A stretch of DNA of 64,000 nt, taken from assembly GCA_046563655.1 (NCBI GenBank), contig CM102289.1, positions 2,604,001-2,668,000 of the forward strand. The letters run 5' to 3'. The notes under the pieces were generated by a model that saw nothing but the letters and a program-made list of their open reading frames with translations, did not search any database and was not told the DNA's origin. Positions within the stretch are counted from its first letter, which is position 1. Every line of letters begins with the position of its first letter. The stretch is from Yuukianura sp. NJ FZ-2021. Its lineage: Eukaryota. This document shows, piece by piece, positions 1 to 64,000 of this stretch. The position numbers were made by a program, and so were the translations under genes.

Positions 1-1062
1 TTTCTTCAAAAGGTGTTAAAAATATAATTCCAAGTTGAAGAATCAATTTTTTTTTATAAAATGTTTGCACAAAATTGGATTTTGATAGCATTGGCGATGC
101 CAGACAGCTATTGGTTATGCGGCTTATCTTCAACAAATTTATTGCCGATTGTGACTATTTATATTTATTGGTGATTGTATTATTTTTGTCCGAAATGTGT
201 TAAATCATCGACAATGTAATGTAAGTCGACATTTATTTGTCAAAAATTTATTAAAAACATTATTGACAAATGCCCACAAATGCTCAGGTGACTGGGATGC
301 ATTGAAGAGAGTCACTAGTGAGACACGAAAAATTACTGGGTTGAGCTGAACCTGAGTTACAACGCGCAGTATCACCACCATATTTGTTACCACTTAGTAG
401 AGACACTGGATGGTTACAGTGCACCAGCTATTTTTAATTGTAAAGACCCTATAGCATGTGGTGATATATGTGAAAACTTTGTGTAACCACCCATAGGAAT
501 CGCTGCTTGGATACAAGGATTACATCTTGCGTCGGTGATCACAAAGGTTACCATTTAGGGGAACTCCAACCAATTAATGCAAACAAAAAAAATCAAGTTC
601 AATTGTGTCGTCAATGCAGTACATTGATTGTTAAATTTAAAATAAACTTTAATTTAAAGTCGGTTAATCTACTTTGTTGGATTCCTGTTTATGGAAATCG
701 TTCTTCGTATCTATGAAACTCTGGAATTCAGTAAAAAAAAGTTGGGGTCATTGCCATGTATCAGCTGAAAGGTTCGGAAAATTACAAAGGTAAAACCTCT
801 TATCAAACAAAACTTTAACGTTTTACAACGTACTTCTTTTAATTTGTTGATACTTTAACCTTTTTATGATTAAGATTATGTTTTTTTTTTAGAGAGAAGT
901 TAAAAAGGTGGCAGTGAAACATTGAAATATCAGCCTGTCCATTCATCGTTTCTTCTCACCTTGAGCGAGGCTATTTTCGCAGCGGTTGATGCTGAACGCT
1001 GAAACGTATCTCTGACACATCAAATTATATCGAACGTTGAATTTAACCTACGACTTGGAAAG

Positions 1063-2846
1063 ATGGGGTCAGACAGCTCGCAGAACCGAGTTGTGGCGTA
1101 TTTCTATGACGGCGATGTTGGTAACTTCCACTATGGCCCACGTCACCCAATGAAGCCTCATCGTCTCACCGTAACGCACAGTCTTGTCTTGAATTACGGA
1201 CTGGATAAGAAGATGCAGTTGTACCGCCCATACCGCGCCTCGTCTCACGACATGTCCAGGTGAGGTAAAATTTAAGGCGGGTTCAGCAATTCAATAATCA
1301 ATCAATGACATTTCGATTTCAATGTTCTTGCGATGGAGTGAGAACAATATATATTGTTTAACATGCGTATCTTTTTTTTTTAGGTTTCACTCCGAAGAGT
1401 ACGTGGAATTCCTTCAACGCGTCACACCGCAAAACATTCAAGGATTTAGTAAAAGTCTCAGCTCGTTCAACGTAGGTGACGACTGTCCAGTTTTCGATGG
1501 TCTCTTTGACTTTTGCTCCATGTACACTGGAGCTTCCCTGGAAGGAGCTGTGAAAATCAACAATGAAGATTGCTCAATTGCAATCAATTGGTCAGGAGGT
1601 TTGCATCACGCGAAGAAAACGGAGGCCTCCGGGTTTTGTTATATCAATGATATTGTAATAGCCATTTTAGAACTTCTAAAGTACCATTCACGAGTTCTGT
1701 ATATCGATATTGATATTCATCACGGTGATGGGGTTCAAGAAGCATTTTATCACACTGATCGCGTGATGACCGTGTCATTCCACAAGTATGGCAACTACTT
1801 TTTCCCTGGTACCAATCCATCTTTTACTACATTTTTACTCTTGATTGTATTTGTTCAGTGAATTTGGAGACTCGAATTTCTTTGATTTTGATAGGCACCG
1901 GTGACATGTACGAGTTAGGGTCTGAAGGCGGACGCTATTACTCAGTAAATGTTCCACTCCGTGAAGGGATTGACGATGCCAGTTACATGCAGATATTTAA
2001 ACCAATCATTCAGGTATTTATTGTGTTCAATAGGACAAGAAAATTGACCCAGATCAGATCCAATGAACTTTTTACGTTGCCGGCTGGGTATTGAATTCAA
2101 ATTAATAATGAATTTGCCTTCATTTTTCAGAGTGTAATGGAGTACTACCGTCCCACAGCAATCGTGTTACAATGCGGAGCAGATTCTTTGGCAAATGATA
2201 GACTCGGCTGTTTTAGCCTTTCGGCCAAAGGCCACGGGTTAGTTTCTGATGATTAGTATATTTGCTTTTAAATTTTGACATTCAATTAATCGTTTGCATT
2301 TTCAGAGAATGCGTCAAGTTTGTGAAAGATTTCAACGTTCCACTGCTGGTGTTGGGTGGTGGTGGATACACTCTGCGTAATGTTGCACGCTGCTGGACTT
2401 ACGAGACTTCACTACTTATCGACGAATCCATCAACAATGAATTGCCTTACACAGGTACTAGGCACCGCAATATCGAATCGTTGAAGTTGAAGTAGTTTCT
2501 CATTTAAATCATGTTATTTTTAGAATATTTTGAGTACTTTGGACCCGACTTCACCTTACATCCTGAAATCGTGACGAGGCAGGACAACGCCAACACAAAA
2601 CAATACTTAGACCTCATAGTAAAACATACTGTTGAGAACTTGAAGATTCTGGAGCATGCGCCTAGTGTTCAATTCCAAGATGTCCCTCCGGACTTGCTGA
2701 ATTTGGACATTGTCGAGGAATCTAATCCTGACGAGAGAAAAAATCAGACTGAGGAGGACCGAAAAATTGATCATCCAGCGGAGTTCTTTGATGGCGAAAA
2801 AGACAATGACCAACAACAAGGTACCAAAGGAAAGGCGGAGGTATGA
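1063..2846 (+). CDS. HDAC3: Histone deacetylase 3 (class I HDAC), 6 exons, ~439 aa
   Basis: Exons 1063-1259, 1384-1808, 1895-2013, 2131-2237, 2306-2454, 2524-2846 join in frame with GT-AG introns. Motifs [60 protein letters not shown] and [12 protein letters not shown] fit the HDAC3 subtype. Confidence 0.97.
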
Positions 2847-3408
2847 GTATTTACAAAATCATCTAAATCGTAATGTAAAAGTCGTTTTCTCGTTTTCTAA
2901 AGATTAACTTAGAACAGTCTTAGGTTAGGTTAATTAATTGCACGTACTGTAAAACATAAGTTAAGGTAGGGAGGAATTCGTGGGAAGGAAGCGTATCGGG
3001 ACGCGCAGTATTTGGTTTGTTGTTTCCCATTCCATTAAAAAATTCTAAGCTCAGGGATAAGGAAGCACTATTATAATTTTAATGTTTATTAAAAAAGTTT
3101 TACTTTACTTACTATTTCAAAAATGAAAATTTGTTCAGTGTTCCACATATTGTCGCCGTGCTTTGTAGATTTATCTTCTTTTTTTTTCTCCAAAATGGTT
3201 CACTGTAATAATTCATTTTTAATTTCCGTTGGCTATGCCAAAGCATATTTGTATCGCTTAGTCATATCTAATGACGCGTTTGACAAAACTTTTCAAGTTG
3301 AGTTTCGCATTTCTCTCAGTTTTGAGAATCTTGATTTGAGAATTTCCGACTAGACTTTCCGTTGTAGTCCATCGTACTCTTCATCATTCTTGCATAAGGT
3401 TGACATTA

Positions 3409-3660
3409 TTAGGTAGCAAGAGCTACTTTATCAATCGACCTTGTCTGTCCGTCCGTATATCTCCGATCTGTTTACGCCAGTAGACACGTATTGAACCTGA
3501 GACGTTCAATATTTATGTAATATCATCCCAGTGGGTTAACTTCCAAGTCAAAGGTCATAGTCAGCCGGTTTCATTTCTGGCAACACAAATTGACAAAAGT
3601 TGAACAGTTCTTTCGCTACTTTCGTACACTACAGGTTGCAATCGGATTTTTGTTTGTAGG
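3409..3660 (+). mobile_element. Helentron/DINE-1-like (HINE) non-autonomous element, approximate ends
   Basis: 5' hairpin gtagcaagagctac followed by ttt, a GTCY microsatellite (tgtctgtccgtccgt) and a downstream tttcgctactt motif. Same layout at ~6801 and ~17156. Confidence 0.5.
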
Positions 3661-5015
3661 ATCTTTATGATTGTTTATAGGTTTTAAACGGTGTTACCGC
3701 CACAGAATTTCAAAATTGACGGATTTTTGATGTAGCTGAAAATAACCACGCCGACACATTTCTCTGTCGGAACCTTTAGCGTTTAAGACTATTCATTTAA
3801 AAGGTAAGAAGATGAGCAAATAAACAGTTCATGACATGTGACAAGCAAAACATGGTGGCTTGCGTTATGTGGGGCTATATCGCTCCCTTTGAAATTTTGT
3901 TCTAAAAGCAGTTTTTTAAAATTTCAGAAAAAAAAAGAAACAAAAATTGCGCAGATATCTTTGCTTCTAAGCTCTAACTGCTGTTGATACGAAGGCGTTC
4001 GCGTGCGCCTTGGAAGAATGTTAGAATCAACCTTAGAACATGAGAAACTTTAGAACGTTTTCTTTCATCAGGTTCGCTTTTCCAAAAATTCCCATTTGGT
4101 TTCCGCCGTTTCACATTATCAAATGTCTTCACCCAAAAGACTTTACTCGTGTCTCATTCAGGAATTGGAAACGGAATACATAGAAAAGATGCGAAATAAG
4201 GCTAATTGCCCATCTTAAATTGGCACTCTGAGTATCGTTTTTGCGAAGTCGCTCGAAGATCTTTTTTCCTTCCCTAAAGACTTATTTTCGCACACTCCTC
4301 CACCACCACCACTTTTTTGCGTTTCGGCAGAAACAGATTTCAATTTTTGATCCTAAAAATATCCTCGGAAGCTCGAGAGTAAAAATAAACCTCCAAAATA
4401 CCAAAATATCCAAAGAAGAATTTTTATTATTCACTTTTTTTCAAAATTAGTTTCAAAAAAATATTTTCCAAACTCCTGCATAATATTATTACCCCTTTTT
4501 GTCCAAAACTTAAAATTTTTAAATCGGAAGTTGGCTGCTCTTACTATAAACTAGCATACTCAAATGCGTTGAAAATTTATGTTGCTGAAGATTTTTATAA
4601 TTTTTGAACTTTTTAAAGCATTTTGAAAGTAAAAATACTCCGTCTGCCTTTAAAATGTGCCTCTTCGACATATTCCACAGGCGGAATATGTGTAATATGA
4701 CTAAAATCCCTGGCTGAGAGTAAGTTATTATGATTCTAGGAAATGGGTTACAAAATGCGGCGTCTTCCTGACCCCCGAATCCCGAATTTTTGCAACCGTG
4801 ACGCTCATCGTGACTCCCACACTCCTCCTGAATTTTTTTTTGCGGAGCGGAGTGGAGCCTTAAGCACCGGAATTCCATGAAACACTGTGTGTTCTAATGA
4901 TTATCATGAAAATAATGAAAACAGGAAGCGTCTTTTTCAGAACACAGTTTGGGGGTGAACATACTGCAAGCTCAGATTTCTTCCACTTCGCTTAACGTAT
5001 TTGGAAATATCCAAA

Positions 5016-6627
5016 ATGGTGAGTAATTTCATCATTGTGAATTAAAACTAACAACAGTAATTCCCTAATTATTTGAAAGTTCATAATAAGTTCATAATAA
5101 TTCTGCGAAGTTTTCAAAATTCATTTGTTCGGAATTGTACTCATGTTTTTAGAGTTGATCTTTTCGGAACAAAAGTTAGTTAGTTTTAGTGGAAAACATT
5201 TTCACACATTCCTTTTGTAACGCAAATTTCGAATTTCAAAAGAAATGGATGAGTATAATGTCGGCTTTCAGTTTTGTACGCTCACACTATCAGTACTTCA
5301 ATATCATTGCTGGAAATGAGTTTCCAAGAAACTAATTGCTTCGAAACGTAAATTGCTCCGAATGGTAAATTGCTCCGAAAATCAAATTAATTGGTTTCGT
5401 AGCAATTCATTAGGTGCAATTTGCTTCGGAGTATTTAATTCGGAACAATGGCGTATTATCCCATACTATTACGTATTACTCCACTGATTAAAACATCGAT
5501 GACATGATGACTTCTATAAGAAATGGAAACGAAAAGTAACGTGTCCGGTTTTTTTTACTTTTGTAAAATTTTTCTAAACAAAAGTACATCCACTTCTGAA
5601 ATCGTTTCAGAAAACATTGAAAAGTAGAAAGAATTTGTATTTAGAGAAGTTTTGAAAGAAGTTGTTGAAACACACTGGGAATAAGTTCACGGTTTTAATC
5701 GTTTGATTGATGGGAACAAATTAAGCTTGAATATGCCACATTTCTTTTAATTATTTTCCAATTCAGAGTCTTTCGGATGAATGCATGGGGAAGTTGGATG
5801 AAGTGAAATGCAAGGGTATTCAGTATTGTGTCATGAAAATTGACGAATTGGATGCTGCCGTTCCGGTGGTGGAACTTGAGACAGTTGGTAAGGCAGTAAT
5901 TCTCAAAATGTTTCCTGTTTCAAAAAATACACAACTATTTTAAGAACTTAGGAACACCACTTTGTAGATTTAAAAAGTTGGCAAAGTATCAACTAACACA
6001 CACCTTTATAACTTTCACCTGGACTTATGACATGCCATTTAGCCTCCTTTTTACTCATCAAAAACTGATTGTGAGTTACTTTTAAATTTTTCAACAACTG
6101 ATGAAATTATAGGTCCAAAGGGAGCGTCTTATGAGAAATTCGTAGCCGATCTTACGAAATCCAAGGATTGTCGATTCGGTGCGTTCAGCTACATGGTCAA
6201 TAAGGTATAAAAATCAATTTTATGAAATGTAGTTTCAAAATTTTTAGAAAACTCAACTCAAAACTCAGTGCGGTTGTAAAAAATATCCTTTGACAAATTT
6301 CTATTTCAGAATGTCAGAAAATTTTGTGTTAGAGATGACGTGTAGCAAAAATCTGTTTCATATTTCAGAAATCTCATCCTGTTATTTTCTACTGGACTCC
6401 GCATGAGGCCGATTCTTTGACAACTTTGTGCTACACCAATACCAACACGGAAATCAAGAAAACTGCTTTCCACGGAATGCCTGAAATTCACGTAATGCAA
6501 AATTTCATAAACAAAAATAACAACATTTTTTTGAAGTTGTTAATTTTATAAATTTGAACAATAGGCTTCGGATTTAGCAAAACTGGATGCGGACGTCATA
6601 ACAGCCAAACTTGAAGAAATCTATTAA
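5016..6627 (+). CDS. Divergent ADF/cofilin-family (ADF-H) protein, 5 exons, 133 aa; missed by ORF track
   Basis: Exons 5016-5018 (ATG only, as in many cofilin genes), 5767-5887, 6113-6204, 6369-6491, 6565-6627 join in frame: MSLSDECMGKLDEVKCKGIQYCVMKID...VELETVGPKGASYEKFVADLTKSKDCRFGAFSY...VIFYWTPHEA...EIHASDLAKLDADVITAKLEEIY. Matches the cofilin pattern YxxFxxDL...CR(Y/F)G...WxP...ASD. Confidence 0.88.
5332..5450. repeat. Short degenerate ~16-bp minisatellite with inverted second half
   Basis: aattgcttcgaaacgta/aattgctccgaatggta/aattgctccgaaaatca followed by reversed copies (ttcgtagcaatt, ttcggaacaat), inside cofilin intron 1. Confidence 0.5.
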
Positions 6628-6800
6628 AAATTTAGGAACAGTTTAATTTTTAGAATCCTTTGAACCCATTTTGTATCACCAAATATAGTGGAACAAGGAA
6701 CTCAATCTGTTGAATTTGGTTAGATCTGAAAACTGCTGAAACATTACAAATAAAACTCACATAATCAATTCAGAACATGTAATATGCATGGCTACATATT

Positions 6801-7155
6801 AAGTACGGAAAGTAGTTTGCTACTTTATGTTTTTCTCCGAATTTGTCTGTCCGTCTGTGTGCTAGTCACTATACATCAGGAACCACTGGACCGATTTTCA
6901 ATCTCCCTCGGCCGATGAATTTCAGACGATCGGGGAGTGATTGACCGGAAGTGGCCAACTTCCGGTCACCCTCATAAGCCTATGTGTACATTTCTGTATT
7001 TACATAAGGCGTTTAACAGCTAACGCGCGTTAAAAAAACTGGTAAGCAAAATATAAACAACTTTTTAATTATATAATGCCAGTTTTCTCGTAAGCAACAG
7101 TTACAACTTTCTCTTCATCTTCATATATTTTTTTAATTGGTGACGCTACTACTCG
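6801..7155 (+). mobile_element. Helentron/DINE-1-like element, approximate ends
   Basis: aagtagtttgctacttt hairpin, tgtctgtccgtctgt microsatellite, accgatttt core, gctacta-like end motif. Confidence 0.45.
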
Positions 7156-7624
7156 GAAATGAAAAATTATTTATCCTCGACGTTTTGCGGTTTGGCATAA
7201 CAGTATCCGGGTGACTTTACTCAATTAGTTTGACGGCTTTAGCTGACGACCTACCGCACCATATGGTTACAACAAGAAACCAAACCACGAAGAAAAACGT
7301 TAATAAACTTTAACAAAACTTAAAAAAAAATTAAAACCTTTAGCTAAAAAAGCATTTAATTGATCGCGAGTAAAAACGTTATAGTCCAAATTCATATTTA
7401 TATTAAGGAGGCAGTAACGGATTTTATGAAAAGTTTTTTCTTTCAAACATTTGAGGCAAAAAGTATTGGAGTTGGACAAAATTAAAATTCGTATTTCTGA
7501 AGTAATATTTGTTGTCCAATGGAACGTTGAAGGCCCTATCAATTTGAACTTAATCAAAGCGGGAAGTTTAGTTTGACCGAGGCTGAAGTAATTGGAGCTC
7601 ATGATTAATCAATTAAATTTAACG

Positions 7625-7631
7625 TATAAAA
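7625..7631 (+). promoter_or_regulatory. TATA box of secreted-protein gene A
   Basis: TATAAAA about 90 nt upstream of ATG 7718, conserved at the equivalent position (13001-13007) in paralog B. Confidence 0.6.
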
Positions 7632-7717
7632 TGTGCAGGAAATTGTAATGTGAAAATTGATCATCCGCCTATATTTTCTTGTAATAAAAACTCATACAGA
7701 AAAGTAGAATAGACATT

Positions 7718-8587
7718 ATGACCAAGTGGTTTTGCCTTGTGGCCCTTGTGGTAAGTATTTATTTTTTTTTGTTTAAAACAGTGTTTACGACGTTGTGACA
7801 CAAAACGAAATTTTGAATTTTAATCAAAGAAAGAAAGAAAGTTAATTTTTAACTAATTTTTTTTATAGGCATACACCAACGCTGGTGTTGTTAAGCGAGG
7901 ACTTGCTGACTATCTGGGTAAGTTTCACAATTTAACTTTCAATCTTGCTGCAAGATTCCTTAAAAAAATGTCAATTAACCTAATAAAATATGTAACACAG
8001 GCTATAAAATTAATGGAAACTTAACCTTGTTTGTAAGTTGGAACCATTTCTAATTTTGGAAGCAGTGTTTTGCCAGAAGAGTCGATGCGAAACGGCTGTG
8101 CTTCTGTCGGGCTATACAACCGAGAGAAGGACGGAAGCCCACCACGGAGAGATTCCAATGGAGGACTCTGTAAGTTCAAATTCAAAAATGGCGCAATTTT
8201 GCGATGAGTTTGAAATGTGTCATGCCTTTCGGACAGAAATAACCGTATATTGATTGTGTTTAAGCCGGTATGGTTGGTAGTGGATTGGCTCAATTCGGCG
8301 ACACTATTTTCTCCAAAAGTGGGATGGAAGAGGGCTGCATGAACGCTGGATTTTACGATCCAAACCTAGACGAAAACGGACAACCCAAGAACCAGGGACA
8401 ATTCAAGGCACCATGGGCTCAAGGCGGAGGCTCTGGTCAGATGGGAGGTGGAACAACGAACTTCTACTTGAATGGAGGAGGTCAAGGTCAGCAACAACAG
8501 ACCAAAAAGAAGACCTTCAAGTGCTTCCGCAACGGAGTTCAAGTAGAATGCGACGCTGCAACTATTGCGCAAGCCAACGGAAAGTAA
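7718..8587 (+). CDS. Secreted Gly/Gln-rich precursor of unknown family, paralog A, 4 exons, 178 aa
   Basis: Exons 7718-7750, 7869-7917, 8038-8169, 8265-8587 in frame. Signal peptide MTKWFCLVALVAYTNA, then GVVKR, four Cys after the KR site, C-terminal GK. Exon structure identical to paralog at 13098. Two acceptors are AAG. Confidence 0.85.
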
Positions 8588-8894
8588 ATGATTTAGCACA
8601 GCATTGATCCACTTCATCCTGCTGAAGCAGTCCACAATGGATTAATTATTTATCGGATTAATTACCAAGTATAAATCAGAACAAAATGTAAACCATAGAA
8701 AATATGAATCACAGTGTTTTGTGTTACTCTGGAATTCCAAATTTTCATCTCTAGAACATGAAAATACTTAATTAGCACAAATTTTCAAATCCTATGAAAA
8801 GGCTACCGAAAAACTTGAACGCTTCTATGACTCTTAGCAAAACTCGGTTTGGTTTCCCGGATGGTAAAAATCCGCAAGTTGAGTCTACAAGCAT

Positions 8895-9370
8895 GAATTA
8901 GTATAACCGATTTTCAATTTGTCTGCAGATTCAGATGAACTTTCACATAGTCTGGAGGTGCCAAAAATAGTTTTTAATTATGTCATCCTATTTCTATCAG
9001 AATTCCTTTTGAATGTCATATTTTCTTGAAATTGGCAATGTTATTTTCGTCAAATGAAAAATTATCTATCGTAGACGGTTTGCGGTTTGACATAAACAAT
9101 CCAATTGGCTCTGCTCAATTAGTTTATTGGTTTTACCTGACCATTTATCAGAACCCGGTAACAACATTAAACCAAACCAAACTGACAAATTTAATTTCAG
9201 AACAACATTGAAATACATATCAAGCTGTTGCAGTGAAGGTAGTTAAAGACGAAGACGTACGCCAACGCAGGAGTTGTGAAGCGAGGACTTGCTGACAATT
9301 TTAGTTAGTTTCATAATTTAACTTTGTTAATCTTTTTAGAAAATTTCAATCAAATAATAAAATATGTAAT
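8895..9370 (+). pseudogene. Relic of secreted-protein gene: upstream block plus isolated exon 2
   Basis: 8895-9240 aligns with 12521-12860. 9256-9370 aligns with exon 2 (YANAGVVKRGLADNF) and the following intron of 13228-13350. Exons 1, 3 and 4 are absent. Confidence 0.85.
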
Positions 9371-9509
9371 GCAAATTTCAATCGCCATTTTTTCAGAACT
9401 GCATGCCTAGTTCAATTTTCAATTTTGCAATTTTACTTTTGTGTAATATGTTAACAAAGAGGTAAACCCTCAAAAATTTAAATAGTTACTGACAAGCATA
9501 GTTGAACGT

Positions 9510-9990
9510 AAACAAGAAATTTTCCATTATGCAGGAAAACTTCTTTTCAGATAAATCTTTTGTAACCTATAGTAATCTTAGCAAAACTCTGTTCAAACTA
9601 AATCGGTTTTTTTGTCGTTGTATTCCTAACTATTTTTTTCAGCCTCAATGACTTGCATAAAGCAGGTTCTGTTACGCCTTTTTTGTATCACATTTTTGAA
9701 ATTTTTATTTACGGTATGAGAAAACCAAACTAATGCTTAGCTAACAGCCCCGATTTTCGTAAAAAGCCGAAGTTCTTACTCTCGAGGAAGAAACGGACCA
9801 GCATTGAAGACAATGTCGACGAAATTGCAGGTGAAGGTGATACGTTTCCTGTTAAAAACACATTCAAAATTGAAACTCGCTCCGTTTTTAGTGAAAAAGC
9901 CGGTACACTAAAACCAAATGAGGAATTGTTAAGGAGGTAATTGCCTTTGCAGAATTTTTTCTTGCAACGTTTCAATACTACGTAGTTATG
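9510..9990 (+). pseudogene. 5' fragment of the GR-like gene (relic copy)
   Basis: Aligns with ~18900-19418. ATG 9813 gives MSTKLQVKVIRFLLKTHSKLKLAPF versus MLTKLQMEVIHFQLRTFSKLKLAPF, then frameshifts and stops. Confidence 0.85.
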
Positions 9991-10440
9991 TGTTTGTTTT
10001 TGCACTTTGTTTTTAACTGTATTAATTGATATTATAATAATTGCAGTTAACCTCGGCTAATATGACAAAATCAAGAAACAAAATCGTCATTTTATTTAAG
10101 AGGTAGTTATAATTACCGGAAAATTGGATGCATGACTACAGAATAGCATTACATATATTATGCATATTATATATACAACGATTAAATTGAAGAAATGAGC
10201 TCAGGAGCTTCCAGAACATGCGTGAAATAAACTTCCAATTAAATTATATTAATTAAATTGTGGCGTCATTAGATTAATCAAGTAAGTCATTATAATCATC
10301 ATTACTTTCAACTGCAAATGCATAAATTACAGTTTCAAATATAGTTAATTGTTAAGAAAAGGTATAACTACCTGAATTTCACTGAACAAATTGCATCACT
10401 TTTAACAATTTTGTGCTTCTCAATCCTACTTCACCACTTG

Positions 10441-11661
10441 CTATCCAAATAAGGCAGCATAGTCCTCGGGGCAAAAAGCTGAACCTAGTCTCGATTTCAC
10501 GAGCTCTGTCACATTACGAGAATTCATCAACTTTTTAAAACGATCTCTCGCATCCCCTTTTCTTCTGATGTTATTTGTACAGTCAAGACAAGTTTTACTC
10601 TTTTCTGTATTACAATTGTGATTTGCAAAAGATATTTTGATTTGCGATGAAGGAACCTCTAAGTCATTTTCAAATGTTAATTCTGGGTGAGTCCATTCGC
10701 CATCCTCACTGTAAGATAGTGTCCAATCAAATGTCTTAATGTCAATTTCATTGAGTGGGGTTAGACCATCCCCATCATAATTAACGACTGCGAACTTTTT
10801 AGGAGGCGGGGTACTCGATTTTGGGATAAGCATGGCTTGGGAGTACTCGTATTTGTATTTTCTCGTCCCGAGCACATAACCTACGTTGAGTAATCGTGGA
10901 ACAAATTGAATAGGAAACTCAAAAATGATTGAGCCGTAACGATTCTCTTGGACGTATCTTTTGGCTAGTTGAGGTATACCGCTGATCTCGTTTTCGTCGA
11001 GAACAACACCACACCAAACATAGGTCGGCGAATCGCCCGGATCACTAGAAGCCTTTCCGAAAGTAATCTGTTGATCCATGATCTGAATAATTTGAAGTGC
11101 GTTATCAATTGATGTGGCATGCCGCAAAAGTCGTTGTGGATGTAGCTTGATATTAATAGAAAAGCTCGTGTCCGGATTTCGTGCTTCTGGCCTGACCAGT
11201 TCGGAGTCTTTTACAAAGTCCAGTGAAACTGGTGGTTGTGGCCAAGATACAATAGTGGGACCTGCCAGTTCGTTACGAAAGTGTCGGTTCCATAAACTAA
11301 TCACATGCGCAATTTTCATCATTAACCTTTTACTACTTTGTAGTTGCCATTGAGTAGACGCCCATTGTTCGCATAGTTGTAAAATTTGGCCAAGGTAATA
11401 CGTCGGTTGCTGATTTATGTCAATTAGTTGGTTCCAGGGACCAAGAACTGGCCCAGCAATCGCAACGCGTGTCGCTTCTATAATGTTCGAAGCTAAAAGG
11501 AACTTCATTGGTGCGGAAAGTTCAACCTCCGCTTGCTTCATTGTCGTCAACAGTCCTTCTACGGCCATTCTGCCATGTTGGTACGATTTGTGACGTGCAT
11601 CTTCAAGTGTATTTGCACCCAGAATCACTTGAGCAACAATATCCAAACCATCGACTTCCAT
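10441..11661 (-). CDS. Orphan 406-aa protein, intronless CDS; putative ADP-ribosyltransferase-like fold plus His/Cys-rich tail
   Basis: 1221-bp open frame in AT-rich DNA. Likely 5'UTR splice acceptor (tttctag) at ~11704 on the minus strand. Motifs LRHATSIDNALQII, YVWCG, NRYGSIIFEFP, GTRKYKYEY, WTHPE, HNC..CLDC. The ORF is well supported; the function is inference. Confidence 0.75.
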   Translation of the reverse strand: MEVDGLDIVAQVILGANTLEDARHKSYQHGRMAVEGLLTTMKQAEVELSAPMKFLLASNIIEATRVAIAGPVLGPWNQLIDINQQPTYYLGQILQLCEQWASTQWQLQSSKRLMMKIAHVISLWNRHFRNELAGPTIVSWPQPPVSLDFVKDSELVRPEARNPDTSFSINIKLHPQRLLRHATSIDNALQIIQIMDQQITFGKASSDPGDSPTYVWCGVVLDENEISGIPQLAKRYVQENRYGSIIFEFPIQFVPRLLNVGYVLGTRKYKYEYSQAMLIPKSSTPPPKKFAVVNYDGDGLTPLNEIDIKTFDWTLSYSEDGEWTHPELTFENDLEVPSSQIKISFANHNCNTEKSKTCLDCTNNIRRKGDARDRFKKLMNSRNVTELVKSRLGSAFCPEDYAALFG

Positions 11662-12236
11662 TGTTGTTGAGATTATTGTTGAGTCGGCTTTCTAAGTCGT
11701 AATCTAGAAAAAAGTTGCAGTTATTAGCAGTACGTTGTTTCAAACAGGTTGATTTATACCATATGGCATGCGCTACCTTTTAACAAAATGCTTGTTGATC
11801 AATCCAAAAAAAATCCGGCGAAATGTTCGGGTTGAAAAGCTAACTAAAAGCTACCCTAGACAGGATTAAACTTAAGTAATAAAAATAATCAACCTAATTA
11901 ATTTTAATAAAACTAGTTAAGTTTTACCTTTAACTGCGTAGCCACGCGTCAAATGAATGTGAATAAACCACATCGAAATGAAACTTATTTATGCCAACTC
12001 GGCCGTTGTTCCCAACTTGCAAAAACGAAATTCGACATTATCTCGGCAATGGGCAGCAAATGTGACGCAAATAACATAATCTTCCAAGATGAATGATAAT
12101 AAACCGATTGTAAACCGCGCATAAAAAATGACTCTCGAGATAAGGTGGACCTTTTAAAGCTAACTGAGCGTCTCGCCACTCCGGGAATGACGTACCCCAC
12201 CCCCTTTTTTCACCCCCCCCCCCCTTGTTTTTTTCT

Positions 12237-12506
12237 CATGAAAAGACAAGAAAAATGGCAGTGTAATAGATGGTTTTCATATAGCATACAAAGCGCGGGG
12301 ATTTGTAAATAAAATTACGTCTTCGGGGCAAATAAAAGTGCAATTGAAACGGATGATGTTAGAGAGTAGTAACAGGAATTCAGTCGTAACTTTGTGTCCT
12401 GGTACTTTGCTATCTTCGATTTGATCAACGTGTGTCAGGGCGTCTTCATCTTCATCATCTTCGCTTGCAACAAGTCTACTCTTCTCTTGCTCTAAGCTAA
12501 GTACCC
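12237..12506 (+). pseudogene. Internally deleted relic of the Methuselah-like gene
   Basis: 12237-12380 aligns with 14249-14391 (upstream flank) and is fused directly to 12378-12506, which aligns with the TM7 exon 17435-17563 and carries a CAA>TAA stop. Confidence 0.88.
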
Positions 12507-13097
12507 CTAAATAAAATAAAGAATTAGTATAACCGATTTTCAATTCGTCTTCAGATTCAGATGAACTTTCACAATGTCTGGAGGTGCCAAAAACAGTTTT
12601 TAATTATGCCATTTGTATTTCTATTAAAAGTTCTTTTGAATGCCATATATTCTTGAAATTGGCAAAGTTATGTTCCTGAAATGAAAAATTATCTATCGTA
12701 GACGGTTTGCGGTCTGACATAAATAATTCAATTGACTCTGCTCAATTAGTTTATTGGCTTTACCTGACCATTTATCAGAACCCGCTAACAACCTTAAACG
12801 AAACCAAACTGACAATAATTGTGGACCAGCATTGAAATACAAATTAAGTTGTTGCGGTGAAGTTACTTTATTGGAAAGAGGAAGGCGAACTAGTAAATGA
12901 AGTGAAGAAAATTGGCTCTATCAACTTGAACTTAATTCAAAGCGGGAAGTACAATTTAATAAATTAATTGGAGTTCATGATTAGTCAATTGAGTTTGACA
13001 TATAAAATAGACGGGAAATTTTGAAATTGATTAGTCACATATAATTTTCCAATTGACTTTAACAAAAACACCGAAAAACAAAAAAAAAAAACATATT

Positions 13098-13918
13098 ATG
13101 GCCAAGTTTGTTTACCTTTTGGCCCTTGTGGTAAGTTTTTTTATTAGATAGAAAATAATAATGTTTTTGTAATTCAAAATAAAATTTTGAAATCCATTCA
13201 CAGCAATTAACTAATTTTCTTTTATAGGCGTACGCCAACGCCGGCATTGTGAAGCGAGGACTTGCTGACAATTTTGGTTAGTTTCATAATTTAACTTTGT
13301 TAAGTTTTTTTTTTTTGGAAAAATTTCAATTAATATAATAAAATATGTAATTTCAAAATCAAGCACTTCTCTTGTTTGTGGCGCAGTTGGAGCCATTTCT
13401 GATGTGGGAAGCACTGTTTTGCCAGAGGATTCAATGCGAAATGGCTGTGCTTCTGTCGGACTGTACAACCGAGAGAAGGACGGAAGCCCACCACGCCAAG
13501 GTTCCAGTGGAGGTGGACTCTGTAAGTTCAAATTCAAAAATGGCGCTATTATACAAACAATTTGAAATGCTTCCTGCTTTCCCGCCAGAAATGAGCATAT
13601 ATTGATTGTGTTTCAGTTGGAGCGCTTGGTGGTGGATTGGCTCGATTCGGCAACACTCTTTTCCCAAAGAGTGGCATGGAGCAGGGCTGTATCAACGCTG
13701 GATTTTACGATCCAGATCTAGACAAATACGGAAAACCTAAGTACCAGGGAGGTCAAGGAGGTTCTAGCCAAATGGGAGGTTCAACCACAAACATCTACGT
13801 GGGTGGCCAACGTCAAGGTCAACAACAACAGACTACCACGAAAACATACAAATGCATCCGCAACGGACTAACAGTACCATGCGACCCTGCAACTCTTGCG
13901 CAAGCCCAAGGAAAATAA
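13098..13918 (+). CDS. Secreted Gly/Gln-rich precursor of unknown family, paralog B, 4 exons, 172 aa
   Basis: Exons 13098-13130, 13228-13276, 13387-13521, 13617-13918 in frame: MAKFVYLLALVAYANAGIVKRGLADNFVGAISDVG...KTYKCIRNGLTVPCDPATLAQAQGK. TATAAAA at 13001. Confidence 0.88.
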
Positions 13919-15285
13919 GAATTTAAACCAGCATGGATTCACTTCACCCTGCTGAACCAGCACGCCAATACTTAATTACTTAAATTATATTGGCAAATTG
14001 ATACTATACAAGTTGGCTTAAAATGTGAACCATAAGAAATATATTTCAGTCTATTTTTTGTTGCTCTGCAACAACTCCGAATTTTTCTTTCCAGTTTTTA
14101 AAAATAAAAATTCTTACTACATTCTTCCAAATTCTCTGAAAAGGCTACCGAGAACCTAAAAGTTTTACGGCTTTCGCTTGTCGGATGGTAAAAAATCAGC
14201 AATAATGCGCATGTGCTAATAGGATTGTGCACGTTCTGCTGTATTTGTATGAAAAAGGGAAAGAATTGGGTTTTGTAATAGATGGTTTTAATATTGTGTC
14301 CAAAGAGCGTGGGGTTTCAAAGTGAAATTAGGCCTCTGTGGCAAATAAAAGTGAAATTGAAACGAATGATGATGGAGAGAAAACAGGAATTGGAGAAGAA
14401 TAAATTACAGACCTCACCGCAATTAAAACACTATGTGCATACTATGACTTTGTGCAATTTAGAAGCTGGTTGCAAAATTGTTTTTCCAAAGAAAGTACAT
14501 TCATTGCTCGTGTGGTGAACATGTAAAGTTGTTGTTTTTTTTTTGAAATTTTTTGAAAACTGTTTCTGAAAATTCAGTTCCGTGTGTCTCACTTCTTGTG
14601 TGAATTTGATTAAATTAGAGTGAGATGTTATCCGTTTTCATTAGCCTTGGGAATTACGTGTGCCTCGTGTCATAACTCCAATTAGACGGTGACACATCCT
14701 ACGTGATCCACCAAATCCCAACTGCTCATGTGCATTACTTTCTTCTTCGAAACTGGTTTTTAGATGTCTTCAAAGAAACAATTTGTTGAGTTTATACAGT
14801 GTTAACCAATCTTCAAACTCTCATAAATCAAGATTAAGAAATAATCCGCTCTGCAAGTCTGCTGGAATTGGCATATAAAATGTCGTCCAGATACCAAAAA
14901 ACGGAGTTAGTTGATTTTTGGGCGTCAGCTTTATAAACAGCGGTAACTTTTTTTTTGTAGAATTTTGTAAAATTCACGAATTTCGAGTGACGTAGGATCC
15001 AATTTTGGGCTATTTTTAATTTTTAAACGCAACCCCACTGATGTGTAATTCCCTTGGGGCATTACGGGTCATGCAACATGGGAGTGGCTTCAAAGATCAA
15101 CTTTTGTAAATGAAGTAAGTGGGGGTTCGTCTTTTGGCTTGGACATGTTTATGCAAAATGTTAGAAAATTTTGGAAATTTTGCTTAATTAGTAATAGAAG
15201 TATCTGTGAACTACAAGAAAGGCCTTGCGTAGTGGCGTTTGGGAAACAATGTGACTAAAACGTGAATGTGCGAGTAGTTTCAGGA

Positions 15286-17892
15286 ATGAAAACAATTATT
15301 TGGTATTTGTTTTTGACCTTTGACCTCACAATAACTACTCAGTTGGCTGTACAAAGTTGTTGCCCAACTGATCAGTATTATTATAATGGTACTTGTGCAT
15401 TATCATCAGAAAAAGCAAGTTCACACATCATCGATGATCTCTTGTTCAACTCCCAAATTCAGTAAGATTTAAATTATTATTTGATTTGAATAAATTAACT
15501 AACTCAAGTTATTTTTAGTGTAAATGACCGTATCAGTCCGTTTTCATGCAAAGACGGGTCATCTACCATTATCACCTCAAATGTAACAGAAGTCAATGAC
15601 ATTATCTCAAAGGTCACTCAAACAGGATTTGAGGGCTGCATATTCAAGTGAGTGACACAAACTAAGGTGAAGTTTGTAAATTGTGTGACGAAAAGTTTAG
15701 ATTTTTGTAACATACTTTATTTTTTATAACATGTTTTAATTAATATCATATTATTGTTTTTTCAAAGAGATCCAAATGACAAAATTGGTGTTTATGAATG
15801 CGGGAATGCTAAGAGGTGCAGTTTGGATCGCCGTGAACGGAGTCTTTGTTTACCAAAATGTTGTGAATTGGGACAGCTTCTGAGTATTTCTGAAACTAAG
15901 GTGGGGTGTGTTGAGACTGATTTGGAATGGACTCCCGCCATTTTCAAAAATGTTTGGACACCAGTCGACCAACCAACACCGGTCCAATGGAATATTTCTC
16001 CACCGCGCACACTCTGCTCCGAAGGAATTTTATACTTCCAAACGCCGTATCTGCATTACCCAAAAAATTTGTAAAGAAAAAAAATTCTTGTAACCTCATA
16101 CTATTTTTTTTTTTTGATAAATTTTGAAAAGTTGAATTTTTTTCTTTGATAGATTTCGTGTAATGGAGGATGGTAGAGTGATTCACAAAGAGAGATCTCA
16201 TTGGTTAGAAATTCCCGCGGGTGCGTTCTGTCTTGAAGGAATTTTTCCCCAGAACGGGTCAAAGGTCAATGACCTTGTGTATAGATGTTTTGAAACAGAT
16301 ATGGAGGTAACTTCAAAACTGGAAGAATAGAACTTCATGTGAAAATTGAACTGAAAAATTCCATTTTTTTTTGTAGGAACATATCTACGAAGGTTTTTCC
16401 ACTTCAGTTGAGTACAAACTTGGTATCACCGTTGGGTGCTACATTTCCGCTTTCTTTGTTTTGCTGACGATCATCGTGTACTTACTTTTGTGGGAAGTTC
16501 AAAATATCCACGGATGGACACTACTCTGTTCCTTCATTAGTCTATTTTCACTCTATGTTCATCTGGGATTCATGCAGGGCTACCACGTTATTTGGGGAAC
16601 GGATGCAAACAACAGAAATTTTTTCTGCTGGATCATCGGTAAACTTAAAAAAAAATTTCTTTAGAAAATTTAAAATTTTAAAAATTTAAAGTGTTGCTGT
16701 TTTGTAGGTGTTGGGCTTCATTTCTCGTATTTGAGCTTCTTCTCCTGGGCGTCTGTTGTGAACTTTGACCTCTGGTTTACATTCAGGAACATGCGTGCAG
16801 TGCATCAAACTAAACGCAAATGGCGTCGTTTTTTGAAATACGCTGTGGCGGGATTCGGAATTCCTGTTGCCATCACGGGACTGTCCGTTTCATTTGACTT
16901 TGTTTACAGAGGAGATGAGTTGGCTGAATACGTTTTCCCAGATCCGGACTATGGATCAGACAAATGCTTTTTGGCTAGAAACGAATCTCCAATTGCTTAC
17001 TGGCTCGGGCCAATCGGATCTCTCCTGACAATTAACATCATCTTCATCGTTGTCACCATCTCTTCTGTATACAAGGCTCAGAAGACAGCTAGTATTGCAG
17101 TCACCAACAGCTCGCGCAGACACAAGCAATCGTAAGTCATGGTTACTCGTTTCAGTTGTAGTAAGCGAAAGCTACTTTATGCAATAACCTAGTCTGTCTG
17201 TCTGGTTGTCCGTCTGATTCGAATTATGACGGTTTACAGCCAGGCCAAATTTTATCGGGTCGAAAGTAAATTTGTCTTTCGCTACTTGGGTAACGCCCAG
17301 TTATCATCGGATTATAATTTACATAATTTTGAATTGAATTGAGTTAATTAAAATAACAATTGCAGGTTGAAGTTATTTGGGAAGTTGTTGGTGGTGATGG
17401 GCGTTCTGTGGGTTTTTGATATCGTGTCGTTCGTATTCAGTCGTGACTTTGTGCCCTGGTACTTTGCTATCTTCGATGTCATCAACGTGTGCCACGGCGT
17501 TTTCATCTTCATCATCTTTGTCTGCAAGAAGTCTACTCTCCGCTTGCTCCAAGCTAAATACCCACACATTGCTCGTAAAACAAATTCAAAGTTTGGGTTC
17601 AAAATTTTAAAATCCAAACCAAAACTCAAATGGGCAATTTGTGTTGCAGGAATGAGCGCAAACGTAGGAAAGTGGTGGAATTCCAGCAGAGACTGCTGTA
17701 CCTACATCCCTAACCAGCTTCGAACCATTTACACGCGTAAATACTTCACTTAAATTTAATCACTCATTAAATTAACCTAATTGTAATTGTTTAAATTAAG
17801 CTATTATTTGTTTAGAAGGGAGTCGGCGAGTGAGTGCAGAGAGTCGGCGCAGTACTCAATCCGATCGCCCTACCGAACTGTCAACTGTGTAA
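15286..17892 (+). CDS. mthl: Methuselah-like (class B-related) GPCR, 9 coding exons, ~598 aa
   Basis: Exons 15286-15461, 15519-15647, 15768-16046, 16153-16306, 16377-16638, 16708-17131, 17366-17574, 17650-17736, 17816-17892 in frame. Signal peptide, SCCP/KCCE Cys-rich ectodomain, QNIHG, FFSWASVVNFDLW, PDYGSDKCF, KLLVVMGVLW, GVFIFIIFVCK. Confidence 0.9.
17156..17303 (+). mobile_element. Short Helentron/DINE-1-like element in a Mth-like intron
   Basis: agcgaaag...ctttcgct inverted subterminal repeat, gtctgtctgtct microsatellite, 3' hairpin tgggtaacgccca. Confidence 0.6.
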
Positions 17893-18530
17893 TGCGGTTT
17901 TACTTTAATTAGATTAACTAACGCCACAGAAATACGCTTCACAAATAAAAACTTATAACAATTTACTTTTAAGCCAGTGCTTGTGTAATATAAGCGCTAT
18001 TACACTTCATTTGAATATAAAAAAATAATTGTAACAAGTTAATTCGTAAGTTTATGAACGCGTGTGGTTGAACAATCCTTGTTCCGCTTTTCCCGAAGTA
18101 GCTTCGTCTTCATCGAACTCACACATATCGTAATATGGAAGAATAACAGAGAAAGGGATGTATTGGCCAAGAGAATAATTTATTCTCTACAACTTCAGAA
18201 ACCTTGAAATTACGTCGAGTTTTTGAACACAAAGAAATTTACGTTTTGTAGAAATGGCTACAAAAAACAACAGTATTTTGAAACCTTCATTCCTCACTCA
18301 ACATGGATATAAACAAGATTTTTGTTGAACAAAAAATTGTCGTATAACTACAAAAAACTTGTAACACTGAAGTTGCTCACAACAGCTGCTTACAATTTTT
18401 AAACCGCAGTGTAACATTGCTACAACTTTTTTTAAAAAATGTCCAATGGGTCAGTTTTGGAATTAATTTTTTTTTTCAAAACATGTTTTTCCTGGAGTAT
18501 GGGTACGGGTATGGGTAATGGGTATGTTTA

Positions 18531-18864
18531 CGTAGGGTTCAATGGTACAACATCAAAATCAAAACGCGCCGACGCCAAAAGAGCCAATCAAAAAATTCAA
18601 TTGGAAAAGCGCCGATTCTTAAAATAGATCAAGAAACCTACAAACTAGCTACGTTTCCAATAAAACTTCATCATATGTGCTAAACTAACTTAATCTAACT
18701 TATTTAAATCAAACTTAAAGTACTTAACTCTTGTTGTACGATGTTCAAACAATCGGTTCTTTAGGAATTGGCTCTTATGGTATCGGCCCTTTTGGAAATT
18801 GACTCTTTTTTATTGGCTCTTTTGGCATTGGCTCTTTTTCATTTGGCTGTTATAACCTGCTACG
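18531..18864. repeat. Foldback-like element with inverted arrays of 14-15-bp units
   Basis: Left arm aaaacgcgccgac/aaaagagccaat/aaaagcgccgat; right arm attggctctt/atcggccctt/attgactctt/attggctctt x2; ends cgtag...ctacg. Confidence 0.55.
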
Positions 18865-19230
18865 GTTTGGACATATTACCTACATTATAGTGGGACATAA
18901 ACAAGTTCCTTTATGCAAGAAAATTTCTTGTCAGATAAATTTACAACGATAACCTACCATCAAAACTGTGTTCAAAGAGTTGTAGTACATAAATTTTGTC
19001 CGTTTGTTCTTGACCAATGTCGTCAGCTTCAAGGACCACACCATAACGCTGTGTCTGCTACGCCTTTCTCGTGTCAACATTTTTGAAGTTTTTGATTACG
19101 ATATGAAAAAAGGGAAACTATGTTTAGCTAAAAGCAATACTTTTTGTGAAAAGCCAAAGTTCGCACTCGACAAAGAAACCGATTGAATACATTTGTGGTT
19201 TGCCAACAGCAAAACTCAGCATTGAGGAAA

Positions 19231-20514
19231 ATGTTGACGAAATTGCAAATGGAGGTAATACATTTCCAGCTAAGAACATTTTCGAAATTGAAACTGGCTC
19301 CGTTTTCATACAATGAAAAGGATGGCACTTTACAAACAACTGATCAGCTGCTAAGGAACTCAAAGGTCATTGCGTTAGCTGAATTTTTCTTAGCAACCTT
19401 TCACTACTGTATAGTTATTCATGAAATTCGACTACCCACAACACCCGTGTTTAAGCAAATTTTAGGCTGGCTATCGTTGTTGGCTTTTGCACTCGCAATC
19501 TTCATATGTAGAATCAACTTAGTTTTACATTCACAGGAAATTGCTACTACTATCAACAACTTGTTCTACCTCAACAAAATCATACGTAAGTATTATAGAA
19601 AAACAGGCATTCAACAGGCAATTCTGTTTTTTTTTTCCACTTTTGAACTTACAAAAATTGAAAACTGAATAAAAATGTAAAAGGAAAATTTTAGGAACAC
19701 GCATGCGCAAAGAAGTAGAATTGCAAGAAATTTCTTTTTTGATGGTAATTTGCATGGGAGTAATTGCTGTTCCGATGGCGGCGTTTACTTTAGTGTACGT
19801 CATTCTGAACACTTTAATTTCGACGCCAATCCTTGCAGTTGCCTACTGTTTCATCACGCCAGCGCTGACTATTACCAGTGTCCATGATCTCCTTCTTCAC
19901 TTATGGGCATCCCTTTCACTCTTCGTCATTCCGTTCTGGCTACAACTGGCACTGTAAAAACGTTCTTTTTTTTCTTCATTTTTTAAAAATAATTTATAAT
20001 ATAAATTAATACATATTTTGAATGCAGGAATCAGTTTATTATACCAACACGGAGGAAATGGCAACCGGTTTCAATTCGAATTTATCGTATGATGACTGTT
20101 TTGACGGAAGTTGTCAATGTATCAATAGGGCGCGGTGCTGGTCCTGCGATAAAACTGATGCTCATGCTAAACGTAGTGATTCTAGTCTACACTGCAATTA
20201 GATTCACAAGGAATTTTGACATCATCCTCTTCGCATTTGCGATTCTGGATGCTGCGGGAATGCTCATAATCATTACAGCTGGCGTCATTGCCATGTCCAG
20301 AATATTCTACTACTCTAAAATGTTTTGGGTGAATATGTGCAAAGGGCTGCTGTCTACAAGCAGCAGAGAAAGAAATATGCTGCGCAGAAGCATAAATACG
20401 CTGGTCCCTCTGCGTTTCCGGATTGGTTCGTTTTATTACATAGAGAAAAAATCCCAACTCAAAATGGCGGACTTTCTTGTAAATGGAATAGCATTTCTAC
20501 TAATTAACTTTTAA
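19231..20514 (+). CDS. Gustatory-receptor-like 7TM chemoreceptor, 3 exons, ~366 aa
   Basis: Exons 19231-19585, 19695-19953, 20028-20514 in frame. Multiple hydrophobic helices. C-terminus PLRFRIGSFYYIEKK...FLVNGIAFLLINF resembles the GR/OR-superfamily terminal region. Confidence 0.72.
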
Positions 20515-21052
20515 ATTAACTAATTTGTAGCTGTTGCTGTACGAATGAAAACCTTGTTTTGTTGCCCTAACTTTTCCCTTTTAAACAAAAAAAAACAGAT
20601 GAAGGTGAAAAATATTTTCCTAAGTAGATGAATTAGTTTTAAGATAATTCCACTCAACACATTATTTAACATATTTATTAGCATATATAAATATTACATC
20701 GTATTTCTTTGAATTTGTGTAAAAATAAATAATGTTGGCTCATAAATTTTAGCCGAAAAATTTAATGCTGCCTAACTATAAAACACGGAAATCCTAGAAA
20801 TTACATTTTTAGGTCACAAGTTGACCTCAAAGTGGAAGGACAGTATTTCGTTAAAGTTGTAGGGCTTGCATTTTGTGTTTTTTTTTTGTGGTTGCAAAAC
20901 CAAGTTAAACGAGAGAGACTTACGGTGGTGATTGTGGTCAATAGAACCAATTACGCTCAATTAAGAGCAACTAATGCCGCTACTAATTATACACAATATC
21001 ACACCTTCAAAAATTTTCAGTTTCGGAGTTTCCGCTTCGAAGCACATCAAAA

Positions 21053-21847
21053 ATGTTCGTGTTGCGTTTGTGTTGCAGTTCGTGTTTCCCATCTACGACG
21101 GAAGTTGTTGGTGCGCAGGTCAAAGGAGCGCTAAGAGTAGTGGACAATGTTTCACAAGTCAAAGGTGAAATGGAGCCGCTGTTGGCTAGGGCTGAAGAAA
21201 ACGTAATTGCAATTGGGAGCGACCTTGCACAAAATGCAGCAATAGTTGGCACCAGCGCAGTTGAAAATGTTGCAAATGCTGGCAACACAGCAGTGGCACA
21301 TGCAGAAGCGGCTGGAAATATGGCCGTTGGCTATGCAAAAAATAGTGGAGCTGCAGCAGTGGAAGGTGCCCAATCAACTGCAAGTTCTGTTGAAGAAAAC
21401 ATTTCAAATTTGGGTGCAGAGCTGAAACACAATTTTGGCGACATGCAGCACACGACTGCCCAGAGTATCCATGACGCTCAAGCGACATTCCAGGGGATTT
21501 CCAAATTGGAATCTGATGCAGAAGCTACTGTGAAAGCTGTGAAGGATGAGCTTAGTGGACAGGCGGAAGCTGCAAATTTGGCGACAGAAGTTCAAGAAAC
21601 GTTGACTGACGCTACGGATGTTGCCAGAGACGTGGCTGCTGCTGGTAGTGATCTTCTCAGTTTGGCGGAAGAATTTGAGATAACAGTTTCCGAGGCTTCT
21701 GAGGATGTTTCTGAAATCGCGTCGTCATTTACTGAACATGCAATCGATACTGTATCAGCAGTCACGCCGGAGGCTGCAACTGATGCTGTTCAGAATGCCA
21801 TGACAACGCTAGCCTCCAGTGTTCCGACATCAGTACCTGGAATGTAA
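21053..21847 (+). CDS. Ala-rich acidic protein with 11-mer repeats (LEA3/perilipin-like architecture), 264 aa, intronless
   Basis: 795-bp ORF with coding-like composition, tandem 11-mers at 21257-21388 and an N-terminal CCSSC. Confidence 0.8.
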   Translation: MFVLRLCCSSCFPSTTEVVGAQVKGALRVVDNVSQVKGEMEPLLARAEENVIAIGSDLAQNAAIVGTSAVENVANAGNTAVAHAEAAGNMAVGYAKNSGAAAVEGAQSTASSVEENISNLGAELKHNFGDMQHTTAQSIHDAQATFQGISKLESDAEATVKAVKDELSGQAEAANLATEVQETLTDATDVARDVAAAGSDLLSLAEEFEITVSEASEDVSEIASSFTEHAIDTVSAVTPEAATDAVQNAMTTLASSVPTSVPGM

Positions 21848-22044
21848 ATATGATAAAATACAAGAAAACGTACAAGAGCTACTAACAAAACATCGTAAGA
21901 AATATCGCAAGAAATGAAACAAAATTTTGAATTTTTATTACAAAACATGATTTCGTTTTCTAAATTTGGTTTTTGCGAATTTGGAATTAAAGAACACATG
22001 TCGAAAAATGTTGTTAAGCAAAAGCGTCTGCAGAATCTGGCGTC

Positions 22045-23016
22045 TCATTCTAGGAACAATCTTGTCTGCGTAGAGTTGTTTGTAAGTTGTTGCTGCATTT
22101 GAAGTAGATTTGCAGTGTAGCAGCCATTGTAGTCTCGGAAATACTCTTGAAACATTTCACGTACGCCCAGTCTTGTGAAAATTTCTTCCTCAAATTGCGT
22201 AAGTACTCCAAGAGAAATGCTCAAACTTCCGTACGAGCTAAGAATTTGGCCAATGAGCTTCGCCAGTCTGTTCATAGGATGGAAAAAGGTGAGCTCGATT
22301 GTCCATGCCGCAAGACTCAACATCAAAATTGTATTGGTCGTAAACAAACCTAGGCGATTTCTCAGAATTAATATTAATTTTCTCATATACAAATATATAT
22401 ATAACATCAGCTTAACATGAATGTACGATTGATACATACATTGATATTACATATACTTACGTTCATGTTATGCTGGTACATAATCTAATATTATAACCTA
22501 CCCTATTAATATTATTATAGATTATACCTAAGTATGGGCCAATATTCATTGAGTATTGGATATCGTTGTAGTTAATTGGTATTCCGAGAATGTAAAAGTA
22601 GAAAAAGTCCCAAACGTTGTAAAAATTCTCCATGGCAGACGGAATAAAGTCTACCATAAAGTACAGAATGTCGAGTCCAGATAAAACGTTGCTCAAGTCA
22701 TCCATAAACATTTGGTAGCCATCGCACGATTCCGAAACATTCTGATCCTGACGCTGTTGCACAAACTGTCCAGAAACTGCACTCGAGCCACCCAAATTGC
22801 CGTCGATGTTTCTGAAATCCAAATACAAAGAGAATTCTGCGGGCTAATTGTTTTTGACATAATGTATTACGGATCATTTCTATATTTAAATATAAATATA
22901 CAACTATTGTAATATTATAGCCAATTTATAATAATATAGTTATTTAAATTTTCTAATATACCTTTGATTTGGAGGTCTGATGAAGGGAAAGTTGTTATGG
23001 TTGAGTGGTGCTCCAT
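22045..23016 (-). CDS. Unknown hydrophobic/membrane protein, paralog 1, 3 exons, ~222 aa
   Basis: Exons 23016-22962, 22836-22528, 22349-22045 in frame. Shares CDGYxMF, DFIP, WDF..FYILG, QFEEEI and YNxCY with the gene at 24068. Start codon uncertain. Confidence 0.72.
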
Positions 23017-24067
23017 TTTTACCGGGAATTTTAAGGATTAGTAGCAACAATACTGTTACTGCGGTTTTCAAAAACTTCAAAAATTTAGATTTTTGGTTGT
23101 TTGTGGAGCACATTTGGGTAAATTTAACACATTTGAATTCAACTAGATATTATTGGTTACTATCAAAAATTATTGTTTGGTTTTGGTTTTGGTCACATTT
23201 CGTTTGACCATTTTTTTTTCGGAGTGGCGTCTATCGCGGCGTAAACTATACTGAATGAATGAGATTGTGATTGCTGTGGATGTTGATTGTTGAATTATTA
23301 CGAAAGGAGCTTCCACTACTCCGACTATCATGAAAAGACCACGATTCCATTGAATTTTTCATAATTCCTAAGTGAATCAGCACAAACTCGAGTCCCAGTT
23401 CCAACAACGAAATGCAAATAATAACTTTGGGTAACGGAGAATCCGTGCGGAATGGAAGAAAATCTGTGTTGTACTGCACAACTTTTACACCTCAAGTCAA
23501 TTTATCATTCAAGTAAAGTCATAAAACCTTGAAAAAAAGTTTATCTGAAAGGTTTGAAATGAGAATTAGTTGACGGGACAATTGACCCAAAATTATAAAT
23601 AAACTTGGACGCAATTTCAGTCTTTTGTGCAGTTTCGTAAATAGACTTTTTGAAAATCTCGAAATTACTCTTCGCAATTAGCCCTCCTTCCCACCATCAC
23701 ACATCCATTAACTATTAACTCAGCATATCGGGTTGTCCAACATGTGCAAATACCCAACATAATAAAAAAAACGCACACTACAATAACATTTGTGCAAAAA
23801 AGTGGTCATGTCAACTGTATGCTTCGGTGTCATTAAGCTTTACGTTCTATTACTGATTTAATTAGTAAGTTAATAATTAGAAACTATGCACAGGAACTTT
23901 GATCTCGTAAATACAATATATGCAATTTTGAATAAATATAAAATGTTAAAAATATTCAACATAAGTATAAAAACTACGTTAATAAAAAAAAAACTTAAAA
24001 CTTAACAAATTTTTGAAATCGGCTGAAACTGAGACATAGATTTGTATATCCATTGATGGTGGGTGTG

Positions 24068-24674
24068 TCATGTATTGTCAACAACGATCATTTGTGCTGC
24101 TCCTGTTCGCATACTTGCTTCCATTGCCATGAGCGTTTGGTTTGTGCTCATGGACATTTGTCTGAGTTTGGAATTGTAACAGTCGTTGTAGTTTCTGAGG
24201 TAATGTCTCAGCGTGCCCCGGATCCCAAGCATGTCTCCTAGAATTTCCTCTTCAAATTGACTGATTATTGCGACTGCCAGACTGAGGTTACCAAAGGACT
24301 CCGAGATGTAGTACCACAAGTAAATGACGCTCGTGATTGGTCTAAACAGGAGAAAGTCCACGAGCACTGTCAATAAACTGATGAGAGTGACGATAATGGA
24401 GATCAGAGATCCAGGCGACGGTAGCCAGAGTGCAATAGATTGAAGATCAACGTAGTTGAAGGCTAGACCTAAAATGTAGAATACCAAAAAGTCCCAAATT
24501 GCGATGAAAGTCTCTATTGTCAAAGGAATGAAATCGGTGACGAAGATGACAGAGTCGATTCCAAACAGGACCAGGCTCACATCTTCGAAAAACATAGTAT
24601 ACCCATCGCAGTTAGAGTCTGTCTGATTTGGATTTCGAAACAGCGATGCAGCCGACGAGTACTCGGATTTTGCA
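24068..24674 (-). CDS. Unknown hydrophobic/membrane protein, paralog 2 (main exon; 5' end uncertain)
   Basis: Frame is open from the acceptor at 24675 (AKSEYSSAASLFRNPNQTDSNCDGYTMFFED...) to the stop at 24068, with clear similarity to paralog 1. A possible first coding exon 24783-24713 would need an unusually short 38-nt intron. Confidence 0.75.
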
Positions 24675-25330
24675 CTAGAAAATAAAAAAATACACAGAAA
24701 TTATTGCCTCACCGCTGGCAAACGTTTCTTGAGCTAACACTTCTGCTGGAAAAGGCCACACAGAATTTTCTCTTGAAAATCATTGCCACGCCTCTCGCAA
24801 TCTTTCTTGGGTTCACAGAATCGCAGAAAAATAAAACGAAAAAATCGCTTTAGAAAATTATTGCTACATCTCTGGAAATGCTTTATGTGAGACTTTGAAG
24901 ACATACGAAGCGTTCCAGTTACCTGTGAGTTGAAGCGAGCGACTTGATTGGCTGACTGAGCAGTGTGATTGGCGTGTAGACTGGAAGTTGAAGAAGAATT
25001 AACAAAACGGGTAACGTGACATGGACAGCACGGGTCATGACGACAGTGGAGATGACCAATTCTGAGCCATGAGATCTTGATCAAGCGACGTTGTCAGGGA
25101 CACTATCAAACTTACAGAAAACGACGAATATTGGTCAGGGTGGACCCTGCTGCTGCTTCATACCTTCGCATTAATCATTTCATTTGTACAAAGCATCTTA
25201 TTGTATGAACTGGCACAAAAAGCCCAACAGATCCTCCATGTACAATCACCACTCCACTCCTCAAGTCCCACACAACAACGCAATTCAAAAAACGAAAGAT
25301 TGTGACCATTTTTTAACAGTTTTAAATCTA

Positions 25331-25338
25331 TGACGTCA
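25331..25338. promoter_or_regulatory. Perfect palindromic cAMP-response element (TGACGTCA)
   Basis: Exact match about 350 bp upstream of the TATAAAA (25684-25690) of the peptide-precursor gene, in the divergent intergenic region. Confidence 0.5.
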
Positions 25339-25813
25339 TGCTCGTAAAACGCGGAAAGTTGAAGCCATCAAGTTTTGTTTTCCAAAAGTTTTATTTCAAT
25401 TACATACAACTACGTTTTTTGAGAAAGTCGATTTTCGTGGCTCATTAGGTTTTATTTTTGTTTTAAATCACTCCCAGTAGTAAGGCTTCAGCCTAAGTAG
25501 GTGGACAAATGAGCAGTTTTGGAATAAGTTTCAAGGGTGGCAAACGCTGAAATTCAAGCTTTCCTGTTTCTCCAATTTCAATTAGAGCTGTGACTATTTC
25601 TTTGATATGGTGACAGTCATGGTAACAAGAAATACGATCAGTTTCTTTCCTTCCTTCTGACGCAGAAGTTCTTTTCACCGGCCTATAAAATAGCCTTGGA
25701 TTCAAGACGTAGATATCAGTCGTCTTCTTGGAATTAAAGTTCCAAATCCAGAGCGAAACACTGAAAAAATACTAAAGTACTAAAAAGTCTTCATTTTAAC
25801 ACAAAAACCGACA

Positions 25814-26513
25814 ATGGTTTTCTCAATCCGAAACGTGTTTTTAGTAGTAATTTTTGTGACATTGGCCGACTTGATTGTAGGAGCAAAACCAATTTTGGAC
25901 CCGGAAGAAATTGAGGCCCTACTCAACTCGGAGGATTACGGTAATTCAACTGAGTAAATAAATTCTGGGCAGTGCCTATGTGAGACTTTGTTTTTTGAAA
26001 AATTTTTAATTTTTAAAATAATGTAAGTTGTGAATTTGTGTTTCTGTTAATAGAGGAAGACGCAGAATTCATTCCCGAGTATATTTGGAAGCGCGGAGGT
26101 TTCTGGGCGTCGCATCCAAGCGACTTCAGTCCGATGCGGAGACCGCCGACTGTGCCGTCCGGCAGCAGCCGAAGCACGAAGCGATCCGAAGACAATCCTT
26201 ACCATCCGCTTCCTCGCAGTGTCAACATCAGTCAGAAAAATCTACGAAGCCAGCAACATGCGGCGACTAATGACGACATGGAGGCTTTGCTTCAAAGTAA
26301 AAATATTGAAATAATATAATTATAATAATATTAATATAATTATAAAAACCAAAATTTTATAACTTATTTTAATTGTATATTAAACTAATTTCTTCATGAT
26401 TATCAGGTCTTCGGGATAAGCGACAAAGTCCAGGAAGTTTTCTTCTGATGAAACTCGGGCGAATGAAAAACGGACAAGCAGATCCCGCTACCCGAGGAAG
26501 GCGCCGAGCTTAA
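25814..26513 (+). CDS. Secreted prepropeptide, candidate neuropeptide precursor, 3 exons, 158 aa
   Basis: Exons 25814-25940, 26054-26296, 26407-26513 in frame. Signal peptide MVFSIRNVFLVVIFVTLADLIVGA, acidic spacer, three KR sites, RR, GR and GRRR. TATA box upstream, AATAAA downstream. Confidence 0.82.
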
Positions 26514-27052
26514 ACTCTCAAAATCTAACAAAAACGAACGAAACTCTAACAAAACACTATTATTTTCCCAATGTTAAACACTTTAATGTAAAATAAAATT
26601 ATGATATGTCCCATTTAATTCTCCGCGGCATCTTCAGTTGTATTTGAATTAAATAAAACGCTTGAAATGATGCAAGATAGACAACTCAAAATTTACAGAG
26701 CCAAAAAATTCTATCGGCGGTAAATAGTTCAACATGAATTGGTACAAATAAATATACTTTTTTGTTTTGCATATTAAAACATAATTTTTTGTTTGAATAA
26801 AGTATAGATAGCTAGGCATCTTTGCGTCGTCTCCTCGAATCTTTCCGAAGAAAGAGAAAGTGCTCTGTAGTGTTCTACCTTCTGGGCAGGACAGATCCAG
26901 TTTGGACCAGAAGCTTAAACATTTTCAAACAAGAAGTTGTTATAATATAGCTAGGCTAGCTTAAACTTTTACTAAACAAAACAAAGGGCAACACAATTTA
27001 AAACGTAGAGTACTTGTTGTAATTTATATTAAAACCTCATAAACCACCAAAA

Positions 27053-30000
27053 ATGGGTCTACAAACTTTCGTTTTTGTGGTTCTCGTACTGCTAACACAA
27101 GGTGAGACTTTCACACCAAAAAATGAATTTAAGAAACTAAAAATGACAATTTCGGCTAAATTTGTTTTTCAATTTTGTGCAATCTAGACCCGGTGAAGGC
27201 AAATCCAGACGCGAAATTACTGTATGACGAGTTGCTTACGGACTACAATCGGCTCATACGACCCATTGCCAATATGTCTGAGAAGTTAACGGTGAAGCTA
27301 GGGCTCAAGCTATCACAATTAATCGACGTGGTGAGAATTTATACCGGTCAATTAAAAAAATCATCAATTCTTGAAGTTTTTTCAGCAAGCTAGCGAGAGG
27401 TACAGAAGTTTTTGCTTAGTTTAAATCCATACTTTCTCCGTCTTTTTCTTTCATTTGATCTGCCGTGTGTATCGATCTTCTACTCTTGTTGTCTACCTTT
27501 TCAAAGTTATTTTCTCGACTCACGGAGCTTCTGAAGACAATGATCTTTTGAGTGCAAACACCCCATGAAATAAAAACACATCAATTTTTGATAACCCGCA
27601 AACAAAGATGCGACTGCGGTTGAGCAGAAAGGAAAGTTTTTTTTAGATTGAAGAAAGTTCCACTATGGCATGGGCCCTAACTTTAAACTTTGACAAATTT
27701 TCTCAACAAAAGTAACTTTCTTTGTTTTTTTTTAGCGTAAATTGCTTAGATTTAAAGCATTTGCGATAGTTTTAGTCACAATTTTGTTCATCTTTTAATT
27801 TTGGAAAAGAATTTGACTCGATTTTTTTTTGCTTAGAATTTGAAGAGTCAAGTAATGACGACTAACGTCTGGGTTGAACAAGTAAGTCCCGATAATGGAG
27901 AATTTGAAATTTATAATTCAATATGCAATTTGAAACTAAAATTTTGGATTTTTTTTTAGAAATGGATGGACTACAAAATGAGTTGGGACCCAAATGAATT
28001 CGGCGGTGTGGAGCAACTTTACGTTCCTTCCGAACACATTTGGCTTCCAGATATCGTATTGTTTAACAAGTAAGAACTTAAACTCAATTAAAATATTTAA
28101 TTTCATTTTGACTAATTTCATAAAATTATGTAATAACGAAATTACCATAATTTTAGTGCTGATGGAAACTATGAAGTCACCCTCATGACAAAGGCTACAC
28201 TACACTACACGGGTGAAGTCGTTTGGAAACCACCAGCCATTTACAAGTCTTCTTGCGAAGTACATCAGCAACTACCATTTTTTAATATCCATAAATTATA
28301 AATTATTTTATTAAATATTACAAACTATGTTATAAATTGATATACTTTATTTTCACTTTTTAGATTAATGTGGAATGGTTTCCATTTGACGAACAAAGTT
28401 GTACAATGAAGTTCGGTTCTTGGACGTACGATGGCTTCCAGGTCAGATATCAACTGTTTGCACTTCGACACTGTGGCATTGCGCACACTTGATTTTATGG
28501 TGACATTTTTTCAGGTTGACCTGCAACATACTGACCAAACTGCTGGAAGCAACTTGGTCCAAGTCGGAATTGACTTGAAGGAGTTCTACTTGTCAGTGGA
28601 GTGGGACATTCTGGAAGTACCCGCTAAACGGAACGAAGAATACTACCCGGGCATCGACGAACCGTTTCCAGGTAAAGTGTTTTGGCGGGAGTCCAGCATA
28701 AATTCACAAATATGAGTAAAATTCGCAATTAGCATTCAATACTTTTGGTACTTGCATTTTTTGAGGTACAGGAGTCCAAAAATCACCAAATTGTGCTTAC
28801 TATGTTCCTCACGCATCCGACTTGGTCAAACTTTTGGCCAATTTGTCTAAAATTTTCAAACCCTACAATGTATTTCTTTATTTGGTAAAGATTGCTACTT
28901 TTCGTAAAAGGAAAATGATAAACTGATATTTAGTCTTTTCAAATTCAAAATTAAAGTAAATCCGGAAGACAAAATTCTCAAAATACGAAATTTACAAAGA
29001 TGTACTGAAGAGCAGACCGATTTGTCATTGGGATATTTGAAATTCTAGAGCCCATTTCTGTTCTGTCAGTTTTTGTCCATTTTGTGCAAAAGTGCAATCA
29101 AAATGAAAGTGATTTCTTAGTCTCGGCAAAGGAATTTCGATCATTTTGATCACTTCCTATTTGGAAAGAGAAGTCGTACTCAAGTAGTAGGCAGGAAAAA
29201 AGAGAAAGTAGCGAGGGAATAGAATCCTTCCTTTGACAAAAACAAAAAATGTCTCCGGAATTGGCGTAATTACACCCATTTGTTACTTTTATGGGAAAAA
29301 CATGCTCAGCCTAACCCAAACTCCAATTTACGCTTAAAACCACTACTACTATGGTATCTTAGGTAGAAAGCCTAACCTAATCTAACATAGCCTGTTTCAC
29401 TTAAGTGCGTGTCCTGAAAGTCTGTGACCACCGAAACGGATCTTTCCAGGACAAGAAAATGTCTTTCAATATATTTGTCTCCTCCGCCTGTCTTTCCATT
29501 TGTCCCGTGTCACTCACAATTTGTTTCCGGTGTATCCTGTACATGTTAGGTCTTCTAACCACCAGCCAAATTGAAACTGGCGAAATCGAATCTAATCAGT
29601 TTGTGGTTGTTGATTTGCAGACATCACGTTCAACTTGACAATGCGACGGAAAACGTTATTCTACACTGTCAATTTGATTATCCCTTGCGTCGGAATTTCG
29701 TTTCTCACGGTGCTCGTTTTCTACCTGCCTTCTGATTCTGGCGAAAAAGTAACCCTCTGCATTTCCATTTTGCTATCACTCACTGTGTTTTTCTTGTTGT
29801 TGGCCGAAATTATTCCACCGACGTCGCTGGCTGTCCCACTTTTGGGCAAGTATCTCCTGTTTACTATGGTGTTGGTGACGCTATCAATCTGTGTCACCGT
29901 GGGCGTTCTCAATGTACATTTTCGGTAAGATGGTCAATACGTTCAGAAGTGTGGACATATTTCTGTAAAGTTAGTCTAACTGTATGATACAGTACAACTC

Positions 30001-33000
30001 CAATTTGGGAAACTCACTCTGATTGGTTCGTTGGTTTAAAAGAATTTCGCGCTTTCTGAGTAGAGTGCATTATTGGAGAAATTATACTGGCTTCCCACAT
30101 GCTCTGATCTCATTCATATGCATTTTTTTCATATTACCAAAAAAAGACTGTTTGATGCGACATTTGTCCGTCTGTCTGACGGTCTGTCACATTTTTTTTA
30201 AACCGATTTTCAAATTTTGTGATCCGACGAATTTTTTTTTATATTTGCTTTTAGTTCTCCATCGACACACAAGATGTCACCTTGGGTGAAGAAAGTGTTT
30301 TTAGATTTCATGCCGCGAATGCTTTGGATGCAGCGACCGGACTACCACCCACGCTATGCCTTTGAAGGCGACTTCCAGACGAGTGACCCTGACAGTGGCA
30401 TGGGATTCGGGTAAGTCTAAGACTTTACGACCCCATTTCTGTTTTTACTCAGCATGTAACCGTTGTTAGGTTAGCCTAACCTAGCCTTATTTGTTGTGAA
30501 ATGACTGTTCCAGATCTCCCCGGAGAGACAGTTACTTTGACAGTAGCCCACGAACCGAGTCAAGTGTGGATCATTCGAGACAAGTGAAGTCTTTCTCCGA
30601 AGAGGCAGGAGGTAACACAACTTTTCCCGAGAGCATTGCGTGACTCACCAAGTTAGGTTTTTATGTTAGGCGTTTGTTAGGGTTGTGCGAATGGCTGCTG
30701 ATTTGAAACTGATGAAAAAGCGCCAATTTCCTAGGAAATAGAAAAATTGGTTCCAATTAATCAATTTGAGAGCTACCGCTTCTAACTTTTGAAACTTTCT
30801 TTTCCCATTACCATAATCTCGTTTCGAAAAACCTAATTTCCAATGCAAATTGTACACAGGACTCAGCCACTCAAGTCACACTGGACGATTTTCACCAGAA
30901 GTTAGCTTCGTGGCTGAAGTTGAGTTGAGAGTCGTTAGTGATAATGGGCTAGGGGCAAATCGCTTAGGTTCAAGCGATTCGGGTTAAACTTTTCAAACTT
31001 TGAAATTGGAGCGCTGAAACTTTTACCGCTAAATTTCAAAATTAAAAATTTCTAATTAACGCCTGCGCGCCTGGAACAGATTCAATACTATCAAATGGAG
31101 AAAACAAAAAGAAAAAAAAACAACTTTTCGTGAAGTTTGTGAAATACTTTATTTTAGTACTGACATAGCTGCAAAAAAATTCCAAAAATTTTTTAAAAGA
31201 TTATTTTTTAAAGGTTTCAAAAAGATCGTTTTTTAAAACTTTTTTATAGGACGACAATACAGTCCGGAAATATTGGCTGCATTGCAGAGTGTACAATACA
31301 TTGCTCAGCATATCAAAGATGAAGACAAGGATAATGAGGTGAGGTTTTTTGAACTATTTTTTGACTTTTTTAAAGTTTTTACTTTCTCCCGCCTTCACTT
31401 TTTTTGAAGTGAAGTGAAAACTTGGATAATCGAGTTACACAGAGTTACAAGTACTGAAACTCAAATGAAAACGCTTTTTACACTCGAATGTATACATTAT
31501 AGTTAAGTTATTCATTAGCACATCAAAGTGAAAATCTCTTTGATATTGGCGCCAAATTAATACAAAGTTTTCATTGCTAAAATTGAATCACTAGAGCTTT
31601 TCTATCTTTTTCATGCTAAAAATTTCCAACAAGCAACTTCTTCACATGTAAATTCACGCGTGTCCAAAAATTTGTGGTGGTATATTTGAACAAATTCAAA
31701 CACAACTACGGCAGCTCTGGTTCATTTTCACCCAATACAACAAATGAGCACTTCAACTTGAAACTTCAAGTGCTTCAAGTAGTATCTTTTATCGGAAAAT
31801 TTTTCTCCGTAATTTATTTTTCTGTGCACTTTTATGCCTTTCGCAGAACGAAACACACAAACCTCGCTAGAAAGTGGCAGAAAAGAACAGTTACCGTAGA
31901 AACAGTGTTGTTAAGACCACAATGGAATAAATTCAGTAGAATTGAACAGACTTTCTCCATTCTCCTTGTCGCTTAATGAGCTCAGAACATGACCGCTACG
32001 GCGTGAAAGTTCAAAAAATACATTGGCGCCTTTCACTTTTTTCTTTCTCCAATTCACATGTCCAAATCTCTTGTACTTTTCTATTTTTGTTTCTTTCGAA
32101 TTATGTTTCGAACCAATTCCAGCAGGAAATGAGCACAAGAGGAAGCGTCGAACTTACTTCAGACGTGATCCATTTTCCCGCTCGTCACGCTTTCAATCCT
32201 AAAGTAACTTCTCGATTTTCAAAACTTTTTTTTTCCTTTTCAAAACATGTATTAACTCTAACTCTAACTTTTCCCGGAGAGCACTAGCCACTTCCAGTTA
32301 AAATTAACGCTTATGCTACAATATTTACTTTAGATGGACTTCAAACTAACTTTTTCTCGCCAAAAGTTACTGTGTTACCGAAAGTCATAGTACTACTACG
32401 CATTAACTAAAGAAAAAAGTATCCTGAGTAAAAAAAAAGTTTGGTTTTGGAAGTTAGCGTATATGGCGGTGTCACTGTGAAAGATTTAACGTGAAGGGTG
32501 GCGGCACTGAATTCATAAATTTTAGTCTCAAGCTCCACTTCAGATTGGAAACTTTTTTTTTCCAAATTCGAATTTTGGAATATCAAGGAATCGAGGGAAA
32601 GCATAGTTTGAGCTCATAAATGAATGCCACTTAAAAAGTTTTCAGCATTTGTCAAATCGCGGGAAAACTTTTCGGCCAGAAACTGTTCGAATTTTGCTAG
32701 TCACCAAACTGATTGCAATTCATCTTAACTTTAGTTACACAACTTTTAGTTAGTTGACAACTACTTTGTCAAGTGGAGAAGTTTATACGCGGGAATTGAA
32801 TAATGGTTCAAATGAACTTTTGGCTCAACTGACGTACCACTCGCATACGATGCTTCATCCGCTCAACAAAATCGGCTTTCAAGTTTTTGATTTAAGTCTT
32901 CTTTTGACAGGAAGTTGGCTCACATTGTTCTAACACCAAAAACGTAGAAAGCTAGACACTACATTCTAGTTCAGAGTTTTAGTGAGACTTTTTTGGATTG

Positions 33001-35923
33001 CTCTAGTCGTAAGAATGCTTTCAGAGACCCATTATGGACTCTGTCCTACTTTATGTCACTTCCAGATGAGAATTTTCATACGCTGGAGACCATGCGGTGG
33101 AACTCGAGAAGAGGTTTAGTATTTCATGTGCGCACATAAATGTCTTCCTGTCGAGAATTGAGCGAAAAGGAAAAGCATTTCAAAATTTTGGAACTAAAAT
33201 TGAAAAGTGGATCTCCTCATGCTATGCTCATGCGCAGTCGAACTTTTGAAAAAGCTTTTATTTGTTATTAATGCAAAGAGCGGATTTCAAAAAATATGGG
33301 TTTGGAGTTGGAATGGGAAGTGGAAATAAACATGACAAGACAAAGGACGCGTGGCGCGGGAACATTTGACAGCCAAGATCATCTTCAACTGTGGTTCTTA
33401 AACATTTCAAAAAATTTCATACATTTCTAAAACTAAATTTTTTTTACTTTCGTTTTTTAAAACCTTCCACTTCAGCATTTATGAGCCTCCAATTATAAAA
33501 AGATACTTAGGACTGGGTATGTTTTGCAGCAAGGCTCTAAACTTCACTTCAGTTTTTTTAAAAAAGGAACAAAATGAAAAGTTGCTCACCAGTAAATAAA
33601 TTTTGTTAGATTTTTACTTCAGTTCAAACTTTTGACACACAAAAAGTACTAAAATTGATCTTCTTTGTTCTTGACTTGACACATTTCATTGTCTCTTGGG
33701 GGTCACTTCCAGGTCACAAAATTTTTTCTGGACCAGTGTCACTTTTGGTCATTTTCTAGAGTCCAACGTTGCTCAGGGCGAACATTGCGAGTCATTTTAT
33801 GGTCCAATCGTAAGATTCATTGCTGAGTATTAAACGGTCGTTTGAAAAGACTAACATCGGCAAAGGCAAGAGAAACAGGAGAAAGTGGACTTGAAATTTT
33901 TCAAATCCGAGTTTTATGAACATTTTATGCTGAGTCGAAATACTTTTCACAAAACTCAAAAAAAGTAGAACAAAAGTCTGAACCAAAAGTTTTTCTTTAT
34001 TCTCGTAAAAATCTGGATGTGAAGGGGCGCGTCGTCATCTTAATTTTTATTCTTTTCTTACAGTTTTCCAAGTCTCCAGGCCACAACAAAGAATTTCAGT
34101 TTCTGAAAAAAAAGTGCAGTTTGAAAAAATTGTTTAAAAGTTCTAAAACTGTTTCAATGGAGACATTTTCCATAACATTTTACAACCCCAAAAGTGACAT
34201 TCAGAGAAAGTTTTAAGGAAGACAAGGAAGTTGCTGGAAGGAAAAGGAACTGAGAGCAGAGACTTTTAATATTACAATTTTGAAAGGACTATTATTAGGA
34301 CAAGGAGAGGAAGGAATAACATGGATGGAGGGGCTCTTCCGGAGAAAAGTCCCGGGTAATATAAAGAAGAAAAAGTGGCGGGTAATATAAAGAGGGAGAA
34401 AGTCTTGGAGTTGACGTTGGGAGTCTGTATGTTAGGTTAGGGAGTTTCTGTGTTAGGTTATGGAAGCTGTACTGCTTTTACTGGAGTCTGCTTGGTTCCG
34501 CTGGAGTAAGCTTTTGGAACTGTAACACTTTCTTTCCTTTGGTTCATGATGCCGCGACGGCTCCTGTATTATTACAACGGATTTCAAACTTTTCCGCCTC
34601 CGCAGACTCCACACCAAGGACCAAAAACCGACGCCCGTCTTCAATTTAAGTTTTATGTGTCCTATTTTTCACTGTGACGTTTTAGTGTTCCCCTTGCTTA
34701 TTATATCCAGCCTCGGGTAGCACGACACTCTCGGACGGAAACTTCCGAACCTGTAGAAGGTCGGGTATTTTCGGGAATTTGCTTAGTTTTGATAAGTTTG
34801 GGCTCTCAAAATGTCCATGAAATTTTGGTTCTTCTTTATCAAGAGATCGGTACTGCAGTTTCCGTTCAAAACCGTCCTGTGCGGTTGCTCAAACATACTT
34901 TCACCGTCCTACCCCGCCTTCCCGCCAAATACTTTCTCTGGTCCTCAAGCCCCTAAGCTTAATGACATTACAAGGAACCGCGGCGGTGCTCAAGTCTTCA
35001 AGCTTAAGGAAAACGCCATCCTTCACTTTTTTGACAGGCGGGGATTGGGTTCTGGAAGTAATTTTCCAGAAGCCTCAAAAGTTTCATTTCGCATGAACCA
35101 CACGGATGTGTTTTACGGTTGACACTGCAATTCCTGAATGCTCATGGACGGAAACTGATGGACGGAAGTGCCAAGAAGCTTTGCCGACGTACAATCCTTA
35201 GGTACAAAAAACTTGGGCTTGCCTATGTACGCCCCTAAGTTTCCGTCCACGAGTGTCCGGTTTACAGTAGGACTTAAACGGTGACTTTGTTGCCGTGAGA
35301 GTTTACACAAACTTCAATTTGGAAGTTCCTGGACATCCTGGAAGAGAAGTACTTAAAGGCTCGTGTGTTCAGATGATAAGTCTATGTTACGTTAGTGCTT
35401 CTGCCACTAACCTAACTTAAGTTCAAAGTAAATAGAATGACAAATAAAGTGTTTAATGGACCTATTGATATTTCCTTGTAGCAAAATATTGACTTAAGGG
35501 AAAGAGCAACAAAGGTTCCCCCATGAACCCCCCATTGACGTTTCCATTACTCTTCCAACTTGTCAACAAACGACTCAAGCACTTTGTCTCATCCATGAGT
35601 GCTTCTCATTCCTCCACATTTGTTTTGTTTTTGAAACTTTTTTTGAAAATCTCGCTTTTGGTCATGTTTTTGAAAGGTTTGTTTTCTCTTTTCAGGTGAT
35701 TGAAGATTGGAAGTTTGTGGCAATGGTGCTGGACAGAATGTTTCTGTACATTTTTACAATGGCTTGCATCATGGGAACTTGTGGAATCATTCTCCAGGCA
35801 CCTTCACTCTACGACACACGCAAGCCCATTGATGAGAAAATGACGACAATCATCTTCGCAAAAATTATGAGCAGAGGCCATGCTGTGCCAATTGACACTG
35901 AACCAACAACCTTACCAGGGTAG
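27053..35923 (+). CDS. nAChRalpha8/beta2: Nicotinic acetylcholine receptor subunit, alpha8/Drosophila beta2 type, no vicinal Cys in loop C, 12 exons, ~519 aa
   Basis: Exons 27053-27101, 27188-27330, 27837-27881, 27960-28069, 28157-28259, 28364-28441, 28515-28671, 29621-29924, 30255-30410, 30514-30611, 31250-31338, 35696-35923 in frame. Cys-loop [65 protein letters not shown]. Confidence 0.9.
30160..30232 (+). mobile_element. DINE-1/HINE-like fragment
   Basis: tgtccgtctgtctgacggtctgtcac microsatellite followed by aaccgattttcaaa core. Confidence 0.35.
35124..35270. mobile_element. Small MITE-like inverted-repeat element
   Basis: Left ...ctcatggacggaaact and right agtttccgtccacgag... are inverted copies. 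The atggacgga motif is shared with the element at 42911. Confidence 0.45.
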
Positions 35924-37710
35924 ACGACCACAATATTTGGACATACAACGTAATAAAAAGTGAAACCTAAAACATAACCTAATAGATTGTGCTAAAAGTT
36001 AGACTAATTTGCTCACAAACTCATTTTTAAGTCAATACCAAAGTGAAATGATGCAATCATATTTCTAGATAAGCTGAAAAGTAGCTCCAACGCTTTCTCT
36101 AATTAAAATACTCAACAATACTCCAAAACTTCTCAGAAAAAAATTCAAAATTTAATAGCGTTGCAAAAAAAATTTATCATGTAACTGCGCAAAAAACACA
36201 ACCAAGTCGGGTTGTTTGAATTGTGCCAAGTATTAATTATACTGTGCTTAACTATTTACTCGTAGTCGACCAAAGTACTATTGAAATGTGAAAATAAAAC
36301 TTCCTGAAATTTCGAATTCACTAAAAAATATTATTTGTATTTTGATTCAAAGTCATAAAAGTTTTATTTCATGATGTTTTTGATACAGTGTTGAGCAGAT
36401 TGTCAAAATTTTGGACACTAAATAATAGTCGATTTCTTAAAACATTTTTTGAGTTGAAATTATACTCAACCTTATTTAGTTTTGATCTTAACTTAAATGC
36501 TCACACAATAACAGTAATAGTACAAATTATTAACAGTGTAGCAACCATGCAACAAATGTGTGTGTCTCCACATACAAGTTAACTTAAGTACCGGGCATTT
36601 CAAACTCAGGCGTCTTTTCCCACCATTTAATTCAAATTTGAAAATCCTTTTATTTTTCAGTTTTTGTTTGTGTCAGCTTAAAATTTGTTTGGAAATTCAA
36701 ATGAAATGGCGGGAAAATTCGACAACGTTTGCTACGCTCGGTAGAATCCTACAAGCTAAATTGATATCACACGTTAGTTTTGACGTTTAGTAATTCTTTG
36801 AACAATCTCTTTAGTAATACGCATGAGTCACTGAGGTACAAAACATACATCTGAGTGTATAACAGCACGTACATGCCTATGTACGCAACGTACCTTTAAC
36901 ATTACGTTCAACTATAGAGACAAAGATTCATGTCCCTTAGGATAAAAACCAACAAAACGGCGTGAAAAAAAATTTAAGTTTGAGTATTACAAATGAGAAG
37001 TCGTTTTTCAAAAATTTCAAAGTCTGTACATCTTCAAAAACTTTTTGGCACATTTCTCAACGAATGTTTTCATTCCCGCCAAATTTGAGCCTACTCAAAA
37101 TATTAGCTTTATGAGCCGAAACAAAACGTCAACTTATTCTTTAAACTAACTTTTTTGAAAATTCTAAACTCGAAATGGAAAAAGAGAACTACCCGCTGTT
37201 TGAGTACTTTTCTAAAAACTGACATCTACTTCCTGAGTCCATAACAAGTATTTTTACACTACTCTTTTGGCAAATCGTCATTCACATTCGCTCTTTCCAC
37301 GAAGTAGAAGTCCACTTGCCAAAAAAGATTTACATTGTGAGCAAAGAGTGGTATTTTCAGCTTTTCTGCCTTTTGGATAGTGTTTTGAGGGTACAGGAAA
37401 AACCTTTTGTGTTCGTAGCTTATTAACATTAACTTCAAAAGTTAGTTAAAGTTAACTCTATGGTACAAAAAGAGCACGAGGAAGCTGGAAGAATAGAGAG
37501 GCAGATTATGAAGCTCAAAATTAATGGGAGCTCAATAGAATGTCAAGCCTGTAGACCACACGATGAAGCCACGAATGCACAAAGTAGATTAAAGTTGCAA
37601 ACCAAGAGAAATTGGGCTAATTCCGTTGCTGCCTTGGACTCACAATGGAGTTCTAGAGGCGTGAGCTTACTTTTAATTAATTAGTGCCTAATTCTTAGGA
37701 AGTAGAGGTG

Positions 37711-40700
37711 CTATATATCCGTTTTAAACTGCTGCTTTGCAATGATGGATATGCCTTGATCAATGGCTTCTGAGTTGTCGTAGAGGGCAGGAGCTTCGAA
37801 CAGAATGGCAATTGTACCAAGAATGAAGGCAGTGTTGAAGAGCCAGAGGAAGATACGATCCAGAACCATCGCTACGAATCCCCAGTCTTTGTCCTCCTAC
37901 AAACAACATAATCCAAATCGGTTTTGACACTTACTTCTAATTACTTATATTAATTAACTATATATGTTATAAATTGACTCAAATAGTAATATAATGCTTT
38001 GTATTTGCCACCATGTTGAGGCACGTGCCTACGACTGCGCAGCTCTGTGACCAAGCGCAGCTTAACAGGATACGTGTCTCTTTTGACATATTACGTAACT
38101 CTACACAAGTTGCGAAACTCTACGCATCCAACTTTGTACAAAGATTTGTGTAATATTGCATAAAGTTAGCCGTTAATGTAGTCATTTTGTTTTTCATTTT
38201 TGCTTTCAAACGTCTAACATGAACTTGAAAATAGAGGGAAAAAGAAAGTTCCGAATTTCAAAATTTGACAAATTTCAAATTTGTCTTTTGCATCTTTCTT
38301 TTCGAATTTCGTTTCTAACAGAACTCTTTATTGGAAGTTGTTAACTTATTTGGTTTGTTTTAGTAAAAGTAATAGTTTTGTTTTAAAGTTTCAATGTTGA
38401 AATTCTTTCTGGTGAACTTTAGAAGACTTTTGAGATGAGTGGAACGAAACCTCAAGGTGAAAAGTCGTTCTCGTGACTGTTGCTGGAAAATGTGATCAAT
38501 CCTAATCACCTAGAGGCTTTTTAGCCTCCTTCGACATTTAATTTTGAAGTGTGCAAGTTTGATCAAGTGGATAGAGAAAGTGAAGAGTCGACTAAAGGTA
38601 TACATTAAGACACAGGAGGACTGCAGTATGCACTAAAACGTTAAGGAAGATGCTGAGAATCTTAAGTAAAATCTAGGCTGACGGACGGATGGTAATTGGT
38701 TGAGAATGATTTATTAGTTTGAAAATGGAACAAAATGGAGATTGACTGTCTTCGAACTGAAAAACCCCGTTTTTGGAATTTCGTAAAAGGCAGAGTGGGA
38801 AAAGCGTAGGGTTAGAATAAGTAAGAGGTGGAGCTCTTAAACACAGACATAAGGGCTGTGTCCCATCACATTTTCCACTTAAAATCTCATCAAAGAAAAA
38901 GAACAAGGGGAAAGGAACAGTCTGCACAGAAAAAGAGAAAGTTCTCAAGACGAAAGAAACTTCAAAGATGTCATTTGGAAATCTCCAACTTCCATCAACT
39001 CTCCATTTGGTTCCAAATGTTCCCAAAAACGAAATTCGAGTAGAGAGAAAGTGAAATCAGAGTGGAATTGAACCTTAAGGCGTCGTGGGACTTGGATAAT
39101 TGTGATTCTGAGTGATTTCCATCCATTCGTTCCTCGTTGTCTAATCATTTCATTTAAATCTGAGACAGGTTTTTTATTGACACAAAAAAGTTTCTTCAAA
39201 GTCCCAGTAGAAGAAAAAAAAAGCTCATTCAACTCAGAGAATTGAAAAAGACGAATCCACAAAAGTTTTTTTTAGAAAACCGAATTTAAAAGAAAACGAA
39301 AACCCGAGATAAATTTTAAATGAAATGAAATGTCACCAGTGAAAGTTTTCTGTAAACTAGAAGTTGACAGGAATTGCGTCTTCTCTGGTTTCTAACATAA
39401 ACTTTACAATTTGATTTTAAAGGCTTTTGCATTTCAAAACATTTTTTATAAAATCCGAATCAAAAATTCTATCTCGGAGCTCGTTTAGAAAAAAGCTGAT
39501 TCAAAAAACGCCGCTTCGAAAAAAGAGCAAGTGAAAGCGATATTTCCGGTCAAACGTAGTAAATCTACTTGGAAGTCATTTATTTTGACTTTTCGCGCCA
39601 AACGTCACCTCTTGCGCCATTCAGTGCGGAAAATAATTCCATTTCCTTTGAAATTGAAACCATGTTCACAGAAAATCCTAAATTGAACTTTCTTTCATTT
39701 TGAACTTCTTTTTTTTGAAATTTTAAGTACCTTACTAGGCCAGTTATTTAGTTTAGGTACTTACAGAGTCAAACTCGTCCTGGCGTTGCATATGGGTGGA
39801 TATAAATTGAACGTTGTGAATAGCCTTTTGGAGCTCAAAGGGATACTTTTTAGACTTGGGTGTGTCAGGTTCTGGACCTCCGAGGCCGTAGGACGTGGAC
39901 GAAGCTCCAGGATCAGCGAAGCCTTCAAGGGCCCCCTGCTCCAGAAATCCAGAGAAGCCTTGGAGACTGAGGCCACTGAGACGTGACACGCCTTGGAACC
40001 CATTACATCCATCTTCACGTGACCCCGTCGGACTCCGCCGTGCTAGGGAAACACAATTACAAAGTCGCATTCAACTTTACCATTTCTGTCCTTTCACCAC
40101 TTTCTCTTTTCTCGCACCGTGGATCGCAAATCTCCTGGGAAAATTAAGCCCCGATGTGCAAAAAACCAAAAGCCTTACGCGCTCAATTCAAACTGGTGAA
40201 ATCTTCCGCGCTTTTTCTCTTTCACTTGAAATGAAAGTGGTTTCGGTTTACTCTCTTTGATAGAAAAGTGGACGAAAACGATAATCATAAGTATAAACTA
40301 ACATGGCAGGGTATAAGAAAAAGCTTCAAGTTAGGTTATGTTCTGGAAGTTGTTTCTCATTGGTCGAATGTGTTTTACGAACTTTCCTTTCGTCATGCCA
40401 TTCACCCTGAGTGAATAGATGACCGTCCAAAGGACTTTCTCCAATTTAGTTTTCTCTCAGTTTTCTTTAGTCTGTAGGTTAGGTTAGAGTTAGGCTTAGC
40501 TTTACTTTTAGGTTATGGCTTGTACAAATGGCTGGAAAAAACAGAATTTGGTCAGAATTTTTTTTCGGTCGACCGTCGAGTTAGACGTTTCTTTAGGTTT
40601 TGGTCATTTCTAAAAAAACTTGTTTCTTCTACTGCTCAACTTGAATTTCCCGCGCTTTTTCTGTCTATTGAACGAGTAGCTTTAGCAATTCAGATGAAAA

Positions 40701-43700
40701 TGACACGAAGGCTTTGCTGTTGACCGTTGCATGTGACATGCAAGTCCATTTAACACAAACCGTCACTTTTTTCTTTCCTTACGTCCACAGTTATACAGTT
40801 TTAAAGCTAAAGGCAAAATCTTGACCTGCGGACATGACTTTCTCTTTGACTGAGAAATATGCTGACGGAAAAGAAAATTTTAACAACCGTCAGTCAAGTC
40901 AGCGCTTAAAGTGTCAACTTCAGCTTCTCAGTGAAATCTGGATGCTAGAAGGGGCAATGTGAGAAAAATAAGTTAAACTAGGTTAGGCTAAAAACACGCT
41001 TAACTTTTGACCTTAAATTTCATTCGCCACACAAAGAAGCACTGGAACAAGGTAGTACATTAATTAAATCCCACTTGAAATGGATTCTACTCAACCTCTT
41101 TTGTTGTTTGAGGGTGTAGATTTACACAATAGATCTGAAAAACCTACGCTAACTTTGAGAAAACCTAACCTCAATCTAAAGAATTTTGTTATTACAGCAT
41201 TCCCTACACTGTTCCTATCATCATCATGTTTCTTCTTCTTCTTTTTCTATCTTTCGGACGTTGTTCCTTTTGATCTTTTTTGGAGTGGAGATCAAGTGGT
41301 CTCATGTGTTCTAACACAAAGTACGTGATCAATAGATTTCATTTGAAATTTTAGCAGCGCTCGGCTCTAATCCCACTTCCTATATTTACTCTTAAAGCAG
41401 AAGACACAAGAAATCACTTAGGAGGTTCTTAGCAAAAGGCGCTTCTTCTGCTAGCCTGAGGGAGTCGCTACAAATTTCACCCCGGGAAACTTCTGCACAT
41501 GCGCACAATTGCTTGATTTTTATGCACTGCAGCAGTTCTCCAGAATGTTCATGTTCAGCATAAAGTTAAAGCAAACTAAACTGAATGGCGCGAAAATCAA
41601 GAGAAAGTCCAAATTAGGTTACATGTCGAAAAAAAATTGTTAAAAAAAGTCGAAACGTGACCGGCAACAGTCAAAATGGCGACGCAAATAAAACTACCTA
41701 ACTTCTGAGCATTTCGTCTATTTTGACGAGCCAGAAATTGTTTCATCGGCTTTTGCTAGACAAAAACTTACTCGGAGACTTAGACTGACAAAAAAAATTT
41801 GACCGTTTTGTGTAGCACAGTTCTGGTTATTTTAAGGCTAGTTTTGCGTTACTATGGTTACATACCTGCAGCTTCTGCTGCCGACGGACCAACGGCTGGA
41901 CAGTTGAAGACGTGTTCCGGAACGCGCATGAACAGGAACTTCGGTATGTGCTGGATGAAGAGGCGCCTGACCCATGGCGCCATCTTGTGAGTCGACGGTT
42001 TTCGGTAATGGACGTTCAGTACGATCGTGGTGACGAGTACAGAGAGACTCACGAGCGACATTGAGAACAGGAGGTACTTGCCCAGGAGCGGAACGGCCAA
42101 CGATGTAGACGGGATGTACTCCAGCACGAGCAGAAGGAACATTGTCTGCGACAAAATGATCGAAATGACAAGGACGATCTTCTCTCCAGAGTCTGCCGGT
42201 AGGTAGAAGACGAGAATCGTCAAGTAGGAAATTCCCACCGTTGGCACAATGAGGTTCACAGTGTAAAAGAGAGTCTTCCGACGTAAGGTGATGTTAAAAA
42301 ATATATCTGCAAATGTTACGGTAAAAGTTAGGTTTTTGTAAAACTTTTGTAAAAAGTTCAAAATCCAGGTTTCTTTAGTCCAAATCCGCTCTTTGTCCTA
42401 CTTTTTATTGTTCCCACTCCTGTTTTGAATTTTCCCGCTTTTTTTGAAACTTCGTTTCTTTGTAGCACTTTGTTTAATTTAAAAGGAATTAGAGTTAATA
42501 AAAATGGAATGGAGTGGAGCTCAATAAAAAGAAACTCGGCAGACGTAAAAAGTTGAATTTCATTTTGAAAAAGAAAGTTTTCCCTCTCCGCACGTCAAAC
42601 ACTTTTAATCAATTTCCTATTCATTCTCGACTCCTTTTATGTTCCTACCACTTTCTTTTCTGAACAACTTTTCAACAAAGTAAACTTTTTCAATGGTTTT
42701 GTTTACATATTTCATTCGACTTGGAGATGCTTAGGTACTTTCAAGTTTTCTTCCAGAGAAAGCACAAGGTAAAACTTTCAGTTTTAAACTTTTCATAACA
42801 TTGTTTTATAAATTCGCAAAACGAAGCAAAGTGGGTTATTGAAATAAAAAGTTAAAGTCTCCTGACATTTTCAATGTGGAAAAACAAAATGACTAAGTTT
42901 CAAATCTTTCCTGGACTTTCATGGACGGACAGATAGAATGGACGAACATGCTAAGCCGTCATGGACGATACTTCTGTTCACCGGACTTTTCTGGACGGAA
43001 TCTAACTTCCTAACTAAAAAAAATCGCTGAGTGAAACTCGCTGAAACTTTTCATCTGACATACTTATTTGCAAACTTGCCAAAAATATTTAGTTCCCATG
43101 CCTGTAATGTTAACGAAATCAATATTTTAAGGCGCTTTGTTGCTAAATATTTATTTACTAATTTCCAATGCTTTTAATGTTAAGTTGGTAAATATTTCAA
43201 CCATTTTCTGGATGTATTATATTTATTCAAACATTTCGCTGGTTTTGAGTAAATATTTTTGGCTGTCCTGCTTATTTGTTGCCACAAGCATACTCGTCTA
43301 TGTACCCGTCCATGGTTTTTTATCAAATCGTCCATCCGTCCATGACCGTCCAGTTTTAATTCAGTTATGTATACAGTGCTTACCAATATAAGGTTCCATA
43401 CAACAGGGATAATATTTTTCATGGCGTTCGGCCGGAACTGACAGAATGTCCCACTCTACCGACGGATAGTACTCTCTCAGATCAATTCCAATTTTGACCA
43501 TGTCGTCTCCAGCCTCTTGGTTGATGTGCTTGAGGTCAATCTAAAGTTAAAAAACAATTTTTTGTTGAAAACTTGAACATGACACGTCTGATTTTGAAAA
43601 TTTTTGCCTAAACTCATTTTTATATTTCTTAGATGAACTCAAAGCATCTCTAAAAAACTCGGGTTACAGCGATGGTGGGAAAAGGAGGTTGCCTAAATTT

Positions 43701-46700
43701 CGGATAACTCTGAAAATGAAGTGGTAGTGAATGTGCATGACGTGATGACAGCCAAAAGGAGTTCAACTTTCCCGAGTTTTTGAAGAAAGTTCGTACGATT
43801 TCTTGGAATTCCATATTTCCCTCGAGAGTCTTTTCCCTTCTAGTTCTAATTGGGCCAACGAAGCGTAAAACACTTTCTGGGTTCGTATAGAAAGGAATTA
43901 TTAATGAACAAAAACTTTAACAGGACATCACAACCTAACATAACAACAAAGAGAATTTAATATAGGTTAGGCTACTTTGGCACCCAAATGGGTACAAACC
44001 GGGGGAACAAACTCTACTTCAACCAGTCTTGTAAACAAAAGTGGAAATTTCCTGCACTAACGAAGATAAAGTAGTGAGTTTGCGCAGGAGTGGGAGTAAT
44101 TGCAAATCTGTAATTCAGGGGAATTACGACCTTTCTTTTGTGGAGTCAAGAGAAAGTTTTGTAAGGTTTATGGCTAAACTTATTAAGTTTACTATTAGGT
44201 TTAGAGGATGCTGGGGCTATCTTTAGCCTTAGAAGCTCTTAAGGCACAACCAAGGTTCTTGGACTGTTGGAGACACACTGTGGAGCCCTTAAGTGCATTA
44301 GGCTTGTTCTTTTTATGAAAATGGAGAAAGTGAGGTTGACAGGGAAGGAGACCATTTCCAGGCTATTAAGCCCTGAATTATTTCCTATCCATTTTCCCTC
44401 ATGTCCCACTATAATTTTTTTAACTTTCTCTTGGCAAGGACCAACAACGATTCAAAGTGGACTGTTACATTTGTGCTGGTAGGATTCAAAAAGACGGAAT
44501 TCAAAAAGTGGCGCTCCTGACAAAAACGCCCCTTGCCCACTTGGGCATACTTTATGACTGAGAGGGCTTAAGTCCATTTGACTTTTGATATGGCCCTATT
44601 AGAAGTTATACGCCAACTAAACCTAAAGTAAGCTTGACAGTTGAAATGGACTTTTGTAATTCAAGTGATATTCTGACCTGGAAGCCATCGTATGTCCAGG
44701 AACCGAACTTCATGAAACACGTTTGCATATCATAGGGAAAATAGCGGACGTCAATTTCACAGGAAGATTTGAAGATTGCTGGTGGATCCCATCGGACTTT
44801 GCCGTTACTATTTAGAACAGCCTTTGTCATTGTAGTCACCACGTACTCTCCATCAGCACTGAAAAAGATTAAATCTGTGATTAAAACGACAGATTTAAAT
44901 CAACTTTCACATTACGAGATTAGTTCAACTACATGAGAAATTTTGGAGTCCAAAAATCTGCATGCAGTGCACCACTTGCGTTGTGCCATTTTCGTTTTAC
45001 AATTTTTTTTTGTAGATGTGAATTAAATTTTTTGTTATGTTTTAGCCATTTCAGGACAAATTGAAAAGTTGGAATTTTTTCTTAAAATTTTGAGATTTTG
45101 TAAAATTGTGCTTACTTATTGTAAAGTACAATGTCGGGAAGCCATATATTTTCGGACGGTACATATAACTCAGTAACACCTCCATACTCATGCGGGTCCC
45201 ACCGGAACTTGTGATCTTCCCATTCCTAAAATTTTGAAAATAATTTTACACCTCAATCTTAATGCTTCACGCTAAAAGTATTTCAGTTTCAGCTTAGCCC
45301 TAAAATTTGAAAAAGGAAATTAATTTGAAATTTAGAAAAATGATGAACGTACATGCTCCAGCCAGACGTTGGTTGACAAGATTTGATCCTTCAAATTCTG
45401 TAACAAAGGAAGCAAAAATCACATTAGCCGAGGCGTAACGCTTTCTATAATTTTCATATTTCTTGTACATAAGAAGAGGATAAAGGAAAAGCATCTTCTG
45501 TGAAATTTCAAATCCACTTAACACTTTCTCCTAAGGATCCATAATCTTTTTTTACAACACGCCAAAGCCATACAGTCAATACTTCCCTTCCGTCAACACT
45601 TTTTAGGAGCTTTAGAATAGCATTTTAAAGCAGAATTATGAACCAAATAATCCTGTGTTAGGCTCACGAAAAATGGAAGGAGAGGAGCTTCAGTGTAGGT
45701 TATTAAAGTCAAATCAGAAATGGATTTGAGACACTGTGCAGAGTGATGAAAAGTGCGGGAATCCACACCCTAACGACAAAACTATCATATTCAGGTGACA
45801 CACGAACGCATTAAAACGACATCAGACAAGACATTTCCCCCCACATCGTGAACTCCACACTTCCAAAACTTCTAGCACCAAACTTTCTAAAAAGTTGCTA
45901 AAAAGTGAAAGTCTAAGCGACTTTGAGTTATGTTGGGGTGGCGTGGGAAGAAATAATTTTGGGGCATTGTGAGAATGTTGGTGGGTTAACTTGTTAGCTG
46001 AGCTTGTTAGGCTAAGTTAGGTTATGGTTAGGCTATTTTCAATAACCTAATAGGAACAACGCAACTTCCCTTTTGTGGTAGTTTGGTGCTAAATGAATTA
46101 ATATGAGAGATTTCCTGTGTGCTGGTCCATTTTGGGTAGTCGAGGCCTAACCTAATCCAGGAACGACGTGCTGACACATGGATTTATTTTATTGACACAC
46201 AACGCCCAGTTACTTTGAAATACGAAATGATTAATTGAATGGAGCATTGACTAAGCACTGAAGTAGAGAATGTCAAACCAACATGGACTCCGGAGGAAAC
46301 TCAAAGGCGGGAAAATTTGAAATGAGTAATGTACATAGCACTGAGCCTTTATTACGTTTGGCAGCACTGGCAGTCAGTCTCTTTTCAATTACTTTCTCTG
46401 TATGCTTGAAGTTACAGTCAATTTACAATCCCAAAAGCAGTTGTGCCATTTTCCTTTGATTTAATTAAACTTCTCCAAGTCAATTTACCAAAAAAAGTCG
46501 TTTTCCGTCTCTGACACTTTTGGTGTTAGCCATATGCTTCCGAGTGATTGATCGTGCGGGCAGGCGGGAAATTCAAAGTTCAAAATTTCAAACTCAAATT
46601 CAATGTGTTGCTCTAGTGTCACTCAATGTCAAAGGTCATACGCCAGGGCTATGCGGGAAAATGGAAAGAATGTTGCACCACTTTTACCAAGTTCATGAAA

Positions 46701-49700
46701 ATACAAATTTTTCAGCCCATTTCAGAACCAAATCAGTTTGTTTTCTTCTAGTTTTAACCTTAACATTTTAGATTCAACAAAACCTAATCTAGAGTTGGCA
46801 AGAAAACGGTCGTGCCTGCCTTAACATTCCATGGTTTCCCAAACCCAATTTGGGTTCGAATGATTTCAATTTCCGTTTCGAACGTTACTTTCTCTCTCAG
46901 TATCAACTTTCTCCTTTCCGTCGATCTGTTCTGTTCTGAGCAAAAACGGCGGGAAAAGGGGTGACCTCGTTTAAATTGGATTTTGAATGGAGTTTTACGT
47001 TTATCGCATTTCTCACAAGAAACACTCCCGCGAATTGTAATGGAAACGAACTGGGTAGCACACTGCGGATGGCTAGAAAATGGAAAGTGGTGGTGGCGAG
47101 AAGATCAAAGTGTGAAAAATCACACCTAACGTAGGCTAGACTATAACCTAACCTAAAAAAGTCAACGGAGTGCAGCAGCGGAAGGGAATTAAACAACGTT
47201 TGCTTTCTCCAGAGAAAGGAATGGAGAAAGTGTCGTCTTCTCTTCTTTTTTAGTAGTGGCGAGAACCAAAAAAGGCGCCAAAGCGATAAAAGATTCAAAT
47301 TTTGTCAGTAGCATAAAAATGGTGTGATTACGAGGAGGGAGAGCAGAGGTTCCAAGGACGATATAATTCTTTCAACACCTCCCCGTGTGCGACCATCACT
47401 TTCGTTTACGATTTCAAAAAAAAAAGTTTCCCGCTCGTGTCTAAACCCAAAGTCTCTTTCCTCTGCCACGTTTACTTTTAGTGTTACTGAACATGGCGCA
47501 GCATAACATTACGTCGTAAGGGCTCCTGCAGAGTTTCTGTCTAATATTTTCCCATTTTCAAACTCTGGAAAAGAGAAAAGAGAGAGAAAAACAAAGTGGA
47601 GAGATGCTTCAAGTGGCGCGTTCGGTTGTGTGTTTTTCTACTATTTTTGAATTTTGAACAGGAATTTCTGATTTTCCATTTCACTTTCTTTTTTGGAGAG
47701 CCCTGCCTGTCGCAATCAGAGGGCATTGTTGACAAGGAGCTCCACTTCAGAGGAAAACGGAAAAGGTGAAGAAGGGCATTGAAGTAGGGATTTACAAAGG
47801 GAAATCTACATTGAATCGATATTGTCAAATTCTAGTGTCAGCATCTTCACACCTAGACTTGGTTCCGTTTCCTATGGTAGTATAAAGTAACATTACAATG
47901 CAGGAGCCCTCATTGGATTCACAAATTGGGATTCTCCGAGGACTAGAGAAAAAGTTACCGTAAATCTTCAACTGACTTCAACTTTCACTATAATCTGTTT
48001 CCACAAATATATCTTCAAAGCTTCCCAAAATTGGTATCTTCTAGGAATAGAAAAATACCAAAAATGATAAAACCAAATCCGCGAAACCGTCCAATAACGA
48101 GAAACTTTACGGTATATTTTTTGGCACTTCGGATTTTAGTTTGTGCAAAATAGTTTATGAATTCCACACTAGTGCTGATCAAAAATAATCAAGACTCTTA
48201 CTAACGATATGTTGAAGAATCTGAAAAAAAAATTATATAAAAAAAGAGTGAAACTTCTGAAATTTATTTTCAATTTTGTATCTAAAAGTTAAAACAGAGA
48301 TTCTAAATTTATTTCTAAAGTCAAGGTACATATGTGAAGTACATTAGGTTCAAAAGATCGTCTATTAAAAGAAAAAATTTTCTGAAATCTGAAAACTATT
48401 TGTAAAAAATGAAAGTAATTTATACTCCAGTTTTGTTGAGACAAATTTTTAGGCTGGCTTTTTGTAAAAAAAAAAAAGAAAAAAAAAGCTAAAACGCTTT
48501 TCATAAAGCTTAATTTTTGATTAAGGTTTTCGCTATATTATTTCTATTCGCAGAGCCGAATTTACAACACCGCAACAAAATTTCAAACCAACCTTCTAGC
48601 AACGTCAGAACTCACTAAACGTCCCTCTGTGGCAAGCAATCTTGATTAAACCTCTGCCTCATATTAGACTTCTGCCCCAACCTCAACGCAACGTTATTCC
48701 TAACCTGACTTAAAATAAGAAGAGAAATGTAAGGTTAGGTTTTCATGTAAGCTGGGGAGAGATATTCGGAGTTTCCGGAGTTGAGAGTTTACTGTTTGAG
48801 TCAGAAATCTTCCATCCCGTTAATCATTCCTCCAGCCTCTTTCTAAATAGCTAGCAGCGACCTGGTCGTAATTTGGTCCTAATTTAAGCCAAGTCCTAAA
48901 AAGTTACTTCCGCCAAAATGTAAATCTACCAACAGTACACTTATCTTAGCTTATAAAGCCTAACCTAACCATTTCTCTTGACTTCCAGTAAGTCCCAGCG
49001 GATGAACTCATAACTTTGATGAGCGTCACTCTGTTTTGAAAACCGCAGGTTCCCATTGTTTCTCTCAACCACCAAGTCCTTTTATGCCTTTTGTCTGACC
49101 CACTCCCTGCTCTGAGTCGTTTTGTTTCTAGGCGAAAAACTTAGTCTCCCGGGATCTTTGTGGATGGGAATACTCTGATTTTAGAGTGCTCAACGTTAGC
49201 TATGTCAACGTTAGGTTCTTCTGGAAGGTAAGTTATCGCTGGTTAACTTAGTTTGTATTCATGCCCAGTGGCGTATTCCACAGATTCTCGAGTAATAATT
49301 CAGCATAATCCACCCTGGGATTGGTTTACCAACGTTTTCCACTGTCTCTCATACAATTTTGAACTGGAAACGTATAATTCATGGAAGGACGGAAGCTTAA
49401 CCAGCAACTTCATACAGAAGGAGATGTTTATGGAATAGGTTAAGGTAAAGCCTAACTTATAACTATGGTTTTAGCTTACTTTTAGAGTTAGGTTGTAGCG
49501 TAACATTCTCCCCCTCCAAAGTTAGCCACTTTCTCTTTCCTCTAAATTAAGCTTAACCGCTTCCAGAAGGCTTCAGCAGACAATCAGCGCATCCTAATCA
49601 GCCCCCTGTGCTTTCTCAAACACTTTCTAAAGGAAACTAACGTTGGTTAAATCCAACTCATGAATTGTAGCACTGATTCACAGCTTTTGAGAATTCTCGT

Positions 49701-52700
49701 CATGTATTGTATTGAGTGTGGAAATGGAAAGTTGTGGATGGACTCAAGGAGTTTAGCTTGAAATCAGGCGATGTTGTTGGTTCTAGAGGCAATAACAAAA
49801 TATTTGTACTGTAAGACTACAATCTAAAAGATGCTAGGGGAAATGGGATTTTTGGTAGAGAGGTTTTGAACTAAAAGGTCCCGATATCTCTCGAAAGCGG
49901 GAGTTTCGATTTGAGCAGAATTTATGTGTGTGTGTGGAGAATTTTCTTTGTGGAAAAAACTTTTCTCAAGATGGAAATGGCGAAATAAAAAAATCTAACG
50001 TAAAAACCTAACAAAAAATGGCCTCCCTCTCGGTCGAGACAATAATCCCAATCCGAAAAAAAAAAAATTCCAGAAATCCTTTGGATATTTTTCCAGTCCA
50101 CTTCAGCCCTAACCCTCCGATTTTTTGGACTACGCGAGACCACAATCCCTTTGGCTCGAAAAGTTTTTCAAAAATTTTGAATCCTTGGAATATTTCGAAA
50201 TCGTAAATTGAGGTTTAATGGAACAGAATGGTTTTTTAAAAAAAAAGAAAGTCGTAGATTCCAATTTTGCTCTGCTTAGGATTTCATTTTTCGACTAACA
50301 AAAAAAAACCTACAATACGGTATAATGTATCTAAAAATTTTAAATTAAATTGAAGTTTCCCGCTCAACTCCATTGTGATATTGCCTCTTTAGATTGACAA
50401 GATTCAGTTTCCAATGTTAGGGCATGCATGTGGGTGAAACAAACCCAAGATATTACGGTTTTTTTCCTGACTCGTGACAAATTTTGAAAAGACATAAAAC
50501 GTATAAAATTGAGCCAAAACTCCCACGTTTTCCCATCGTCCTTGTCTCCTATATTTTCATAATGCAGCCATAAATCCTGGAGAGCCACTCGTGCCATACG
50601 GAAACTGTCCTCACGTAACACCCGCAGTCCCACCATGGTGGCACTTTCGACCCACCATGAAACAAAAGCTTCTACCATGGAACAGAGCCCGAACGCTCTA
50701 GCACGGCAACTTATGAACCATCCGTGCTTGAACGTTATCTGATCAAACCTTACATAAGTTCAGCATAACAAGAAGTGAAGTTCTTCTTTAAAAATTTGTA
50801 ATTTAGCGTTTTCAAGTTCTTCGAAAAAATTGCCGGTTAATAGGCCACCCTCCATGAGTGTCAGGTAATGTCAGAAGATTTTGGTGTCCAGAGAGGACGT
50901 TCCTTAAGTACCCTCTCGAGCCCAGGGTCGTGTTTAAAAATTGAGCCTCTTGTCTTTTAGCTATTTTATGCAGGGTGTAGAAAGGCTGTAGTCCTTAATA
51001 AATTATTCGAGAATAATTTGGCAAGTGGGTGCTCTAAAACTGTCAATTTTATTGAGCACAGGTCTAAAAGTTATGATTCTCCAACCGCTTTTTCAATCAC
51101 GGAGACTTTAACTTTGCTCTACTACGGAAAATGTCTGCGTTTGCGTAAAAGAAAACTCAAAAACTACCGTGGATTTGTTCTAAGTTTGTAAAATTTTAAA
51201 CTATGCGGGTTTTCGCTACGCCGTTCTCTTGGGACTTTTTTTGTTTAAAAAAAAGGTTGGATGTGTATACTTTAATTTGCTAAATTGCGCAGGTTGCAGC
51301 ATTGGCGTTCTCTATTTGTTTTATATCCAAATTATTTAATTGAAAAAAATCTCAGTCTCACTTCATACTTTGTTTAAAATTGAACACACTTTGTCTCAAA
51401 ATTTGATTCGTGACAGCTAAAAATGCTCCTAGGAAATTTCAACCTATTTACAATAACAAAAAATTCAAAAAATGCAATTTGGCGGCGGGCTTTGTCAGAT
51501 TTAGTGTGTTATTTAAGTAATTTATGCTACGCAAAATTTTTCTTGTTAAATTTTATTTGTCTGTGGCAAATGAAATAAATTATGCCGCTCTTGTGGTTAC
51601 ACCCAATGGTCCGTGATGGGTGACTTTTGAAAAGTGAAACTTGAAACAACCGTTTCCGTTTACGAAACTTTCTTTACGTTTCTACCACAAGAAGAATCAT
51701 GAAGTAATTTGGACCGCCACGGTGGAAGAATTCGGTGCATAATTCAAAGTATTAAGTAAACAAAAGACTACTGGGAGATGTTGCCTAACCCAACTTAATG
51801 TAGGATTCACTAAATAATTCAAACTGTTTCTGCTATCAACCATTGTCGTAAATTAGAGACTAAGAGCAATGCATTTTAATTGAATCCACAATTAGACTTA
51901 AGTTACAGCTTAAAATACATTTAGTCTTTCCTAGCATGTTTGTAAAAACAGGATTTTTTTGGCAAACTTTTAGAAAATGAGCATTATTTTTCTAAGAAAA
52001 CACGGACTTCCTTATGGCTTCCATTTCATTCAGATGTTGTTTTCAGTAGCTTATTTATTGTTGCCATTATAAGAAAACTGCTGCTAAAGAATGAATCTGA
52101 AATTTCATTTCTTACGTTGGACTTTCTGAAAAGAAGGCGGTAAGTTTTGAACCTTTGCCAAAGGGGTGGTTCAAGTGCCCAAACTCTGCCTTGGAAACAA
52201 CAAATAAAATTTTGAAGACGTTATGGAAAAAAATCTGAGCGGGAAAGTATTTCATATACCAAACTCATCCCTTTATTACTTCCAGCATTGATTTTTAGCT
52301 CCAAATATGCTTGTGCGGGAAAGTAAAAACCCGTAAACTAACTTTAGGATCATAAACGTTTTTGTATCCTCTTTTCGAAAAATTTGATAACATTTGACAC
52401 TTCCGTGGTAGTTACAAACTGCCTATCTTACAGATATTCTCTACATTTCCTAAGTGAAGTTCAGCCATTCTATTTGAATTGATATTGTTCTAAATAATGT
52501 TCTAACCTAACCCTTCTTTAAAATATTGTTTCATAAAAAATGCTGTCACATTCCAATGTAACATAGTATGAACGGTTCCATATGCCATTAGATCAAAAAA
52601 ATTAGGTAAGCAGAATTGACATCAGCAGAAAATACGTAAGAGGAAATTAGGTAAGCAATGCATTTAGGTAAGCAATAGATTTAGGAAGGCAGAACATAGG

Positions 52701-55700
52701 TAAGTGGAAATTAGGTAAGCAGGAATTACATAAGTCCCAAAAGTAAAATTGAAAAAATCAATTTTTATTGTCTCTAAAAAAAACTTCATATAAGTTACTT
52801 TCACTAAACAAGAAAATAAGTTAAGTTAGCATAACTTTGTGTTAGGTTACAAATTAGGTTGTCGGCTTTGGAATTGTCAGCTATGACCTGCAACGAAATA
52901 AATTAGCCAACTTTTTCTACATATCTGCATGTACTAAAAAATAATGCCGCTGGTTTCCCGAGGCACCATGTCCTTGCTTGATGTAGTGCAGTAGAGAGCG
53001 TAACCCAACAATGTTCCAGTATATACAAAATAATTCCTATTCCGAGTCCCATACCCAAGATGTAAGTACTCGACACAATGTTTGAACTCAAAGTCATTTT
53101 CTTCGGTTGTTTCCGAATGTTGGAGAGTGTATCCTCCAAATGTTTTTCTCTTTCGTAAACCTCCCACATCCAATAACGCCAAAATGTGAATATCCCATTC
53201 TCCACAATGGCTTGCAACTTTTTATCAGCTCTCCACTGTACTAGTCGAAACAGTGGATAAGGACGTCGAAAAACAACGCCGGCTGGAACCCTAATCAGGT
53301 TCTTGCCTAAGCTAATACTCGGCGGTACTGAAACATTCGGAAACTTTCGTCCAATCAACAATGCATTATATACAAACTCATGAACTCTTTGTTTCGTTGC
53401 GACTATTGCAATCCTCTCACATTTCAGAAACTCCAAAATTGTCTCGTCCTTATGCGTATGCAGTCGGGGATCGTAACTCATATAGTCTATCTTACCGTTA
53501 GTCTCGTTATACTGCACACCCTCAGCCTTTGACGTGCTGTTTGGTATAGTTTCTAAGCCTACCATTGGAGACACCAACCAGTAATCATTATCAGTAGCAA
53601 TAGTATACTGGCGACAAAATTCCTTTGTTACTTCCGGTGTCTTCAGATACTTCTTTCTGAAATATTTTATATCCGATTTGAATTCAGATGTCAAGGCAGA
53701 ACATGGCTGGGTGTGTGTATTAAATTGCCAGTATGTAACTATTGGTTCAATGCCCAACTCTACACAATCGCAGTAGATGGGGTTAATGAAAATAAATGTT
53801 TGGTTCAAATGTCTTTTGAAATACATCAAGTTTTTTGCAGTTGTGCCTAGTATAAGAAATCTTCCTAGTTCCTCTACTGATTCCCACTTGTGGTACACCG
53901 TCAGTGGTCCAGATACTTTGGCAGTGATAATGCCCTTGTACGCATTCACCAGAACTACAGCTAGCAGCAGCCAAGACCCGAACACAATACGATGATTGTT
54001 CAGCATTCTTAGTTTTTCCAGAACCGTGTCACTGATACTAATACATACTTCAATTAGACTGAATAAGAGACTTTCCAAGTACTTCCAGAACAAAGCAGCT
54101 GATTGGTTTAACGGATGCCGTTGAAACCAAGACATGACAGCCAGTGCACCCGGAATGACTAATGCAACGACACCAAACATTCCAATCCAGCTACCAAAGT
54201 CAAATGGATCAAAGTAAATTTCGAACGACGTCGCCTCCGTCACTCCATCGCAAGTTGCAAATGTTATTTCAGTCATGTGTGTTATACGAGGCCGTTGAGA
54301 ATACGGAAACGCTTTGGAGTGTAACAACATATCTAGACTTAGGAATATTCCAAAAACGTATTTAAGGTGATCCGGTGGAATGTGATTTAGAGGCACTGTG
54401 AAACGATTGAAATAGAGTTTTTCTTTGACTATTTGATCTACGATTTCAACGGTGAAGCAGCTCCTGAATACTGAAATTAGCTCAAGTGCAACTACAACTT
54501 GCAGTATTTCTGGCTTATTGCTGGGCCATTGTACACGACGTCGCACTGAACGAACAGTTCTTCTTGCTGTTCGTGGAGTACCTCGTGGAGAACCAAGAAA
54601 CTTAGTCACGAGTTTATCCGTAATGTTGACGTCTTTTGAACGACAAGTGCCGCCTGGTTTTATGCCAAACCACACATATTTCCGGCTCTTCCTATATTTG
54701 TATAGTGTGATACGCATAAGGTTGTTGTTGCTAGGTAGACAACTGTCGTCTAGCCTACCGTTGTAGTAGCTTAACCGACATATTAGTGGAATACGGTACA
54801 AGTCGTCTCTTCTTTGAACCAGCAAACCTAGTCTAATAGCGTCAGTTGTAAAGTAACGTCGATGTCGCTCCTGACAGACGGCAAAGTTTTCACGAAGCAA
54901 TACAACGGCAACCGGGATTTCTTTGTTCCTCTTCTTATCAAATGTAGTTTCGTCCACTCCGAACTGACGAAACACTACAAAAGAGACTGTCGCACCAGGA
55001 AAAAACAAAAATTTGTACGAAGGTAGTCGATCAGTACAAAGGAAATTCAGTCCCTTCATTTTTAAATATACGAAAAAATACATTACACAAAATTGTGAAG
55101 TGGAATTTTGGATACCCAGATACGTTTCATGATGCCATTTATTCAGCGTGTTGTTGGTAAAAAAATCGTCGAGACTTTTCGGATTCGGACCAACGTCTCT
55201 AATTGTTAGCGGGAGGGATGGTGGGATTAGTCCAACTGTTGTACTATCGAAAAATATGTGGACGTTGCAATCGTTGTAGTAGTTCAAAAATTTATTGAAG
55301 TCAGCAACTACCATTTCTCGATGAGTTGCAAAAGAAGATGAGGACAAATGAAACATTGTTAGTACACAATAAATCATGTAAAAACTCATTCTGAATTCTC
55401 AGAATATGTGTTTTTAAGTTTAAGTTTAGCTGTTTTTAACACCGCCACTGATATAAATAAAATGTGCTCATCTTCCTAGCTTGAACTTGGAAATAGAAGC
55501 TTGAAATGCCGGCAAACCCAAAGCAGCTGAAGTTGTCTTAACTTTTGGTAGTGTTAAATATTAATTAGTTTTTGCACAAGATATTGCTTCGCGAGGCTAA
55601 AATGTTTTAGCACGGAATAATTTTAGTCGACTTCAGAGAACTTTTATTAAAATTGAAATTTAAAGAATCACGCTACCTAGAAAAAGTTTTTAAGCGAGCA

Positions 55701-58700
55701 TTTGGAAACTGGGTGTGTCATAGCACAAAATATTGGGAATGATTTTACGTTTTTGAATAAATGATTTTTAATATTTCACATTACTCTAAAACTGCAACTT
55801 GGCAAGATATTAAAACCGTGATCTATTACTGCGTCGACTCGTTCACCTTCCCTACTCTTAAAATACCTAAAACGTATTCACTTTTGCGTCAAAATTTAGG
55901 CATTAAAGTCAATTTTCTAAACGATTTGCTACATTTTCTAAGTTCATATTCGAAGAAAAGGAAATTAATTTCTGCAAAAAAATTTGAAGTCTGCCCACAC
56001 TCTAAGAGTAATGAATTTTGAAAACCAATACCAAACTTTAGCGCCAAAATGTACCAAGTTATCACAATAGCATACTTAAGTCTTGAATTACATTTGCCAA
56101 CCAAATATATACCTTCAACAATGTGTTGTCACTAACTAATCTTGTATTTTTTAAAAGCAAGGCAAATGTTCTTTGAAAACTTTAACATGAATTATTCCAC
56201 GCATTTGGTTTTAGCTAGAAAAGATTAAATAGCAAGAGGCTGAAAACAATTCATATTGATTGTTAGTAAAATTGATAATCTTCACTTTCTACAACAATAA
56301 ACTGCGATAATTACTTTAGGCTAAACGAAGCTTGTCTGGGTAGCCTAACTTCAAATTAGTTAATAATTTAGGTTTGACTAGGCTATTCTAAATCAAAATT
56401 TGCTTGAGCGAATGGTTTGTCCAAGTGATTTAATCTCAAACAAAAAAGTAGATTGCTGAAGCGATTTTTTTCCTGACGAGTTTTCTCATCTGAAGAAAAA
56501 GAGAAGATGTACGTAATAAATCTACGAGGTCAGCCAAGTTTTCCCATAGATTTTTTTCTACATACAAGTTAGCAATAGCAGTGGGGCAGCCGCCGCACAC
56601 AACTCTTTCCAAAAGAAAAATATTGTCGACAAATCAGAAAATAGTTGTGGAATTCTTGTTCAATTTTTGTTGAAAAAAAAAACTTCCACTCGCTAAGTCT
56701 GGAAAAGCAAGAGATCGAACATTTCCTTGATAAATGAAGAGAAAAAGTCCTCTTTTCCTATTCGAATTCTCTGAACCAAAAACTTACGCAAACAGTTGGG
56801 TGACGGACTCCTGTTTTCCGCAGACTTTCTCCTTTTCAAAATTTTTATACTTTCACTTTTTTTTATATATAAATTGCTCACTTCCCTACCAAAAATTCTT
56901 TTTCATCTCTATAAATCCGACTCAGTGACCCGAGTCATTTTCTTTCCTCATTTCTATCCAGAAATCTTTTTGCAAGTAACGGTAACGACTGTGCTGAAAG
57001 TAGCTCCCAGCATCCAGCATCCAGCACAAGAGCCAAGAGTTGAGCAAATCTACTTTCCAGTAACAGCTCCCTTGCCTCTCTCTCTCCCTTTTGCTTACTT
57101 AACATTTCTCTTTTAGTTAGGTTATGCTATGTGAGGGTCCTGCAGAAACAAGCCGTCGTCTCCAAATTTATTTCCAATTCCGTGCGGATTTGTTCCAGAA
57201 ATTACTTGTGTAACCAACGGCCTTTGCCATTTCTAGAAACACTTTGTGCAGAAAGGATGAGCAGACAAGGCTTTGTAGAAAACAAATAAGAAACAAGTCT
57301 CATCTCCTCCTTCTAATTTCAATTTCAGTTGGACTCAGCCTAGACTCTTCTGGAAGACAAAAGAGAAAGGCCACGGATCAATGGGTTCTCCAAACTAGTT
57401 GCCAAAGTTGGAAGAATGTTGTGTAGAATAGGAAAGATTCCCAGGAGATAAGCCTAACTTTCCGATTGATGAAACCACAAGAACCTTAAGAGCAAGTACT
57501 TTCTCCTCCTCAGAATCATTAGATGGCAAAACCTATCCTAAACAGAGTTGGGCATCACAGAAGTTGAGCTGGGCATTACGTCCAACTCCGCCTCTCCACG
57601 CTTCTTCTTCCTTAATTCGGTGTCTCAATGGGATCAACAGTCCAAACCAAATCTACTTTCACTTATTTAACGACCCAATTTCTCTTCCTATAGCTTCAGT
57701 TTTCCTTTCTTTAACTTAGGTTTTGGGTAAGGTTGGGTTTCTCCTAGGAGCTTTCCATTCCAAGTTCGCTGAACTTTCACTGCTCAAATCCTACTCAAAA
57801 CAAGAAGTTGAAAACCTTTCTTAAGTCTGATTTTCAACTTGAATGTGAAGGCTTTTCAAAAAGTAAGCCTCTCAGTTTCAAATTTTGGCGCGAAAAGGAT
57901 TTTTAGGCGCCTCCGACTTCGTCGCTAAGCAACAAAGTCCTTTCTCTTGAATAGAATACAATCGTTTTACATTACATTCTTTGGCATTCCAAGAATTTTT
58001 GCTTTGTCGAACACAAGGCTTTGAGTTTCTTTGTTGACTTTGAGTTTTTCTAACAGGTTGGGTAATACCTCATATTTTTTTGAATTTGCAAAAAGTGTCT
58101 TTTCATTTCAGGGCATTGTAGTCATAATAATACAGCCGAATTTTATAAATGTTGCACACGAATTGGTAGCAATTTTTCGGATTGGTACTAAAATGGGTAC
58201 CAATTTCTGTTTTGTTTTTGTCACAGGCAGTACCCAACCTGTTAAAAAAAATTAACTTTTCGTTGTCAAGGAACCTTGCTCGAACGCAACAACGCCAAAT
58301 AGTGATGTTGTATTGTGATATTCTTAATTTTGATTTGATTAGCTTAGATTAGGAACTTAACCTAACATAAAAGTTAGGCCGGAAATTACTAGTTTCTGGA
58401 AACGAGAGAAAGTGGAGTTGAAAGGATAATGTGAAGGACGAATCACTCTTGTTTCCTGCAGCAGACTTAAGCCAAGTTCCTATTTTGAAATCTCCTTCCA
58501 TACTGATTGTGAGTGGAGTACTTGCCATTTGGATAAGAAGAACCTTAAGAGTTGAAGGGCGATTGTTCTGGAAGTTGAAGAGCTGTATTTAAATAGAACC
58601 AGATTAGACTTGGAGTGCTTCCATTGTTTTCGTCTGCACTATCTTTTGCCACTAGGCATCATCTTAACACGATTAGGGCTCTTGCTCGGACAAAGTGTAA

Positions 58701-61700
58701 TTCCAGGAACCATAATATGGAGAAAGTCCAAAGCCTTTAATCCAATCTCTTCCTCGTGTTTCTCCTCGGGTGGTGCAAGAGCTGGTGGGAAGTATGAGAA
58801 GTTTTACTAAAGAGAAAGCATAGCTGGGCTGCAGTTAGAAAAGAGACTGAAGCGGAAGGAGCTCATCAAATCCTTCCTCAGGTTTCTTGCTCAGATGAAT
58901 GCTACCGGAAATTGAAAACTGCCAAATGCCTTCTAGGCTTTACTCAAAAGTTTGACGAATTAATTTAACCATTGCATAGGTGCAGGTTCTTACAACAGAG
59001 AACCGCTGTGTATCAAATCTTTAGGAGGAGTTGGAAAATCAAAACTCAGCAGGTCATGGTCCACATGGTGTTAGGACTACGCGTATTCTAACGCCTAGAT
59101 AAATTTTTGAGTATCAGAATCAGCAAGTTACGTTTTGAGTAAGATGAGTCTCTTGTGGTACAAAACTCACGTTCGTTCCCTTTACTTCAGCACATCATTT
59201 TCATTTCCCATTTCGCATTTTGCATTTAGGTTATTTTGTGCTGCTGAAAGTAGAACACTTTCCGTCTCCTTTGCCGACTTACTTGCAATTCCATGCCTCC
59301 AGAAACACTATATCATTCCTTTGCATTCCATTCAACTCAGATGCCCTCCAGTAGCATCATCCCACGCAGAGATGGAGGCAACAACCTCAAAGGTTATCAG
59401 AAGTTACGTCTACGCATAACAGTTTTGGAGAAACTCCGACTAACCTAACTTTGCACCAACCTTAAGGTTTTAAGGCGGGTTCACACCGAACCACTAGAAG
59501 GATTTTTCGTGCAGTGGACTGTAATCTAGTCGTTCACACCAGGACCATACTTACGTTCTCTTGATGCGTCGACCAGAGAAAGTTTGGGTGGATTTTTTAT
59601 CCATGGACTGAATTTTGATCCGTTCACAAAAAAAAAATCATTCGTGGAAATTTCTTCTTCACTGGATTTTCTTTTAGTATTGAGAGAGAGAGAGCAAAAG
59701 TTCACTTAATCAGTTGAAATTTTGGTCTGGATCGAAATCTATTTATATAAAAAAATATAAAAATCTGGTGTGAGTGAGTCAAAAATTTTTTCATAAACTG
59801 GACTGCATCTAGTGAATCATCCTGTGTGAACCTGCCTTAAAGGCGTAACTATGATTCCATCGTGTAGCATATCTACTTAAGTCCCACTGGGATTTAAGGT
59901 AGTCTGAAGTTATGAAAGCTAAAGGATTCAGAGAAAACGTTGATTTACATTTGAAGGAGCTGGGTATGACAGAAGAATTTAAAATTTTTGAGATAGAAAG
60001 TGCGCGTGGCTATGAAAAAGTCGAATGGTTCGAATTTATTTTGGCAAGTCCACAAAATTTTGAAAGCGATTTCTCTGGGAATCGATCTACCGGACACAAA
60101 GTTCTCCTGCGGAGCTTTCTCTTTTTCGCTGTTGCACTACTTGCTTTCCTTTTTTGGCTTTTTGGTAGAAAGTAGAAACATATTTTTTCTAAAAGCTGTT
60201 TATAACTTAATAAGAAAAGTTCTGTCCAGGGAAGCGTCATCCTCTTTTTATCATTTTTTGAAACAAATGAGAATGATATCTATAACGCATGTAGAAGAAT
60301 ATGTGTCTAGAACATATTTTCCCTCCCATGGGAAATTATGTTCATAAAAAATGAAACTATTGTTTACTTTCTTCCATATCTATCTAAACCGCTCAGGAAT
60401 TTTGGTTCTCACGTCAAAGTACTTTTCCCCACAAAAAAAATTTTTTTTTGTTTCGCCGGACTTAACAACTACTTTGCGCTAATTTGATTTCCAATTTTCG
60501 AAATTTTTCTGGAATTTGGAGATTTTTTGAATCTTCTGCTGTCTATATGTTCTCGTACTCAACTTTGTGTAGCATTATATACTTAGATGTGGCACCACCC
60601 GGGATTTTCGAAACTCCCGGGCACTTTGGATTTAGAGTGACATTGAATAGAAATGTTATTTTAGTTCTAAATGTATCCAATTACTCCTGCTCCACTGCAG
60701 TTAAGTCCATTTTCCTCTTGCGTGAGTCAGTTCAGTGCCTCAAAAGCAAATAAAATCATTCAAAGTCCTACACTCTTCTTTGAGTTTCCAAAAAGCAAAG
60801 ATCAACTTTAAGCCACGGGGAAATTTGAGACAAAATTTTGAAACACTGAAAATAAAAAACAAAAATTTCTTTAATTTCATTTTTTTTTGTATTTTTCTCG
60901 TATATTCACATATAGTTTGCGTGTCGAACAACATTTCAGCTTCCGTTTATGTTGAAACTGTAAAGCTGACAGGTCTTCTCCCTTAGTCAATATTAATTTG
61001 AATTTAAATTCGTTTCAAAAACCCGCCAATTTATTTCCTGACATGTCGGAGCTTATTGCCTCTGCACACAAGTGGATTAAACTACTTGATTAACCTCTTT
61101 ACTTTCCTACTTCAGCCATATTGAATAGAGATTAAAGTCAGGATGGATTGTATTAGGCAAGGAACTTATTGACTTTTTCTTCTTCTTAACACTTTCAAAT
61201 GCGCCCGCTGGTTCTTTTTCCGCTTTTCCTTCTCGAGTGTCTTAAATATGGATTTATGAATAAAATTTGGGAGGCTGAAGATGGGAAATGGTAACGGAGA
61301 TAGATGAGCCTTACGCCTCCAGAAAACTGAATGTGATGCCCCATCTAATATTCTGCTATTATCCTCGCATTCGTAAAAAATGATACTTTGTTGCTCCAAA
61401 AACGAGTGAAAAAAACTGTGAAAAATGAAATACAAGGCGGCACGTATTTTAAATCCAGTTACTTTTCTATAAAAAACGCAATACTGATCGTGTTTCAAGA
61501 AGTAGCTACCGATGCACTGTGCTTAAAAAGTCAAATAAAAAGAGTTAAAAAAAATTTAAAAGACAAAAAAATTGCGAAGTATGAATTCGTTTTAATTGTT
61601 TGTTTTTTTGGAAATGTATGAAACTGTTTTGCCTAATTTTGTCAACTAGTTTAGGTTATATTTCGCGAAGAGTAAATATACATGAGTAGAAGCGCATGCG

Positions 61701-62845
61701 TGTGCTGTGTTTTTGGTGAAAGTTGTTTTGGTAAGTTGAGTTGTGGGTATTGCTATGTTTTGAAATAGGAGAAAGTAGAAAGGAAAGTCCTAGGGCTTGT
61801 TTCGTTAAGCTCATTCCTTTGTGTATGTTATTCTGGTTATGTCCTAAAAGTGTCCCCCTCTAACTTGATAAATTTGGGAACTTTTTGGACACGGTGGGCT
61901 GCGTGGGAAAGGAATAATATAAGTTTTGGAAATGCTAGAACGAATGTAACGCGACAGGCCTAATCTGATCTGATCTTTAACCGGTACTTCCTTCCTTCCG
62001 TCTCGCGGTGAGACTAATTTCCACTTCACATGCATCAAACTAGAATCAAATGTCGCCCGCAAGGTGCAAATTTCCGAATTTCGCACTCCGGAGAAAACAC
62101 TGTTCATTTTTACTCTCACCACAAATTTCTTTTTTTACATCTGAATTTTAAAAATTTGGTTGAATTTTTTTTATAAAAACTTTTTTGTAAAGTGGGCAAA
62201 TTTGTGTAACTTTCGTCATGAGTTTTGACAAAAATTTGATTTCACTCCGTCCTGACATATTTCAGTTTGCTTTTTTCTCCTGGCCTTGCTAGCTCAATGT
62301 TTGGTTTGTTGTTAGGTTATATTAGGCTAACATGAAAATTGAACCTAAATTTCACTTAAACTGGTTAGACTGTAATAGGAAGTTGTTGTCAAAGTTTTTG
62401 AAGTGGACGGACAGCAGTGGCCGGAGATGTGGAGACTGAGTGCCTTCTGGGAAGGACAGTCCGATGGCATGCGTTCGGGAGAAAGTGGTCATTTAAAATT
62501 TATTGGAAGGTGCTTAATGATTCAGAGCTCGTGTACTACGCTGAGCGTTTCAAAGTGGCACTCAGGAAAAGTCCACAGAAAAACTGAAAAGCAAAAGTAG
62601 CAGTGAATTGGACTTACCAAGTCAATAAGTTGTGAGAGTCGCATGCCAAGTCGGACGAGGACTCTGTCCGTATTGTTGGAGACAGGTCGGATGAGTCTGT
62701 TGTAATTGCTTAGGAGGTCGTCGTAGAGGCGCTTCGCGTCGGGATTCGAAGTTGAGCGGGGCAGACTGCTCAAAATCAGGAGCACTGTGAAGGTCAGAAG
62801 GGAAAAAACAGGGAAATGCTGCAGGGGAATGCCCGCTCTCCGCAT
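37711..62845 (-). CDS. nAChRalpha2: Nicotinic acetylcholine receptor alpha2-type subunit, 8 coding exons, ~541 aa
   Basis: Exons 62845-62618, 45397-45353, 45225-45116, 44858-44678, 43540-43384, 42306-41866, 40042-39765, 37896-37711 in frame. alpha2 signatures [66 protein letters not shown]. Confidence 0.93.
42911..43353. mobile_element. Inverted-repeat element interrupted by a hAT MITE
   Basis: Left ctggactttcatggacggac and right tccgtccatgaccgtccag are imperfect inverted repeats with internal tggacg units. Confidence 0.55.
43071..43270. mobile_element. hAT-type MITE (200 bp)
   Basis: 8-bp target duplication cttatttg (43063-43070 and 43271-43278), TIR core gccaaaaatattta, homologous over its length to 63567-63769. 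Confidence 0.85.
52601..52734. repeat. ~15-bp minisatellite (attaggtaagcagaa consensus)
   Basis: About nine degenerate units, just downstream of the IR-like stop codon. Confidence 0.7.
52903..55389 (-). CDS. Divergent ionotropic receptor (IR/iGluR-like), intronless, 828 aa, nested in the nAChR alpha2 intron
   Basis: 2487-bp ORF with signal peptide, FATC...[10 protein letters not shown] before M1, [21 protein letters not shown] (M3-like), ENGIFTFW (S2-like) and terminal helix [24 protein letters not shown]. Confidence 0.82.
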   Translation of the reverse strand: MSFYMIYCVLTMFHLSSSSFATHREMVVADFNKFLNYYNDCNVHIFFDSTTVGLIPPSLPLTIRDVGPNPKSLDDFFTNNTLNKWHHETYLGIQNSTSQFCVMYFFVYLKMKGLNFLCTDRLPSYKFLFFPGATVSFVVFRQFGVDETTFDKKRNKEIPVAVVLLRENFAVCQERHRRYFTTDAIRLGLLVQRRDDLYRIPLICRLSYYNGRLDDSCLPSNNNLMRITLYKYRKSRKYVWFGIKPGGTCRSKDVNITDKLVTKFLGSPRGTPRTARRTVRSVRRRVQWPSNKPEILQVVVALELISVFRSCFTVEIVDQIVKEKLYFNRFTVPLNHIPPDHLKYVFGIFLSLDMLLHSKAFPYSQRPRITHMTEITFATCDGVTEATSFEIYFDPFDFGSWIGMFGVVALVIPGALAVMSWFQRHPLNQSAALFWKYLESLLFSLIEVCISISDTVLEKLRMLNNHRIVFGSWLLLAVVLVNAYKGIITAKVSGPLTVYHKWESVEELGRFLILGTTAKNLMYFKRHLNQTFIFINPIYCDCVELGIEPIVTYWQFNTHTQPCSALTSEFKSDIKYFRKKYLKTPEVTKEFCRQYTIATDNDYWLVSPMVGLETIPNSTSKAEGVQYNETNGKIDYMSYDPRLHTHKDETILEFLKCERIAIVATKQRVHEFVYNALLIGRKFPNVSVPPSISLGKNLIRVPAGVVFRRPYPLFRLVQWRADKKLQAIVENGIFTFWRYWMWEVYEREKHLEDTLSNIRKQPKKMTLSSNIVSSTYILGMGLGIGIILYILEHCWVTLSTALHQARTWCLGKPAALFFSTCRYVEKVG
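59474..59836. mobile_element. MITE flanked by TTAA (Kolobok- or Harbinger-like)
   Basis: TTAA|ggcgggttcacac ... gtgtgaacctgcc|TTAA, with further internal inverted motifs (cactaga/tctagtg, cacaccag/ctggtgtg). Confidence 0.78.
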
Positions 62846-63116
62846 TTCGGAGGGAAAAGGCTCTGCTCACGCCAAGGCCTTCTTCCTTGTGCTTTATTTG
62901 ACAAGCATGGTCCACTGGGCACATTCACTCCCTTTGTTCGGTACGTCTGAACCAAGGTTAGGCTAGTTTAGATGACTGGAGCACACAACGAACTGGAGGA
63001 AGTAAAAATATAAACTTTGGGACGTTCACTTTCTCCTTCCGTTCTCTGGTATTTTTTTTTGCTGGAGAAAGTTCTCGTTCCTGCTGGATTCCTGCAAAAA
63101 TAGAAGAAACGGCTAA

Positions 63117-63364
63117 TGCCCGGTTCGTCCATTGCAGTTTAAATTTTAACGGAGTTTAAATATTTAACCGGAGATTAAAAAATTTAACTGGAGAAAATCG
63201 GCCGGTTAAATTTAACCGGACTTTAACCGGCGGAGGAATACAAGAATTTTGATACCTTGTATGCCAAGATTAATTGACGCATAATTAAGTTAATTGAGTT
63301 TAAAGGGGGAACTAGTTTGCACTAAACTCCGTTTAACTTTAACCTGCAATGGTCGAACTGGCCA
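63117..63364. mobile_element. PIF/Harbinger (Tourist)-like MITE
   Basis: TAA target duplication; ~40-bp imperfect TIR tgcccggttcgtccattgcagtttaaa / tttaacctgcaatggtcgaactggcca; internal tttaaccgga repeats. Confidence 0.8.
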
Positions 63365-63566
63365 TAAGAATCGTCACTTTTTGTGCGAATCGATTCATTA
63401 GCACTCGGCAGCACAAAACTCCTCAACTTGTTTCTCCTGCTGAACAACTCCGATAAATGTCTGACTACTTGCAGTTTCCTGAATCCTAAAGAAAATCTCC
63501 CGGGTAAAAGTTTTTGAGTAGAGCATGGGGTGGGAGGGAGGAGAAAAGATTAGAGACTGTGATGAG

Positions 63567-63769
63567 CAGACCTGCCAAAAATATTTAGTTTTCATACCTG
63601 AAATATTAACGTTAGCAAAATTGATATTTGCGGTCTTTTTATTGAAAAATATGTCTTTATTTTCCCATGCTCTTAATGCTAAGTTAGTAAATATTTCAAC
63701 CTTTTTCAGTAATTATTGTATATATTTAAATATTTCGTCGGTTCTTGGTAAATATTTTTGGCACGTCTG
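63567..63769. mobile_element. hAT-type MITE (203 bp)
   Basis: TIR cagacctgccaaaaatattta / taaatatttttggcacgtctg and 8-bp target duplication gtgatgag (63559-63566 and 63770-63777). Confidence 0.9.
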
Positions 63770-64000
63770 GTGATGAGGCTCAGACTGTCGCAATGGATCT
63801 GACTTTTTGCTTTGAAAGTTCGTACCACCATGCTGGATTTGCAAAAACTTACAAAAGTCTGTGTCTGAATATAAAAGAACTAACCAGAGCCGCGGAAACA
63901 AAGTTTTGAACCTAACGATAACTGCAAAGTTTGTGCACAATGACTCTATAGCATGAGGATTCAACATCAACAACACACTTACCAACTTAAGTAGTGTTGG

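What the first reader, a model, noticed from the sequence alone, without database searches (positions are those of the whole stretch)
25814..26513. Candidate novel neuropeptide precursor (predicted pQSPGSFLLMKL-amide)
Seen after splicing three exons: signal peptide | KPILDPEEIEALLNSEDYEEDAEFIPEYIW-KR-GGFWASHPSDFSPM-RR-PPTVPSGSSRST-KR-SEDNPYHPLPR...DDMEALLQSLRD-KR-QSPGSFLLMKLG-R-MKNGQADPATRG-RRR-A. Known: KR cleavage, N-terminal Gln cyclisation and Gly-basic amidation are hallmarks of mature neuropeptides. The peptide at 26424-26459 would be blocked at both ends. It matches no arthropod family I recognise, with only loose echoes of tachykinin and natalisin. The last exon is absent from the ORF track, so automated annotation could miss it.
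Basis: partly seen in the sequence, partly recalled or inferred. Interest (0 to 1): 0.75.

Follow-up and report, generated by a model that had tools for sequence, protein, structure and literature searches.

The report
Springtail-only candidate peptide-hormone precursor gene
This is a real small three-exon gene for a secreted, cleavable peptide precursor that belongs to an unnamed protein family found so far only in springtails, and it is a credible but unproven new signalling-peptide gene.

Summary
Exons 25814-25940, 26054-26296 and 26407-26513 (+) splice through GT-AG introns into a 158-aa protein with a hydrophobic leader, a TATA box, an initiator and a polyA signal.

No Pfam or PDB match was found. 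Relatives do exist: 10 phmmer hits and 14 profile hits. Every named one is an "uncharacterized" springtail protein from Folsomia candida, two Orchesella species or Allacma fusca.

In 8 of 8 full-length sequences, four basic pairs are kept, and three conserved islands lie beside them.

All 8 sequences keep the same 11-residue register and an L-x-x-[KR]-L-G motif. In the other six, Ser or Thr follows the Gly, so the amide end is lineage-specific.

The best-conserved island is a different one, the F[WF]xxHPSD[YF]xP[ML]RRP block. None of 13 known peptide-family motifs is present in any of the 8 sequences.

No RNA or peptide evidence could be obtained. The best reading is an undescribed prohormone family restricted to springtails (confidence 0.6).

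The parts
25684..25720 (+). Core promoter: TATAAA at 25684 and initiator-like TCAGT at 25716
   Evidence: Pattern positions. The 32-nt spacing is read from those coordinates. Promoter function is inferred.
25814..25940 (+). Exon 1: ATG, a hydrophobic leader (about residues 1-24, 25814-25885) and the start of the acidic spacer. It ends in phase 1.
   Evidence: The maximum 12-aa Kyte-Doolittle mean is 2.82. The signal-peptide cleavage point was not computed.
25941..26053 (+). Intron 1 (113 nt, GT-AG, GC 0.26)
   Evidence: L001 has an intron at the same position and phase.
26054..26296 (+). Exon 2: spacer, then conserved islands 1 and 2 with three basic pairs
   Evidence: This exon was the phmmer query that found the family.
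26089..26094 (+). Basic pair 1 (KR, residues 55-56)
   Evidence: KR in 8 of 8 full-length sequences
26095..26136 (+). Conserved island 1: GGFWASHPSDFSPM (residues 57-70)
   Evidence: 10/14 identical to L001. Mean identity to the 7 other sequences is 0.57, the highest of any peptide segment. In alignment A2, which includes the fragments, K53, F55, H59, S61 and D62 are at least 90% conserved.
26137..26145 (+). Invariant RR followed by Pro (residues 71-73). It is probably part of the conserved core rather than a cleavage site.
   Evidence: RR in 8/8. R, R and P are invariant columns in A1 and A3. In A2, R and R are invariant and P is at least 90% conserved. Poor cleavage before Pro is recalled knowledge, not tested here.
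26179..26184 (+). Basic pair 3 (KR, residues 85-86)
   Evidence: KR or KK in 8/8
26185..26253 (+). Conserved island 2: SEDNPYHPLPRSVNISQKNLRSQ (residues 87-109)
   Evidence: 20/23 identical to L001. YHP is near-invariant family-wide.
26297..26406 (+). Intron 2 (110 nt, GT-AG, GC 0.11)
   Evidence: L001 has an intron at the same phase-1 position. Several database fragments end in read-through at this point.
26407..26513 (+). Exon 3, including the TAA stop at 26511-26513
26418..26423 (+). Basic pair 4 (KR, residues 128-129), with Arg three residues upstream (R-x-K-R)
   Evidence: KR or KK in 8/8. The upstream Arg column is identical in all 8 rows of the alignment.
26424..26459 (+).
   Evidence: 11/12 identical to L001. 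The register of 11 residues plus Gly and the L-x-x-[KR]-L-G motif are kept in 8/8.
26460..26462 (+). Single Arg after the Gly (residue 142). This is the proposed cleavage and amidation site.
   Evidence: R in the window and L001 (RK in L001). S or T in the other 6 of 8.
26463..26510 (+).
   Evidence: G-RRR is also present at the end of L001, and the tail is otherwise poorly conserved at 7/12.
26592..26597 (+). First AATAAA after the stop
   Evidence: Its use is inferred.

Best explanation
**What it is.** The locus encodes a 158-aa prepropeptide. It belongs to an undescribed family that, so far, is seen only in springtails.

**Inferred pathway.**
1. The hydrophobic leader takes the protein into the secretory pathway.
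2. Subtilisin-type prohormone convertases cut at the conserved basic pairs: KR55-56, KR85-86 and R-x-KR128-129.
3. A carboxypeptidase trims the basic residues.

**Expected products.** Three conserved products result.
- (1) A peptide starting GGFWASHPSDFSPM. It probably runs on through the invariant RR-Pro to the next KR, giving a 28-mer.
- (2) A peptide carrying NPYHPLPRSVNISQKNLRSQ.
- (3) A C-terminal peptide starting with Gln.

**The third product in this lineage.** Here the Gly is followed by Arg (RK in the nearest relative). The product could therefore end as pyroGlu-SPGSFLLMKL-amide, with MKNGQADPATR-amide released from the G-RRR tail. In other springtails the same 11-residue core is extended at its C-terminus and is not amidated at that Gly.

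**Proposed function.** The products most likely act as extracellular signals, as neuropeptides or peptide hormones, on an unknown receptor.

**Shown versus inferred.** Shown here: the gene structure, the family, the conservation pattern, and the absence of known motifs or folds. Inferred: secretion, cleavage, modifications, cell type and function.
For: - **Gene model and promoter:**
- **Family:**
  - phmmer with exon 2 found 10 proteins at E<=1e-3 in 1.84 billion, the best at 8e-22.
  - Profile searches found 14 proteins among 1159 candidates and 14 among 2319 candidates.
  - Every named hit is a springtail protein.
- **Conserved structure:** L001 has the same three-exon, phase-1 structure.
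- **Conservation pattern:**
  - Four basic pairs are basic-basic in 8/8 sequences.
  - Window-to-L001 identity is 10/14, 20/23 and 11/12 in the three islands.
  - It is 3/12 in the linker, 8/24 in the leader and 9/18 in spacer 2.
  - By tblastx, only the exons are conserved.
- **Secretion and disorder:**
  - All 8 sequences have a hydrophobic N-terminus and no Cys after residue 30.
  - The Atlas model of the F. candida member has pLDDT 0.45 and pTM 0.16, so it is disordered.
- **Feature-space lead:** the nearest named Atlas clusters are mostly neuropeptide precursors of unrelated families (DH31, CAPA, PBAN, allatostatin, tachykinin, PDH, FMRFamide, galanin). This was 9 of 10 listed rows in each, at scores of 0.84-0.90. 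These are leads only.
- **Splicing of homologues (inference):**
  - P0013 is a full-length uninterrupted homologue on a 1003-nt JGI contig.
  - The F. candida protein is also recorded from Logan.
  - Relatives show intron read-through at both positions (P0019 and P0020). This suggests that spliced transcripts of homologues exist.
Against: - No RNA run could be listed for this locus, and there are no peptide data. Expression, tissue and processing are all untested.
- Taken alone, the number of dibasic sites in this sequence is not beyond chance (p about 0.07).
- The Gly-basic site that would create the short amide is present in only 2 of 8 sequences.
- In six of eight sequences site 4 is KK, which from recalled processing rules is a weaker site than KR.
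- The strongest conservation runs straight across RR-Pro. At least one 'site' is therefore probably not a site.
- Atlas scores are at or below 0.90, a level that shuffled proteins reach 4-10% of the time.
- No receptor is known, and no relative was found outside springtails.
Confidence: 0.6

Rival explanations
1. It is a secreted, furin-processed peptide precursor with a non-neural role. One example would be a proline/arginine-rich host-defence (antimicrobial) peptide or another gland, gut or haemolymph product.
For: The stretch from RR71 to the PR of island 2 is rich in Pro and Arg (read). From memory, insect proline-rich antimicrobial peptides such as drosocin and apidaecin are also released at dibasic sites. 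The resemblance is recalled, not tested. Nothing here shows neuronal expression.
Against: The best-conserved island (GGFWASHPSDFSPM) carries an Asp and no basic residue, which is not the make-up of a cationic antimicrobial peptide. The whole protein has only 13 Pro in 158 residues. Ten or more near-invariant residues are kept between two springtail orders. That is more than is usual for fast-evolving immune peptides, a statement resting on general knowledge.
Confidence: 0.15
2. It is a highly diverged member of a known arthropod peptide family: tachykinin-related peptide, natalisin, sulfakinin or a PRXamide.
For: Short look-alikes exist. FSPMR in the window and YNPMR in relatives fit FxPxR. 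SLGMR in Orchesella resembles FLGMR. D-Y-x-x-M-R recalls the sulfakinin core. All of these were read. Tachykinin clusters appear among the Atlas neighbours at scores of 0.84-0.87.
Against: The defining C-terminal FxxxR-amide (PMC4730192, passages read) requires a Gly-basic signal. [FYW]xxxR-G-basic occurs in 0 of 8 sequences, and so do the PRX-amide, R[FYW]-amide, FGL-amide, kinin, MIP, SIF, EFL, orcokinin, proctolin, allatotropin and PDF motifs. There is no Pfam match at E<=10. Derst et al. 2016 report separate TKRP, natalisin and SK precursors in springtails (PMC4770511, section 6 read).
Confidence: 0.07
3. It is a secreted disordered protein that works uncleaved or as a helper of the secretory pathway (granin-like or convertase-binding). 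On this reading the basic pairs and RR-Pro are conserved as binding elements.
For: The invariant RR-Pro lies inside the most conserved block. The protein is predicted to be disordered. There is no evidence of cleavage.
Against: Conservation falls into three short islands, each starting at or a few residues after a basic pair, and these are separated by fast-changing acidic spacers. That is the pattern of multi-peptide precursors. The window lineage has gained canonical G-RK and G-RRR ends.
Confidence: 0.15
4. It is not a functional gene, only chance ORFs.
For: No RNA evidence was obtained for this locus. The last exon is only a 37-codon open frame.
Against: Homologues occur in at least four named springtail species and in several unnamed contigs. 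The intron positions are the same, and conservation is restricted to the exons.
Confidence: 0.02

Closest known systems
Uncharacterized springtail proteins: Folsomia candida LOC110846357 (XP_021948772.1 / OXA61856.1), Orchesella cincta ODM97021.1 and ODM91302.1, Orchesella dallaii CAL8069491.1, Allacma fusca CAG7640701.1 and CAG7826834.1
   Same: They belong to the same family. Profile E-values run from 1e-24 to 1e-48. They share a hydrophobic leader, four basic pairs, three conserved islands and the same peptide register.
   Different: They are only 29-36% identical to the window protein over the aligned residues. Ser or Thr follows the C-terminal Gly instead of Arg, so their predicted C-terminal products are longer and not amidated there. 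None carries a functional name.
Tachykinin-related peptide and natalisin precursors (FxGxR-amide / FxxxR-amide; PMC4730192)
   Same: They are secreted precursors cut at basic sites. There are short local look-alikes (FSPMR, and SLGMR in Orchesella).
   Different: No FxxxR-Gly-basic unit occurs in any of the 8 sequences. There are no repeated paracopies and no Pfam Tachykinin or Lem_TRP match. Springtails have separate TKRP and natalisin genes (PMC4770511).
Multi-peptide prohormones in general, for example the arthropod CAPA/pyrokinin precursor. From memory only, also the vertebrate neurotensin/neuromedin N precursor, whose active peptide keeps an uncleaved Arg-Arg-Pro.
   Same: It works like them: a leader, acidic spacers, conserved short peptides bounded by basic pairs, and optional pyroGlu and amide ends. 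RR-Pro kept inside a conserved core would parallel neurotensin.
   Different: There is no sequence relationship. The neurotensin comparison is an analogy from memory and was not tested here.

Membership tests
Neuropeptide / peptide-hormone precursor (general class) | N-terminal signal peptide | tested here: met
   All 8 full-length sequences have a hydrophobic N-terminal stretch, with a maximum 12-aa Kyte-Doolittle mean of 2.1-3.3. No dedicated signal-peptide predictor was available.
Neuropeptide / peptide-hormone precursor (general class) | Conserved short peptides bounded by conserved basic cleavage sites and separated by variable spacers | tested here: met
   Four basic pairs are kept in 8/8. 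The islands are 10/14, 20/23 and 11/12 identical to L001, against 3/12 in the linker and 9/18 in spacer 2.
Neuropeptide / peptide-hormone precursor (general class) | Amidation signal (Gly followed by basic residues) at a conserved peptide end | tested here: inconclusive
   It is present after the C-terminal core in the window (G-R) and L001 (G-RK), and at G-RRR in both. It is absent at that Gly in the other 6 of 8.
Neuropeptide / peptide-hormone precursor (general class) | Expression in neurons or endocrine cells, and detection of the mature peptides | not testable with these tools
   No RNA run was listed, no genome is held, and no peptidomic data were found.
Tachykinin-related peptides / natalisin | C-terminal FxxxR-amide (FxGxR-amide, FxPxR-amide or FWxxR-amide), that is FxxxR-Gly-basic in the precursor, usually in several copies (PMC4730192) | tested here: not met
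   The pattern [FYW]...RG[KR] occurs in 0 of 8 sequences.
Sulfakinin and other RF/RY-amides | R-[FYW]-Gly-basic (motif recalled) | tested here: not met
   0 of 8
PRX-amides (pyrokinin, CAPA, ETH) | PR[LVIM]-Gly-basic (motif recalled) | tested here: not met
   0 of 8
Cysteine-containing hormones (AST-C, CCAP, CCHamide, insulin-like, ITP, trissin, bursicon, EH and others) | Conserved cysteines forming disulfides (recalled) | tested here: not met
   There are 0 Cys after residue 30 in all 8 sequences. The whole-protein Cys count is 0 in 6 and 1 in 2.
Any Pfam family | A match at or above Pfam's gathering score | tested here: not met
   The 4 window queries gave 0 families at E<=10. The 7 homologues gave only two chance-level rows, at E 0.82 and 0.2, both far below cut-off.
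Proline-rich antimicrobial peptides | A cationic, Pro/Arg-rich mature peptide that is induced by infection (recalled) | tested here: inconclusive
   The region after RR71 is locally rich in Pro and Arg, but the most conserved island is acidic to neutral. The whole protein has 13 Pro and 15 Arg in 158 residues. Induction is not testable here.

The most novel reading that the evidence does not exclude
Springtails own a private peptide-signalling system. One small precursor yields up to three conserved ligands. These are an RR-Pro-containing peptide, an NPYHP-PR peptide and a Gln-started L-x-x-[KR]-L-Gly peptide. No counterpart was found in insects or crustaceans. In the window's lineage, a single Ser/Thr-to-Arg change after the Gly turned a longer peptide into a short pyroGlu/amide-blocked 11-mer. 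That would be a natural example of a new mature neuropeptide form arising through a new cleavage site.
Probability: 0.45. Interest if true: 0.6.

Novelty: new variant of a known kind. Interest (0 to 1): 0.45.

Why it matters
Springtails are a key outgroup for insect neuroendocrinology. The one broad survey of their neuropeptides (Derst et al. 2016) looked only for families already known elsewhere.

This would be a conserved, lineage-restricted precursor with clear candidate ligands. It would add a new peptide family to pair with orphan receptors. It would also show how amidated ends arise. Folsomia candida is a standard soil-ecotoxicology test animal, so the family would offer a springtail-specific physiological marker or target there.

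The homologues already sit in public databases, labelled only as uncharacterized proteins. The gain is therefore an annotation and a set of testable peptide predictions, not a new mechanism.

Tried and rejected
- my first exon-3 coordinates were off by ten bases and gave a frame with a stop. This was corrected.
- no whole genome is held for this window. Paralogues elsewhere in the genome and synteny therefore could not be checked.
- a word-index search with the 100-aa stop-to-stop ORF, limited to proteins of 55-175 aa, found nothing. The nearest relatives share too few exact words with the query.
- no RNA holder was listed, so read laying could not be used.
- there is no second copy in the window. 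The best other tblastn hit has E = 2.4.
- no Pfam or PDB relative was found.
- the 13-sequence alignment was too diverse for the metagenome scan. It was repeated with five closer sequences.
- **L003:** this is a GC-rich, bacteria-like contig in which only a short PYHPLPR string matches. It was dropped as a chance hit and is not counted as a homologue.
- L001 shows no nAChR neighbour, so it gives no synteny information.
- the scan's earlier notes hold nothing on this locus or family.
- **Literature string searches:**
  - Searches used 12 family motifs. They returned one hit, an unrelated chemistry paper.
  - One search used 6 accession or locus names and returned 0 papers.
  - Searches turned up no paper describing a new springtail peptide family.
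- **Derst et al. 2016:** Additional files 1 and 2, which hold the precursor sequences and logos, are old .doc files and could not be read. The readable xls holds only contig names. I therefore cannot fully exclude that a member of this family is listed there under some name. The motif test makes that unlikely.
- **Galanin/spexin and allatotropin look-alikes:** I considered these for the C-terminal peptide and rejected them. They were memory-based resemblances with register shifts and were not tested.

Full report
**Observation.**
- An ATG at 25814 opens exon 1 (25814-25940). It encodes a hydrophobic leader and the start of an acidic stretch.
- A GTAATT donor and a TTAATAG acceptor bound a 113-nt intron.
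- Exon 2 (26054-26296) encodes 80 full codons.
- A GTAAAA donor and a TTATCAG acceptor bound a 110-nt intron.
- Exon 3 (26407-26513) ends in TAA. My first attempt at exon 3 was off by ten bases.
- The spliced CDS is 477 nt, giving 158 aa.
- Exon GC is 0.42/0.54/0.51 against intron GC of 0.26/0.11.
- TATAAA at 25684 lies 32 nt before a TCAGT at 25716, and AATAAA follows the stop at 26592.
- The stretch 26424-26459 encodes QSPGSFLLMKLG, preceded by KR and followed by R, as claimed.

**Chance.** Taken alone, the sequence does not prove a prohormone.
- The mature part is 15.7% Lys plus Arg.
- Its 5 dibasic runs are reached by 7.2% of 20,000 shuffles.
- Its 2 Gly-basic sites are reached by 30% of shuffles.
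- The case therefore rests on comparison with relatives.

**Relatives.**
- Pfam gives nothing for the window pieces at E<=10.
- A word-index search with the 100-aa open frame found nothing.
- A full phmmer pass with exon 2 over 1.84 billion representatives found 10 proteins at E<=1e-3. The best was 8e-22 at 59% identity.
- Profile searches with alignments A1 and A2 found 14 proteins among 1159 candidates and 14 among 2319 candidates (E<=10).
- Of the hits, 12 have E<=7e-16. The other two are weak rows, P0019 and P0020. On reading, P0019 is a read-through fragment of a further homologue carrying its C-terminal exon, and P0020 is an N-terminal fragment of the F. candida protein.
- Every hit that carries a name is a springtail protein:
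  - Folsomia candida LOC110846357 (XP_021948772.1)
  - Orchesella cincta ODM97021.1 and ODM91302.1
  - Orchesella dallaii CAL8069491.1
  - Allacma fusca CAG7640701.1 and CAG7826834.1
- These species belong to the orders Entomobryomorpha and Symphypleona. All are labelled uncharacterized or hypothetical.
- The remaining hits are unnamed Logan or JGI contigs.
- No hit is named from any other arthropod.
- Pfam on 7 homologues and a profile search of PDB sequences gave nothing.

**Closest relative.**
- A metagenome scan matched 57 stretches, of which 3 passed tblastn.
- L001 is the nearest relative.
- L002 is an Orchesella-like copy.
- L003 is a GC-rich, bacteria-like chance match that I dropped.
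- In L001 I could build the same gene: three exons, GT-AG introns of 84 and 82 nt at the same two phase-1 positions, and 164 aa.
- A tblastx of window 20-32 kb against the loci aligns only the three exons.
- Several database fragments (P0004-P0007, P0010, P0012, P0018-P0020) stop or drift exactly at these intron positions. This is what unspliced genomic ORF calls would look like.

**Conservation pattern.** The eight full-length sequences are the window, the L001 model, P0014, P0015, P0016, P0013, P0009 and P0017.

| Basic site (window residues) | State in the 8 sequences |
|---|---|
| KR55-56 | KR in 8/8 |
| RR71-72 | RR in 8/8 |
| KR85-86 | KR or KK in 8/8 |
| KR128-129 | KR or KK in 8/8, with an Arg three residues upstream in all 8 |

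| Segment | Identity, window to L001 |
|---|---|
| Island 1 (GGFWASHPSDFSPM) | 10/14 |
| Island 2 (SEDNPYHPLPRSVNISQKNLRSQ) | 20/23 |
| Leader | 8/24 |
| Linker | 3/12 |
| Second spacer | 9/18 |

- Family-wide, the strongest block is F[WF]xxHPSD[YF]xP[ML]RRP, followed by YHPxP.
- All 8 sequences have a hydrophobic N-terminus and no Cys after residue 30.
- The Atlas model of the F. candida member is disordered, with pLDDT 0.45.
- Short conserved islands beside conserved basic pairs, separated by fast-changing acidic spacers, are the signature of a multi-peptide precursor.

- Its N-terminal basic pair and its length are conserved. In all 8 sequences exactly 11 residues separate site 4 from a conserved Gly, and the last six columns read L-[ILV]-[FYM]-[KR]-L-G.
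- The first residue is Gln in 6 of 8 and His in the two Allacma proteins.
- The residue after Gly is Arg only in the window and L001. In L001 it is a canonical G-RK. In the other six it is Ser or Thr.
- The short pyroGlu/amide 11-mer is therefore plausible for this lineage only. In other springtails the same core would be extended at its C-terminus.
- The window and L001 also share a terminal G-RRR.
The RR and the following Pro are invariant or nearly so, and they lie inside the best-conserved block. From recalled knowledge of convertase specificity, and the neurotensin precedent, Arg-Arg-Pro is usually left intact.

**Known families.**
- The defining tachykinin/natalisin end, FxxxR-amide, is described in PMC4730192 (passages read). 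It needs FxxxR-Gly-basic, which occurs in 0 of 8 sequences.
- The same is true of twelve other family motifs that I wrote from memory: FxGxR in a peptide context, PRX-amide, R[FYW]-amide, FGL-amide, kinin, MIP, SIF, EFL, orcokinin, proctolin, allatotropin and PDF.
- The only FxGxR string in the set is FEGGR in a spacer of P0016.
- The lack of cysteines excludes the disulfide-bonded hormones.
- Derst et al. 2016 report ordinary TKRP, natalisin and sulfakinin precursors in springtails. They searched only for known families (PMC4770511: outline, section 6, passages and the xls file read).
- Their sequence files are .doc files that I could not open.
- Paper searches with 12 family motifs and 6 accession names found nothing relevant.
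- In both Atlas calls, 9 of the 10 listed named clusters were neuropeptide precursors of unrelated families, at scores of 0.84-0.90. This is a lead that the protein 'looks like' a prohormone. It is not evidence of kinship.

**Verdict.**
- This is a real gene and a member of an unnamed family that is apparently restricted to springtails.
- Its conservation pattern fits a secreted precursor that is cleaved into several peptides.
- I hold the neuropeptide or peptide-hormone reading at about 0.6.
- The main rivals are a non-neural secreted peptide such as a host-defence product (0.15), an uncleaved or helper protein (0.15), and a diverged member of a known family (0.07).
- No RNA, tissue or peptide evidence could be obtained here.
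- The finding is a sound, testable annotation of moderate interest, not a surprise in kind.

Noticed in passing
window 27054-35920 (+), and about 41861-42397 (-): About 540 nt downstream of the stop, a cys-loop receptor gene begins. Its exons match Pfam Neur_chan_LBD and Neur_chan_memb (for example 29614-29925, E 1.8e-37), and it looks like a nicotinic acetylcholine receptor subunit. A second exon of this kind lies on the minus strand (41861-42397, E 1.2e-44).
   Followed up: partly
window 16674-17132 (+): An open frame matches the secretin-family GPCR domain 7tm_2 (E 7e-11), about 9 kb upstream of the precursor gene. No link to the precursor is shown.
   Followed up: no
window 20987-21844 (+): A 286-aa open frame has weak, sub-threshold matches to Apolipoprotein A1/A4/E and apolipophorin-III (E 4e-5 and 9e-5, both below Pfam's cut-offs).
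   Followed up: no
window 1298-1858 (+): An exon matches the histone deacetylase domain (E 6e-48).
   Followed up: no
window 52906-55398 (-) and 10444-11691 (-): Two long open frames, of 831 aa and 416 aa, have no Pfam match at E<=0.001.
   Followed up: no
protein P0012 (Logan contig): One divergent family member carries an insertion in the linker. The insertion contains a short peptide bounded by KK and G-RR, ending ...SSFGI-Gly. That is an extra, canonically amidated unit absent from the other members, and it suggests the precursor can gain new peptides.
   Followed up: no
Allacma fusca proteins P0009 and P0017: Allacma has two copies of the family, on different contigs. In both, the Pro-Arg of island 2 reads Ala-Lys instead. 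Orchesella cincta also has two records, one full-length and one fragment.
   Followed up: no
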